Positions 1 to 64,000 of a stretch of DNA of 64,000 bases are shown in pieces (the stretch's first letter is position 1; the number at the start of each line of letters is the position of its first letter). The position numbers and the translations under genes are program-made. Origin of the DNA: Tubulanus polymorphus. Lineage: Eukaryota; Animalia; Nemertea. Below the pieces are notes generated by a model that worked only from the letters and a program-made list of their open reading frames with translations, was not told the DNA's origin and made no database searches. The stretch lies in contig NC_134025.1 in assembly GCF_964204645.1 (NCBI RefSeq), positions 24,036,299-24,100,298 on the forward strand. The letters run 5' to 3'.

Positions 1-99
1 GTCTATTGTTGTTTTTTTTTTTGTATTACGTAATGAACATGTGCTCACTTACCTCAATGACTGTACATAATCGACAATGAAAATTCTTTTCTTCAACAG

Positions 100-3000
100 G
101 AAACGTTGTTAGGTATGAGCTCTATCACAATGGTAAGTTGGTGTACACAAACACACGAAGGTATTATCAGATTAGCAATTTGCAGCCTTGGAGCGTACAT
201 CAATTTTACGTCAAAGCATGTACAGTGAAAGGATGCGGAACAAGTCCAACTACTACTGTCCGTACGCAAGAATCGGCACCTGATGGCAGTGTAGTTCTTA
301 TCGCTTTAGTAAAAGATGCGCGATCGGTTACTGCCAGTTGGAATCGGCCTACAACTCCAAATGGCTTCATGAATTATAATGTAACATTTGAAGGTTTCTT
401 CTACAAAGATCCAGGTAAGTGCATGGCAAGGAACTACATGTAGTTCTACCTAGACATTTAAGCCAATGTATGAACGTGCCAGTATATACTTATTCCTTTT
501 TCTAGCAACATGGGATTATAGCATCATAACAGAAAAACGTGTGCTCTTGAATACAACTGAGGTTGGACAAAATGTTGTCATATCCGGGTTGATTCCATAT
601 TCTACATATAGTGTTCAAGTTGTTGCTTATAACACAAAAGGATCCATTCCAAGCAATGTTGAGCGTCTTGTCATGCCAGAAGGAAGTAAGTACATGTAGT
701 TAATTTTGTAAATGTATATTCTCTTATTGAAAGGTTATAGACATGATGTGCACTGACCGCAAACATGAAATTTCTTTTTAGCGCCAGATGGTGTAGCACC
801 ACCTAATCTTGTCAGCGTCACATCGGAAGTAATTCAGGTAACTTGGACAAAGGTCGGAAGGGCCAATTCAGCAGATCAGCCATTATTTCAGTTGCAGTTT
901 AAACAGAAAGGAGCAACCACTCCGGCAGTGAAGTAGGTTGAAGACATCATTAAAATAGCAATATAGAAATTCCTTCATTTTGCAAGTGTGATCATAGTTG
1001 TATTTTCTTTTTTCTCAATTGCAGCTTATTTAATCAACCAACCACTTCCAATTCGTATCTGAAAGATAAATTAGACCCATATACAGAATACGAATTCAGG
1101 TTGGGAGCAAAAAATAAATTGGGCTCAACTTGGTCCTTATGGTCGTCTGTTTATACGAAACAAGACAGTGAGTATATTTCACCTAAGTTCTTAGGAAAAT
1201 ATATTCTGTGGTGGTTGAGAGGATCTTCTTAACGGTATATTCTTTTTGTAGAACCAGCAATTTTGGATCCACCTCGAATGAAAGATGTTAAGCAAAGGGA
1301 AATAACCGTATTTTGGCTGAAACCGAGTAAGCCTAATGGAATAATCGAAAAGTACATTCTTGAGAAAAATAACAGCATATATGCACAGGTCTGTGGTTCA
1401 GTTTGATTAGGGAAACCTCTGAATTTTGAGCCTTTTATTGATATATTTCGATGTTCTAATTTGTTCTTCAACTGATCTCCCTTTTTCTTTCATTCGCATA
1501 TATACATAAGTATCTGTTTACTTTATTTTAGGTTGAAAGTAACACAACGTTGCTAATTGTGACTGGCTTAATACCCTATACTAACTATGTGTTCAGGGTA
1601 TCTGCATGTACTGGTGGTGGCTGTACAAAAAGTCAAGACTCCGATACTGTCAGGACATCATCTGCAGGTAATTGTTATGATAAGTTGATACATTTGCATT
1701 CAAATGATAGTTGTTATTTTGACTGAATTTCAAATGTTTTTTGTTTTCCTACAGCTCCTGAAGGTATTGCTGCTCCGACAGTTTCATCTCAAACGCCGAC
1801 ATCAGTTCTGGCTGTCTGGACAGCTCCCAAATTACCAAATGGTATTCTGACTAAATACACGCTTCAGCGAAGATTGAAAGATTCCAACAAAACAGTAGAC
1901 ATAAGACATGTGACTCCTAATGAAGCATTTACCTACCTCGATCAAGGTTCACCGTTACAGCCATATACTGCTTACCAATACCGTGTAGCAGTATCTACTG
2001 GGATTGGTACAGGATATGGACCTTGGGCAACTATCTTCACAAGACCTTCACGTAAGGCAGATCTGCATTAAATCTACTGTCTTTACAAAAAACGATGAAA
2101 ACAAATTCTCAGTTCTATTTAAAGCTTTTGTTATAATTTTTTGGTTCCAGGGCCTGCTGGTGTTTTGCCACCGGAGGCAGTTGTGCTAAGTCCACATTCT
2201 TTGAAAATAAGATGGCAAATACCACTGATTCCAAACGGAATAATCGAAATGTACGTTATCAAAATGCCTGTTCCGCAGATAGAGGTCCGCAATGGAAGCC
2301 AAACTGAACTTATTGTGGAAAATCTTGTTCCATACACTACTTACTCCATTACGATTATTGCTTGTACCTTTGGTGAGTAATCTGGTACTAGTTTCACAAT
2401 ATTTTTTCATAACCTTCGTACACAGATTTGCTGTTATGTATTCTGTTATGTATTCTGTCTAGAGGGTGGTTGCACTGAAAGCTCCACTACAAATGTGCGC
2501 ACAAGCGGTAAAGCTCCAGAAGGCCAACCCGCACCCACTGCCATACCGATCTCACAAGACTACATATCCATTATATGGCGGCCACCAATCAGCCCAAATG
2601 GTCCTAATATTCGTTATGAGCTCTCACGAATGAAAGTCGCACAACCATTGTTAGGTAAGTTCCACATTCGTGTACATTATCAAGTATCAAAATGTATACT
2701 GAGAGTTAAAATTTTTCTCTAACGTTTTGTTGACAGTGCATGATTCATATAATTGCAGCTTCAGTAACAGACCTTGGTATTTGGAAAACGGTTTACACGG
2801 GTACTGCCAACTCGTATGAAGATCGAGGCCTGAGTTTACTGACAACAAATCAGTACCGCCTTAGTGTTTACAATGATTTTGGATTTTTGAACAGCGCCGA
2901 ATCATCTAACGTGACTACTTTTGGTGGCCAGCCTACCGTACCGGCAAGCTTGAGCATTGCGCCGTTGAGTCACGTATCGATACAACTTCAATGGGTTGTA

Positions 3001-6000
3001 CCAGGTAATGATAGTTAGATATACGTTTCGTGGTAACGATACTTTAAACCGAAGTAGACTAATGTGAAAATACCTGTATCTAATTTAGGTGTGAAAGAGT
3101 TGCAGGGTTATGTAGAAAAATTTGTCGTTGATATTAGAAGTAGTCATATGAATATCAGTAAGACTTATCCAGGAAATGCAACTAGCTCAATATTAACCGG
3201 CCTTCAACCGAATACGCTGTATAGTTGTCGGATTTCATTGACTATCAATGGAGGAGCCTCAATTACCGGTGATTGGAAGACTACATCCACACTAGATGGA
3301 GGTTTGTTTTCTTTTTTCATTCAGGGGTTGTTAGAGAGAACAGGATCTTAGAAAGCAAAGATCATTTCTTTTGAGTGACAATATTTGCACAAATCATTTA
3401 CATGATACAATATTAAAACTTATTAAGGGCTGCTGAACTTTTGAAAATTGAGAGCTACCTATACTCAGTTCAAATGAAATGGATATACATGTATTTCATT
3501 TATGAGTGTTGTCTACTGTGCATTTATATATTTACAGCTACTGGCGGTAAGTTCACTGTATAAAGAGAAATGTTAGCATAATGCTAAGTATGATTTCTGT
3601 GGCATAATGGTTTACTCACTCCATTTTATACTTTCCCGACTTTCGCTTGGATTTAATTTGAACCCATCTCATAAATAAGTAATGAAATCGATGAACCCTG
3701 CTCTCGGAATAGCTGCTTCGTAGGAGAAATTTCATTAATAATTCAGTCTTATACATCACCTGTGGTCTGTAACTAGTTAATTATTCAGTTGTACATGAAT
3801 CTAAGTTTTAATTAAATTGGCAAATTCCTGTGGCTCGTGAAACTTATCATACATATGCTGCATTCATCATGCTTGAAGTTTACCAAAAATCCAGGGTGTT
3901 TGTGTCAGCATTATTACAGTCATTATTAATGGCTGGTTTGCAGGTAGAAATTGGAGGTATCTGTTATTCATAAGTTGAAATATGCTTATTATGTATGACT
4001 TAAGAATAAGAGCATTTTGTTCACATTCTCATTAAATCTTCCTACATATTCACAGATGCGTCTTTCCTCTTTCAGCTCCAGCTGGTCTTTCTCCACCAAT
4101 ACTTCGGGTATTGAGCGAAAACAAAATACGTGTCACATGGGCTGCGCCAACAGTACCAAATGGGCGTATTACAGCATACAATATCTTGGTGGACAACCGG
4201 ACAATTCTCACTAATTCCACAGTTCCTGGTTCTCTTGTTATCGACAAACTGAAACCATACACTGTCTATAATATTAGAGTAAGTATGACTTAAAGAATTA
4301 CTGGAAAAGTTACCGGGTATTCGAAAGCGCAATGAATATCTACTGATGGTATTATAACGTTCCAGATTGAAGTTTGTACTATTTTTGCCTGTGTGGAAAG
4401 TAACGCGACCAAGGGGGTAACTCTTGAGGATATTGCACGGGAGATAGGAAGTCCGAATCTGAGTGTGCGAAATTCCACGGCAATAGAAATAGCATGGACA
4501 CAACCCAAAAGACCAAATGGAATAATCAAACATTATGAAATACATCGCAAAACGCAAATACAGTGTTCTAAAAGGTATCTCCAAAATTCCGGTGAATTAT
4601 TTTTGCTCAAATGCTGTCAGATCATTTCATATGCACGTGTATTTTCAAAAAATTTCAGACCCACCCCAACAGCACTACCGATGAAGAAGATATGTACTTA
4701 TATTGAATGTGGAGCTTTGGAAAGTCTGTGCGGAACTCAGTGTTTCACTGGCACAAAGGTATATGTTACATGTTACATGTTCATGTATATTCACATGTAC
4801 ATGTACAAGTTGGGATTGATGATATTTCAAATGTAGTATTTGATGTGAGCTTAAAGATTTCACTGACTTATATTTCAGACATGTTGTCAAGATGTTTTGT
4901 ATGACAACAAGCCTAATCACGAATGTTGTGGAACGGCTTACATTCCCAAGAAATCTAGTCCTGATGATATCTGTTGCGGAGGACGTTTCTATAAAAAGAT
5001 TGTAAACTATCAGTGTTGTAGTGATAAGTAAGTAAATTAGAATATATTTTTAGACTGAACCAGTGAAATAACTTGGATCTTTACATGTTATGTGAGCACA
5101 TAGTACTTGTGCTGAGTTATTTTAAAGTTTTGGTACTTTTTGATTTGAAGGTATGTCGAAGTACTTCCCGGACAGATTTGTTGTCCTGATCTTATTCAGA
5201 ATCGTGTTGATATTGGTTTTGGAAATCGATGCTGTGGATCAATACCTTTTCAGGATAATGGAGCTCAGATCTGTTGTTCAGGTAAAACGCTATCTGCTAC
5301 CACATTCATCAACTTGGATTGACTTCAAAGCTTTATTCAAAAATGATTTTGATTTTTATCAGGTCAGTTGCATAGTCGATTTGGGAGACAGTGTTGTGGG
5401 AAAGCTATTGTCGATGAAAGTCTTGTTTGCTGCGGAAATTCTGAAAAAGGTGTTACTTTTACAAAGAATTTTGACAATAAATGTTGCGGCAATGAATACA
5501 TCACAAGTAATACCACTATCTGTTGTGTTGATGGAGGGCGAGCAAAGGTATTCAAATGCATGAATTCAGTAGTCTTTTATCAAAGATTATATTTAGTGAT
5601 TGATTTATGTTGATTTACTGTAATTGAACGGAAATTGTCTGTGTTTATTACAGTCTTACACTTATTTAACCGCGGATGCCCTGTTAGCTGATAATCGCAA
5701 ATGCTGTAAGACAGAACTAATCTCTAGTGGTCTTAGTTGCTGTAACTCAGTTGGGTACAATATTGCATCTCAAGTGTGTGCCGATTCGAAAGGTTTGCTT
5801 ATGTTTGAGTTACTTCGAATTAATTGCCGAAGTAGTTGAGTTCCTTTCTTATTTACGAAATATTGTTTGTAAATGGTTATTTATCTGTACAATTTATCAT
5901 TTGTAGGCTGTGGAGATGGAACTATTTGCCCCCTGAGTAAGAAATCGCAGGCTAACTGCAATAGATGCGATTTCAATCCATCTGTAAATAGCTGTGGATC

Positions 6001-9000
6001 AGTCTCGGGAAATTACATTCCCGGTCCTACTCCGTCACCAACTCCGCCACCAACTAAGTGTTATATCGGCCCAGAGAATGTGTATTCAGGCAGAGACTTT
6101 CAATTCTTAGGTAAATAAGTAATTTGAGAGGTAAATTGGGTAATATAAAGCAAATGCATGAACCTTCCAATTGACAGCATTTATACTAAATCATCGTGAT
6201 TCAATTCATCTTGTAGATGGAAACCTGAGCCCTTATACACCCTATGAATATGTATTGGTTGTTGTTAATGGAGCTGGTAATGGTATGAGTGCTTACAGCT
6301 CGACGCGAACTGCTCAATCTGCCCCGGAGGGTGTCTTGCCACCGACAGCTGAAGTGAAAAACAACCAGTATGACACAATATACCTTTCATGGAAAATTCC
6401 GCTTCAACCCAATGGTAAAGATGCACCCAGGAATAAGATTTATATCATTCGTTTTTATAACATTAAGGATGAATTTCTATCTACAGTATATAATTGTAAT
6501 ATTTTCATCCGCGAATAATCTGTGTATGCATTTTTAGGTGAAATATCACAGTATATATTACTCAGAGGAGGGTTAGAGATATACAGAGGTGCAGCTATGT
6601 CTTATATCGATAATAATGCTATACAACCCTATAAGACATATACATATCAACTCAATGCATGTACTGTAGCCTGCACTTTGAGTTCAATGGTAATGATGGA
6701 ATAATCTTACCGGTAATTTTCTAATTTTTTGGAATGTAATATTGCATAAAACTAATGACCATTCTCCTTTGTTTTAGATATTAGTTGCAACTCTGCAAGC
6801 GCCACCAAGCGGCCTTTCATCTCCAGTTGTCTCGAACATCACATCAACTTCATTTTCTTTGGCATGGCAGCCACCAACAATCCCAAATGGTGTTATCACT
6901 CATTACCTGATAACTCGATCGGATGTTGGAATAATTTATAATGGGACCAACTTAAAACTTGAAGTTTCAGGTTTGTTAGCTTATTTATTTTCTTAAGTTT
7001 CAATACCAGTATATGCAATGTGAGATTTTACATAATTGAATGTATTTACCATTTTTAGGTCTGATGCCATATACTTCTTACAGCACATCTTTGGAAGCAT
7101 GTTCAGTTGCTGGGTGTACAAAAAGTTTCCCTTCCAACATTTTAACCTCTGAAGCTTTACCTTTGGGTAAGTGAGTCAAAGTAATAGTAATTTGATTTCT
7201 ATACCTGTGATTTATAGGGTCCAAGCCCACACCAATCTGCACTATATACTCAAATATAAGATGTGATTGGAATGAATTACTTCCATATGAATTGTACTAC
7301 AAACATCAAAGTATTCTATCCCTAATTGTATTCACAGGTTTTGGTACTCCTAGGATAGTAGTCCTGAGCTCCCGAAGCTTAGAATTGTATTGGTCTCCTC
7401 CAGAAGTTCCAAACGGTGTGATTACTAAATACAAGGTTTACCAAACTTCCACTACGATTGGAACTCAAATGATAAGGCAAACACTTGACCACAACATTAC
7501 TATTAGCGGTGTCGTTGCTGGTGCCCAGTATCAATATTTTGTCGAAGCACTAAATAGCGCTGGGGGAATAAATAGTTCAATTATCACTGTCACATTACCG
7601 TCCATGACTCCAGAAGGAATCTCGGCGCCAACAAATATTACTGTTCTCAGCGCATATAGTTTGTTTGTTGAGTGGGCTCCAGTTGCAAAACCGAATGGTG
7701 TAATCGAACAGTATAAGGTTTTATTAAATGACGGCACTACAGAAATTGTGAAGAGTTTCAGCGGGAATAGCAGCAACGCAACAATCGATGGTTTGAAACC
7801 ATACACTGAATATGAATTGCGTATTCGAGCGTGTCTTCCAAACATCAACGGATGTGGCACTGGACCAGGTACAATGATAAGAATGGACGAGGCTGCCCCG
7901 CTAGGTCTTATACCACCTACACTCCAGGCACAAAGTGCAACAGTTATTCGCGTAGTGTGGAAAAAACCATCTGCTCCGAATGGCAAAATAACACAGTATT
8001 TGATTAACAGAAGAAGGTTTGGTGATCCCATTCAGCTAACTATTAATTTGGTAAAAGGCGACGTCTTCAGCTATGTTAACACCGATGTTACCTTATTGCC
8101 ATTCACCGATTATGAATATCAAGTTGTCGCCTTCAATTCTAAAGGATCAATGAAAAGTGCTTGGGCCAGGATTCGTACTCTTCAGACCATTCCTCAGGAA
8201 GTAAATGCACCTCGTATAACTGAAAGTAGTGCATATGGTTTCAAATTAGATTGGGCCTCTCCTACGAAGCCTAATGGAATCATTGTTAAATTCATTATTC
8301 AATATCAGGAAATATTCATGGATCCAACGCAGAAAGCTGCTATAAGAAATATATCGGTGGCAAGTACTACCAATGCAACATCTTTCAGTGGACTGAATCC
8401 ATTTAGTGAATACCGCGTTCGTCTCATAGCTGTTAATTCTGCTGGTGAGGGTATTAGCTTCTGGGCGTCTGGAAAAACTGGTGAGACGGCACCTGCAGAT
8501 ATTGCAATAATGATAGTGATAAAAAATCCTAGTGGGACCTCACTGAATCTCAAGTGGCAAGTACCAGGCAAACCAAATGGCAATATCAAGCAATATAAGA
8601 TTTATGAAGTGGGAACGACAACTCCGATATATACAGGTTTGACTCAAGAATTTGAATACCGACGGTTAACACCTTTCACTGAATATACCATCCAGCTAGA
8701 AGCTTGTAACACTTTAACTGGAAACCTGTGTGGGAAAGGTGGCCCACAGAAGGTTATAACGGCTGAGATTTTGCCGAATACACCTGTTGCTCCGGCATTT
8801 GGTAAAGTGAACGCTACTCATGTTGAAATTCAATGGACACGACCGTCTAAATTAAATGGAAAAATATTAGAATACAAGGTTCTCAGACAGGCGAGTCCAG
8901 TAACCAACCGCAAGAAGAGATCATTGTCTCAACCTCAGATTGTTTACAGGACAAAGGACACATCTAAGGCAAATAACCAGTTTGTCGATAAGACAGTTAA

Positions 9001-12000
9001 ACCATATACTAATTACAAATATCAAATACAGACTTGTAATAGTGTTGGTTGCGTTTCGAGTCCTGTGCAGTCAGTGCAAACACCACAGGCACCTCCCAGC
9101 AGTGTCAGCAAACCAACTGTCCAGCATATAAAAGGTCATCCCGATAAACTGAATATAACTTGGACAGTTCCGACTGAACCGAATGGCATCATACAGGACT
9201 ATAAATTACAACAGAATACATCGGTTCCATTAAGTTTTGGCGCACAGGATCCGAAAGTTTACCAGGACACGGGACTAATAGCTTATACTAAGTATAGTTA
9301 TACAATATCTGTTTGTACACAAGGAGGCTGCACGAAGAGCTCACCAACTCACATTACAACCATGGAAACTCCGCCGTTGCTTGTCACTCCTCCGACTATC
9401 GTAACAATGTCTTCAACAAATCTAAAAGCTCATTGGGTAAAGCCACAAATAACAAACGGACAAATCATCGCTTATCACCTGTATATGAATAATGCGAATG
9501 TTTATTCAGGAATGACCATGGATTTTACGCTGACTAATCTTATCCCGTTCAGGGCCTACACGTTCATACTGTCTGCTTGTACAAACGGTGGTTGTAAAAA
9601 CAGTACATCAGTTGTTGGGCGACCGGATGAAGCAGCTCCTCAACGCATGAAAAAACCGAAACTTCAAGTCACCAGTTCAGTATCGATCGAAATTACTTGG
9701 ACTCTTCCGTTAGATCCAAATGGAATTATAACATCCTTTGAGCTTAGGCGAAATGGCACGATAATTCAGAAGACCAATGGTTTTCGATATACTGACTATG
9801 GTTTGACGCCGGGAAAGATCTACGCATACACGGTGACCGTGTATAACAGTAAAGGCAATGTGACTAGTGCAGCTTCCACAGCTACTACATACTCATCGTC
9901 GCCAGAAGGCATTTTACCTCCTCAGCTGACACCTTTATCTTCGGAATCGATCAAGGCTACATGGTCTAAACCTGCCCAGCCAAACGGCAAAATACTCAAC
10001 TACACACTGTTAATTGATGACAAATCTGTCTACACTGGTAATAAAATGACGTACACTGTTTTGGGATTGGCGTTTTTTACCGAGTTCAGATTTTATGTGC
10101 GGGTGTGTACATCTGCTGGATGCACTTCAAGCGGTGAAAATAAAGCCCGTACAAAGGAAGCTTCACCAAGTGATGTACAAAAACCAACGTTAGTTCCACT
10201 TGAAAATATAAATGGTATGCACAATGGAGTACGTGTTCAGTGGAGATATCCTGGTAAACCAAATGGCAATATAACCAAGTATGAGCTGTTCAGAAGAAAA
10301 ATTGAGGCATCTGGTCCAGCATCAGGTACAGACAATATTACTTATGTGTTGCGATAATCAAATTGCAACCTAAATCAATAAGAATTCATACCTTATAATT
10401 GAAAAATTTGTTTCAGGAACTACATATGGACCAGAGTTGAAGATCTATTCCGGGTTACCTTTGAATCTGGAATTTGAAGATAAAGATTCAGTACTGAAAC
10501 CATTTACTGATTATCAGTACAGATTGGTGGCATTTAATAAAGTTGGTCAGAGTAGCAGTGGATGGCAGACAGTTCGTACTCAGGAGGCTCCACCAGCTAG
10601 AGTAGATAAACTTACTATTCTGGTCAGTATTTCCTACATAAATATCTATCATTTTGATATTTTGCTGTATTTTTTTTTGTACTCGCTTTTTTCACTCCTC
10701 GATCTTATATATTTTCAAGGGGGTGACAGCTACTTCGATCAAAACAGAGGTGCCAATTCCTGATCAACCAAATGGCATTATTCAGACATATGAAATAGTG
10801 GTAGATAGACTTGGAGTAAGTTTCGTTTGCCTTGAAAATTCACCTTAGCTGAATGTTTCAGTATATATGCAACTCATAATGTTTACAGCTTGCCAAGTCA
10901 GAAAATACAACTATAACTGTGAGGAACTTGAACCCATATCAAAATTACAGCATACAAGCAAGAGTTTGTACCAGCGTGGGATGCACAAACAGTCCGCCAG
11001 TTCTTGTCCAAACCAAAAGTGCTCCACCATCAGGACTTTCTTCCGTCGTCGTTTTGGAAACAACAATTACGAGTGCTCTCATTTCTTGGTCAGCTCCTAG
11101 TCGGCCAAATGGTGTAATAACTAGGTAACTGTTCAATTCTGTGTTGATGAAATCGATAGATTCTGATCGACTAGTTTAAGCGTTGTGGTGTTTATTTCAG
11201 TTATGAGTTGTCATATCGCTTAACCTGCCTTAAAACAAGTAGTGGTGCCTGCACTCATGGTGCCACATATGTAGCAACTAGAGGTTTGGTGCTAAGACAC
11301 AACATCACAAATCTTCAGACATATTCAAACTATAGCTTTGCAATACAAGTTTACAATGAAGTTGGCCGATCAGAAAAATCAGCATGGGTCGATGCCATGA
11401 CTAAGCCTTCTGGTGAGTAAAGAAAGTGATCGTAAAACGTAGATAGATAATGTAAGTGATTATCTTATGGCACATGACATGGAAATTATTGTGGGGTGCT
11501 TGATTGCTGGTGTTCTATTATTCATCATTCAGTCTATTAACCATACACTTTCTATTCGTTCACATGCAAGAGTTAATGAAGAAATGCGTGACAGCTTGTG
11601 AAAAAATCAGTGCTACACATTTGAGCCTTATGTTTCAACTATCCGTATGTAGCATATGTTTGAGAAGAACAATATAACTTTGCAAGAGTTGCAAATGATT
11701 TTTTATGGGTGGTTTTGATAGCCTAGAAATTCAAGACTTTAGTGTCGTATTCCGGATGTTTGAATGTATTTTGTTATTACTGATTCACTATGGATATTGT
11801 TTTTCTATAGCGCCGGTCATATTGAACCCGCCTGTTATGACCACAAATGGCTCGTTTGTTATCGTCAACTGGAAGAATTCGTTCATTCTGAACGGTGAAT
11901 TGTTGGAGTATTTGCTGTACACAGATAACCAGTTAACGTATAGCGGAACTGCTACGTCCGCTTTCGTTGAAAGATCAACTAGAAATCAAAGTAAGAACAT

Positions 12001-13680
12001 TAAAAACTTTCTCTACATGATGGTTATCTTTTTGATTCATATAGTGCATTCTCCTAGTACCAAAATTGTCATTCTTTACAATGCTATCATATTTTCTACT
12101 CTTTAAGAGTTCAGATTCATGGTACGATGTCGCACAAGACAGGGTATTGCTGATACAAAGTCCGTTGTCTTTGATCCTCAATCACCAGGGAATATAGGTA
12201 GGTTTTCTTATCAATATATAGCGGATCGAATTGATTAGAAATCTATACAAAACACATCACTATGTACTGATTGCGAAGCCCTTCACTCCTTCCTTTATAT
12301 CAATTATTCATAGCATTAAGCTAATTTGACTGTGATGCCGTGCAAAAAAGGAATAAATATACATCAGTATGGTATAATTGGTTCTGAACTGCTCTTGAAA
12401 AAACTTCCTTTGTTCATGCTGCATCTCTTTGATATGAATAGTTCACTTGATATGAAGAACGATACCAGTGCCATAGGATTAGAATTAACCATTGCCATAT
12501 ACAGTCCGATTGATAAGAAACATTTTGAAATGAATATTCATTTGATTGGCGAATGGGGGTACACAGTATTTTTGTTATTTTCCTTACATTATAACATTAT
12601 CAAAACCTACTAACGGGAAACAATATCCATTTCCAGGGAGCACAGTCGCGCCACAGCCACCTCTGGCACGTAGCATGCCTTTCTATCAAGAAGTGTGGTT
12701 CATCGCATTTGTTCTAATCGTCGCGTTAGTTTTGTTGTTCATCGGCATCGTATTTTGTATCAAGTACACGGGAAGAAGTACGCCATTTATCAGAGAACGG
12801 GCACCGCTTCAGCCTCGACAGGCCATGTCAAATGTGAAACCGGGATATATGCGAGAACAGTATGAAGACAGCTACGTAGCAGTAAGTTTTTGGCGTGTTT
12901 GTCTTGTCTAATCGAAACTATATTTGGAGGATCAATACTTGTGCTTAGAGCATTCCTCATGGAAATCAGTTTAAAGCTAGACTATTCATTGTCTTCCCCA
13001 GAGACATATTCTGGTATCTGAATTGTTGATACATGAAGAAGTCCCACATTTCAAATTTCATACGATAGAATTTATCAAAATAGAACCACAAAATTTTGTC
13101 AGTTTTCGTCAGTCATCATCAGGTGGAATGTTAGTCAACAGCCGAAACGTTGTGGTTTAATTTTGATAAATTCTATCATATAAAATTTGTATTGTGGGAC
13201 TTCTTCATTTATCAACAGTTTACACGGATTAGAGTGTTTTATTTGACTACTAATCTGAAATGTTTTTCGTATATTTTTTAGGATAATCATAGACCAGATA
13301 GTCAAGCTAGTATAATAAGCGCTGGTAAGCTTCACCCCGGCTATGTGAATCCTGCATTCGCGACGGTGCGTTCCAGTCGTCCGAACAGTGTACACGATCT
13401 GACATTTGATCACCGGTCGCAAAAATCGTCAAAATATATGAGCGACGATGAAGATGATCTGATTTGGTCCGGGCAGGTTCCATATGACAGCGGTATACAT
13501 AATTTAACCGTAAGTAGATTCATGTTCTGTCTTCATTTCATCGTTTTCTTCATGGATATCACTGATTACAAAATTTGATGTTTATTTCAGTTTAATGCAT
13601 CCGAGGACTACGGACCTAGTGAAAATCAACCATACAGTATAGCCACTAAAGAACAACTTTTTACCGATACACATCTATGA
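100..13680 (+). CDS. USH2A: Usherin, 3' portion (5'-partial, multi-exon): FN3 repeats, Cys-rich CC-repeat region, more FN3 repeats, TM helix, cytoplasmic tail with PDZ-binding motif
   Basis: Many GT-AG exons encode FN3 repeats (W..P..PNG.I..Y, L.PYT.Y, ACT..GC..S). The Cys-rich block at about 4660-6110 (CCGGRFY..YQCCS..VLPGQICCPD..NRVDIGFGNRCCG) matches the usherin Cys-rich region. TM segment FYQEVWFIAFVLIVALVLLFIGIVFCI is at about 12680-12760. The last exon 13591-13680 ends KEQLFTDTHL-stop, the usherin PDZ ligand. Confidence 0.96.
13016..13230. mobile_element. Palindromic Penelope-like element relic with degenerate minimal hammerhead ribozyme halves, in an USH2A intron
   Basis: About 70-bp inverted arms (13024-13091 vs 13150-13217). 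The centre carries CCAC-CTGATGA on the - strand (13126-13116) and TGTTAGTCAACAGCC-GAAA-CGTT-GTGG on the + strand (13129-13155). Confidence 0.65.
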
Positions 13681-15570
13681 CGAAATGTACTGCAGTGTTT
13701 CGGAGTTACTGAACAATTTTTATACGATCAACGACGCATTTTTTACAGTATTCTACTGCGGTATGTGCTTTTATCATAGAGATCATTGAATATTTTAGAA
13801 ATCTTTCGGAAAACAGTCTACATGCTTTGTATACATAAGTATGAATTATGGAATACTCATTTGTATCTGGTATCCAGTTAGGCGTGCTGTCCCGTCCAAA
13901 CGAGATGTAAGAGGCTAGGGTTATATTGACGTTAATAAAAATATATTGTTTAATTGAGGTAACATATAAAATCATTGAAAATACTGGTTCAAATTCAACG
14001 TAGAAAAATTACTTCAGTGTACATGTAGTTTTAAAACACTTAATCAGATTTTTAAGTGATCATTACCTGTAAAAATTTTAATCTTTAATATCTGTTCATC
14101 CAATTTGTAGGTTTTATTCAGATAAACATTGGAGCAAATTGCTTCATTATTTGTCTTGCTTATATTGTCACTTTATCATATATAATATCTTGAATTGGTG
14201 GTCTGCATGATCATGTATATACTGACTTGAACTGCTGATTTTTTAAGCATTTTTGTTTTTTTTTTCAAGAATGCCAATTTTTCTGAAGAGATTTTGAGTT
14301 TCTTTCTACCGGTTGATGCATTTTATTCTGCTTTTATCAGTGAAAATGCATTTTCTGTATAGGCGCAATGTTTGATTATAAGAACATGTTATATCTTAGC
14401 TATACATTTTGGGCTGTTTGTGGAATCATAGATGCATAATGTATCCGTCCTTATTATCACTATTGTTCATACCTTTCATATCTAAGTAGAGGAAAATTAT
14501 TCAGGAATGTTGTTTCTCTGTTTATCAGTTTAACTGTTGGTGAACATCACGATATTCCATGTTTAAAGCATTATGTTTAATGCAAGTCTCAAACTTTACA
14601 GTTCAAAAGTCATTCCAAATGTTGTACACGATAGTTCATAACTTTATGTATTAAAATACCATAAGTAGAGTTTATCATGGAAATTGTACCACAGTAATAT
14701 TTTATAATTTTTTGTCATATTTCCAATAAACATTTTGTAATAATGTTACACAAGTAAAGTACATTGATTCAAGTTTTTGCAATGCTACAACTTTTCTGTG
14801 TTCATCCTTCTTCCAATTCTAAACTTATGATGGAAAATGAAAATGCATGTTCCAGTGCTTATCAGAGTAGATGGGCATCACGGATTTATCGCAGCCGCCG
14901 TCATTATTATGGGTATGATTCGGTAAAATGGAGTCCAGTTGACTTGGATCTAATCTACCATCTTGGTAGTAAATGTTTTCTTCCCAGATGTACATGTATC
15001 ATGAAAACTACTGCAACCAATGCTACATAATAAATCAACTCGTCACTTATCCTTAACATAACATCCTTCTGTTTACTCATTTATAGTTGTTGACAATGAA
15101 TAATAATCGGAATCATACTTGAATGACACCTATTGGCTCATTCATATACATGTACATGTAGCTCACAATGGCACATTTTCATCAAATATGTATACATAAT
15201 CTTATTCAAAATTAAGCGAATACAATATCAAAATGAACGTAAAATACTACAAAATATCTTTCTGACTAATGCGATCAATATGTACTTCATCAGTATTTTT
15301 GTCATGGAGTTATATTGTACTGTTATAATGGAAGCCCAAATGTATTAGATGTTTTTTATAAGGACAGAAAACCATGTAGTTCTTTCAGTGAGTAACAGCT
15401 GTACTTATGACAACAGATGAAAGCAGAATCGCATGGAAATAATCTGCACAATGCATAAGCCACAATTAAATACCTGGTATATTCAACAAAATACTAATAG
15501 TAGAAGCACAAAACTTGAAACAAATATGTTTTGGCAATAATCATTACGTTGTTGGCTGTACTCGTATTAA

Positions 15571-18368
15571 TTACAATGAGTAAAAGTGTATCTCGTCTTT
15601 GATTCCCATTAATAATCCTGCTTGACTAGACCTCGCCCATTCGGTTGAAAAACGTATAGCAGGTATGATGTCCCGAGAGGCAGGGAAAGGCGGTGGTATC
15701 GTGTGTAGCAATGTGCTGTCCTTCAAACTCCAAATGCGAGTATAACAATCTTGGCCAGCTGTAAAAACCAAGAGGATATCGATATCAACATCCTTTCCAA
15801 TAAGTTATTTTTCATAGCACACATTGGAATCGATAAATGATTGTCTGGTTACCTGCACATAACACTGTTTCTGTTGAATCAATATGAAATGGTATCCGAC
15901 TGTATTCGTTTACATGTCCGGGAAATTCTTGTACTACTTTTCTCATTCGTAAGTCCCAGCATTGTATCTAATAAAATAATAATTATTATTATCTATCTAT
16001 TTGTTACATAGCGCACTCCTATAAATTGTAATCAGTGCACTTTACATAAAGGCCATCACATATAAGCATGTAAGTGCGCTGAACATGAGCTGAGTTGATG
16101 AAAATAGTAATTTAAAACAATTGGAGAATAAATGTTAAGTTGAAATTTACAGGTGACTAAGATTAATTACAGTTATAAATTTTCCTAAAAAAAAGTAAGT
16201 TTTCAAATTCTTGAAAACAATGAATCGATGGACTTTGTCTAATACTTTAGGGCAGTTAGTTCCACACGACAGGTGTTATACATTTAAGGGCCCTGTCACA
16301 CCTATTACACGCATTAAGACACGTTTAACTAAAAGACTTTAATGTATCGAATGATACAATAAGTACGTTAATGAGAAAAATTGTTTGCCGTAAGCGTAAT
16401 TGAGCAAATGAAATCATTGATAAATTCGTTCTCATGTTAAAGTATTTACCCGGCCGCTAAATGTACTGCAGATAATATAATTTTCATCTTTTAACAGCTG
16501 AATACAACAGACGCTGGACTCGTGAACAAGAGCTGATACGTAATATGTCGATGAACTCCTTAGGTCGTGACAGCAGACTAAACCTTTTCGCGTTCCACTG
16601 TACAACAGTGACTTTTCCTTGAGACATGAAAATGAATGAAAAACGGATGATGTGATTTTAATAAATCATAAGCTACGGTTGCCAACAGCGATTTATATAC
16701 CAAATTTAGGTTAAGTCAGGACCGGTAACTGAATTTACCGAATACACTGCAGAGGTACTGGTATGTAATTTCTGATATTAATCTAATCAACATACCTGAT
16801 TGGAAAAAATCTGTGTCAGTACATCACCATCTCTAGTATTCAATTCCCACAATCGTCTAGTTTCCACGTCGATTAGAATAGCTTTCTTTTCCGAGCCGAT
16901 ACTGAACTGTTGATTGTAGCTGTTCCACGCACACGTCCACGCGGCGTTTTTACCTAAATTGAATTCCGTCGATCGATATTCTTGCACCGTACTCGAGTCG
17001 AGACGTCGAAACAGCGCCAAACTCGGAAATCGTCCTAAAATGCACATTGTCGTGTAAAGTACGGCGCTATTGGAACGATCGTCCACGGACAGCGGCGCCC
17101 AACAAATATGAGTCACTTTACTGAGAGATTTCATGATGGCAGTTCCCGACGGTTTGATGCCGATTTCCGTCTCGATTTTGACGTCTCTACTTTCGTTGCC
17201 CATCGAATCGTAAGACGAATCGTTTAAAAATTTCGATGTCGGCGACAAATCTAAAACCTGTATGCGTTGGACGGCGGTCGTTCGTACGGACCATAAACCG
17301 AGAATTTTCGTATAATCACTACTCGGTTGCATCGTATGCATGTGATCCATTACTTCGTACATATTTGCCGGTTCGGGAAAAACCTTCCGACGTAGAGTAG
17401 TGTTCATAAACGGAACTCTAGCTCGTATCATCGGAGCTTTGAATCCATCGGACATTTTGAAACCGAGTCTACGTCTTTCTATCAAACTATCGACGACGTT
17501 CGAAGATCGTAATTTCCTATGATGAACTAGAGTACACGTGACTTTTCGGTTTTCCGACATCTGACATAAAGTCTCGATTCTTCGCTTTTCGTCGTGTTCT
17601 CTTTTGATGCTTTCTCTCGTTACGTTTGAAGAACTCGCGGCTAGATGACTCGGCATAATCTTAAAGTACTTCTTCTTTTCTTTATCGTAATGAAATCCGG
17701 GAAGCTGTTCGCAGATAGTTAAGGTCAATGACAACGCATCAGAACGCTTGGAAAATTGCCTATGAACTCAACAGGGGCGGAGCTTAGAAAATTTGAAGGG
17801 TGTGGTCTAGAAGAAAAGAAAATGCATTTCTCAGATAGAGCAGCCGTGTCAAAGGCCACAAGTGGGTCGCACCCTCGGCATTAACATATTTTTGAAAAAA
17901 TACATCTTAAAAGATGCAAATTCTTCTGAGAGGATGAGTATTTGTAGGTTGTAACAATCTCCGTCTAAACGAAAAAGGGCAAACTCAGTGGGAAGGCAGG
18001 GGTCCAGACCCCTTAGATCCACCCCTGCTCAACGAAAAGTTGTGAGAAAATAGAAACTCACTTATAATTCACCACTTCAAGCCAAGAAAAATCATCTCCA
18101 GAAAGCGTGAATTTCAAAAAAGGATATGAATATGTTCATCAGTACTACTCGAACGACTGTCTTGTCTCATATATATTGGTTGCGGATGTGGCCCTTCTGA
18201 ATTTCGGTGTCTTGAATTCGATGTTCGTTTTTTAGACCGCGAGCAATGTTGGTGGTCGGTTTCCATGCTGTCGTCATCGTCGCTCTCATCTCGTTGAAAT
18301 GCTGGTTCTTGACGCCTGTAATGATGACTCTTTCCTTTTCCTTTACCCTTAGACGGCTTCGACGTCAT
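15571..18368 (-). CDS. DCAF4: DDB1- and CUL4-associated factor 4 (WDR21)-like WD40 protein, 5 coding exons
   Basis: LPGFHYDKEKKKYFKI motif and helix VTRESIKRE. WD40 segments AWTCAWN and LLYSGTRKG, and C-terminal AGQDCYTRIWSL..LLHTIPPP. Exons approximately 18368-18128, 17706-16796, 16618-16450, 15968-15853 and 15759-15571. Confidence 0.92.
15969..16283 (-). mobile_element. 3' fragment of a CR1/L2-clade LINE in a DCAF4 intron
   Basis: The - strand reads PVVWN*LP*SIRQSPSIHCF (decayed RT ORF C-terminus of the WNxLP..IR type), followed by a TGTAAAGTGCAC...GCGCTATGTAA stem and an (AAT)n-like tail. Confidence 0.6.
17707..18127 (-). other. U12-type (minor spliceosome) AT-AC intron of DCAF4
   Basis: 5' splice site ATATCCTTT starts at 18127. 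Branch site ACCTTAAC is at 17725-17718 and the 3' end is AC at 17708-17707. Removing it joins exon 1 (241 nt, phase 1) in frame: ..DEHI-Q-LPGFHYD. Confidence 0.9.
17772..18027. mobile_element. 256-bp MITE (hAT-like CAGGGG termini) inside the U12 intron
   Basis: TIRs CAGGGGCGGAGCTTAG and CTTAGATCCACCCCTG, flanked by the 5-bp direct repeat CTCAA (17767-17771 and 18028-18032). Confidence 0.85.
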
Positions 18369-18449
18369 TATCTAAAAAAGAACGATTATGATTTAAAGTG
18401 ATAGGCCCCCTACGGGATCGTTAACTGAATACAGTACACCAAGTATCAT

Positions 18450-18522
18450 TGTTATGAAGATTGGGTCTTGGAGTAATTATTTAGGGTAATTACTCCAAGA
18501 TTGAACTAAAATGAATCCAGCC
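18450..18522. repeat. Short palindromic MITE-like element
   Basis: TCTTGGAGTAATTA (18466-18479) and TAATTACTCCAAGA (18487-18500) form a perfect 14-bp inverted repeat. Confidence 0.5.
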
Positions 18523-19722
18523 GCAAATTCTAGAATTATGCCATCTCCATTCGGCATTTCTGTAGGCCTACTAACTGTTAAATTGCAGACCTTACTTGAC
18601 CTGAGCCAATAATGTAAACATAATAAATAACAAGTAAGTAACAGTAGCAAGCAGACTGTAGGCCTAGAGTAAATTAACATTGATTAAGTGTCGTGAGTCT
18701 CTGATTGAATAGCCTGGAAGTTGACAGTTTTTTTCAAATTGTATCAAAGTTTACTAAGTTCAAACTCATCTATCTTATCATTAAGAAAAATGCACTTACA
18801 GTGGGGGGGGGGGTGCACGGTAGGTTTCTCTGGTCCCTAAAACTTTATATTTTGGCTGTTGATACAATTCAAGGGACATCAGGAGAAGGTGAACGGCTGT
18901 ATATTGTACTCACGCACCAGTGTGCACTTCAATTAATAGAAAATCAAATTATATTGCTCAATGTAGCGATCGGCGCGCGATTTTTACTATAAGACTACGG
19001 CATCGAATTTTTAAATTTCCTCATTTTCGTATTTTTGTAAAATCAACCTGAAAAAAAATACTCAAATAGAAATTTGACTGAACGAAAAGTTCTCCGAATA
19101 AGATGCACGGTTACACAGGTGCCCGCGGGATCCAGGGGGTGGGAATTGTGGAAGCCCGCAAATCTGACTACGCTGCTACTAAATTGCCAGCAGGGAAAAA
19201 CCACTTGGTGATTTTTTCTAAACCTTGTGTACTTAAAGATAGATCTTCGAACGAAGACGGAAAATTATTGTTTGGTTAACCCGTATGGAGTTCTATGGTT
19301 AACCAGAACTAGGGTGGACAGGCGGGGATCAAGATACGGGAGAGAATCACACATCGAATAGTCGATTCATAAGTGAAAAATCCGCTAACAATGAGCATAG
19401 CGGCAGCACGTCACGGTAATGTGAGGCAGCCCCTATTTCCCGTCTGTAAACCTACTATTACACCCATAAAATTACGGACCTAATTTGTATTAAGCCCATG
19501 ATACTAAGAACACATTTTCTTGACAGCTAATTACATGTCAATTTTTACATTCAAGAATATCAATAACATATGGCAAAGAGTAAACCTATTGTTTATTTTA
19601 GAGAAATATGATTCATCGTATTCGGAAATTTAAGGACTCCTTGCAGTACATTGTCAATAAACTGTGATGGCTTACCTTGCGATAAATGTTAAATAAATCA
19701 TTTGTAGTGAATATCGTCAAAG

Positions 19723-22363
19723 ATGCAACCGCTTATTTTACTACTAGGGGTAAGCCTGAATTTGACAACCATGATTCAATTTGAAATCGGACAGAAATAC
19801 TTAGTACCGTAATCAATTTTACATTGCAGATTTTGATCGCGGGTAAGTATAGACTCGTTTATTTTTTATCATGTACCCTCATTTTGATTGAAAATATCAA
19901 AAAGATTAAAATTCGTCTAAATTATTAAAGAAATCCGAAATATATTTCTGTGTTGTATGTTCAGGCATTGGGGCCGCAGTCGATGAATCGCGGATTCAGG
20001 TTTGTGATAATTTGTCAAACTTAAAATCTTATTTGGAACTTGGCCTTTCTATTTAAGCTTCATTCAAACCTTTCAGAAACGAACGGCCGCGATAAGATAT
20101 ACGCAACAACGATGGCCACTAGGCATCGTGCCTTACATACTGACTGGGTTCAGTGAGTTGAGTTCTAAAAATGTGCATCTTTAGGTCAAAATGTTCTTAA
20201 AATCATTTCTAGGAATGTATTTAGAAATAACCTGTAGTATGTGTTAAATCGTGATAAAAAGTAGAAGACTACATAATAAAGGTCAATCGAATTTTCATAG
20301 CCGACGTAACACGTTCATAAAAAAATTATGAGGGAATCTGTATGCCCTTATAATTCTTTTATGATTACGCGACTGATTCATTAAATCATATATAACTGAT
20401 ATATTTCAGCGGAAAACCAAAAAGCTGCGATACAGTTGGCTATTAATGAACTAGAAACTGAGTTGGGGCCAAGATGCGTGCGATTTGTACCGAAAGACAA
20501 TCAAGTCGATTACCTTAACATGAAAAATTCTCCGGCTAAAAAGTAAAAGAAGTTTTCACGAAAAAATATCGATTCCCAAATCTAAAACATAGTCACTCCA
20601 GCAAATAAATTATTATGGAAATGAAAAATTTGAATTTGAAGGTGTGGATCTGTGGTAGGAATGACGGGGAAGGAGCAAATAACAAACTTCGCTGCGACTT
20701 GCGTAGATGGTCTTCATCAAGGACTCATAAAACAGCAATTGTTGACTGTTTTGGGCATGAAACCCGAACATCGGCGACCCGATAGAGATAAATACGTGAC
20801 GATCATTACCGACAATATCGACCCAGGTATATGATCCAATGTGAAAATAATCCTATATTTCTTATTAGAATAATCTCCATCATTCTTTGGGTGAGTGGAT
20901 TACAGAAATGAAATTTGGAAATGCTAGATTTTCTCTTCATTATAATTTTTTCACTTTACCTGAAATGTTATCACCCCTTTTATATCTTGAATTTGACATC
21001 AAGCGCAAACATACAGATTTCGTAAGGATCCGAGCGTCGAAACGTTTGGTCTACCATACGATTACGATAGTCTTCTACATTTCTCCGAGACGCAATTCGC
21101 CAAGTCAGTTGGGCTGAAAACGATGGTTCCGATAAAAAGTGGCGTAACGATCGGTCAGAGAACTCACCTGAGCAAATACGACATTCAAACCATTCACAAA
21201 ATGTACAACTGCGGAGGTATCTATCGTATCATTAGGTTAAAAATTGATACCTTGTTTCTCCTAATCGGCCGGGTAATATGGTAAATTGTAATACAATGTT
21301 TCTGTACAGCTCGTTTCTATAGCTGCTGGGTCTGTAATGGTTAGCTTGATCGTGATTTTTAAGCAGCCAGCCGGGTCAACTCAGCACAGATGAGAAACAC
21401 GGTATAATTTTTAACCTTAGACGGAGTTAGATTCTTAGAGCGATATTAAACTTTCCCGTTGGAGAAGTCTTCTATTACACGTGGATGAATATTTCTTGTA
21501 CAACATCTGACCTCGTTTTACAAGATTCGTTTTTTCCTCCGTTTTCCTCATTTTTCTGATTGTAGGGGATATCAATTTCTTCTGCAACTTTTCGGCTAAT
21601 GCATGTGGATTCAGACCAAGACCTCCGGGTGACCCCCTGCGATGGAAACGACTGTTGGCACCGTCACCAAGCGGCCCACCAAATGACCACACTGGAGATG
21701 GTACGGATATGGGTTCAATTCACCCAAGTTTTCGAGTGTCTGTTTTTAATACATAAAATTCACGGATAATTGCAGGGCTCTATATGGGTATCGATATGAC
21801 CGGAGAACAGAGAGGAGCGGGCGGAGCGCTACTATCTACAGAACTACCCAAAAGTGATAAAGGATATTGTATTACATTCTGGTGCGTGCGAAGTTCGATT
21901 CTTTCAAATGTACATATGCAAATATCATTTTCAAAGATTTCCAATATTCCTCTATAATTCAGGTATTACAGATATTCCAAGACTGAATTGACTTCCTGGG
22001 CACCAATAGTTGCGTACAGAGCGAAAGGATTTGTGAAACTGGGTCAGGTAGCCTCCCTTACACACCGAGATAACTACCCATTAAACTGGATCGTATCCAA
22101 GAATCATTTCACATGGCCATCCGACTCTGGGGTATCTATTATTTTGATATATCGTTTATCACCAGGATATCCTAAATTAAAAACCCTTCATACATGCACT
22201 TAGTTCTTTTATTTTCTTGATCCTATAACTGATGGCTATGCAATTGAAATTCGTTTTACATTTTCACCAGCTATTGCTGTACGCCATGGTCTCTGGAGGG
22301 TTCTACGGTCACAAGAATTTTGCAATTGACGACATCAGCATACAGGAAGCGTCCACCTGTTAA
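19723..22363 (+). CDS. Secreted astacin (M12A)-fold + MAM-domain protein, copy A, predicted catalytically inactive (11 coding exons, about 395 aa)
   Basis: Spliced ORF: MQPLILLLG-ILIAG-IGAAVDESRIQ-KR-TAAIRYTQQRWPLGIVPY..CVRFVPK..CGSVVGMTGKEQ..C..GLIKQQLLTVLGMKPEHRRPDRDKYV..PYDYDSLLHF..IGQRTHLSKYDIQTIHKMYNC. The MAM domain follows (CNFS..CGF..W.R..PSGPPNDHTG..YCITFWYY..FAIDDISI). All introns are GT-AG and no in-frame stops were found. Confidence 0.9.
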
Positions 22364-22832
22364 ACTGCAGATTTCCGCCATCTTTCGAAATAAAATAATT
22401 CTATTATCAAAAGGTTGATGGTATATCTCTTAATAAATTGACTGTTCCTCACTCAAAAAACCTTGTTGTTGTAAATATGATTTTAGTGATGATTACGGTA
22501 CAAAGAGACACAAAGAAATAACGCAATGATTTCTCATATTAGCTCAAGGTTTTGTTTATTACGGTACGAATTTATGTCAATCTTGACTAGAATCCAGAAC
22601 CACAGAATACAGAATGACTAGAAAATTTAAACCTTGGTCCACGTATCCCTTGCGTCCATCTTACACTAGATGTACATATAAGCATTTGTTGTATTCCAAA
22701 AGTGTAAAAAATACATCAAATAGTAGATGCGTTAATCTAAAAAAAAAACGTTATAAATGTTTGTGCTCACACAATCGAAAAATAAATTACACTAGCATAC
22801 TTAACTATTTCATACAAAAAACCTCGCAATAC

Positions 22833-22880
22833 ACACACAGGTGCTTTATGATGTCTATGAGAATGGAAAGGAACAACATC
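22833..22880 (-). pseudogene. Internally deleted remnant of the arylsulfatase last exon
   Basis: The - strand encodes PFHSH-RHHKAPVC, which fuses two separate parts (PFHSH and HRHHKAPMC) of the sulfatase terminal exon at 39340-39630. Confidence 0.7.
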
Positions 22881-23385
22881 TAGATTAGTATCAGTTTGCA
22901 ACTGTACGTCATAATAGAAACTATAATATAATGATTTGGACGTAGTGAAATTGATATCGTAGATATTCTGACAACAATAAAACTTCATTTGATGCATCAA
23001 GCCGCTATCGTAGATGTACTGTCAAAAACTTGACGCGTCAAACCACTATCGAAGATATACACAAAAATTGATCTAATCTAAATTCTCAGATAATGGTAGT
23101 GGTAAATTTGAGTGTAGGCGCAATGCAATACCGTACTGTATTGAAATTGATTTAGCTTTCCCTTAAATGTTACCCAACCCGCACTACATCATCTGTATTT
23201 AATCCGTTTGACCAAGTACTGCCCGTCTACCATAAGGTGCTGCTGCTATGCACATCGTTAGCGGATTTGTCATACACTAATTTGAATTTTACTCTGGCAA
23301 TCAATGAATCGGCTGCCAGAGTCGACTCATTTTAGTGTATGAAAGATCCGTTAACGCTGAGCCCTGCGGCAGCACGTCACAGTAG
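22861..23385 (+). repeat. Duplicated spacer/upstream block of the astacin tandem unit, homologous to 35660-36095; its 3' end is also homologous to about 19360-19420
   Basis: Co-linear matches shared with 35660-36095, e.g. TAGATTAGTATCAGTTTGCAACTG, TTTAATCCGTTTGACCAAGTACTGCC, CACATCGTTAGCGGATTT and GGCAATCAATGAATCGGCTGCCAGAGTCGA. Confidence 0.9.
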
Positions 23386-23402
23386 TAGTCGAATGAAACA
23401 TC

Positions 23403-23495
23403 AAATCCGTGTACATTATGTAATTATTAAAACCGAACCACAACGGTTCGGCTGTTGACCGATATCAGGTGGAATGACCTTTTTGTGGTTTCTGT
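23403..23495. mobile_element. Second, more deleted copy of the Penelope-like palindrome family seen at 13016-13230
   Basis: Shares AATCCGTGTA, AACCACAACG.TTCGGCTGTTGAC, ATCAGGTGGAATG and TTGTGGTTT with the 13.1-kb element. Confidence 0.6.
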
Positions 23496-24748
23496 AGGAT
23501 TCGTTAGTAATTATCAAGCCAGGATTTTTAAAGGGGCGTTCTTAAATTATAAAAAATGTCATTTTTGCATGTTCTGTATCCCAGGAAAGCGAGCATCGTA
23601 TGCATATGCTTAAAACCAGAATTCTGTAGCTATTCCACAAACAATAAAAACACGACAAATGAATTTCAGTATAGTTTTGGCCAGGTTTATCTCAGGTTTT
23701 TGTGCGGGGCCTTTGGAGCGTTGAACTATAACGGACAACCGACTGTTACATCTTTAGCAACCGGAGTAACGAATGTTGGATTGGTATTACAGTTAACTCC
23801 GCTGAGCACGTAATTCTGGTGGACCGGTGATTTCTGAGACCTGCACGAGAATATCCCCTGCCAGGATTCGACCTCGATTGAAACTCGATACCGACATTGT
23901 AGATTTTGATATGCGCGGCGGCGCGGGAATCTGAGACACCTATCAACAGAAAATATCATTATCAAAATGGCGTGCTCAGCTAACGTGAAAAGCAAAAAAC
24001 CTCGCCTAATTTCAAACATAGGCAGCCTCCTTTAAGACCCCAAAAATCAGTATTTCAATATTCGGTAAGTATTCGTAACATTAGTTAAAATGGCGAAAAT
24101 ATTTCGTCTTAGATATTATTGCGGGTAATCATATTTCGGAGGTGAATCTAGGCGCACATAGTGAAAATCAGTCAAGCAAGACAAGTTGAAAAACTAAAAA
24201 GGGCCAATGATGAATTTACTGGCCAGGGCGGATCCAGGAATTTAGAATATGGGGCCCAAAACTTTTTGAGCTGACGGTCATCTGACACTGATATTTCTTG
24301 ACCATGGGCTTGGTCTTATGTTCTTAAATGATACTTCAGTGAATTAGTTTTTCCTTGTTTTTATGGATTTATTCTGTTTTTATCCAGTATCAATTTCATT
24401 TATTTTCGGTTTTCATTTGTAGATGTGGCAAACGATTTCATCACAAAGAATTGACATCAGAAACAGTGAAAATAGTGTAAGTTTATTTTATCTTTTAAAT
24501 GTTTTCATCAGTTTCAGAAACAGATAATATTCATCTATTCATGTATCTTCATTCCTTTCTTTTATGTTTGATGTTGAACTCTGGAGGCAAAACCTAAACC
24601 ACAGAAAGCCCTGGATAAATGAACTACAGATTGGAGCGAACAATTTAATTTGTAAGTTTGAATTTTGAATTTGATAATTCTGCATTTATCTAAGCAACGA
24701 AAACAATCTTTGGTTTGTCTATCATACAGGTATCGCTACAATGGGAAC

Positions 24749-25132
24749 TTGGATTCAGGACAGGACAGCAAGGAATCAATGCTTTGCAAATAAGACTTTC
24801 TTGGAATCAGCGCAGGACAACCAGGAATCAGTGCTTTACAATAACAATTCGTTGGATTCAATACAGGGACAAGGAATTAGTACCTTACATGGCTAAGTTG
24901 GATTCAATACAGGACAAAAAACAGTGCTTTACTATAAGACTGTCTTGGATTCTGCACAGGACATCAAGGAATCAGTGTTTCACAATCAGACTTTTTTGGT
25001 TTCGCATCGGACCCGCATTTGGATTCTGCTCAGGACAACAAGGAATCAGTGTTTCATAATCAGACCTTTTTGGATTCAGCACAGGACTTCGGGAATCACT
25101 TTTGGATTCAGCATAGGACATCAGGAATCACT
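24749..25132 (+). repeat. Degenerate tandem repeat, about 50-bp unit (TTGGATTCAGCACAGGACAACAAGGAATCAGTGCTTTACAATAAGACT..), about 9 full or partial copies
   Basis: Recurrent TTGGATTC...CAGGAC...GGAATCA motif at roughly 45-52 bp spacing, with some shortened units. Confidence 0.85.
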
Positions 25133-25482
25133 ATATGTGGAAATTCAAGATAAGTTACATTTATCTATATTTATCGGTTGTTGAATTGATCTTAAGGGAC
25201 CAATTTTATAATGTTTGTTATAAACTATGTTTTGAAATGAAATCACAGAAACCTGTTGCATTTATTCAGTCATTTTAAATTTCTTTATATCGGTGAATAT
25301 TTGGCTATAACCAGTTCATGGTTTGGATTGTTATTTCAGTAAGCCGGATTACAGGTTTTCTAAATTGTGATCAACTCAAATGTTATTTCTAATCAATATG
25401 AAACTGGTTCCTGAGGTCAATAATACAACTGTTATCAATCATGTTCCTTCTTGACAATCAGATCATGTGTATCTTGAGAGTT

Positions 25483-25683
25483 AGAATTTCTGAAGATTAT
25501 ACTGCTGTACTTATTTCATACTGATTGAACAGTTACAGATACATGTGACATTGTGTAGAGATACAGAGTACAGATCACTGCATTACTTCATCCTGTGATT
25601 GAACAGTGATTTAATGTTCTCTCATCTTCATTAGATTCCCATCCATCTAACTAAAACATCAGAACATTTCAACTCATCTAACC
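25483..25683 (+). repeat. Left arm of a 200-bp inverted repeat (partner 29572-29772)
   Basis: Reverse-complement match with scattered substitutions, e.g. CTTCATCCTGTGATTGAACAGTGATTTAATGTTCTCTCATCTTCATTAGATT. Confidence 0.95.
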
Positions 25684-25685
25684 AT

Positions 25686-25889
25686 GGGGTTTGGGGAGGG
25701 TGGATAGGGTTGGGGGAGGGAAGGGGTAGAGGGAGGGCGGGAGGGAAGGGTTGAGGGAGGTTGGGAGGGATGGGGTGAGGGAGGTTGGGAGGGAAGGGTA
25801 CGGGAGGGTGGGAGGGAAGGGGTCCGGGAGGGTGGGAGGGAAGGGGTGAGGGAGGGCGGGAGGGAAGGGGTCCGGGAGGGTGGGAGGGA
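25686..25889 (+). repeat. G-rich 24-bp minisatellite (GGGAGGGYGGGAGGGAAGGGGnnn) with G-quadruplex potential
   Basis: Tandem 24-nt units, each with at least four runs of three or more G. Confidence 0.9.
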
Positions 25890-26560
25890 ATGCCCTCGTA
25901 AAGTCGTACAGTCAACCTCGCTTAATTTGTCGTCGGTTTTTTCCTCGGTTATTCCCTTTAATTTTCATCGGATAATTCGTACTTTGTAATTTGTAAATCG
26001 TAGCCGTATCCACGGTTCCCTTTTTTTAAAAACAATTGAAAATGCGACGCGTAATTCTAATCCCATTGTTCCACCTGCCGACAGTGATTGGCAAGCTCAT
26101 CAATTTCTTGTCAGTCATATTGGCATTGAGCGTAATTTCCCGCCAGTTAAGTCAAAAACAATGAATGGCCATGACACGCAGCATTTGTTCCAACGGAAGT
26201 GAAAACGATTTTTAGCAGGTTTTTATTTGTAGTTTATACAAATTAATAGATAAATCATTAATTCTACGAATTATATATAATTCATTGAAAATACAAATTA
26301 CTTTATGTCGAAAAACCACGGCTCCAAGAGATATGAATTAAGCTAGGTTGACTGTAGTTATTTTGAGTCTTGAAGTTCAGGATATTTCAGAAAATGTGTC
26401 TCATCTCTTTATTTATTCTAAGAAAGGATTGATCATTATGAAACACTTCATGTGGCCACACGTGACTGCAACATGTCATGTTTCAGTTGTTATACATGAC
26501 AAGCTGTATAACCATCGGCCAATTGGACTAGTTCTATTTTACTGGACCTTGTTATTTTTA

Positions 26561-26602
26561 TGAGACCCGGGTTCGATCCCCGGTGAGTGCGCGCATAATT
26601 TC
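26561..26602 (+). repeat. tRNA/SINE-like B-box fragment
   Basis: CCCGGGTTCGATCCCCGG T-arm-like hairpin; no complete cloverleaf. Confidence 0.4.
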
Positions 26603-27588
26603 ACCGTCACTTCTTTCATTTTTGAGATAATTGCCCCCAAATTTTTGAATTGGGACGTTTCCATTTTTAGGGCCATTATTTAAGGCATTGAATGATCACA
26701 AGTTCAGCTCCTTGGCTCCGATCAAATTATGGCTTAATGCACAATTCAATGAAACAACAATCATACGTAATAATTACTGTTGATATCTGGTGGTTTACTG
26801 ATACATTTCCAGCAGAAAGATGTATTCTATTTTCATATTTGCTATTTTATAAACGGCTGTAAATACTGGTTCTAGTTAAACAACTGTATAGGACGATTTT
26901 AGAATTCTTTTAATTTGTAAATAGTGGGTTTTTATCTTATCAACTGTATAGGACGACTTACAAAATTGTTGACAAGAGTCTAGATGCAGTCACATTCATC
27001 GCTGCTTCCTCTCTTTTCTGCAGATTTTTAGACAGAGACCTACTCTTCATTTTTTGAAGAGTATAGAACTCATTAGAATAGTGATAGGTTTTGTAATCAC
27101 TATGGATTTTCAGGCAACACTTCATTTGGCTTCAGCAGTTTACATGGCACAGTATATCACTATTCATAGATATCCTTAATAATTAGTTAAATCCTTTTCC
27201 AAAAGATAGGACACATTTTCTGAGAATAAACTTTACAATTTATAGGTGGTATCTAGTGTATTTTGCCATTTTTCACGATCTTATCATTTTATGAAAGTCA
27301 TTTCATCCTCCGCAGTTATCTAAAATTTTATCAGTGCTCGATCAATTTGTCAGTTTATAATAGCTTTTAGACTTCGATCAATGTATTATTTGACAGTAGA
27401 CTCAAATCAGTGAATTATCGCATTCAGTGTGTACCTAATTCTTATATTAGTGATGAGTGAATAGTCCAATTCTCCTATTCAAAATATGCAATGCTCAATT
27501 TCTCATGTGTGCTCATATAAACTGCTCCAAGTATGAAAATTCATCTCTAGTGCAACCTTTATATACAGTTACTGAACTACGGTCCAGT

Positions 27589-27849
27589 GAACCAAACTTT
27601 GTTTATCAAACCAGGGCCATAAAACTGACTTAACCTTTAATGAAGGCCATGAGCCAAATTTATTCTCATGTTATCAAACCAAAGCCATGAGCTATATTTA
27701 CCTTGCATGGTCACCAAATCAGAACCATAGACCAAACTTTGACTCTTTGGGCACCAAAACTGGGCCGTGGACCAAACTTTGACTCTTTGGGCACCAAAAC
27801 AGGGCCGTGGACCAATTTTAACTCTTTGGTCACCAAAACAGGGCCATGA
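27589..27849 (+). repeat. 40-bp tandem repeat (GACCAAACTTTGACTCTTTGGGCACCAAAACWGGGCCGTG): 3 good copies plus degenerate upstream copies
   Basis: Units start at 27730, 27770 and 27810. Confidence 0.9.
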
Positions 27850-29184
27850 ATGAAAAGTTGTACAAGTTATTTCTGTTGCCTTCACGACTGTATTTGAGAA
27901 TGAAATGATTTATGTGGAACTAATGACGTAGTTAATGAAAGATTCATATGTATTAGTGCCGCTGCTGGTACAGCTGCTGCAGCTGCTGCTGGTGGTGCAA
28001 CTAACACAAACTTTTGCTGTTTGTCTCTAAAAGATTAAACTTGATCCCAGTTGGAACTGATGAAAGTTTTAGTGAGACAACAAAATAAGGAAAAGCCATA
28101 TGAAAAGAAAAAATATAAAACGAATGCGTGAGCTTCTAACAACAAAATAAAACAGCATCAAATGCTGATATAAAGAGTGGGGTCCGAGAGCAATTCGAAG
28201 GTTTAGTGTCCTGCACGCTTAGAGGGCGGGCAGGGGTCTATTCCTACCTCGACTCTAAAGGAGCTGAAAGCGCTTAAAGTCAGATAAAAGAGTAAAAACG
28301 AAAAATGGCAAATGAAGGAAAATGGCTGGAGTTTGATTTGTTGATAAACCCACTGGGTTCAAGTGTTAACTTGAAGACAATCAAATTTACAATCAAACGC
28401 ATTATTTATGACGTATATATTTTGTAAACATCAGCAGTTCATAATCAATGATTAATAAATCTTATGGATAAGATTCCATAAAACAACTTGCTTATATAAA
28501 ACCTCTTGTAGAGAGTATAGAAATATCTCATCTAACTGTCATTGGTCCGCACCGGTTTCATGATAAGAGTGACAACGTTGAATTCGAGAAGCAACATAAA
28601 TAGCGTTAATTTATTTTGATCTCAGCCATCATTCTTGTCCTTGGTTTGTGTTTGCCCTTCTCACAACATTTTGTGAGTGTGGAGGTTTGGTTCGGGCTCA
28701 TTTCCTTTGTTCGGGTGAACCCTCAGTATACCTCCCCCTCCCTTACAACATATTAAATTAAGTTCCTCGGGTTTGGTTTGATGTTTTGTAGATGAAACAA
28801 TTCAAACTCGCATCATTTGATGAAATGAAATCTGTTTACAGACGACTGCTGCAACTTGTCGTGAAACTGAGATATATTGTGAATACTTATTGGAGGGAGT
28901 AGAAATAAAAGGAATAATTTGAATGAATTCGATGAAATTGACTAAGAAATCATCTAAAATTCAAGCCATGTGATTTTCAAGACCGCACTAGGCATAATGA
29001 TCATTTGAATGCCTACAAAATTGTAGAAAAGTATCTGTGAGTCCTGTCAATGATGCAATTGATTAAGATTTCAATTTATATATGAAATTGATATGATCGT
29101 GAAAAATGGCAAATCGTTTTGTAGTTATTGTACAGATAAGAGGTGTCTGAGGAGGAGACAAGAGAGTTGAGGAGAAGGCTACGT

Positions 29185-29571
29185 GGGAGGGCATTAAGGG
29201 AGGGCATTGAGGGAGGGCATTGAGGGAGGGCATTGAGGGAGGGAAGGGGTCCGGAGGGCGGGAGGGAAGGGGTCCGGGAGGGTGGGAGGGAAGGGGCGAG
29301 GGAGGGCGGGAGGGAAGGGGCGAGGGAGGGCGGGAGGGAAGGGGCGAGGGAGGGCGGGAGGGAAGAGGCGAGGGAGGGCGGGAGGGAAGGGGTCTGGGAG
29401 GGCGGGAGTCAAGGGGTGTGGGAGGGAAGGGGCAAGGGACGGCGGGAGGGAAGGGGCGAGGAGGGCGGGAGGGAAGGGGTCTGGGAGGGTGGGAGGGAAG
29501 TGGTCTAGGAGGGCGGGAGGGAAGGGGTCTGGGTGGGGGGAGGGACGGGGTCTGGGAGGGTCGGGTCGGGA
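29185..29571 (+). repeat. G-rich minisatellite: 13-bp GGGAGGGCATTGA units followed by the same 24-bp unit as 25686-25889
   Basis: Directly visible tandem units, G-rich on the + strand. Confidence 0.92.
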
Positions 29572-29772
29572 GGTTAGGTGAGTTGAAATGTTCTGATGTT
29601 TTAGTTAGACAGATGGAAATCTAATGAAGATGAGAGAACATTAAATCACTGTTCAATCACAGGATGAAGTAGTGCAGTGATCTGTACTCTGTATCTGTAC
29701 ACAATGTTACATGTATCTGTAACTGTTCAATCATTATGAAATAAGTACAGCAGTTTAATCTACAGAAATCCT
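29572..29772 (-). repeat. Right arm of the 200-bp inverted repeat (partner 25483-25683)
   Basis: Reverse complement of the left arm. Confidence 0.95.
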
Positions 29773-29858
29773 GTACTGTTTCTGTCTTATTGATTGATAA
29801 CTTTGAGATGTTACATTCTGCTCTATTGTCACTGATTATTGTTTCGTTTTCTTTTAGT

Positions 29859-32153
29859 TAAACAGGCTCATTAAAAAGTTACGTAAGTACAAAACTGGTA
29901 ATGAATTTCTCTACAGAATTCTTCACAGTCTCTGTTATTGTTTTACTCTCATTTACAGGAGATACACACTGCACCACCACTGCACCACCACCAGCACCAG
30001 CACCAGCAGATGTTTCCAGCATTCAATCACTTCAAGATCACTGCTTAGTTTGAAGTGAGTTTTCAATCGTTAAAACCAATTTATGCCCTGATCAAAGTTG
30101 GAATTATCAAGATCTTTATGTTTTCCATACATATTTTCAGTTAACAGAGCTATGGAGGTTTTGGCACCCAACAGTCAACCTCAAACCGCTGGCTTAAAAA
30201 CATTGATGAAAATGGTAAGTTTTTGATTTGGTGTGAAACTGCTCTTATTTCAAACAGCTTAACTGACAAATTTTAACATTTGTTTTTAGGGGCTGAAATA
30301 AGTGGAACCCTTGACAGAATCTGGGAACAGTAAACATTGGGAATTCACTTCACATTTTTTAAAGATGGACATCACTTTAGATCCTCAAAACAAAAACGGT
30401 ACCGGTAAATATCTCTACAGATTCTAGTCTCTGTTTGACTGTAAATTTATAAACTCATTTCCTGATTAGAAGCTATGTTAATCAGTGAAGGCGAATTTTC
30501 AATCACTTCTATTCTGGTCAAAGTTCAAATCATCAAAATTATACAACGTTAGTATTCAAGTGCCCAAAATGAAGCTGAACTTGCAGTAAACATTGCGCTC
30601 TACAAATCTAACACAAGTCAGAAGTGGTGAGTTTCATATCGATTTATTGCAGTAATTTGTGGTGATCTTCAAATCAAGTCCAGAAAATGATGTGTTTTGA
30701 TCGGTCAATGTTGGCAGGTATCAACGTTTTACTAGAAGACGCTACGCAGTTCAAATCTACGATCAAACACCTCAGAAATCTGTATACACACGGCACATTG
30801 TGATAAATTACTCATTAACCTGGTGGGTTTTCTGTTAATCGAACACAAACAAATTGCTGTTTCTATTTATTTCATTGGCGGCTAGCAACTGTAAAATTTT
30901 ATTTGTCGCATGAAATTTGTCGAATAGAACAATTTGAAAACGGATCAAAGATTGAATAATGGTGTTGGATTATCTAGAATTATAAGGTAATTATTAATTC
31001 TAATTTCCGAAATATATCATGAAAACAATTCCCACTTGACTGTTAATTCAATCGAACATTTTCAATGTAATATTTGCAGACGCAAGTTTTCTCTCTTCTA
31101 GGACGGAGTGGGGACCAATATGCCATTTGACAAGGACAGGGACTAGCCATCTTGCTGGAGATTAATATGCTGCCACTTATTTCCGAGATGTGCAATTTTA
31201 AAGTTTAAAGTCAAATATATGACCGGTATTATTGTGCTGGCCGGCACGGGCAGGCGACTGTTGTTCTGTTTGTGATGGTTTCATGGACTGCGTATCACAT
31301 ATTCATAAAAACAGTCATCCCCTGATTTGTCTCTAAAAGCTGTAATGTAATTTTTGCTAATAAATAGCCTGACTCGGGCATAGAATAATGATTTAAACCC
31401 CACTATATGCAAATTTAAAAGATTAAAGGCGTAATTTATTCATCAGGAATCAGAATCAAAATAGTGAAAGCAAATGAAGAAATAACTAGAACAACCTATG
31501 CCTAAAATAACAAAACCTCTCAACAAGCACTTAACACCCTCTAGCTTTACTTTTCTCAATTAACTTGTTTTTCCCTCTCTATTTTTCCCTGTTTTAGTTA
31601 TTTTTTCAGACTTGATGATGGTCTCTAGAGAAACTCCTAAATGTTGTGTCTTCAATCCTTTTAAATTTGTGTTAAGTGGGTTTTAATTTTAGAGTGAATA
31701 TACGGTAGCTGCAAAGCAGCGATAATGGGTTTTCTGCCTCGCCAAGCTAATCACAATTGAGGGAATTAGAGAAAACCCTAATGATGGGCTTTCTGAGATG
31801 GATCAAGGGCATGAGATAATTTACGCACTCCATGTTACTGCATGAGTTTGTTTGTACCTCTGGACCCTGTTTCATTGGTCCAGTTTTGTATTAGATTTGT
31901 ATGATACACATGTACAATGTAAATGGACCTATTTTAAGTCACTCAGTCAATGAAACCAAAACTTGAATTTGTAAATGTATGAACTTGTGTGATATTGTAA
32001 ATGGAAATATTTTGTTAAATGGACATTTTTTGTATGACTGTAAAGTCCCACAATCAATGAAACCAAAAAGTTGAAATATCGACAGGTTTTCTTTGTTATG
32101 GGACAATAATATTTTGTGCGAACTGACGTTACTGTTCTATTATTTGAAATAAA
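29859..32153 (+). pseudogene. Decayed multi-exon gene or spliced non-coding transcript of unknown family
   Basis: A series of exon-sized blocks bounded by pyrimidine-rich YAG acceptors and GTAAGT/GTGAGT-type donors (about 29959, 30141, 30291, 30718, 31080), with AATAAA at about 32148. The most plausible reading frames contain premature stops. Confidence 0.4.
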
Positions 32154-33094
32154 GATGAATTTTCTGTGTTGTTCTAGTTATGAATACAGAGGCCAGCAGT
32201 TTCACACACTCAGTGCGTCACATCCCACTGGTTCAGTTTCATAGAAATAATTTACTCGAGTCGTAAGTCTTTTTTAAGAAATTGAGCCGAGGGTCCAGTT
32301 ACACAAACCAATATTGCGTTCAAACATGTTTTATTTTGAAAAGAGTCTGAATCAAAGTGAAGTTTTATGAAATTTAGCCGCGGGTCCATTCGACATTGAA
32401 TTGTTGAATTGCAGTTGACCCAGTACCGGCTATGTGAACGGATCACGTGGACCCGGTTTCATGAACATACTCTAAAATTGATTCATCCTTCGTGAAACTG
32501 GACTCGAACTGAATTGAATATCCTACTAACTCGCTATTTAGTGTGCGAAACTGCAGCATCTAAAACTGATTGAAACCCTTTCGCATAAAAAACCAAATTA
32601 TCTAGGGTACGGTTTCACAGGATTAACTTAAAACGTAGATACCTGGTAATGAAGAAATTAATCTACTTAATTAAACATCAATTTCTTTAAAAAATTCAGT
32701 CAAAAAGTCGATCGTGTTTGTAAAACGGCGGCCCCTTGTATCCGGCATATGAAATTGTTCGTTTAGTCCTCGCGAGGATTCGTACCCTGGCATGCGAAGC
32801 TATCATTCTTGCTCTGGCATGCGAGGATTCATTGATTCTTACCCTGGGTGGTGAGGGTGCCAATTCGATGTGTTTAATACCACACCAAATTCTCAAAAAG
32901 GTTGGTGCGTTTCTTATGAAAGCAGAAAATGAAAGCTTTTTATGACGAATACAGGTAACGTTATTTACGTTTTGAATATGAATGCCTTCCAAAATTAAAT
33001 AAATGTTAACAAGTCTGTAAAACAATGCAGAATAATAAGACAAATGTTGCGTTGCGGTCTTGCGTCTTTTTTTTAAAACATCGGAAAAAGCCAG

Positions 33095-33200
33095 ATTATG
33101 TCTACTCGAGGATCGAAACCGGGCACCCCTGGTTCTCTATTCCGCATCAGGACCACTGAAATCAGAAACCGTAATTTCTTGGATCGAACCCGGGATATTC
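33095..33200 (-). repeat. Degenerate tRNA-derived (SINE-like) fragments
   Basis: Two GGTTCGATCC/GTTTCGATCC B-box-like motifs on the - strand; no intact cloverleaf. Confidence 0.4.
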
Positions 33201-33214
33201 GCCTAGTTTGTCAA

Positions 33215-33471
33215 TGATGCTATGATCGCCATCTATTGGAATTTGGCTGAACTGACTAGATAGCTCTTACTAGTCTCACTGACTTTTCTTTAATCCGGTA
33301 AAGTCACGCTCGCCATCTAGTGGGTATAACCATCATTAGACTGTAGCGGCATAGGAATCCACCAGCTGGCGAGTGTGATTTCAGCACATTGAAGAAGAGT
33401 CAGTGAGACAAATTAGAGCTGTCTAGTCGGGCGGTTCAGCCAAATTCCAATAGATGGCGATCATAGCATCA
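33215..33471. mobile_element. 257-bp foldback/MITE with about 110-bp inverted arms, TG..CA ends and a 4-bp TSD
   Basis: The outer 38 bp form a perfect inverted repeat (TGATGCTATGATCGCCATCTATTGGAATTTGGCTGAAC). TCAA is present at 33211-33214 and 33472-33475. Confidence 0.85.
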
Positions 33472-34089
33472 TCAAGTCGTAACGAAGTGTGGCAGAGATG
33501 CGATGAAACTCAAGTTCGTGGAACTTCGTGGAAATCAGAATTTTACGATAATCATTTTCCCACAAATATAATACAATTTTTTTCAGATCACTGATTAAAA
33601 ACAAATGTCTAGCCAAATGTGTTGCTCAGAGAACACATAACAGTAGTAATCCTGGAGAGAGTGGAAACTCACCGAGTTGTGGATATTTCATTTATGGCAG
33701 GGGTTGCCTGTCGCCAGTCATCATTCCCCACCTGGATGTATCGATTGCCAATTAATTCGTGTCAATCTTAATACTTTTAAATGGGATCCAGTTTACGAAT
33801 AAATTGTGTCATATACAAAATGGTCAGTCCTCCTGGGGTAGGCACAACAGTTGCCAGAGCAGTTGATACGATTATCCACATCTACATTAACTATGCAGTT
33901 ACCGACTGCTAATCGACATAACCATTTTAAAATACAAAACATAACAACGAAATCATCATTTAATTCCGTACATTTAATTTATTATATAAAACAACTCTAG
34001 TAGGACAGTGTGAATGGTGATGTCACATTTCTATTCTCTTCTACAACCTTTGGAAAATATAGAAAAGATAACTTCCCATTTTCATACAT

Positions 34090-34160
34090 AATAGTAATAA
34101 CATTAATAATAATCATTATAATGCATTTTCAATAATAATAATAATGATAATGATAATAAT
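34090..34160 (+). repeat. Imperfect (TAA)n microsatellite
   Basis: Runs such as AATAATAATAATAATGATAATGATAATAAT. Confidence 0.8.
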
Positions 34161-35393
34161 TCAGAGCTCTTAGTTATCATGAAGGCCACAAATGATGAAG
34201 CACCTGTGCTCAGGATATGTTCAAAAAATTATTATCAATATACATTTTATGTACATTATGAACATCTCATGATAGCAGCCAGATCACAAATAATTCTACC
34301 GTGCACCAGCTACAAAAACGATTCGTATAAATCCCACTAGTGGAACCTCTGAAAAACAAATCCGGCTAAAATGGCGCTGAAAAATTCTAAACAAACGAGA
34401 AAAGTTGAAGATATTTCGTAGCGGATATTTTTTAAAATCAGTAACCCCATGGTTAGTTCGGCAAACATAATCGCCTTGTTCAAATAATTGAAAGTGGAAC
34501 CTGGTATTTGAGGGTTCCGTTTAATCTTACTATGGAATGCGAAGGTTTTAATTCACCCCGGCGTGCTCGGGTTCAGTAGCTAATCGGCCTAATCTAAACG
34601 GCTCACTAAAACGTTTTGCAACCTGCAAATCAGCTTGTCAAATCAGTTGTTGCAAATCAGCGATGTTGAAGATGGGCCAGCCCTCAAATTCCTACAGACC
34701 CGAGGGTTGTAGTGGTTATAAGCGACACGTGCATGATGCGGACGCTTCGCAGGCGCGGGTCCCACGCGGCGCTTGGTGCGATTAAAAAAAAGGTTTTGAA
34801 TTCCCCGCAAAATAATCGGCGAGCTAAAAGCACCATTTTGCTCCAAGAAGCAGGGTTTCCAACGGTCCTTTTGAAAAAATTCCTTCCAAATTTCATTTGT
34901 TTGTATTTTTTGTGGGCAATTTTATCGCAAATAAATAAGGTTGTTTGACTGGGAACTTTAGCTGCAATATGTCTTTCTTGGTGAAGGTTTTGGGAAAATG
35001 CTTTTTCTATGGGTCCTCATTTTATTTGAAAGTACTTTTTCCATGGTCAATTCCGTGCTTGTGTTTTTAAATGGAATGTGAGTGATTTGTTATGCAGTAC
35101 CGGATAGAGTTAGGGGTTTTGGCGAAATTGACCACAAATTATATTCGATCCTACATGACTGAATCAGATTCTAAACAAAAAGAAATTTCATGACATGGCT
35201 TGTTTTGTCTATTTTCAACCTCCGAAAAATGAACGATTGAACTATGGCTTGAATCGTACACACGTTGTGATACGATATAAGTGACTGGTTGCCTGTCCCG
35301 AAGATAGAGACCGGTAACCAGTCTACGATACCAAAATCATGAAGGGACTTTCTAAAAGGGGCGTCCCGTTCGAACCCTGGCTACGGAGCTTGT

Positions 35394-35513
35394 TTACACA
35401 CCCATTAAACTGGATCGTACCCAATAATCATTTCACCTGGCCATTAACTCTGGGGTATCTATCATTTTGACTTATCACCACGATAGATTATCTGAAGTTA
35501 ACCCTTCATGCAT
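35394..35513 (+). pseudogene. Remnant of MAM exon 10 and the adjacent intron from a lost third astacin-MAM copy
   Basis: CCCATTAAACTGGATCGTACCCAATAATCATTTCACCTGGCCATTAACTCTGGGGTATCTATCATTTTGAC matches 22077-22150 and 38510-38581. Confidence 0.9.
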
Positions 35514-35519
35514 AATTTG

Positions 35520-35685
35520 ATATAAGCTTTCAAATAGTTCTATATTAAAGGGTTAGGATGGTAGTGATCTATACTGCTCAAATGGATCACGCTCGATATC
35601 ATAAACTAACGGCTTACCGGTAATCGAATGATCGTCCATGTTCTTTGAATGAAGTCAGTGAATGGAAAGGAAGCATCTCTAGATT
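35520..35685 (-). pseudogene. Duplicated fragment of the arylsulfatase last exon
   Basis: TTTCAAATAGTTCTA.ATTA..GGGT.AGGA.GGTAGTG, TCGATATCATAAACTAACGG, TCGAATGATC.TCCATGTTCTT and GTGAATGGAAAGGA are co-linear with 39479-39635. Confidence 0.85.
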
Positions 35686-36399
35686 AGTATCAGTTTGCAA
35701 CTGCATGTCCCAATAAAAACTCGTAATCATTTGGAAACGACGAAATTGGTATCCCGTAGATATTCTGTCAAAACTAAAACTTCATTTGATGCCTCGAAAT
35801 CGCTATCGTGGATGTCAAACACTAGTATCCAATAAAAAAATTTAATCTGATAAATCTACATACCATTCTCAAATAATGGTACCCACCCACACACTACATC
35901 GACTATATTTAATCCGTTTGACCAAGTACTGCCTTCCTATCATAAGGTGCTGCCGGTTTGCACATCGTTAGCGGATTTTCCATACACTAATTTGAATTTT
36001 ACTGTGGCAATCAATGAATCGGCTGCCAGAGTCGATTCATGTTAGTGTATGAAAAATCCGCTAACGATGAGCATAACGGCAGCACTGCACAGTAATATTC
36101 GTTTTCGTAAGGCAGCCCCTATAGCCCGTCTGTACACCTACAATTACACCCATAAAATTACAGACCTTATTTGTATTAAGCCCCTAATACTAAGTACACA
36201 TTTTCTTGACAGCTAATCATATGTCTTTTTTACTTTCTAGAACATCAATAACATATGGCTGAGAGTAAACCTACTTTTTAATTTAGTTAAACATAATTCA
36301 TCATATTCAGTAATTTGACGACCCTTTGCAGTCTGTTGTCGATTACTGTTATAGATTGCCTTAAGTTGAATAAATCATTTGTAGTGAATATCATCAAAG

Positions 36400-38804
36400 A
36401 TGCAACCGCTTATTTTACTACTAGGGGTAAGCCTGAATTGACGACCAATTCGATTCGATTTACAATCGGACAAAAATTGTTAGTAATCAATCTTACATTG
36501 CAGGTTTTGATTGTGGGTAAGTAGGCCCTAGACTAGTTTATTTTTCATCATGTACCCTAATTTTGATTAGAAAAATATTAGAAAAGATTAAGAATCGATT
36601 CAATTATTAAAGATTATCATAAGTGAGATATATTTCTGTGTTTTATGTTCAGGTATTGGCGCTACCGTCGATCAATCACGGATTCAGGTAAGTGATAATT
36701 TTCAAAATTTAAATTTTATTTGGAATTACTTACATATTGGCCTTATATTATGAGCTACGTTTAAACCTTTCAGAAACGAACGGCTGCGATAAGATATACG
36801 CAACAAAGATGGCCGCTAGGCATCGTGCCTTACATAATGACTGGGTTCAGTGAGTTAAGTTCTATATATGTATCCTTACGTTAATATGTTCTTAAGATCA
36901 TTCCCAAAATTGTATTCACAAGCATTTTGTAACTATATGCCTTAATGTCATTAAATAAGTAGAAATCTATATACGTAGGCCCTTGCAATTGTTTTTGTCC
37001 ATTACGTAACTGACTTGTTTCAATTACACGACTGTTTCAGCGGAAAACCAAAAAGCTGCGATACAGATGGCTATCAATGAACTAGAAACTGAGTTGGGGC
37101 CAAGATGCGTGCGCTTTGTACCGAAAGACAATCAATTTGATTACCTTAACATGAAAAATTCTCCGGCTAAAAAGTAATCGAATTCTAAATTCTAAAAGAT
37201 TGGCAACTACAGCAAATGTATTTTGCAGATATAGAAACTTTTGAATTTGAAGGTGTGGATCTGTGGTAGGAATGACGGGGAAGGAGCAAATAACAAACTT
37301 CGCTGCGACTTGCGTAGATGGTCTTCATCAAGGACTCATAAAACAGCAATTGTTGACTGTTTTGGGCATGAAACCCGAACATCGGCGACCCGATAGAGAT
37401 AAATACGTGACGATCATTACCGACAATATCAACCCAGGTATATGATCCAATGTGAAAATAATTTTATATCTCTTATTAGAATGATCTCCATCATTCTTTG
37501 GATGAGTTGATTACAGAAATCAAATTTGGAAATGTTAGATTTTCTCTTCATTATATATCATTTTTTCACTTAACCTGAAATGTTATCACCGCTTTAATAT
37601 CTTGAATTTGACATCAAGCGCAAACATACAGATTTCGTAAGGATCCGAGCGTCGAAACGTTTGGTCTACCATACGATTACGACAGTCTTCTACATTTCTC
37701 CGAGACGCAATTCGCCAAGTCAGTTGGACTGAAAACGATGATCCCGATAAAAAGTGGTGTGACCATCGGTCAGAGAACTCACCTGAGCAAATACGACATT
37801 CAAACCATTCACAAAATGTACAACTGCGGAGGTACTCATCGTATCATTAGGTTAAAAATTGACACCTTGTTTCTTCTAATCGGCCGGGTCATATTGTGAA
37901 CTGCACGTTTCATTTCTAAGCTACCGGGCCTGCCATATTTGTACATCATCTTGACATTTTTCAGGCTTCGTTTTTCCTCCTTTTTTGATTGTAGGAGATA
38001 TTAGTTTCTCCTGCAATTTTTCGGCAAATGCATGTGGATTCAGACCAAGACCTCCGGGTGACATCCTGCGATGGAAACGACTGTTGGCACCGTCACCAAG
38101 CGGCCCACCAAATGACCACACTGGAGATGGTATGGATATAGGTTCAATTAAATAAAGTCTTCAAATTTTTTTGAGGGACTGTTTTTTGAAAATTCGCCGT
38201 GGATAATTACAGGGCTCTATATGGGCATCGATATGACAGGAGAACAGAGAGGAGCGGGCGGGGCACTTCAGTTTGATCTACCCAAAAGTGATAAAGGATA
38301 TTGTATCACATTCTGGTACGTGAAGCTTGTTTCTTTCAAAGTGTAGATATGAAAATATCAATTTCAAAGATTTCCATTATTTCTCTATGATTTAGGTATT
38401 ACAGATATTCTAAGACGGAATTGACTTCGTGGTCATCAATAATTGCGTACAGAGCGAATGGATTTGTGAATCTGGGTCAGGTAGCCTCCCTTACACACCA
38501 TAAGAACTACCCATTAAACTGGATCGTATCCAAGAATCATTTCACCTGGCCATCCGACTCTGGGGTATCTATTATTTTGACATATCGTTTATCACCAGGA
38601 TATAGATTATCATAAATTCTAAACCCTTCATGCATGCACGTAATTCTTTCACTGTCTTGATCAACTGAAGGCTACGTATTCATAATTCGTTTTTCATCTT
38701 TTTTTCCTCAGCTGTTGTTGTACGCGGTGAAATCTGGAGGGTTCTACGGTCACAAGAATTTTGCTATTGACGACGTCAGCATACAGGAAGCGCCCACCTG
38801 CTAA
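36400..38804 (+). CDS. Secreted astacin-fold + MAM-domain protein, copy B, predicted catalytically inactive
   Basis: Same 11-exon structure as copy A, with the same QQLLTVLGMKPE (from 37344) and SLLHF substitutions. The frame is intact, with a one-codon indel in the MAM domain, and ends ISIQEAPTC-stop. Confidence 0.9.
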
Positions 38805-39322
38805 ACTGCAGATTCCCGTCATCTTTTGAAATGAAATCATTTTCTATTCAAAAGGTTGGCAATATATCTCTTAATAAATTTACTTTTCCTCACTTAAAGC
38901 TTGTTGTAGTAAATATGATTTTAGAGAAGATGCCAAGACACAAAGAAACAACGCAATAAGTTATAATATTAGCTCATGATTTTATTCATTAAGGTACCAG
39001 TTTATGTCAATCTTGACTAGAATCTAAAGACAGAATGACTAGAAAACTAAAACCTCTGTCCAAGTATCTCTTGTGCCCATCTAACACTAGATGTGTATAT
39101 ACATTTGATCTTTTCCATAGTGTACAAAACACATTAAAAAGCAGATTACTTAATCTAAAATAACATTATACATTTTTGTGCTCACACTTAAACGAAAGAT
39201 ACACCATACTAACATACTAGTTCATACAAAATATCCGGGCTTTGGTCCCATTTTATTTGGAATGTGTGGAAACCATGAATTTGACCTGCTGGAAATTTAA
39301 CTAAAATTTGCACTGAAATTTT

Positions 39323-41925
39323 TCAAACATTTTTCAATGCACACATAGGTGCCTTATGATGCCTGTGACAATGACAATATGGTGGATTACAGCAGGGTTG
39401 CACGAACGAATTTCTGAAGTTCGGATGTGCAAGCATAGTAGTAGGACTAAGGGTTGCAATATGATCCATAATAATCGGATACAAGGTTTCAAATAGTTCT
39501 ACATTATCGGGTAAGGACGGTAGTGGATACTGCTCGAACGGATCAAGTTCGATATCATAAACTAACGGTTTATTCGAATGATCATCCATGTTCTTACAAC
39601 TGAATGAATGTGAATGGAAAGGAGCAGTATCAAGATACAGGTTCTCCTTCGGAATACCTTGCGGGCAGTTTAATTTACGGAATGACGGGCTGTCGTCAAC
39701 GGTTTTATGAGTTTTGAAGTGAATTTTATAGTTTTTGTAGCGCATCGCGACGATGTTGTCGTCGCAGTAGAAGAACAACGTATCGTGAGATTTTCCATTT
39801 CGATGAATTAGTTCATTGAGGATGCTGTGACCGTCAAATATCTGCCTGAAGTTTTCAGTGATTCCTGCTACGTCCAACAAAGTTGGGAAAATATCCATAG
39901 TACTGATGATGCGACTGGACACTGTTCCAGGGGAGATTTTATCCTTCCACCAGGCTATTGCTGGCACCCGTAATCCTCCTTCAAAGAAGTTCCCCTTCCC
40001 ACCTATAAAGAAAGACGAAATTAATTTCAAATCTATAGAACCAATAAATACTCAGCATTGGCATTTCTAATTAACGTATTGCAATTCCTATAAAAACTTG
40101 GACCGAAGTTACAACTGTTCTCTAAGTAATTACAGTAATAGAATTTACCCCTGAGCTTGCCAGCACTGCCTCCTTCAGTGCAAACTTCCAAATGAGGACC
40201 GTGATCAGACAGAAATAACACCAGCGTATCAGTGTCGATTTCTAACAGTTTCAATGTGTCAATCACCTCTCCAACAGCCCAGTGCATTTCATTCACCATG
40301 TCTCCATAAGGACCTGCACAAATTGATATATGTAGTAGAAAGAGTGAACAGTAATAATCAAAGATGCTGGAAAAGAAAGCCCAAAATCAGTGATTAATCA
40401 AAAAGTTCTACTGGTTTTTACCGTATGTTTTTTGTATTACAGTATACTTATCATCAACATGTTTAAATTCATTTGTATATACAATGTACGCTGAGAATCC
40501 AAAATAAACTACATTACTATTATCTCTATTATTAGTATTACTATGCTATCATTATCATCGCAAGTCATTTGTCTTTTCTACCTCTTTTTGAACTGCCATT
40601 GAATCTTTCGCTAGCAAACATCGAGGAATGAGTTTGCGGCAGCGAAAAGTAAAGAAAGAACGGGTTTTCCTGTTGACTGTGATTATGGAGAAAAGTCTTC
40701 GCGTCATGGACAAGCTTCGATGTGAGATGCTTCGTTACGATAGGCTGCTCAACAATCGTACGATTATAGTAGAGAAATGACATCAGAGGATTTGGATAGG
40801 GTAAATGCAGCTGAAAATGATAAACAGAACTAATGATTAAATTGGATTTTTGTAATTCATCTATGCTAATAAGCTTATAGAGTCGCAATATAAGTCCATG
40901 TTATCACTTATCAAATCTAATAATTCAAGCTGTGAATATTCAAATAGATAAACAATTCCAAAACCAAAGATGATTGAAGCAAATAATGGATCGTAGTGGC
41001 GCCAGATATACAAATTCCTTCTCAAACATTCAATACAGTCTACATGTACTATCAACACTGCATGGTCGATGTGGAAGTCTGGTGACACCTGCAACAAATC
41101 AGCCAATGATAAGATGAACATGTAGCGCATATGTATTATAGTATACCTTAGTATCATCTGAATTCCAAACCAGACTGAACGGTAATATCGTCCCTACATA
41201 ATCAAATCCATGATTGTGAGGCAGAAAATTTCCATCATTACTCGTGAACTCATTGATTCCTTAAAAACCAAAATTGAGATTTCTGGAGGGAATATTTCAC
41301 ACACACACACACGCTAAATCAAACTATCGATCAAACTGTATTACCTAGATGCCACTTTCCAACTATTCCAGTCGTGTAGTTAGCAGTTTTCAAAGCTTCG
41401 GCAATCGTTATCTCGGATTTTGATAATCCGCTGAAGTGATTCGGAAAGAACACCCTTTCACCACCGATGACACCAGATCTCATGGGTAAGCGACCTGCAA
41501 CGTGAAAACACAATGAAAATTTTTGATAGGGTGATCGTAGTCTGAATACCAGATGTTGTTACAGTCCCCTACAACAAACGTTTCAGGAACAACGGCTAGA
41601 TACTAGACTAGGGTGATCGGGTTACTTGAAAATGACCCGGGCACTCCATATCAAGTAAAACATTACCAGTCAATAAGGCTCCTCGACTGGGAGTACAGTA
41701 TACATCAGCTGAATACCAATGTGTGAATTTCATGCCTTCCTGCGCCAACTCGTCGATGCGACCGAACTCCTGGTTTGGATGGCCATAACTTGACAGGTCT
41801 CCATAACCAAAGTCATCAGCCAATATCAGAATGATGTTGGGTGTTCTGTTCCGTTCAGCATGCAGCCCTGACGACGCAGTACCAAGAAATACGTGCACAA
41901 ATAACAGTACATGTACATATTTCAT
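39323..41925 (-). CDS. Secreted arylsulfatase (type I sulfatase, sea-urchin Ars-like), 6 coding exons
   Basis: Signal peptide [31 protein letters not shown], formylglycine motif [44 protein letters not shown] and C-terminal QPCCNPPYC. An in-frame upstream ATG at 41967 is an alternative start. Confidence 0.93.
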
Positions 41926-42204
41926 TATTGTTAATTGTGGCAGGATTATAGTCACTCGATTCGACATCCAGCTACCTGGAAATATATCAAACATGGCGCG
42001 TCTATGACCGTAACTGTAGTTGAGTAAAAACTTGGCATACGTCGATTTAAAACGCCCACCCCAGCACAAGCTGTGGCTCGTGCAAGTGACAGATGACAGA
42101 ACACAATAATATGACAACCGGAAACAATGTGATCTTATTTATTTCTATCGAAAGGTAATGGCTATTTCGGATTCTTCGAGAACTTACACTCTCGTGTCAG
42201 AGCT

Positions 42205-42385
42205 TAGACTGGTTTCCTGCCTCAATCATTCCGCATTTGGCAGTAGTTATAGACAGGTTGAAATCCCTAACAATTTAATTAAAATCCGCGTCAAATAGTG
42301 TTGGTAGAACTGAGTTACAGAGAAACCATAGAACTGAGCTAGAACTTGTCAAACTATTGGCGAAAATAGTCCGGCAACCAGTCTA
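42205..42385. mobile_element. 181-bp MITE in the arylsulfatase/TBCC divergent promoter region
   Basis: TIRs TAGACTGGTTTCCTG and CCGGCAACCAGTCTA. A short, internally deleted relative lies at 35283-35323. Confidence 0.6.
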
Positions 42386-42494
42386 GCCCAAAGCTTTGCA
42401 CGGTTATGCATTTCATTCATCTCAAGTCCATCCGTCAAGGTCGTTGCGCTTATTTGACATTTCTGAAGTTTGCTTGTAATAATTGCGCCTGAAA

Positions 42495-43520
42495 ATGACC
42501 GATAACTTTGATCCTGAACGGGGAATGAGTGATAAAACTTCTGATTTCAACAGCCAGAAGGTACAAGTTACTGAAAGGCTAAAGAAGAGGGATGACGACC
42601 GATTAGCAGATGCCCAGAAACGTAGAGAAGAAAAGGAAAGTTCGGCAGCACAAAACGAGACTATCGGTTTTTTCACTAAAGGATTCAAACAAGAAAAATT
42701 GAAAGTAGAATCATTACTGGAAGAATGCGAATCTCTATCAAAGCCTGCATTGACAAATCATTTCGATAAGTTGACCGTTTCAGTCCAGAACTTGCAAAAG
42801 TTCCTCACCGACTCAACGGTATTCTTGCCATCATACGAGGTGCAAGCAGCGCAGAAAGCTATCAACAAACTACAGGCTGCAATAACTGAAAAGCGAGAAG
42901 CCCTGATTCCGAAGAAGAAATTCGTTTTCAAGGGAAAATTAAAGAAGTCCGCCCCTGTGAAAGTAGCTGAAACAAAAACCGAAGACAGCGTTGATGGCTT
43001 CCGCGATACAACGAACTATGCGCTATTTGAATGTAGCTTTATCGATATGTGCGGACAACAGCTTTCAAAATCGGAAGAAGAAATCAACAACAAAGATGTA
43101 GCCCTTAGTAATCTAAGTGACTGTACGATTAAGCTGACCGGTGCACCGAGCGCCATGCATGTGAATAAGCTAAAGGACTGCGTAGTTCTCTGCGGTCCGA
43201 TCTCTGGATCTATATTCATCGATAACTGCTCGAACTGTTCATTCGTCGTCGCCTGTCAACAACTGCGAATTCACTCGACAACTGACTCGAAGTTTTACAT
43301 ACACGTCACCAGTCGAGCTATTATCGAAGACTGCAGTAACGTCGAATTCGCGCCTTATTGTTTCGCGTACGACCAAATCGATAGACATTATCTGATAGCC
43401 GGATTGGACAGGAAACGAAATAACTGGAATGATATTGATGATTTTAATTGGTTAGCTTCCGACACGCATTCTCCGAATTGGAGTTTGATAGAAGAAAGTG
43501 AACACAAGCATTGGAATTGA
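42495..43520 (+). CDS. TBCC: Tubulin-specific chaperone C (single coding exon)
   Basis: N-terminal three-helix region (FLTDSTVFLPSYE..PKKKFVFK) and C-CAP/cofactor C domain (GPISGSIFIDNC..ACQQLRIH..VTSRAIIEDC..FAPY..DDFNWL..SPNW). The first ATG is at 42495. Confidence 0.96.
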   Translation: MTDNFDPERGMSDKTSDFNSQKVQVTERLKKRDDDRLADAQKRREEKESSAAQNETIGFFTKGFKQEKLKVESLLEECESLSKPALTNHFDKLTVSVQNLQKFLTDSTVFLPSYEVQAAQKAINKLQAAITEKREALIPKKKFVFKGKLKKSAPVKVAETKTEDSVDGFRDTTNYALFECSFIDMCGQQLSKSEEEINNKDVALSNLSDCTIKLTGAPSAMHVNKLKDCVVLCGPISGSIFIDNCSNCSFVVACQQLRIHSTTDSKFYIHVTSRAIIEDCSNVEFAPYCFAYDQIDRHYLIAGLDRKRNNWNDIDDFNWLASDTHSPNWSLIEESEHKHWN

Positions 43521-44094
43521 ATACACCCATATAAAATGATTAATGGTTTTTTTATCTAATTTCATTTATTAATTAACAACTGTACCGAAAACCATTTATT
43601 TTGCTTTGACATTGGACAACAAATATTCCGCATAATTTATATCTCATTGTGAAATTGTTATACATTACTTTTAAAAAGGGTACCTTGAATAGCCATTTAA
43701 TGACAAGCTGAGCACCACGATAACTAATATTCAAATACAAGAAGGAATGTAATAAAGTTTATGCTTTGTATGTCTATTATGCTTTTAGGCTAATTGATAA
43801 ATAAATATGTACATGTATTATAATATCTCTTCTGCTTTCAATTGGTGAATAAATATATCTATATGAATTACTGAATTCTGAATAAATGTCTTTTTGATGC
43901 CTGTACATGTACTTGCAAAACTATCCATTTTCCTCAGTTCAACTGACTACTCATTACGTGATTCTTCACAATTCTGCCGCTGTTTCCTACCACTCCATGA
44001 AAAATAGTACCCTTGTGAGGTTTTCACCAAGCCCAGTTCATAAGAAAGCTGAAGACAACATTTTTGATACCAACACAAAACCAGCTCTGCTAGC

Positions 44095-47000
44095 TCAACT
44101 GCAGGCACATGATATCAGCTCTTGTTTATAATCCCAGTTGTTACCCCAGAATCCTGTACATAGGTATCCGCCAGGACCTCTAGATACAAAGTCTGGGCCA
44201 GTTATGACAAAGTCCGGAACCAAATTGGAAAACTGGAAAAGAATTACTTCTATGTAAAGGAAAGTGAACATCTTGATGCTAAAGCTGTTTTAAGGAAATT
44301 TTTCAAGTAAATAGATCAGTATGAATAAATATGGTTAACCATTTATTCAAAGCTTCTAACTTACTGGTGATCTAGTCATTGGAGGGATAGTTGGACTTGC
44401 TAGGCTGACAATATCCCTAAACCCTGATATCGAGTTGCCCAATAGAATTAATGCGAGCTTGTCCGAATGGTTCGGAGCTAAGAATAGAGCACCAGTTCGA
44501 TTTTGGTTAAATTTACAGCTGCCTAATCGTATACCTGAAAATATACGTCAATAGCTTATTAGAGAAATTCTTTTTTGAAAATGTTGTAAATCTGGCACCG
44601 AATATCTTGACATCATACATAATATTATCACCTCTATCACCTTTATTGTTGTGCTTAAGTGGTACATTTTCTAGGAATTGCTGTGTTAAACTATTTTCTT
44701 CAGGACTTCCAAGGAGAACCAGGTTATTTGATTCTGGAGATAACAAATGAAACATGTGAAGTGATGTTATACACCTGCATGTAGTACATAAAGAAAGACT
44801 CAGGTCATTTAATATCTGAAACAAACACATAAAAGTTTACCAACAACTCACCAATCAGTTCTGAAGTGCAGTCTCTATCTTTGACAATAGGAACATGTGC
44901 ATCGGATGTTAAGTAAAAGAGATTGGAAATATAAATTGCCGATTCCAGCAAAACTTGATCGACATCTGGATTGAGCAGGGTACCTGGAAAAGAATAATTA
45001 ATAAGTAACAATTATATTGAATGTATACGATTCTCTCTCCAAGATGAGCACATACCAATAACTATTATAAATGGCTTTTCAGCTACTCTCCTAGCAGGTC
45101 CCATATTAACTGGTGTTCTGCCTTTTATTTGTTCAGCAGGCTGCCATACGCCTAAAAATATGACAACAATACGGTATTTTTTTACAGGATATGAAGGTGA
45201 TGTTTGGTTTAGGGTAGAATATTCACCTTCAATTGACTTTGAAAAAACACCAAATTGTCCAGAAAGTGGGTCTCCATCGATCAATAGATTCCGATCATTC
45301 CATCGTACCGGTTGTGTACCTGCGTATCTCAGAGAAAAGCTTGCCACGTTCACAGTATCAACCACAGCATTTTCTCCATCAACTTTGACCTCACGTAAAA
45401 GGATAAAATATTATCTATACAAACCGTTTCTCCTATTTTACGAAACTCAAAAATAAAATGTCGACAAACGGCACCTGTATTTTACTGGTCCGGTATGGTA
45501 TGGACTGTTGAAGAATCCTCACACCGTGCAAACTTTCACCAAAAGCCGGATTCATCACAGTTAATGTAAATTCTTTAAGGTCATTGATAGTAGCTGAGTA
45601 TTTGGATGAAGGTTTTTCTTTCTGGCAAATGTCATCACCGCGAATGCATGCTGCCAGGTCATCAGGAATAGTAGAGTATTCCGCGGTAAATGAACGAAGG
45701 CTTGGATCATTAACTGCACCACCATCATTAGTCAACCTGTAATTCATTCAGTGTTAATCCATCAAAGCTTAAAACTTATTAAAAGATATCATGCCATATA
45801 CGGGTACACTTACCAGGTATCCCACCACCAGTGCTCTTTGCCAGGTAATTCAGAGTATGTAACATTTGCTTTTTGTTCTATTAATACGCGTTGCATTCGT
45901 CGTGTGAAGTAAGGATGAACTGTTCGGTCATTCGATCCAATTCTGGTCAGTATAGGTATATCCTGAGTAAATCGATGAGAAACTTTACCTTAGAAATTTG
46001 CTATTAAAATCTTGAGTATCTTAGTTTTACCAGAACTTCAAATTCAGTGATGATACAAAAGATATTAAGAACCTTCAAATTAGAGCTCAGCCTATCAGCG
46101 TCATTCTCTGCTATACACATTTCCATCACAGCTTTTGTCATTGGATCAACAGAACTTGTAGATACATCATGCCTACGACAATACAATCATGTAAGATTTG
46201 AATGCAAAAGTCATTAAGACTTCGAATTTGTGATAACCAAACTAGCATTATTATGAAAAATCATCACAACGACTTCCTTACTTGAAAAATAAGTTGCTGT
46301 CGCCATATTCTTCTTTTTTGATCCAGCCGGCTAGAGATATGACGGCTAATGCTCGATCAGGAAAATGAGTAGCTAAATGCCACGCTCCATGTCCTCCCAT
46401 TGAATGTCCTCAGATTGGTGAAAGTTCATGTATTATTTTTCACATGTTATAAATGCAGGTATGTGAATCAAGGTAGCGTAGGCTTACCTGCAAATATGAT
46501 TGCTTTCCTAGTTGCTTTGTCTTTTATGAAGTCAGCATGCCCAGTAAGAGTTTCAAGAGCATTTGCAGCAGACATAGCTGTTAATGCGCCTGGACCTTCC
46601 CAATTATGGGCACCATGTCTGAAAAAGTTAGTGATTTCGTAAAACAAAACATATCAATTAACAAAAAGGATCGACCGGCAATTTCACTACTAATGATGAG
46701 CACTTATTATACATACCTTGTAGGTGCTAACAACCATGCCCCTTCGACGCCAAAAACATACTCTCCATCGACCATGTGTTTATAGCTGTCGGCCTGATTT
46801 TGTACGGGAACACTTGTACCGTGTAAGGACAACACAATCGAACACAAACGTCCCGAGCAGGCTGATCTAGGATATACAGCAGCGGCGTGTTGTACCGAAC
46901 CGTCATGATCTACGAATGTGAAAATGAATGATTGATCCAATCTTCTGCATCGCAATTTCGATGAAACCGACTTCTGACCATCGGATGTCAGCACCGAAAA

Positions 47001-48415
47001 TACAAGAGTTACATCATTACAAGCCGAAGATATCTTTGATGACGAAGACGTCATTTGAACGATCACCGGACGAACTTGTCCCGGAGCGATCGGAATAGTT
47101 TTCGATGTCTTAACTAATTCGCAATCTAAAACCTCCTCACCGCTAGATTGACTAGTCACGGAAATCTTTTTCACTTCGAGCCATTTTACGGAATGCATAT
47201 TCATAATAGGTATCGATACAAATCGTCCGACTAGATTTCCATCGTAAAGATCCGGTAGAATTGTAATGGGTAATACGTCCCAACTCGGTTGGGGAGCGAT
47301 ATCGACATTGCATTGAAATACCTGTGTCCCCTGAGCCCGCAACTTCACGTATATCGTATGAATGCCTTTCGCTAATGCGACAGAAAATTGAAAATGATTA
47401 CGTCTATACACATCACCCGTGACTGGTCGAAAATCAATATACATAGTATGAACTCCGAGACACTGAAATACAATATTCATGTTGTCTTCATTGACAGCAA
47501 AATCGGAGACCGCCCATCCTTGCCATTCTGTAAGAGCTAAAGACCCCATACTGTTTATAAGCTCTTGCCAGTTCACGTTCGGAGTTATCTTGATATTTTC
47601 TTCGGCGTGGCTCTGTTTGATTTTCATCCATTTTACCTCACTGCCCGAAATCAATTCCGAATAAAATTTCGACGCCTTAGCGTATCTGTAGTTTGCAGCC
47701 TTATGTATACCACCGATCGGATCTCCATCAAATTCAGTTTTTCCGACTGAAAATGGCGCGACGTAATGCCATAAAGTGAAATACGGACTGATCCGCCCAG
47801 ACAACTTGCTGGCTTGTTTGAAACTATTGTTGATGAGTGATGGAACTACCCCGAGATCTTTATAGCAGCTGCCTAAAGTAGACCATAACCAGCCGTCCTG
47901 GTTATCTTCTTTCAGCTTACTGATGAGGCATGGCACGGCCTTCACGCACTGGTTGGTTGAAAAATAAAAAACAAACAAAGCTAAAATTTAAAATGATTAA
48001 TGAAGTATTATAAAGGCAAGTCAAGATCAAAGGTATAAAAAATCTTTGGTAAAAAATACTCTTGTTATTACTGTATTACCTTTCCAGTAAGCCGGTAATG
48101 CTCAATCAAATACGGAAATTTTGCCCCATGCGTATCGATTCCACACTTAACTTTCTCCTTCTCCAGACGCTGGCTTTCTTTTTCAAGCAACTCTTCAGAT
48201 GTTTTCTTTAAATAAAAAGATCATAATTCATCAGTGGAATTCTTATGTTCATCGAAAGTTTTATACACAGACTATATACAATTACAAATAAGCAAATTTG
48301 CACGGTTCTAAAGCATTTTTTCGGCATTGCTTACCAAAATCTTTGCTTTCTTCGAATTGACCGATATCAACATTGACAATAGATACACTGTAAAGAATTG
48401 TTTGAACCACATCAT
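44095..48415 (-). CDS. Uncharacterised secreted alpha/beta-hydrolase (peptidase S9-like), resembling the fungal ARB_06907-type secreted proteins
   Basis: Signal peptide MMWFKQFFTVYLLSMLISVNS, VLSLHGT, LLAPTR-HGAHNWEGPG, nucleophile elbow IFA-GHSMGGHGAWH (about 46400), H-WWWDT and C-terminal VPDFVITG..GPGGYLCTGFWGNNW. The family assignment is from recalled motifs, not a search. Confidence 0.78.
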
Positions 48416-48600
48416 TGGAGTGAGGGGTGAAAGTAGAAGGATTTCCACAAAATTGTACAGGCTTCAGTTAGGTGACCAATTCAATTCAATAAGGTGACCA
48501 TAAGGTGGCGCCGCCTACTGTCTGTCAAGCTAAAACCAGGAAGTGATTTGTTTACAAATGTCATGTCTGTACTAGAAATTTGAAATTGAAGTGTCTATGT
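48416..48600. promoter_or_regulatory. Compact bidirectional promoter between the hydrolase and TECPR2
   Basis: Only 185 bp separate the two divergent start codons. It contains an ETS-type CAGGAAGTG (about 48537) and two AGGTGACCA copies (about 48470 and 48492). Confidence 0.6.
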
Positions 48601-51600
48601 ATGATGGAGATTGAGACGGTTCTGGCTGAGGGTGTCATAGAAGGTATATTGTCATTTCTATTTCACTATATAGTGTAAACGTTTACGTGTTAGAGAATTT
48701 TTACTGGAAGGCGAAGACTGTTTTACTTTTGGCAGCTGCTGTCACACTGGCATTTACACCAGACTCAACCCACAAAGGCACAAGAGCTGTCATCGATTTC
48801 ATAAAACCTATTCACCATGATCTTGAGCCATTTTTGTGGTGCTCCAACCCGCCATATTCCTGCCACCTGCCAAAATAACATCACATGCCAGTAACGTCAT
48901 ACACATGCAACTGAGCGCCAACCTGTCCGCCCAAGAAATGTTGGGCAGTATAACGGCCCAAGGAAGGGTCTGCGGCCAGGGTTTGTGTTGGTGTGAGCTT
49001 CAGCAGGAGGCAATAAAACCCTGGCAAGCAAGCGTAGTTACTTGCTGTTTTGGTGAACATCGCAACCTTGCACGTACATTTTATCTAACAGATGATGCTA
49101 CCACCGGACAAGTTGAACTCGAATCCGGTTTGCAAGGCACCCATCTGCGAGAATTTGAACCGCTGAATAAACTACTGAAAATTCTTCCTCATCGCGCACA
49201 AAAGGGTTTATTCACGGTAGAAGTGAGGTACTCGTGCATCGATGTATGCGATGAATACATAGCCGTCGGTTCGAACATCGGCGTCGTCTTCCTCTATGAC
49301 CGGAAAAAAGAAACTCTACAGAGATTGAATACAGCAGTGAGTATCTGATATAAGAGTTCATAGAAAAAACTAAAACCAGGGTCATGTTTAAGGTTAAACT
49401 GAAATTTTTGGTTTGATCGCTATTGGTTACTTCATTTTTTCAATGGTTGCAATAATTCTAACTTAACTGTTTCAAGTAAATTAAGCTGAAAACTGTTAAG
49501 TTTGAATTGTTGTCCACAATGAAAACATGAAGTTATTAAACCAAAAATTTTTGTTAAACCTTTTTTTTTAAACTGGACCGCTAGACCCAGTTTTACATTG
49601 TGAGTCAAATGGAAGATTTAGTTCAGTGTTTTAATTTAATTTTCAACCATTTGAAACTATAATTCTTTAAATAATGCTGACAGACTAAGTTGTTTATGTT
49701 TTGATTATATTACATAACCCAGCATCGCAACCTGTAGCTAGCTACTAATGAGCGTTTCATGTAAGGGCTAGCTGTATGATATTTTTCAGAATAAAAATGA
49801 CAGCATTTCATGCATCAAAATGCAAGCGAGTCTTGATCACATGGTTGCAGCAGGATTGTCATCTGGACTGCTGGTTGTTTTTCAACTACCTTCGATACTG
49901 CCCGGTCGAAATAAACAGGTAATTATGAAATAAGTCCATTCCTATTGTCCCATTTCCCTGGTTGAAATAAAACTGCTTGATTGATCGATATTTATGATCA
50001 GTGCATGTTTATCTGTATGTCTGAGTCCACATATTGAGTATTGCACATAAGTTTATGTATGCGTACATTTCTTATTAAACATTAAGTAGGCCCTAAGTCA
50101 AATGTAAGTCCTACAATCACAAAGAGGAAAAGTTAAAATATTGAAACGTTAAAAAACCATTATGAAAGGAATGATGATCCTTTTTCCTTGATAAAGGTTT
50201 TTAGAGGAAAACCGAAAATTCTGATTTTAAAATGAATCTTAACGTTTCGATATTTTACCTTTTCAGCTACTTGATTGTTGGACTTTTATCTAATTCTTCG
50301 CTCGTGACTCATTGCGAAGTTTTACCTCGTCATTAAGTGAATATTTAATACTCACCTCCTGACTTTATTTCTCATCAGCTGCAGCGATATGACGTTCCAG
50401 ATATGCATACTACACTGATAAGCTCTTTAGCTTGGAGTGCTAATGGAATGAAGATTTTCAGTGGTGATCAAAATGGAGTTGTTTGCTACACTGAATTTGA
50501 TTATAGCCAGGTATGTTTATGTACGCAACGCATGACACTTCAAAAACCAATGTAATATACAGATACCAGGTACAAATATATCACGTCAATTCATTTATCA
50601 TTTCTTACAGAAACAGACGAAGTCGGCGATTATCCTGAAAGAAGGGTATGAAATCGTTCAGCTGTGCTACGCACACAAAACATTACTAGTTTCTTCGAAA
50701 TTGCGCAGTATACTTCATACCATAGAAGAGAACAAGACAATACAGATCGGTCAAAGAGAAAGAAAGTGGTAAAATCTATTAATACTCATAATTATCATCG
50801 TTGGAAAACTCATTGAAATTACTATGTATATTTGAAATCCAAAAGATAAAACCTAATACAGTTTTTGTATGTAAATGCAGCATTTAATTGGATATCTAAC
50901 ATCAACCCTTTCAGTGCGACTTTGCTAGTATGCCGCATCGCAGTGTATTGATTTATTAGTAATTAATTCTTATCTCTATTGAAAGATTCCAAAATAAAGT
51001 ACAAAAATATTAGAAATTAACGATACACCACACAGCGGTGTAGATGCACTTAAGTAAAATGCCCGTTATACAAAACACTGGGGTTGAAACTTTAGAAATC
51101 TCCAGCACTTTGGGGTATTGATTATTCAGCACTGAAAAGGTGGCTTTGAGAGAATGCTGAATCAGGTACCGGTAGACCTATAATTCAATACATTGATTCC
51201 AGTCTCGGTCGATTTGGAGCAGCATTCACGAATCAGATCTGTAAGCCGGCGGACGCTGTGATATATGCGTCGAGGCCTGGAATGCGGATATGGACTGCGA
51301 ACATTCACGGCGTCGTCAACAATACTTTCATATTCAAAGACTTACTCGCGATGAAGCACCCGGATATCGCTTTGTTATCGTCATCTGTGATCATACGTAG
51401 TGCCAGTAAGGACGGCAGCGCCGTACCTGAAAATCCTTTCGGCCCGATCATAATCTACAACGACACACAAATGGTTACTTGGAACAATACGTCGATCTTT
51501 GTGTTGGATTTGGTGAATAACTGTGTACTGGGAAGTCACAATCATGTCGGTAATATTCTCAGCCTGTCTGTGAATAAGGACGAGATATTCGTGCTGCGTT

Positions 51601-54600
51601 CCGGAGCTCACAGGAATATCATTCGAATCGCGCAAAAACCTGAAGCGCCACCAATTGTCTCTCCAGGTATGCTATACTCCTCACTCATGTGCCATGTGCC
51701 ATTACTACGTTTGTTTTTGCTTATTTTCTTGGAATATCTTGCACATTGCCACGCGTAGAAACATTATGGGCAAGTGTAGACAATAGTGTATCTAATATTA
51801 TAGCAGGCAAACACAAGGAGAAATTGAAATGAGAAAGGAGAAAAAATGCCAAAACCATAAATGTAAAACAAATTTTTAAGAACTAATTTGATACTAATGA
51901 ATATCATTTCATTTTGGAGGGATTGTTTATGTTTCTTAAGGCAACTTTTTTTATATGCTTTTTTCATTTTTGCAAAATCATCATTCTTTGTTTCATATTC
52001 TGACTGCTTTTAGTTTCGTCTGTCTTAGCGGATAATCGTACTCGCACACCTTCATCAGTTCCGGGTAACACTTCAATAATTTTGCTTGAAGGGGACACTC
52101 GTCCTCAGATCCTGCTGATTCCAGAATACATTTCAAAGCGGATATTCCGCCAAATCCTCTTATATCCAAATCAATAGAATTTTTCTTTCAAAAATTGGTA
52201 GATGGGTAAATAATCAAAACAATGTATGCAAGTTAATGATATGCCCAATAATTGATGTTCAATAAAGAAAATATTGCTACAAATCAAATTTTACAAATCA
52301 TGAGTTACGAAGCTTGTTTGCCATTTTATGTTTGCTTTCTGCGGTGGATGGTCAATTTAGATGTAAAGATATTTTCATAAAGATATTTTCTCGATTGCTA
52401 TTAGACATTGTTAATCATTGGAATTTTTCATTACAGAATACAAGCATATCCTACAAGAATCGATGAAGTCAAATCCTCAGCGATCTCAGAGTGTGACCAA
52501 TTCACCTTTGACACTACATCCGACAATTTCAGAACGAAGCGCCAGCCCTGTGCCTTTCCTTCCTAGTAATCTGTTCGGTAAAATCAAGACGACACTTGAG
52601 TATGCTTCTAGTGCAGGATTGAACTCGCCTCAGAATTTCAGTGGAGCAGCACCTGATGACAAAAATCTGGTACGACCGACGGCACATAGCGCTACTGATA
52701 TAGGCATTGTGGCGAGCAATTCGTCGACCAACGGTTTTGACAGTTCCGTATCTAGCCAACAAACATCAGTTGAAATTGAAGATGCTGTAGACGCTAGTCA
52801 GCTTCTCACTGAAACCGTTTCAGAGGCTCTGCCACCTGTCGTTGAACTCAAACAAGATGAAATTGATCAAGTGACGATTGATTTGAAGCTTAAGATTCCA
52901 GAAATTGAGGAAATTCGTGTAAGCCCGATCCAGTGTGAAAGCCCGGAATTATCTACAGAATTATTTACTGATGAAAGAAAGGTTTCCGGATCTCCCAATT
53001 CACAAAATGGCAGTGCATTTAGAGAAGATCGGTTTAGTTCTTTGAAAGGCAAACATGAACTGGCAGGAGAATTATTAGTCGAACGACGACCAAAGAAAAA
53101 GAAGAAAAAAAAGAAACGTAAAGCCGGTAATTGCACATTCTAATTTAATGCAGTAATGCATGACATTTAGTAAACATGCAATGTTCATAATGAGTTAAAG
53201 CATAGTTGATAATTTGATTAATGAGTGAAAATAGTATAGTAAAAATAGTTAATTGCTGGAAATTTCCTCTTACAAATAATATAATATGTGTTTAGTTTCA
53301 GCGCCAGCGAGTGAAAAGAAGACCGACTCTGATAGCGGGAAATCTCATGACTCTGTGCCATTGGATACTCGCGAAACTCCCAGTGATAGTGATACCGACC
53401 ATGAAAAATCACCAGAGCCCACAAAAGATCTTGAGGAAGATTATGAGATCGGTGTTCTTCCTGTAAATCCTGCAGCCGCTGATAACGAGCCAAATGATAG
53501 TGTAGATAATACTGATACTGCCTCTGGTGATGCAATTTTGGACAATGAAAAACTTGAGATTTCAACTGAAATTGCGAAAGAGATATCGACTGAGATGGAG
53601 ATTATGCATAACAGTGAAAATCTAATGAATAAGTCGGATATCAAACCAGAATCTGAGAGTACAATTTCAGAGCGTCCTTGCGAATTGACTGTGTCAACAG
53701 ATCAGGTCGATTCCATTGTACATCCCCTTATGACCGAGCCCGTTTTGTGTAGTCCAGATGCATCAGGGTTAAATCAAACACTTGATGTATCGGTTGATGA
53801 TTTCTACGCAAAATATCAGAAGAAAAGTGTGAAAGAACAGCCAACCATCGACAAAATCGATCCAATCACCGAATTTCAACAAAAACTCAGGGATAATGGA
53901 AATTTCAACCGAGCTACTGATGAAGCAATCTCAGTGGATCCATTACTTACGCTGCTTACAGATACGTGGTCTGCATTTCCGACACCTGGCTACATTCAAA
54001 GTATCTCATTGTCCCATAAGCAGGCTTGGGTTACAGATAAAAATGATCGCTTATACAGTAGCAGTTTGACTGAACCGGGACTAACCTGGAAAAAGGAAGA
54101 TGATGGAGCAAAGCTTATTTCAGTTTCCGACAATGGAGCCATTCTTTGGAAATTGCTTAGGAATGGTAGTGTCTATGCTGCCGTTCGCATGCTAGCAGGT
54201 GGACCTGATAGTATAGCGTGGCAAGAAGTTCTCAAGGATGTCAAATATATCAGCGTTGATAACACTTGTGCATGGTAAGTTTAATTTACGCTACTCCTCA
54301 TTTACAGGCCTGAACTGTATCTAAAACACATTTGATCATTTTTCAGGTTCATTAAAAACACAGGGGAAATAATGCTGCAGACAGGATTGTCAAAAGATCG
54401 TCCATTTTTCACTTCAACATTAGTCAGTTGTCCGTGTAAGTTGCTGCATATTAAATGTCGTAATGATGTCGTTTGGGGTCTGACTGATGAAGGAAAAGCA
54501 ATTGCGCGTGTTGGAGTGCAACCTGGTTGTGACGAGGGAACACGCTGGGATGAAATTGAATGGTAAGATTTTTCCTTGACCAAAGCATTTTTTCGCATTT

Positions 54601-56803
54601 CTTCAATGTAGTCTACTAGTAGTTCATTAATTGTTCATCGAGTCATTTTGATTTTTCAGCCTTCCAGATGGTCTTGGATTTTGTTCGTTTAGTCTTGGTG
54701 GTCAGAACTCGGCATGGGCATTGGATATAGCTGGTCGATTATTCTTCAAAACTGGTGTGACTTCTAAAGCTCCTGTCGGTGATCCGCATTGGTGGCAGGT
54801 ATGAAATTGTCAATCGAAAAAGGCAGAAATAAACAATCGTGCATTTTCTGTGTATTTTTGTGTAATTCCATATTTTCAGATATCTTTGAGTGAATATTTT
54901 ATTCAGGACAGCTCTACAATTGATAACTGGACAAAGTCACTTGCAGAATTCCTCGATCCTCAAAAATTAACCAAAGTCCTGCAAGGAAATCAAGGCGGTC
55001 TTGTCCTGGCTAGTTCCAATGGTATTTGGGTATGCCCTGAGCAGAGAACTTCATTCAGAGTTTGCAGAGGCATGATGACAGGTACGGCATTTGTAAAATA
55101 TACGCTTATTTTCTACTTAGGGCGAACTCTGTTTAAGTAAACTGGATACCTTTTGGTTTTACAAATTCTTTATGCTGTTCAGAATACCTTGATTGAAAAG
55201 TGGAACTGGCTTGGTTACATGATGGTTAAAAAGGCATCTGGTTGTCTCTCTTGTAGTGGAGCTGTCCCCATCTCTCTATGATTATTAGAATATCTATTCA
55301 ATACCAAGCAATATAACAATTGATTAAGATGCCATCTGCTCTTTTGAAGGTCACTTGTGGGAAGTTGCATTATTGTCTGGAGTAGCACTATCCATGCGCT
55401 GGAGCCACGTATGTGCCCAAGTTGCTGAGGGCTCGTTAGGTATAATATGGGCCCAGCAGCCGAATGGTGAAATATTGTATATGCCCCTAGAAACTAAAGC
55501 GTTTATTTCTGTTGGAACTCGACACCTGCACAGTCCCTTACTGTGTATTTCTGCGGCTGAAACTGCCGTATGGATCCTTACTGATGCCGGTAAGGTTTTT
55601 ATACGTCAAGGAGTGAATACTAGGTATCCACAAGGTATTGGATGGGTAGATCTGGATCTTTCTCAATTAGGTGAGTAATCGCAATGTACGAAGCAGTTTC
55701 ATTTAGAATAGCTGTTATTAGTCTGAAAGTTTGATTACTTTGAACAGCTGCTTTGTATTATGTTCATGATGATGTGAAGTCGTGTAAAATGTCTTTGCGA
55801 TCTGATTTCAGGTGAGTCTAAGCTGGTTCACCTCTCCATCGGTGCTGAGAACGTGTGGGCTGTTGACCAGTCAGGTGTCGTGTACTTCCGTATTGGCATA
55901 TTAGCACCATCTAGTCAGGTGTTGAATCAAGCATGGATTATCGTAGACGAGAAACCGTCAAATGGCTCATATTTTGCACAAGTCGAAGTTGGTCCTAAAG
56001 ATAACATGGTTAGTACAATTTGATTGTCCATAATATACCAGTATGTTCATCATATACAGACGATCCCCCAATATATAACAATGTGTATTAGCTTTTCAAT
56101 TCTGTGATTTGAAGGTTTGGGCAATTGACGACAAAAAAAGTGTTTACATGCGACGTGGAGTCACAGACCGTATGCCTCTAGGTCAGGAATGGATTCATGT
56201 ACCTGGTATGTTACTAATGCCCTTCAATTTGAAAAACTTATGTGCACTAAGTCAAAGAAACTTGTTTATTATAATCAAAATAAAATTTGAACTTGAACTC
56301 GGTATGTTCTGAGCAGATAGTGAGTATTAGAAACTTTGTTAGATTCCCGACAGCTTACACATCTCTACATTTCTGTGGTGTTTAAGGTACGCAAGCAAAA
56401 CAGTTGTCAATTTCAAATGATACTGTCTGGGCGTTGAGTCCGTCTGGTGATGTTCTGGCGAGGTTCGGTATAACCGAAGACAACGAAGTCGGTAATTACT
56501 GGAAAAAGATCCCCGGAAACTTTATCAGTATATCAGGTAGGATGGATTGAAAACGCTTGTTATTACTCGTACATTGTCTAATGAATTCAGTCATCACCAG
56601 ATATTTGAAATGTATTTCGATTTGTATCATTACTCGTTCCAGCTTCTGCGAATAACAATCTGTGGGCGTTGAACAACGAAGGTCAGCTGTGTCAACGAAC
56701 CACTCGCTGTTTTATACCTCAACTCAGTCGCGATTTGGCTACGAAAAAACGGGCTCGGACAGTCAGTCAGGCGAGCAGCGACGGAGATTGGGAACTGTTA
56801 TAA
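48601..56803 (+). CDS. TECPR2: Tectonin beta-propeller repeat-containing protein 2
   Basis: N-terminal WD region (LREFEPL..AQKG..YIAVGSNIGVVFLYDR, YASRPGMRIW), acidic linker with a poly-Lys tract, TECPR repeats (VWG/VWA..G....R.GV....P.G..W) and C-terminal LIR DGDWELL-stop. Confidence 0.94.
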
Positions 56804-59800
56804 CGCGGGGCGTCTAGAGAAACTAGAATCAACTCAATGTTCATGCTTTCTCTTTTATATGATATTTGTCGCACGTGACATTCTCCGAGGTCTTTCGTTT
56901 GTTTTCTTAGAATTCGGAAGGACTTAATCGAGCTTGGCTCTTTAGTTGTATGAAGTTTGACCTGAATTCGTCGCTAGTGTATTAGAGCTTATTCTTCTTC
57001 TAGGTCTTTCGATCGTTCATGGCTGCTAAATTGTACAAAGTACAAACTGTGTTTAGTTATTTATCTTATTTATTTGATTTTGTTGGTTTTACATAAAAAA
57101 TCGAGTCAAAATAATTACTGTTCCTAACCATTTAGTCAAACATCCATTGAAGGATTGATTTTCTCTTTTTAACTTTGTTTTCTGTCAAAGGTGCTGATAA
57201 TGAAATAGTTGTTTAAAGGAATATGTGCAATATTATCCTGTATTATCTGTTTGACATTGAATCAATATACCAGTAAATCTAACATAGGCTTTCGGTAACA
57301 TCTTTTATAGTTCAGGTCTCCTTGTTTCATCGTAATTTTCAAAGGATTCAATTTGACTTGAGAACTGTTGACTGGGTCGTCTATCTCTGATAAATTGTCG
57401 ATTCGCCTACGCTTAGTGATTTTGCCTAAATAACATTGTTGTGTACATTTTAATCTGTAAATGTGTTTAAGAAACATTGTGAGTATTTGATGTGAGAGAA
57501 CCCAGTGGGAAGTTGTTTATATACTTATCTTTGTATGAATAAGATAATTGTAAATTATTTCAATTACTTCAACATACTCCTACAAATGATATTGCACTAA
57601 TGTTTTCTCCATATTTGGTATGTTTCCACTTACATTCTTAATAATTCTTGTACATGTAGGCTGATATAGATATGAATGTATGTGAAAAATTTGGTAAATA
57701 TCTAACATCTCTGCCACAACTGTTACGTAGTGCATAGTTGTGCGCATTTGATTTTGATATGTTACATTCATATTTAAGTATGAAAATGGTATAATGTCAA
57801 TGAAAAATTTACATAAATTGGACTCAATTGGTGGTATCACTTCTTTTTCCTTCCTACACCAAGATGACTTTTCGACTCTTTAAAGTATAGCAAGTTAATT
57901 ATGTACATTGCATTTATAAATTCAGCTTGTTTCATTTTACGTGTGATCATGTACGTATCAGTTACTAAAGCATCGTAATTGTTGCATCGATGCTGGTTGT
58001 AAAACTTAAGAACCGACTGTTAAATTGCCTTCCCAGCTTCTGACATGATGATTAAAATCGTACTCTACTGCTAGTGTGTACCATAAAGTTTCAATGATTT
58101 GTATGTTTGGGGAGAGCATGTTAATTAAATTTAAATGTCTAATTTATATCTATTTCACGATGGAAATGCTTGCAATAAAATGGATATATGTAAGTAATGT
58201 TGCTATGTCTCTGATCTGTGCTGCCACCATCTTTCTCGCTTGGATTCGATACCGCGTTCCAAGGTTCACGTATTTAGTTCATTAGTTTGAAGGATCAAGT
58301 GGAAAATTGATGATCGAAATCGATAACAGATTATTGCGTATATTGCCACTCGAATAAATTATTATTTGAACTGTTTACTTCGAGTGGACTTCAAGAAAAG
58401 TTCGTAATCGACGCATCATATATGAATCTTACAGTGTAGTCTAATTTTCTAATAATCTACGCCCTTCTTACTTATTAACCTCTTTTTAGAGTACACAATT
58501 TCTCTTTTTGGGATGTTTTTAGATATCCTCGACATCAATAACGAAATTATCTATATACTTATCATATTATATATCATTTTATATGAAATACTAGTGCATG
58601 GCAGTTGGTATACCCATAGCAGGTGGGGTATGCGCGATTTGATTATTTTTACGGTGCATGTAGGTAAATCTAATTAGGTTCGTCAAAACGAGTTTTCCAG
58701 AAATTTATGACGTGTGTTTAATTACGGAGTATAGTCGTCTGCTATAGCATAAAAATTCTGCTCTCGTCGTGCACCGGCGGTTTTATATTTTCCTGAGCAG
58801 ATAATCTGCGACCGCGCCAGGTCGAACTAATGGATGCAGCACCTCATAAAAGACAGCTACAGTGCGTCTAGTCGCGTCGAGCTACCGGTATATACTGCAG
58901 AATGAATATTAGATATATGGACACTTCTAGTTGAGTTAATCGCCCGATAAAAGAATGACGAGCAATTTAAGAGACCCCCGATGATTACAGTCGACGAATT
59001 AATTCTTGGATCTAAAACACGACTAAAAGCAGACACTTCAAATTCCAATTTAATTCTCGATAGATTCTCCTATCCAGAAAAAAAAACGCGTGAAAATGAA
59101 GGTTTATTATTACCTTATTGTTCGTATCTTGGGGACATAATCATTTAAGAAGGGCGGCGTTGGTTTAGAATTCTATATCTTAGGCGTATCTGCATTTTGT
59201 TCATTTCAAAATAGTTAACAAAACGATAGGCTGTTCTATTGAATGAAAATTGAGGAAATTTTGGGCGTCTTAATTTGTAATCTGTTCAGAACCACGCGTT
59301 TCCACACGATTTTTCATCAGATAGGTCGTTTTTCTTCCGCCGTGGAGACAGCCTAAGATCCGCATTACGGTTTCCGTTGGTACGTGGTCTGTCAATCGCA
59401 GGAAGCCTATCAAATATCTGCCGGATATTGATGACTTTGCAGATAATGGGCATGCTATAATTGTTATCTGTCGGATCAGCACTACCGGCGACATTTAGTA
59501 TCTTTATTTCAGGCAACAACGTCAACTCCATATCGAATTTATAATGTCGACTATCGAATAACAGTGCTTTCCATCGATTCGGACGAATACGATCCGATAT
59601 CTATTGAAAGCCAAATTCATTTCTCGTGTCTAATGATGCGATTTGCGATATGGAATTCTAACTTTACCGCCATTGGGACGTGTGGGACTCCGAACGACAT
59701 AATATCGGTGAGCTTGCAGTTTGCAGCGCTTCTGCTCGACTTGGGAACGAGAGCTTCCAAGTGTGAAATTTTCAGTCGTCGCTTATCGTGTGAACATTTA

Positions 59801-62800
59801 ATAACGATACAAGTTCTTATCCCCGAGGTGAAATCAACCACTTTAACACAACTCCCTCCTAACTCTGATATCTCGTTCCAAACCAATAAACGTATCGAAA
59901 CACAAAAACACTGCGTTTCCGATTGTGCGTCTGGAAGTATTTTCAATTAATTTCGAACAACCTTGACTAACTTAATTCGTTTATGGCATAATAAACCCAT
60001 GGTGCTTTTGCAGCTCCAATGTCGAATTCGCTCCCATACTAGTTTAATGGCGGAAATGGCCACATTATCCTCACAGCTCGCAACTGACCCTGTCGGGAAT
60101 ATTGATAATATCCCAAGCAGATGACGACGTGTCGCCATCGACGAAAACCATACAGAAAAAATAACGCGTTTACACGAACACAACATAGTCATTTACTGCT
60201 CGCCATGGGTGCAATCCATATCAACAAATTAATTGTCACTGACTTCTCTAATTCACAGATAATAACCAGACGAATGCAAAACCATTAATAACGTTGATGT
60301 GCTATAGCTGGTGTATGATTCTTTGGTGGGGATCGAGCCCGCGGGAGATGCGCAGGAATTACTGCTCTTGCTTTCCGTATGTTTCATATTGAAATGGATA
60401 TAATATGATATGATACGATACGAAGTTCATGAAGTGTTTTGCATTTCGAAAATGACTTATCTATTTGCTCTTACATTTCTAACATTCAGCGATGCAGAAC
60501 CAGAGATGTTGCAAATATCCATCGATATCAAAATGCAAATCCCCTTAAAGTGCGAGTGCCAATTTTCTGTTCAGCAATAACGTTCAAATAACTTTTTTTT
60601 ACATTATTTACATATCAATGGAAAATACCGTTACAGTCACATAAGAAAAACACATATACATATTAGGACGTTATAAACGAACAAGTTGTTCCCACTGTGG
60701 ATGGATAATCTTGAAGGCAGCTCCGCATGATGAAGATAAATGTTTTTTATAGCATGGCTGGCATAATGTGCTCGAATACTTCGTGGTCATTTTAGCACCA
60801 CTTTTCTGTCAGGCTAGTGTTTCAAATGGTTGTTGTCAATGACCACCAGTTACAAGCAGTCTGATTTTCCGTGATAAATTGAGCATTTAAGCGATATACT
60901 GCAATATGCCGAGCGGTGGATATGGCTCATTTATCAAGATGAATCTGGCGACCGGTGTCTCGGTCCGAGCAGATACGACATAACGCTTTGACCAACAACT
61001 TAGGATGCAATGATATACGTGCGTGTTTCACACTGCATGATAAATGTAACTTTGCACGCCCGAAAATCGATGCAGACGAGATTTTTAGCTTTTCGTCCCC
61101 GACGTTATCATCCACCCTACGACCGACTCCGACAAGAACCTGATCGCTTGTAACCTGTCCTGATCAAATAAAAAACGAGTTGGGTCTACCAATTAGTATA
61201 TGTATTATCGCTCAGATTTTTCCCTTATTGTCACGTCGTAATACTTATCATAGTTGCGATATACGTATGCGTCAAGTTTCATTATACGCTCTTCAAAACG
61301 AATCGTGCGTGACAGGAATTGAAGTAAAATGTTTTATCAGAACAATATAACGATATCAACAGCAGTACCATATGGGCATAGTAGTGTGTACGGAGATAAT
61401 TTCCAGGCGTTGCCTTCTCCGATCAAATATGATACAAAGAAGGCCAACATTCCACCAATTTATTGTCACCCCTAATAATTCCATTTTTAATGACGAATAA
61501 CAATATGGATACGCTAAAAGAATTGAACTGGAATTGAGACAGGTCTGCATAGTCTGGTGGTCCTTGATGGTCCGAGGACGGGGTTCCTTGTATCACGAGT
61601 ATGGCTTAATATGGCACTTAATTGATCAACTTTCACATTAATGTAGATATAATAACATATATATTACACAAGTATTGGGACATAACTATACTATGGGACA
61701 TAACTTCTCTTTCGGGGGGTTTCTTCATTGAGAACTATCTTGCAGGGGTTTATAGCCTCGAACTTCTTTTGACAAATCCAGTTGCAACCGTGTACTTAGT
61801 GTATTTGATTCCAGACTTGGTGGTCGTGTAAGCATCATTACAGATTGATAGGAGAATGATGCCGACTGGACGGGTTTATATAAATAAAATGTATGGGAGA
61901 ATAATACCGTCTGTGATATAATAGGCTTTTAATGTTGACGACGGTTGCTGTCGATGTCAGTGTCATTCCTCACAGCGCAATTCTCTAAAAGGAATCATAT
62001 GTCGATGGGATTATGAAGCTCTTAATGACCATTTGTTCGTGCAGCTAAAAGGGACATATCGGGAATTACGAATACATAACCCTGGATCATATGAATTTAT
62101 GCCCGCAGCAAGTATCGGCGATACCGTTACGCATCAGAGAAAAGCAAACGTCAGCAGTGACACGAAGATTCAAAATTACAGCAATCCGGCGTCATGTGTA
62201 TCATCTATACGTGGATGGCTGCAAATCATTTCTCATTTGCCGACTCGGCGGCGGGAATAAAAGCAAACAGCGCCGATGACAGAGACTCGAGACGAAATAT
62301 TCTCGTAACTCATCTTAATGGTTCTTCATTACGATCTCCATCAAAATTCTGCCTGAACAATGTTCAACTTGGGCAACCGCATTATTTATGCTCAGAAATC
62401 CCGACAGCAAATAAACAATAAATCGCACCAAGCGCGCCGCACGAATTCCCCGATCTCCTAGAAGTCTGCGAAGATTTTAGAATACTTACCAGCAATACAG
62501 CAACCGTTTCTTCATTTTCCTGCCTCTCTATGGTGTTTATGAGTACAAAGTTCAGTTTTAAATTTATCGGAGGCCATTTTACTTTAGAAATGTCAAGATA
62601 CCGGGGCCGTGCTGTGAAAACATCAATGACAGTGGCTTTATTGAGGTAAATCTTAGATGTCTAAGATAAATGATAAATTGCGAATTAAAGAAAAAACACA
62701 CGAAAAAGTGGCTCTTTCTGTGAACACGCGGGGTATCGTGGCTGTATCCTTTGATAATACGATTACAGGCTTTGATCATTGATGCCCATTTGCATCTGCG

Positions 62801-64000
62801 CACATATGCTCGGTGCCATTGGTGTTCACTTCCGGCGGTATATCCTCAATGACGAAATAATCACGAAATAACCACGCAGAGAATGAAGACAAATTTATCT
62901 TACAAGCCCAGCCTTCGTCGTTTCTTCGTCTTTCGTTTGTATCGGAGTGTAGCAAGGAAATGAGAACTCCTTTGCAGATGGCCAAACACAGATAACCTCC
63001 GTTATTCCATGCTTTCGGTTCGTGTTTTAAGTCTTCAAAGCTTTAGATGAACTTACACCGCTTTTTTCCAATTCCAGGGAGATGCTTATGGTCTCTATAG
63101 ATACGTGCAAAAAAAACCTGATTTACCGACCTTTTTCCTATTTCATTTCATCGAAGTTGTAATTTCTAATAGCCTGGCTCAGCATTACCGACGTGATTAT
63201 GTCTCTTTTCGTTTGGGATTTATGAGTCAAACTACAACTTATATCATTTAGCAATCAGTGAAATTCTCATAAAAAAGTGTTTTTCTATCTATCCCTCTCC
63301 CTCAAAATCTTGTCACAAAAATGAAGCCGTATTTTTCTTTTATTTCGATATTCTAATTCATTTGGTAACTATGCTGATTAAACGTATGCTTTTTTGTTGA
63401 ATTCATTCATCGTTTTGTAATAGTTCACTAATATTTGCAGTCGTATCAAAACGACTTTATAGTTATCTGATGAAGTTTCTGATTTTTTTTTCACAGTAAG
63501 GAACGTGTCGTTTTACCGTAATAGGATCGCATTTAACCGCAAGCAGAATCCGAACAGCAGAAAAAAAATCGTCTCCGATGCCAACCGACCAAAGATTTTC
63601 CCGATATGAAAGTGGGCCTCCAGCGGAATGCAATAACTAATAGTAAGTCATTATTCTCGAACAACGCGCAGACGTCTGAAGAAAGAGAGTTTTTTCCATC
63701 GCCATAGAGACAAAAATGAAGAGTCACGAAAAGATATCAGAATAATCAACGAACAAAATGAAGAGATATCTAGAAAGCGCCAAGTAAATAGGGAAGTCTA
63801 TTACGTGAACCTCTCTGAAAATAAGAAATGAGATAGTAAAGCTGTATGGCATGGGATAGTAAAGCGCTAATAGAATTCATCTTTCCTTCCCGAAATGACG
63901 AATTATAGGCGTTACATCAATGGGCAGAAACAAAAGTTTGGTCCCGATTTGAATGTCGCATTGAAATAGAATTTGTACCCCATATTTTGTAGAATTCGAT

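Follow-up and report, generated by a model that had tools for sequence, protein, structure and literature searches.

The window analysed here is a 64,000-nucleotide stretch of DNA from Tubulanus polymorphus, a palaeonemertean. On its forward strand we found two pseudo-astacin-MAM genes. Copy 1 (19723..22363, 394 aa) has 11 exons, at 19723-19749, 19830-19842, 19965-19999, 20077-20152, 20410-20542, 20642-20826, 21004-21216, 21566-21700, 21776-21881, 21963-22131 and 22271-22363, and copy 2 (36400..38804, 393 aa) has the matching 11, at 36400-36426, 36504-36516, 36653-36687, 36774-36849, 37041-37173, 37253-37437, 37619-37831, 37995-38129, 38213-38315, 38396-38564 and 38712-38804. All 20 introns of these two gene models are GT-AG, with phases matching between the copies, and both frames are open up to the stop codons at 22361-22363 and 38802-38804, which bears out the first-pass annotation of a tandem pair of intact genes with retained splice sites. 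A candidate poly(A) signal, AATAAA, lies 3' of the copy 1 stop (22432..22437, +), with a counterpart at 38873 behind copy 2. Of another tandem unit, the third, a 3' remnant is left at 35400..36101 (+), made up of the last part of MAM exon 10, in which one base is deleted, and the flank downstream. A 1-base deletion at 22121 in one X1 contig was considered as a gene defect and rejected; it fits this decayed remnant.

Domain organisation of the encoded proteins

In both copies the order of domains is signal peptide, astacin domain, MAM domain. Exons 1-3 and the start of exon 4 (19723..20082, +) encode a predicted signal peptide of ~17 aa and a ~10-residue spacer which ends in Lys-Arg and lacks FxGDI (hydropathy and motif scan). 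The signal peptide and cleavage site, assigned by inspection rather than by a predictor, point to secretion and trimming at Lys-Arg.

The astacin fold was checked with HMMER against Pfam Astacin (PF01400, cut-off 22.5), as the first-pass annotation had suggested, and two of eight exon pieces matched: exon 6 with 37.9 bits and exon 7 with 60.3 bits. The structural residues said to be retained (RWP..VPY, CVRF, four Cys, RPDRD, YDY.S and IGQR) are all present. Two disulfides, a family-specific Glu and xxRxDRD are features of the astacin family (PMC9848320), and the domain has Cys 73, 96, 115 and 226, the family-specific Glu and PEHRRPDRD, from which we infer that the two-lobed fold is kept.

The MAM domain covers exons 8-11 (21566..22363, + in copy 1; 37995-38804 in copy 2). 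None of the four single MAM exons matched Pfam and exon 8 had no match in the PDB, so the earlier assignment stands on a BLASTP match to the Pfam-confirmed MAM (PF00629) of protein P0220 (E 1.6e-8, 160 residues) and on four conserved Cys (234, 241, 304 and 394). The protein terminates at the last of these Cys, with no TRAF, EGF or transmembrane domain as in meprins, and both copies are predicted to encode soluble, secreted proteins.

Loss of the catalytic site in three genes

The zinc motif, which had been described as lost, reads QQLLTVLGMKPE both in copy 1 (20733..20768, +) and in copy 2 (37344..37379, +). With phmmer it aligns gap-free to HELMHAIGFYHE of crayfish astacin, with the family-specific Glu and RPDRD kept, and all three His and the catalytic Glu are indeed replaced (His1 to Gln, Glu to Gln, His2 to Thr, His3 to Pro). 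The Met-turn SxMHY likewise reads SLLHF as reported, at 21069..21083 (+) in copy 1 and 37684..37698 (+) in copy 2; aligned to SLMHY/SIMHY, Met is replaced by Leu and the zinc-ligand Tyr by Phe. An alternative HExxH in a shifted register was sought by eye and none was found. Rescue by A-to-I RNA editing was rejected, as under the genetic code it cannot convert these Gln, Thr and Pro codons to His or Glu.

A third dead paralog, also an intact gene, was found on contig C6, with the zinc motif QQLLHVLGMKAE and the Met-turn SLLHY. At the zinc-ligand positions of HExxHxxGxxH it has Q, H and A, whereas both window copies have Q, T and P; the general-base Glu is replaced by Gln in all three dead genes, which also share the Gln-Gln replacements and the Met-turn Leu. 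No FxGD aspartate-switch motif was found upstream of any of the three in any forward frame, and the pro-peptide of 34 or more residues with FxGDI, present in the intact control, is missing from each. Judging from these residues, copies 1 and 2 and the C6 paralog would all lack proteolysis. The idea that they are still enzymes, using another metal or another chemistry, might draw on the two conserved Gln and on the one His and the Met-turn Tyr which the C6 paralog retains; we regard it as barely credible, given that in the window copies all three His are gone, along with the Glu and the Tyr, and that the lost latency latch is normally needed by a live secreted astacin (PMC9848320).

The C6 paralog is 60% identical to the window copies in the astacin domain and 38% in MAM (dN 0.38, dS > 2). 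In a tree of exons extracted with an HMM, from which L023 and L026 were omitted as too short, the three dead genes group as one clade with 100/100 support; its stem is long, and it sits within the genome's large set of intact astacins. Because a paralog so diverged, with near-saturated synonymous sites, clusters with the window copies in this way, the dead state is old. It should be noted that the tree does not resolve its backbone, and that its four "degenerate_other" rows, not being established as one clade, were compared as labelled groups only. The cleft-framing segments are identical at 38/44 positions between window and C6 proteins and 43/76 elsewhere, compared with 28/44 and 25/44 (55% elsewhere) in the best-matched intact pairs, a contrast (Fisher p 0.025) that is post hoc and uses author-selected segments which are also the structural core.

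At least 161 exon-level Pfam matches make up the astacin family of this genome, and the zinc motif is intact in 23 of the 27 zinc-motif exons examined. The best non-dead match to the window copies in the genome is an intact astacin-MAM paralog (L043, G000:C4:3129.1-3131.6 kb), with 54% identity in exon 7 and ~40% in MAM exon 8; its sister relationship to the dead clade is likewise not resolved. Like the window copies it has an astacin domain followed by MAM, but unlike them it has FEGDI, an R/NAV activation site, the complete zinc motif HELVHALGFWHE, SLMHY and an interdomain linker.

With so many active relatives, including one of the same architecture, the dead proteins could regulate the worm's active astacins by MAM pairing with an active paralog, by competing for substrate or as an inhibitor sponge. 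The zinc site that several astacin inhibitors target is gone. The dead genes (contigs C1 and C6) are also unlinked to the intact astacin-MAM gene (C4), and their MAM exon 8 has diverged far from its counterpart there. On the other side, MAM aids dimerisation of meprin beta (PMC9848320 section 2.1), and proteins P0184 and P0159 of other animals combine an active astacin domain with a dead one in a single chain. We hold a regulatory role to be a tentative alternative, though the foremost one.

Selection, gene conversion and database searches

Copies 1 and 2 are intact genes under purifying selection despite their catalytic loss. The first-pass annotation had argued against a decaying pseudogene, for which a dN/dS near 1 would have spoken; between the copies we obtained 0.24 (95% bootstrap 0.14-0.40). 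As it had also stated, most differences in the astacin domain are synonymous (12, against 5 non-synonymous). Intron indels of non-triplet length number 37 per 1148 aligned bases, some of them alignment artefacts, whereas the exons have none, and the probability of no stop codon under neutral change is 0.0006. A 191-bp identical block spans exon 6 (20629..20819, +, equivalent to 37240-37430), with no synonymous change at ~43 sites where ~7 would be expected (P ~0.001), and probably reflects gene conversion. As the zinc-motif exon lies within this block, its identity between the copies is by itself no evidence of selection.

The conversion tract and the decay of the neighbouring third unit leave some room for the copies being recently silenced, non-functional duplicates, intact only from past selection and conversion. 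Outside the converted exons, however, dN/dS is still 0.28 (0.16-0.48) and the exons are free of frameshifts, and the unlinked, far older C6 paralog is also intact, so that at most one copy could have died very recently. The dead proteins are also absent from the protein collections searched, which could fit such silencing, and we consider it very unlikely overall. An ortholog of the trio was not found among 1.84 billion protein representatives, alignment-based word searches with exons 6 and 7 gave one ordinary astacin each (1/50 and 1/57 candidates; weak evidence), and the ESM Atlas returned generic astacin clusters only. Two intact astacins of the same genome (P0168 and P0175) were returned from the protein collections and the three dead proteins were not, with an expected score of 130-150 bits against a list threshold of 50.5. 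This counts weakly and ambiguously against expression, since public annotation may lack them. Contigs X1-X3 were rejected as transcripts because they continue through introns and are thus DNA; the X4 run, taken as RNA by guess, aligned to neither window copy, and its poor match to TBCC, the gene next door (85% over 87 bases), makes it uninformative.

By domain, dN/dS was 0.12 for the astacin half and 0.33 for MAM (~24 replacement changes), with every bootstrap interval below 1. The faster change in MAM, as a recognition surface might show, would suit a structural or adhesive secretion or a gamete-coat protein in which MAM does the work and the astacin domain is a folded spacer. MAM domains appear adhesive (PMC9848320), and dead ADAMs take part in the maturation of sperm, with some of them shedding the dead domain (PMC11266112). 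A mere spacer would hardly be the more conserved half, with the cleft-framing segments most conserved of all, and we rate this role as improbable.

Proposed role and known systems

We favour, with a probability of roughly 0.55, a likely secreted binder which uses its cleft and MAM domain: an intact, selectively maintained astacin-MAM protein without zinc ligands, Glu or latch. Of the secreted non-catalytic binder proposed at first pass, the lost catalytic apparatus, intact genes, purifying selection and soluble, predicted secreted product have held up, and binding itself is kept as a probable function. Once secreted and trimmed, the protein would grip a protein or peptide partner in a putative open cleft instead of cutting it, and MAM would contribute to the hold. 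This reading has a precedent in tardigrade tyrosine kinases, in whose receptor ectodomains dead astacin domains occur. Least certain is the setting, for which analogy with the astacins reported from nemertean mucus proteomes (PMC7460313, PMC11768458) makes a secretion of the epidermis or of glands (mucus, tube or proboscis) the likeliest; passages on the mucus and proboscis proteome of the palaeonemertean Cephalothrix name no astacin (PMC12846013).

More speculatively, the trio may represent an ancient ribbon-worm family in which the astacin scaffold was remodelled into a latch-free, receptor-like trap, the former zinc site now being a conserved Gln-Gln pocket that captures a specific extracellular ligand. 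This ligand may be a protein from prey or microbes, or one belonging to the worm's active astacins, whether substrate or signalling protein. If so, the trio would provide the first soluble pseudo-astacin to be given a defined role, and could stand as a model for a broader, uncharacterised class including the tardigrade receptor-kinase ectodomains. In the trio, catalysis was lost stepwise and the latency latch disappeared with it while selection persisted, and an active relative within this genome serves as a control. "Astacin-like metalloprotease" entries assigned by similarity in nemertean venom and mucus lists may include non-enzymes.

We found no paper on naturally dead astacins in the open literature, although nematode or helminth survey descriptions may exist; the word "inactive" is absent from a 2023 astacin review (PMC9848320), and the pseudopeptidase table of a 2024 review has no astacin (PMC11266112). 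Compared with the MAM-containing M12A astacins (meprins, Limulus and Hydra; PMC9848320), the dead trio likewise has a signal peptide, a ~200-residue two-disulfide astacin domain with the family Glu and RxDRD, and a downstream MAM, and it shares zinc-exon intron positions with intact astacins of this genome. It differs in lacking zinc ligands, the general-base Glu and the FxGDI pro-peptide, in its Met-turn Leu, in a spacer of ~10 rather than 34-486 residues and in one extra residue ahead of the mature start. Dead M12B ADAMs (ADAM2, 11, 18, 22, 23, 32 and unc-71; PMC11266112 Table 2) are also metzincins with HExxH replaced, often by motifs beginning with Gln (ADAM2 QLLSL, ADAM18 QLLGL), and function via protein binding, but they belong to another subfamily, are membrane-anchored, have disintegrin domains and keep the Met-turn Met. 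Hypsibius receptor tyrosine kinases (OWA50740.1 and OQV24185.1) and Strongyloides A0A0N5CH95 have an astacin fold by Pfam with RxDR kept, in architectures other than astacin-MAM; in several of these domains the three zinc His are replaced, as is the Glu. Such dead domains probably arose independently, falling outside the QQLL clade where tested; the kinases are absent from the tree. Pseudopeptidases are known from ADAMs and other families, and the repeated occurrence of dead astacin domains elsewhere among animals makes the present genes less surprising; what is new is a third, old dead paralog and the absence of the pro-peptide latch from all three.

Two open genes with a degenerate zinc site

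Two tandem astacin-MAM genes were assembled by exon coordinates, each with 11 exons: copy 1 at 19723-22363, encoding 394 aa, and copy 2 at 36400-38804, encoding 393 aa. All introns (20/20) are GT-AG with matching phases and there are no internal stops, so the description of both copies as intact with their splice sites kept in the first-pass annotation holds. It had also described the zinc motif and Met-turn as degenerate, which was confirmed by translation: the motif reads QQLLTVLGMKPE in both copies, starting at 20733 and 37344 and aligning without gaps to HELMHAIGFYHE of astacin, and the Met-turn reads SLLHF. When eight exon pieces were searched against Pfam, the proposed astacin assignment was borne out by exons 6 and 7, which exceeded the Pfam Astacin cut-off; the remaining six pieces had no Pfam match. 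The proposed MAM domain was therefore not recovered from single exon pieces, but 167 C-terminal residues match a Pfam-confirmed MAM domain (E = 1.6e-8). The sole strongly hydrophobic stretch is at the N-terminus, which predicts a soluble, secreted product. These proteins belong to the astacin fold family and, judging by their sequence, are not active M12A peptidases.

Intron 7 of copy 1 holds a high-copy genomic repeat (21239-21363; contig depth far above that of the flanks). Between the copies lies an element of approximately 4.3 kb (25483-29772), likely a non-autonomous DNA transposon, whose terminal inverted repeats are 200 bp long (94.5%) and whose interior has 24-bp purine-rich arrays. 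From their ORFs, we take the neighbouring genes to be usherin-like (1-13600, with FN3 repeats and a 3.1-kb exon), DCAF4-like (16787-17767), an arylsulfatase (39323-42138) and TECPR2 (48800-55700); a further ORF is TBCC (42483-43520, name confirmed by search). None of these five neighbours gave a hint of a role for the dead genes.

Purifying selection between the copies

The copies differ by approximately 39 synonymous and 33 replacement changes, giving an overall dN/dS of 0.24 (bootstrap interval 0.14-0.40), with values of 0.12 (0.03-0.28) for the astacin domain and 0.33 (0.17-0.61) for MAM. Every interval lies below 1, in agreement with the purifying selection suggested earlier, and the astacin-domain differences are indeed mostly synonymous (12 vs 5 replacement). 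Exon 6 lies inside a 191-bp block which is identical between the copies and has 0 synonymous changes vs approximately 7 expected, and was therefore probably homogenised by gene conversion; without exons 6-7 dN/dS is still 0.28 (0.16-0.48). Introns diverge by 14% across 1148 aligned bases and contain 37 non-triplet indels, some being alignment artefacts, and the exons contain a single indel, a codon gap that keeps the frame. When neutral substitution was simulated at the intron rate, both frames stayed open in 0.06% of 5000 runs. What is left of a middle tandem unit (35400-36101) is a decayed 3' remnant whose MAM exon fragment has lost one base, illustrating the fate of a copy without selection and indicating that the array formerly held at least three units.

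An old clade of three dead genes

Genome searches found a third dead gene at C6:10.56 Mb, carrying QQLLHVLGMKAE and SLLHY. Its model is open over 384 residues provided that the intron 10 donor is GC (GCAAGT), a choice which lets the last exon align over its full length; a GC-AG intron is thus probable here (C6:10563947; L031:8448). Identity of this paralog to the window genes is 60% over the astacin domain and 38% over MAM; dN is 0.38 and dS, at 2.3-2.8, is close to saturation. The trio forms a clade with 100/100 support and a stem of 0.84 in a tree with an unresolved backbone, for which 42 of 44 rows were used. Most parsimoniously, His1, Glu, His3 and the Met-turn Met would have been lost first, in the common ancestor of the trio, and His2 and Tyr later, in the window lineage alone.

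FxGDI is described as common to astacin pro-domains, which are 34-486 residues long, and its Asp blocks the zinc (PMC9848320). In all three dead genes just 7-10 residues or so separate the predicted signal peptide from Lys-Arg, and no FxGDI was found upstream in any forward frame. The astacin-MAM gene at C4:3.13 Mb, the closest intact one and the top non-dead match for exon 7 and MAM exon 8, retains FEGDI, R/NAV, a complete zinc motif and SLMHY. Loss of site and latch together is the pattern which a long-standing non-enzyme should show, and would leave the cleft open. In the cleft segments (edge strand, active-site helix and Met-turn, leaving out catalytic columns), window and C6 proteins are identical at 38/44 positions vs 43/76 elsewhere; two intact control pairs, selected from 55 pairs among 11 intact paralogs for matching divergence elsewhere (55% identity), gave 28/44 and 25/44. 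Because the comparison (Fisher P = 0.025 with the first control pair) was post hoc and the segments are structural too, this conservation only hints that the cleft is used. The dead astacins are an old, selected clade of three genes, an observation which is real and stronger than initially noted.

Dead astacins elsewhere and possible function

Pfam gave at least 161 astacin exon matches across the genome. The 27 zinc-motif exons recovered comprise 23 intact, three from the dead clade and one separate degenerate exon; the latter (L033/L014, C4:7056.5 kb) is an independent second degenerate astacin with RELIHVLGFGYE and SVMHL, adjoining a tandem array of intact astacins and having intact L024 as its tree sister.

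No dead clade member was found by HMMER among 1.84 billion protein representatives, where the best astacin-domain alignments were 38-39% identical. The best full-length match among the best 150 proteins was XP_074655437.1 of the palaeonemertean T. polymorphus, corresponding to locus L009 at 97-99%. The trio was absent from three protein searches which contained two intact astacins of the same genome, and public annotation may lack it. Within the protein representatives and the genome searched, the clade has so far been seen in this genome alone. The best 150 proteins gave 206 matched stretches, with the motif intact in 171, degenerate in 24 (many with one change only) and partial in 11. Two receptor tyrosine kinases of Hypsibius and one protein of Strongyloides also carry fully dead domains, and two unnamed animal proteins (P0184, P0159) combine such a domain in tandem with an active one, P0159 having MAM too; dead astacins are therefore recurrent. 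The Hypsibius exemplaris kinases (OWA50740.1 and OQV24185.1, auto-named 'Kit') each have an N-terminal part with three catalytically dead astacin domains; no paper was found in the literature searched for astacin, receptor tyrosine kinase and tardigrade together, and they are possibly of greater interest than the ribbon-worm trio.

No paper on naturally dead astacins was found in the literature searched. Nemertean mucus is reported to contain astacin-like proteins (PMC7460313, PMC11768458), and Tables 1-2 of PMC11266112 include ADAM among pseudopeptidases and none from astacins. Dead ADAMs function through binding, and by analogy we propose that the dead astacin trio most likely acts in the same way.
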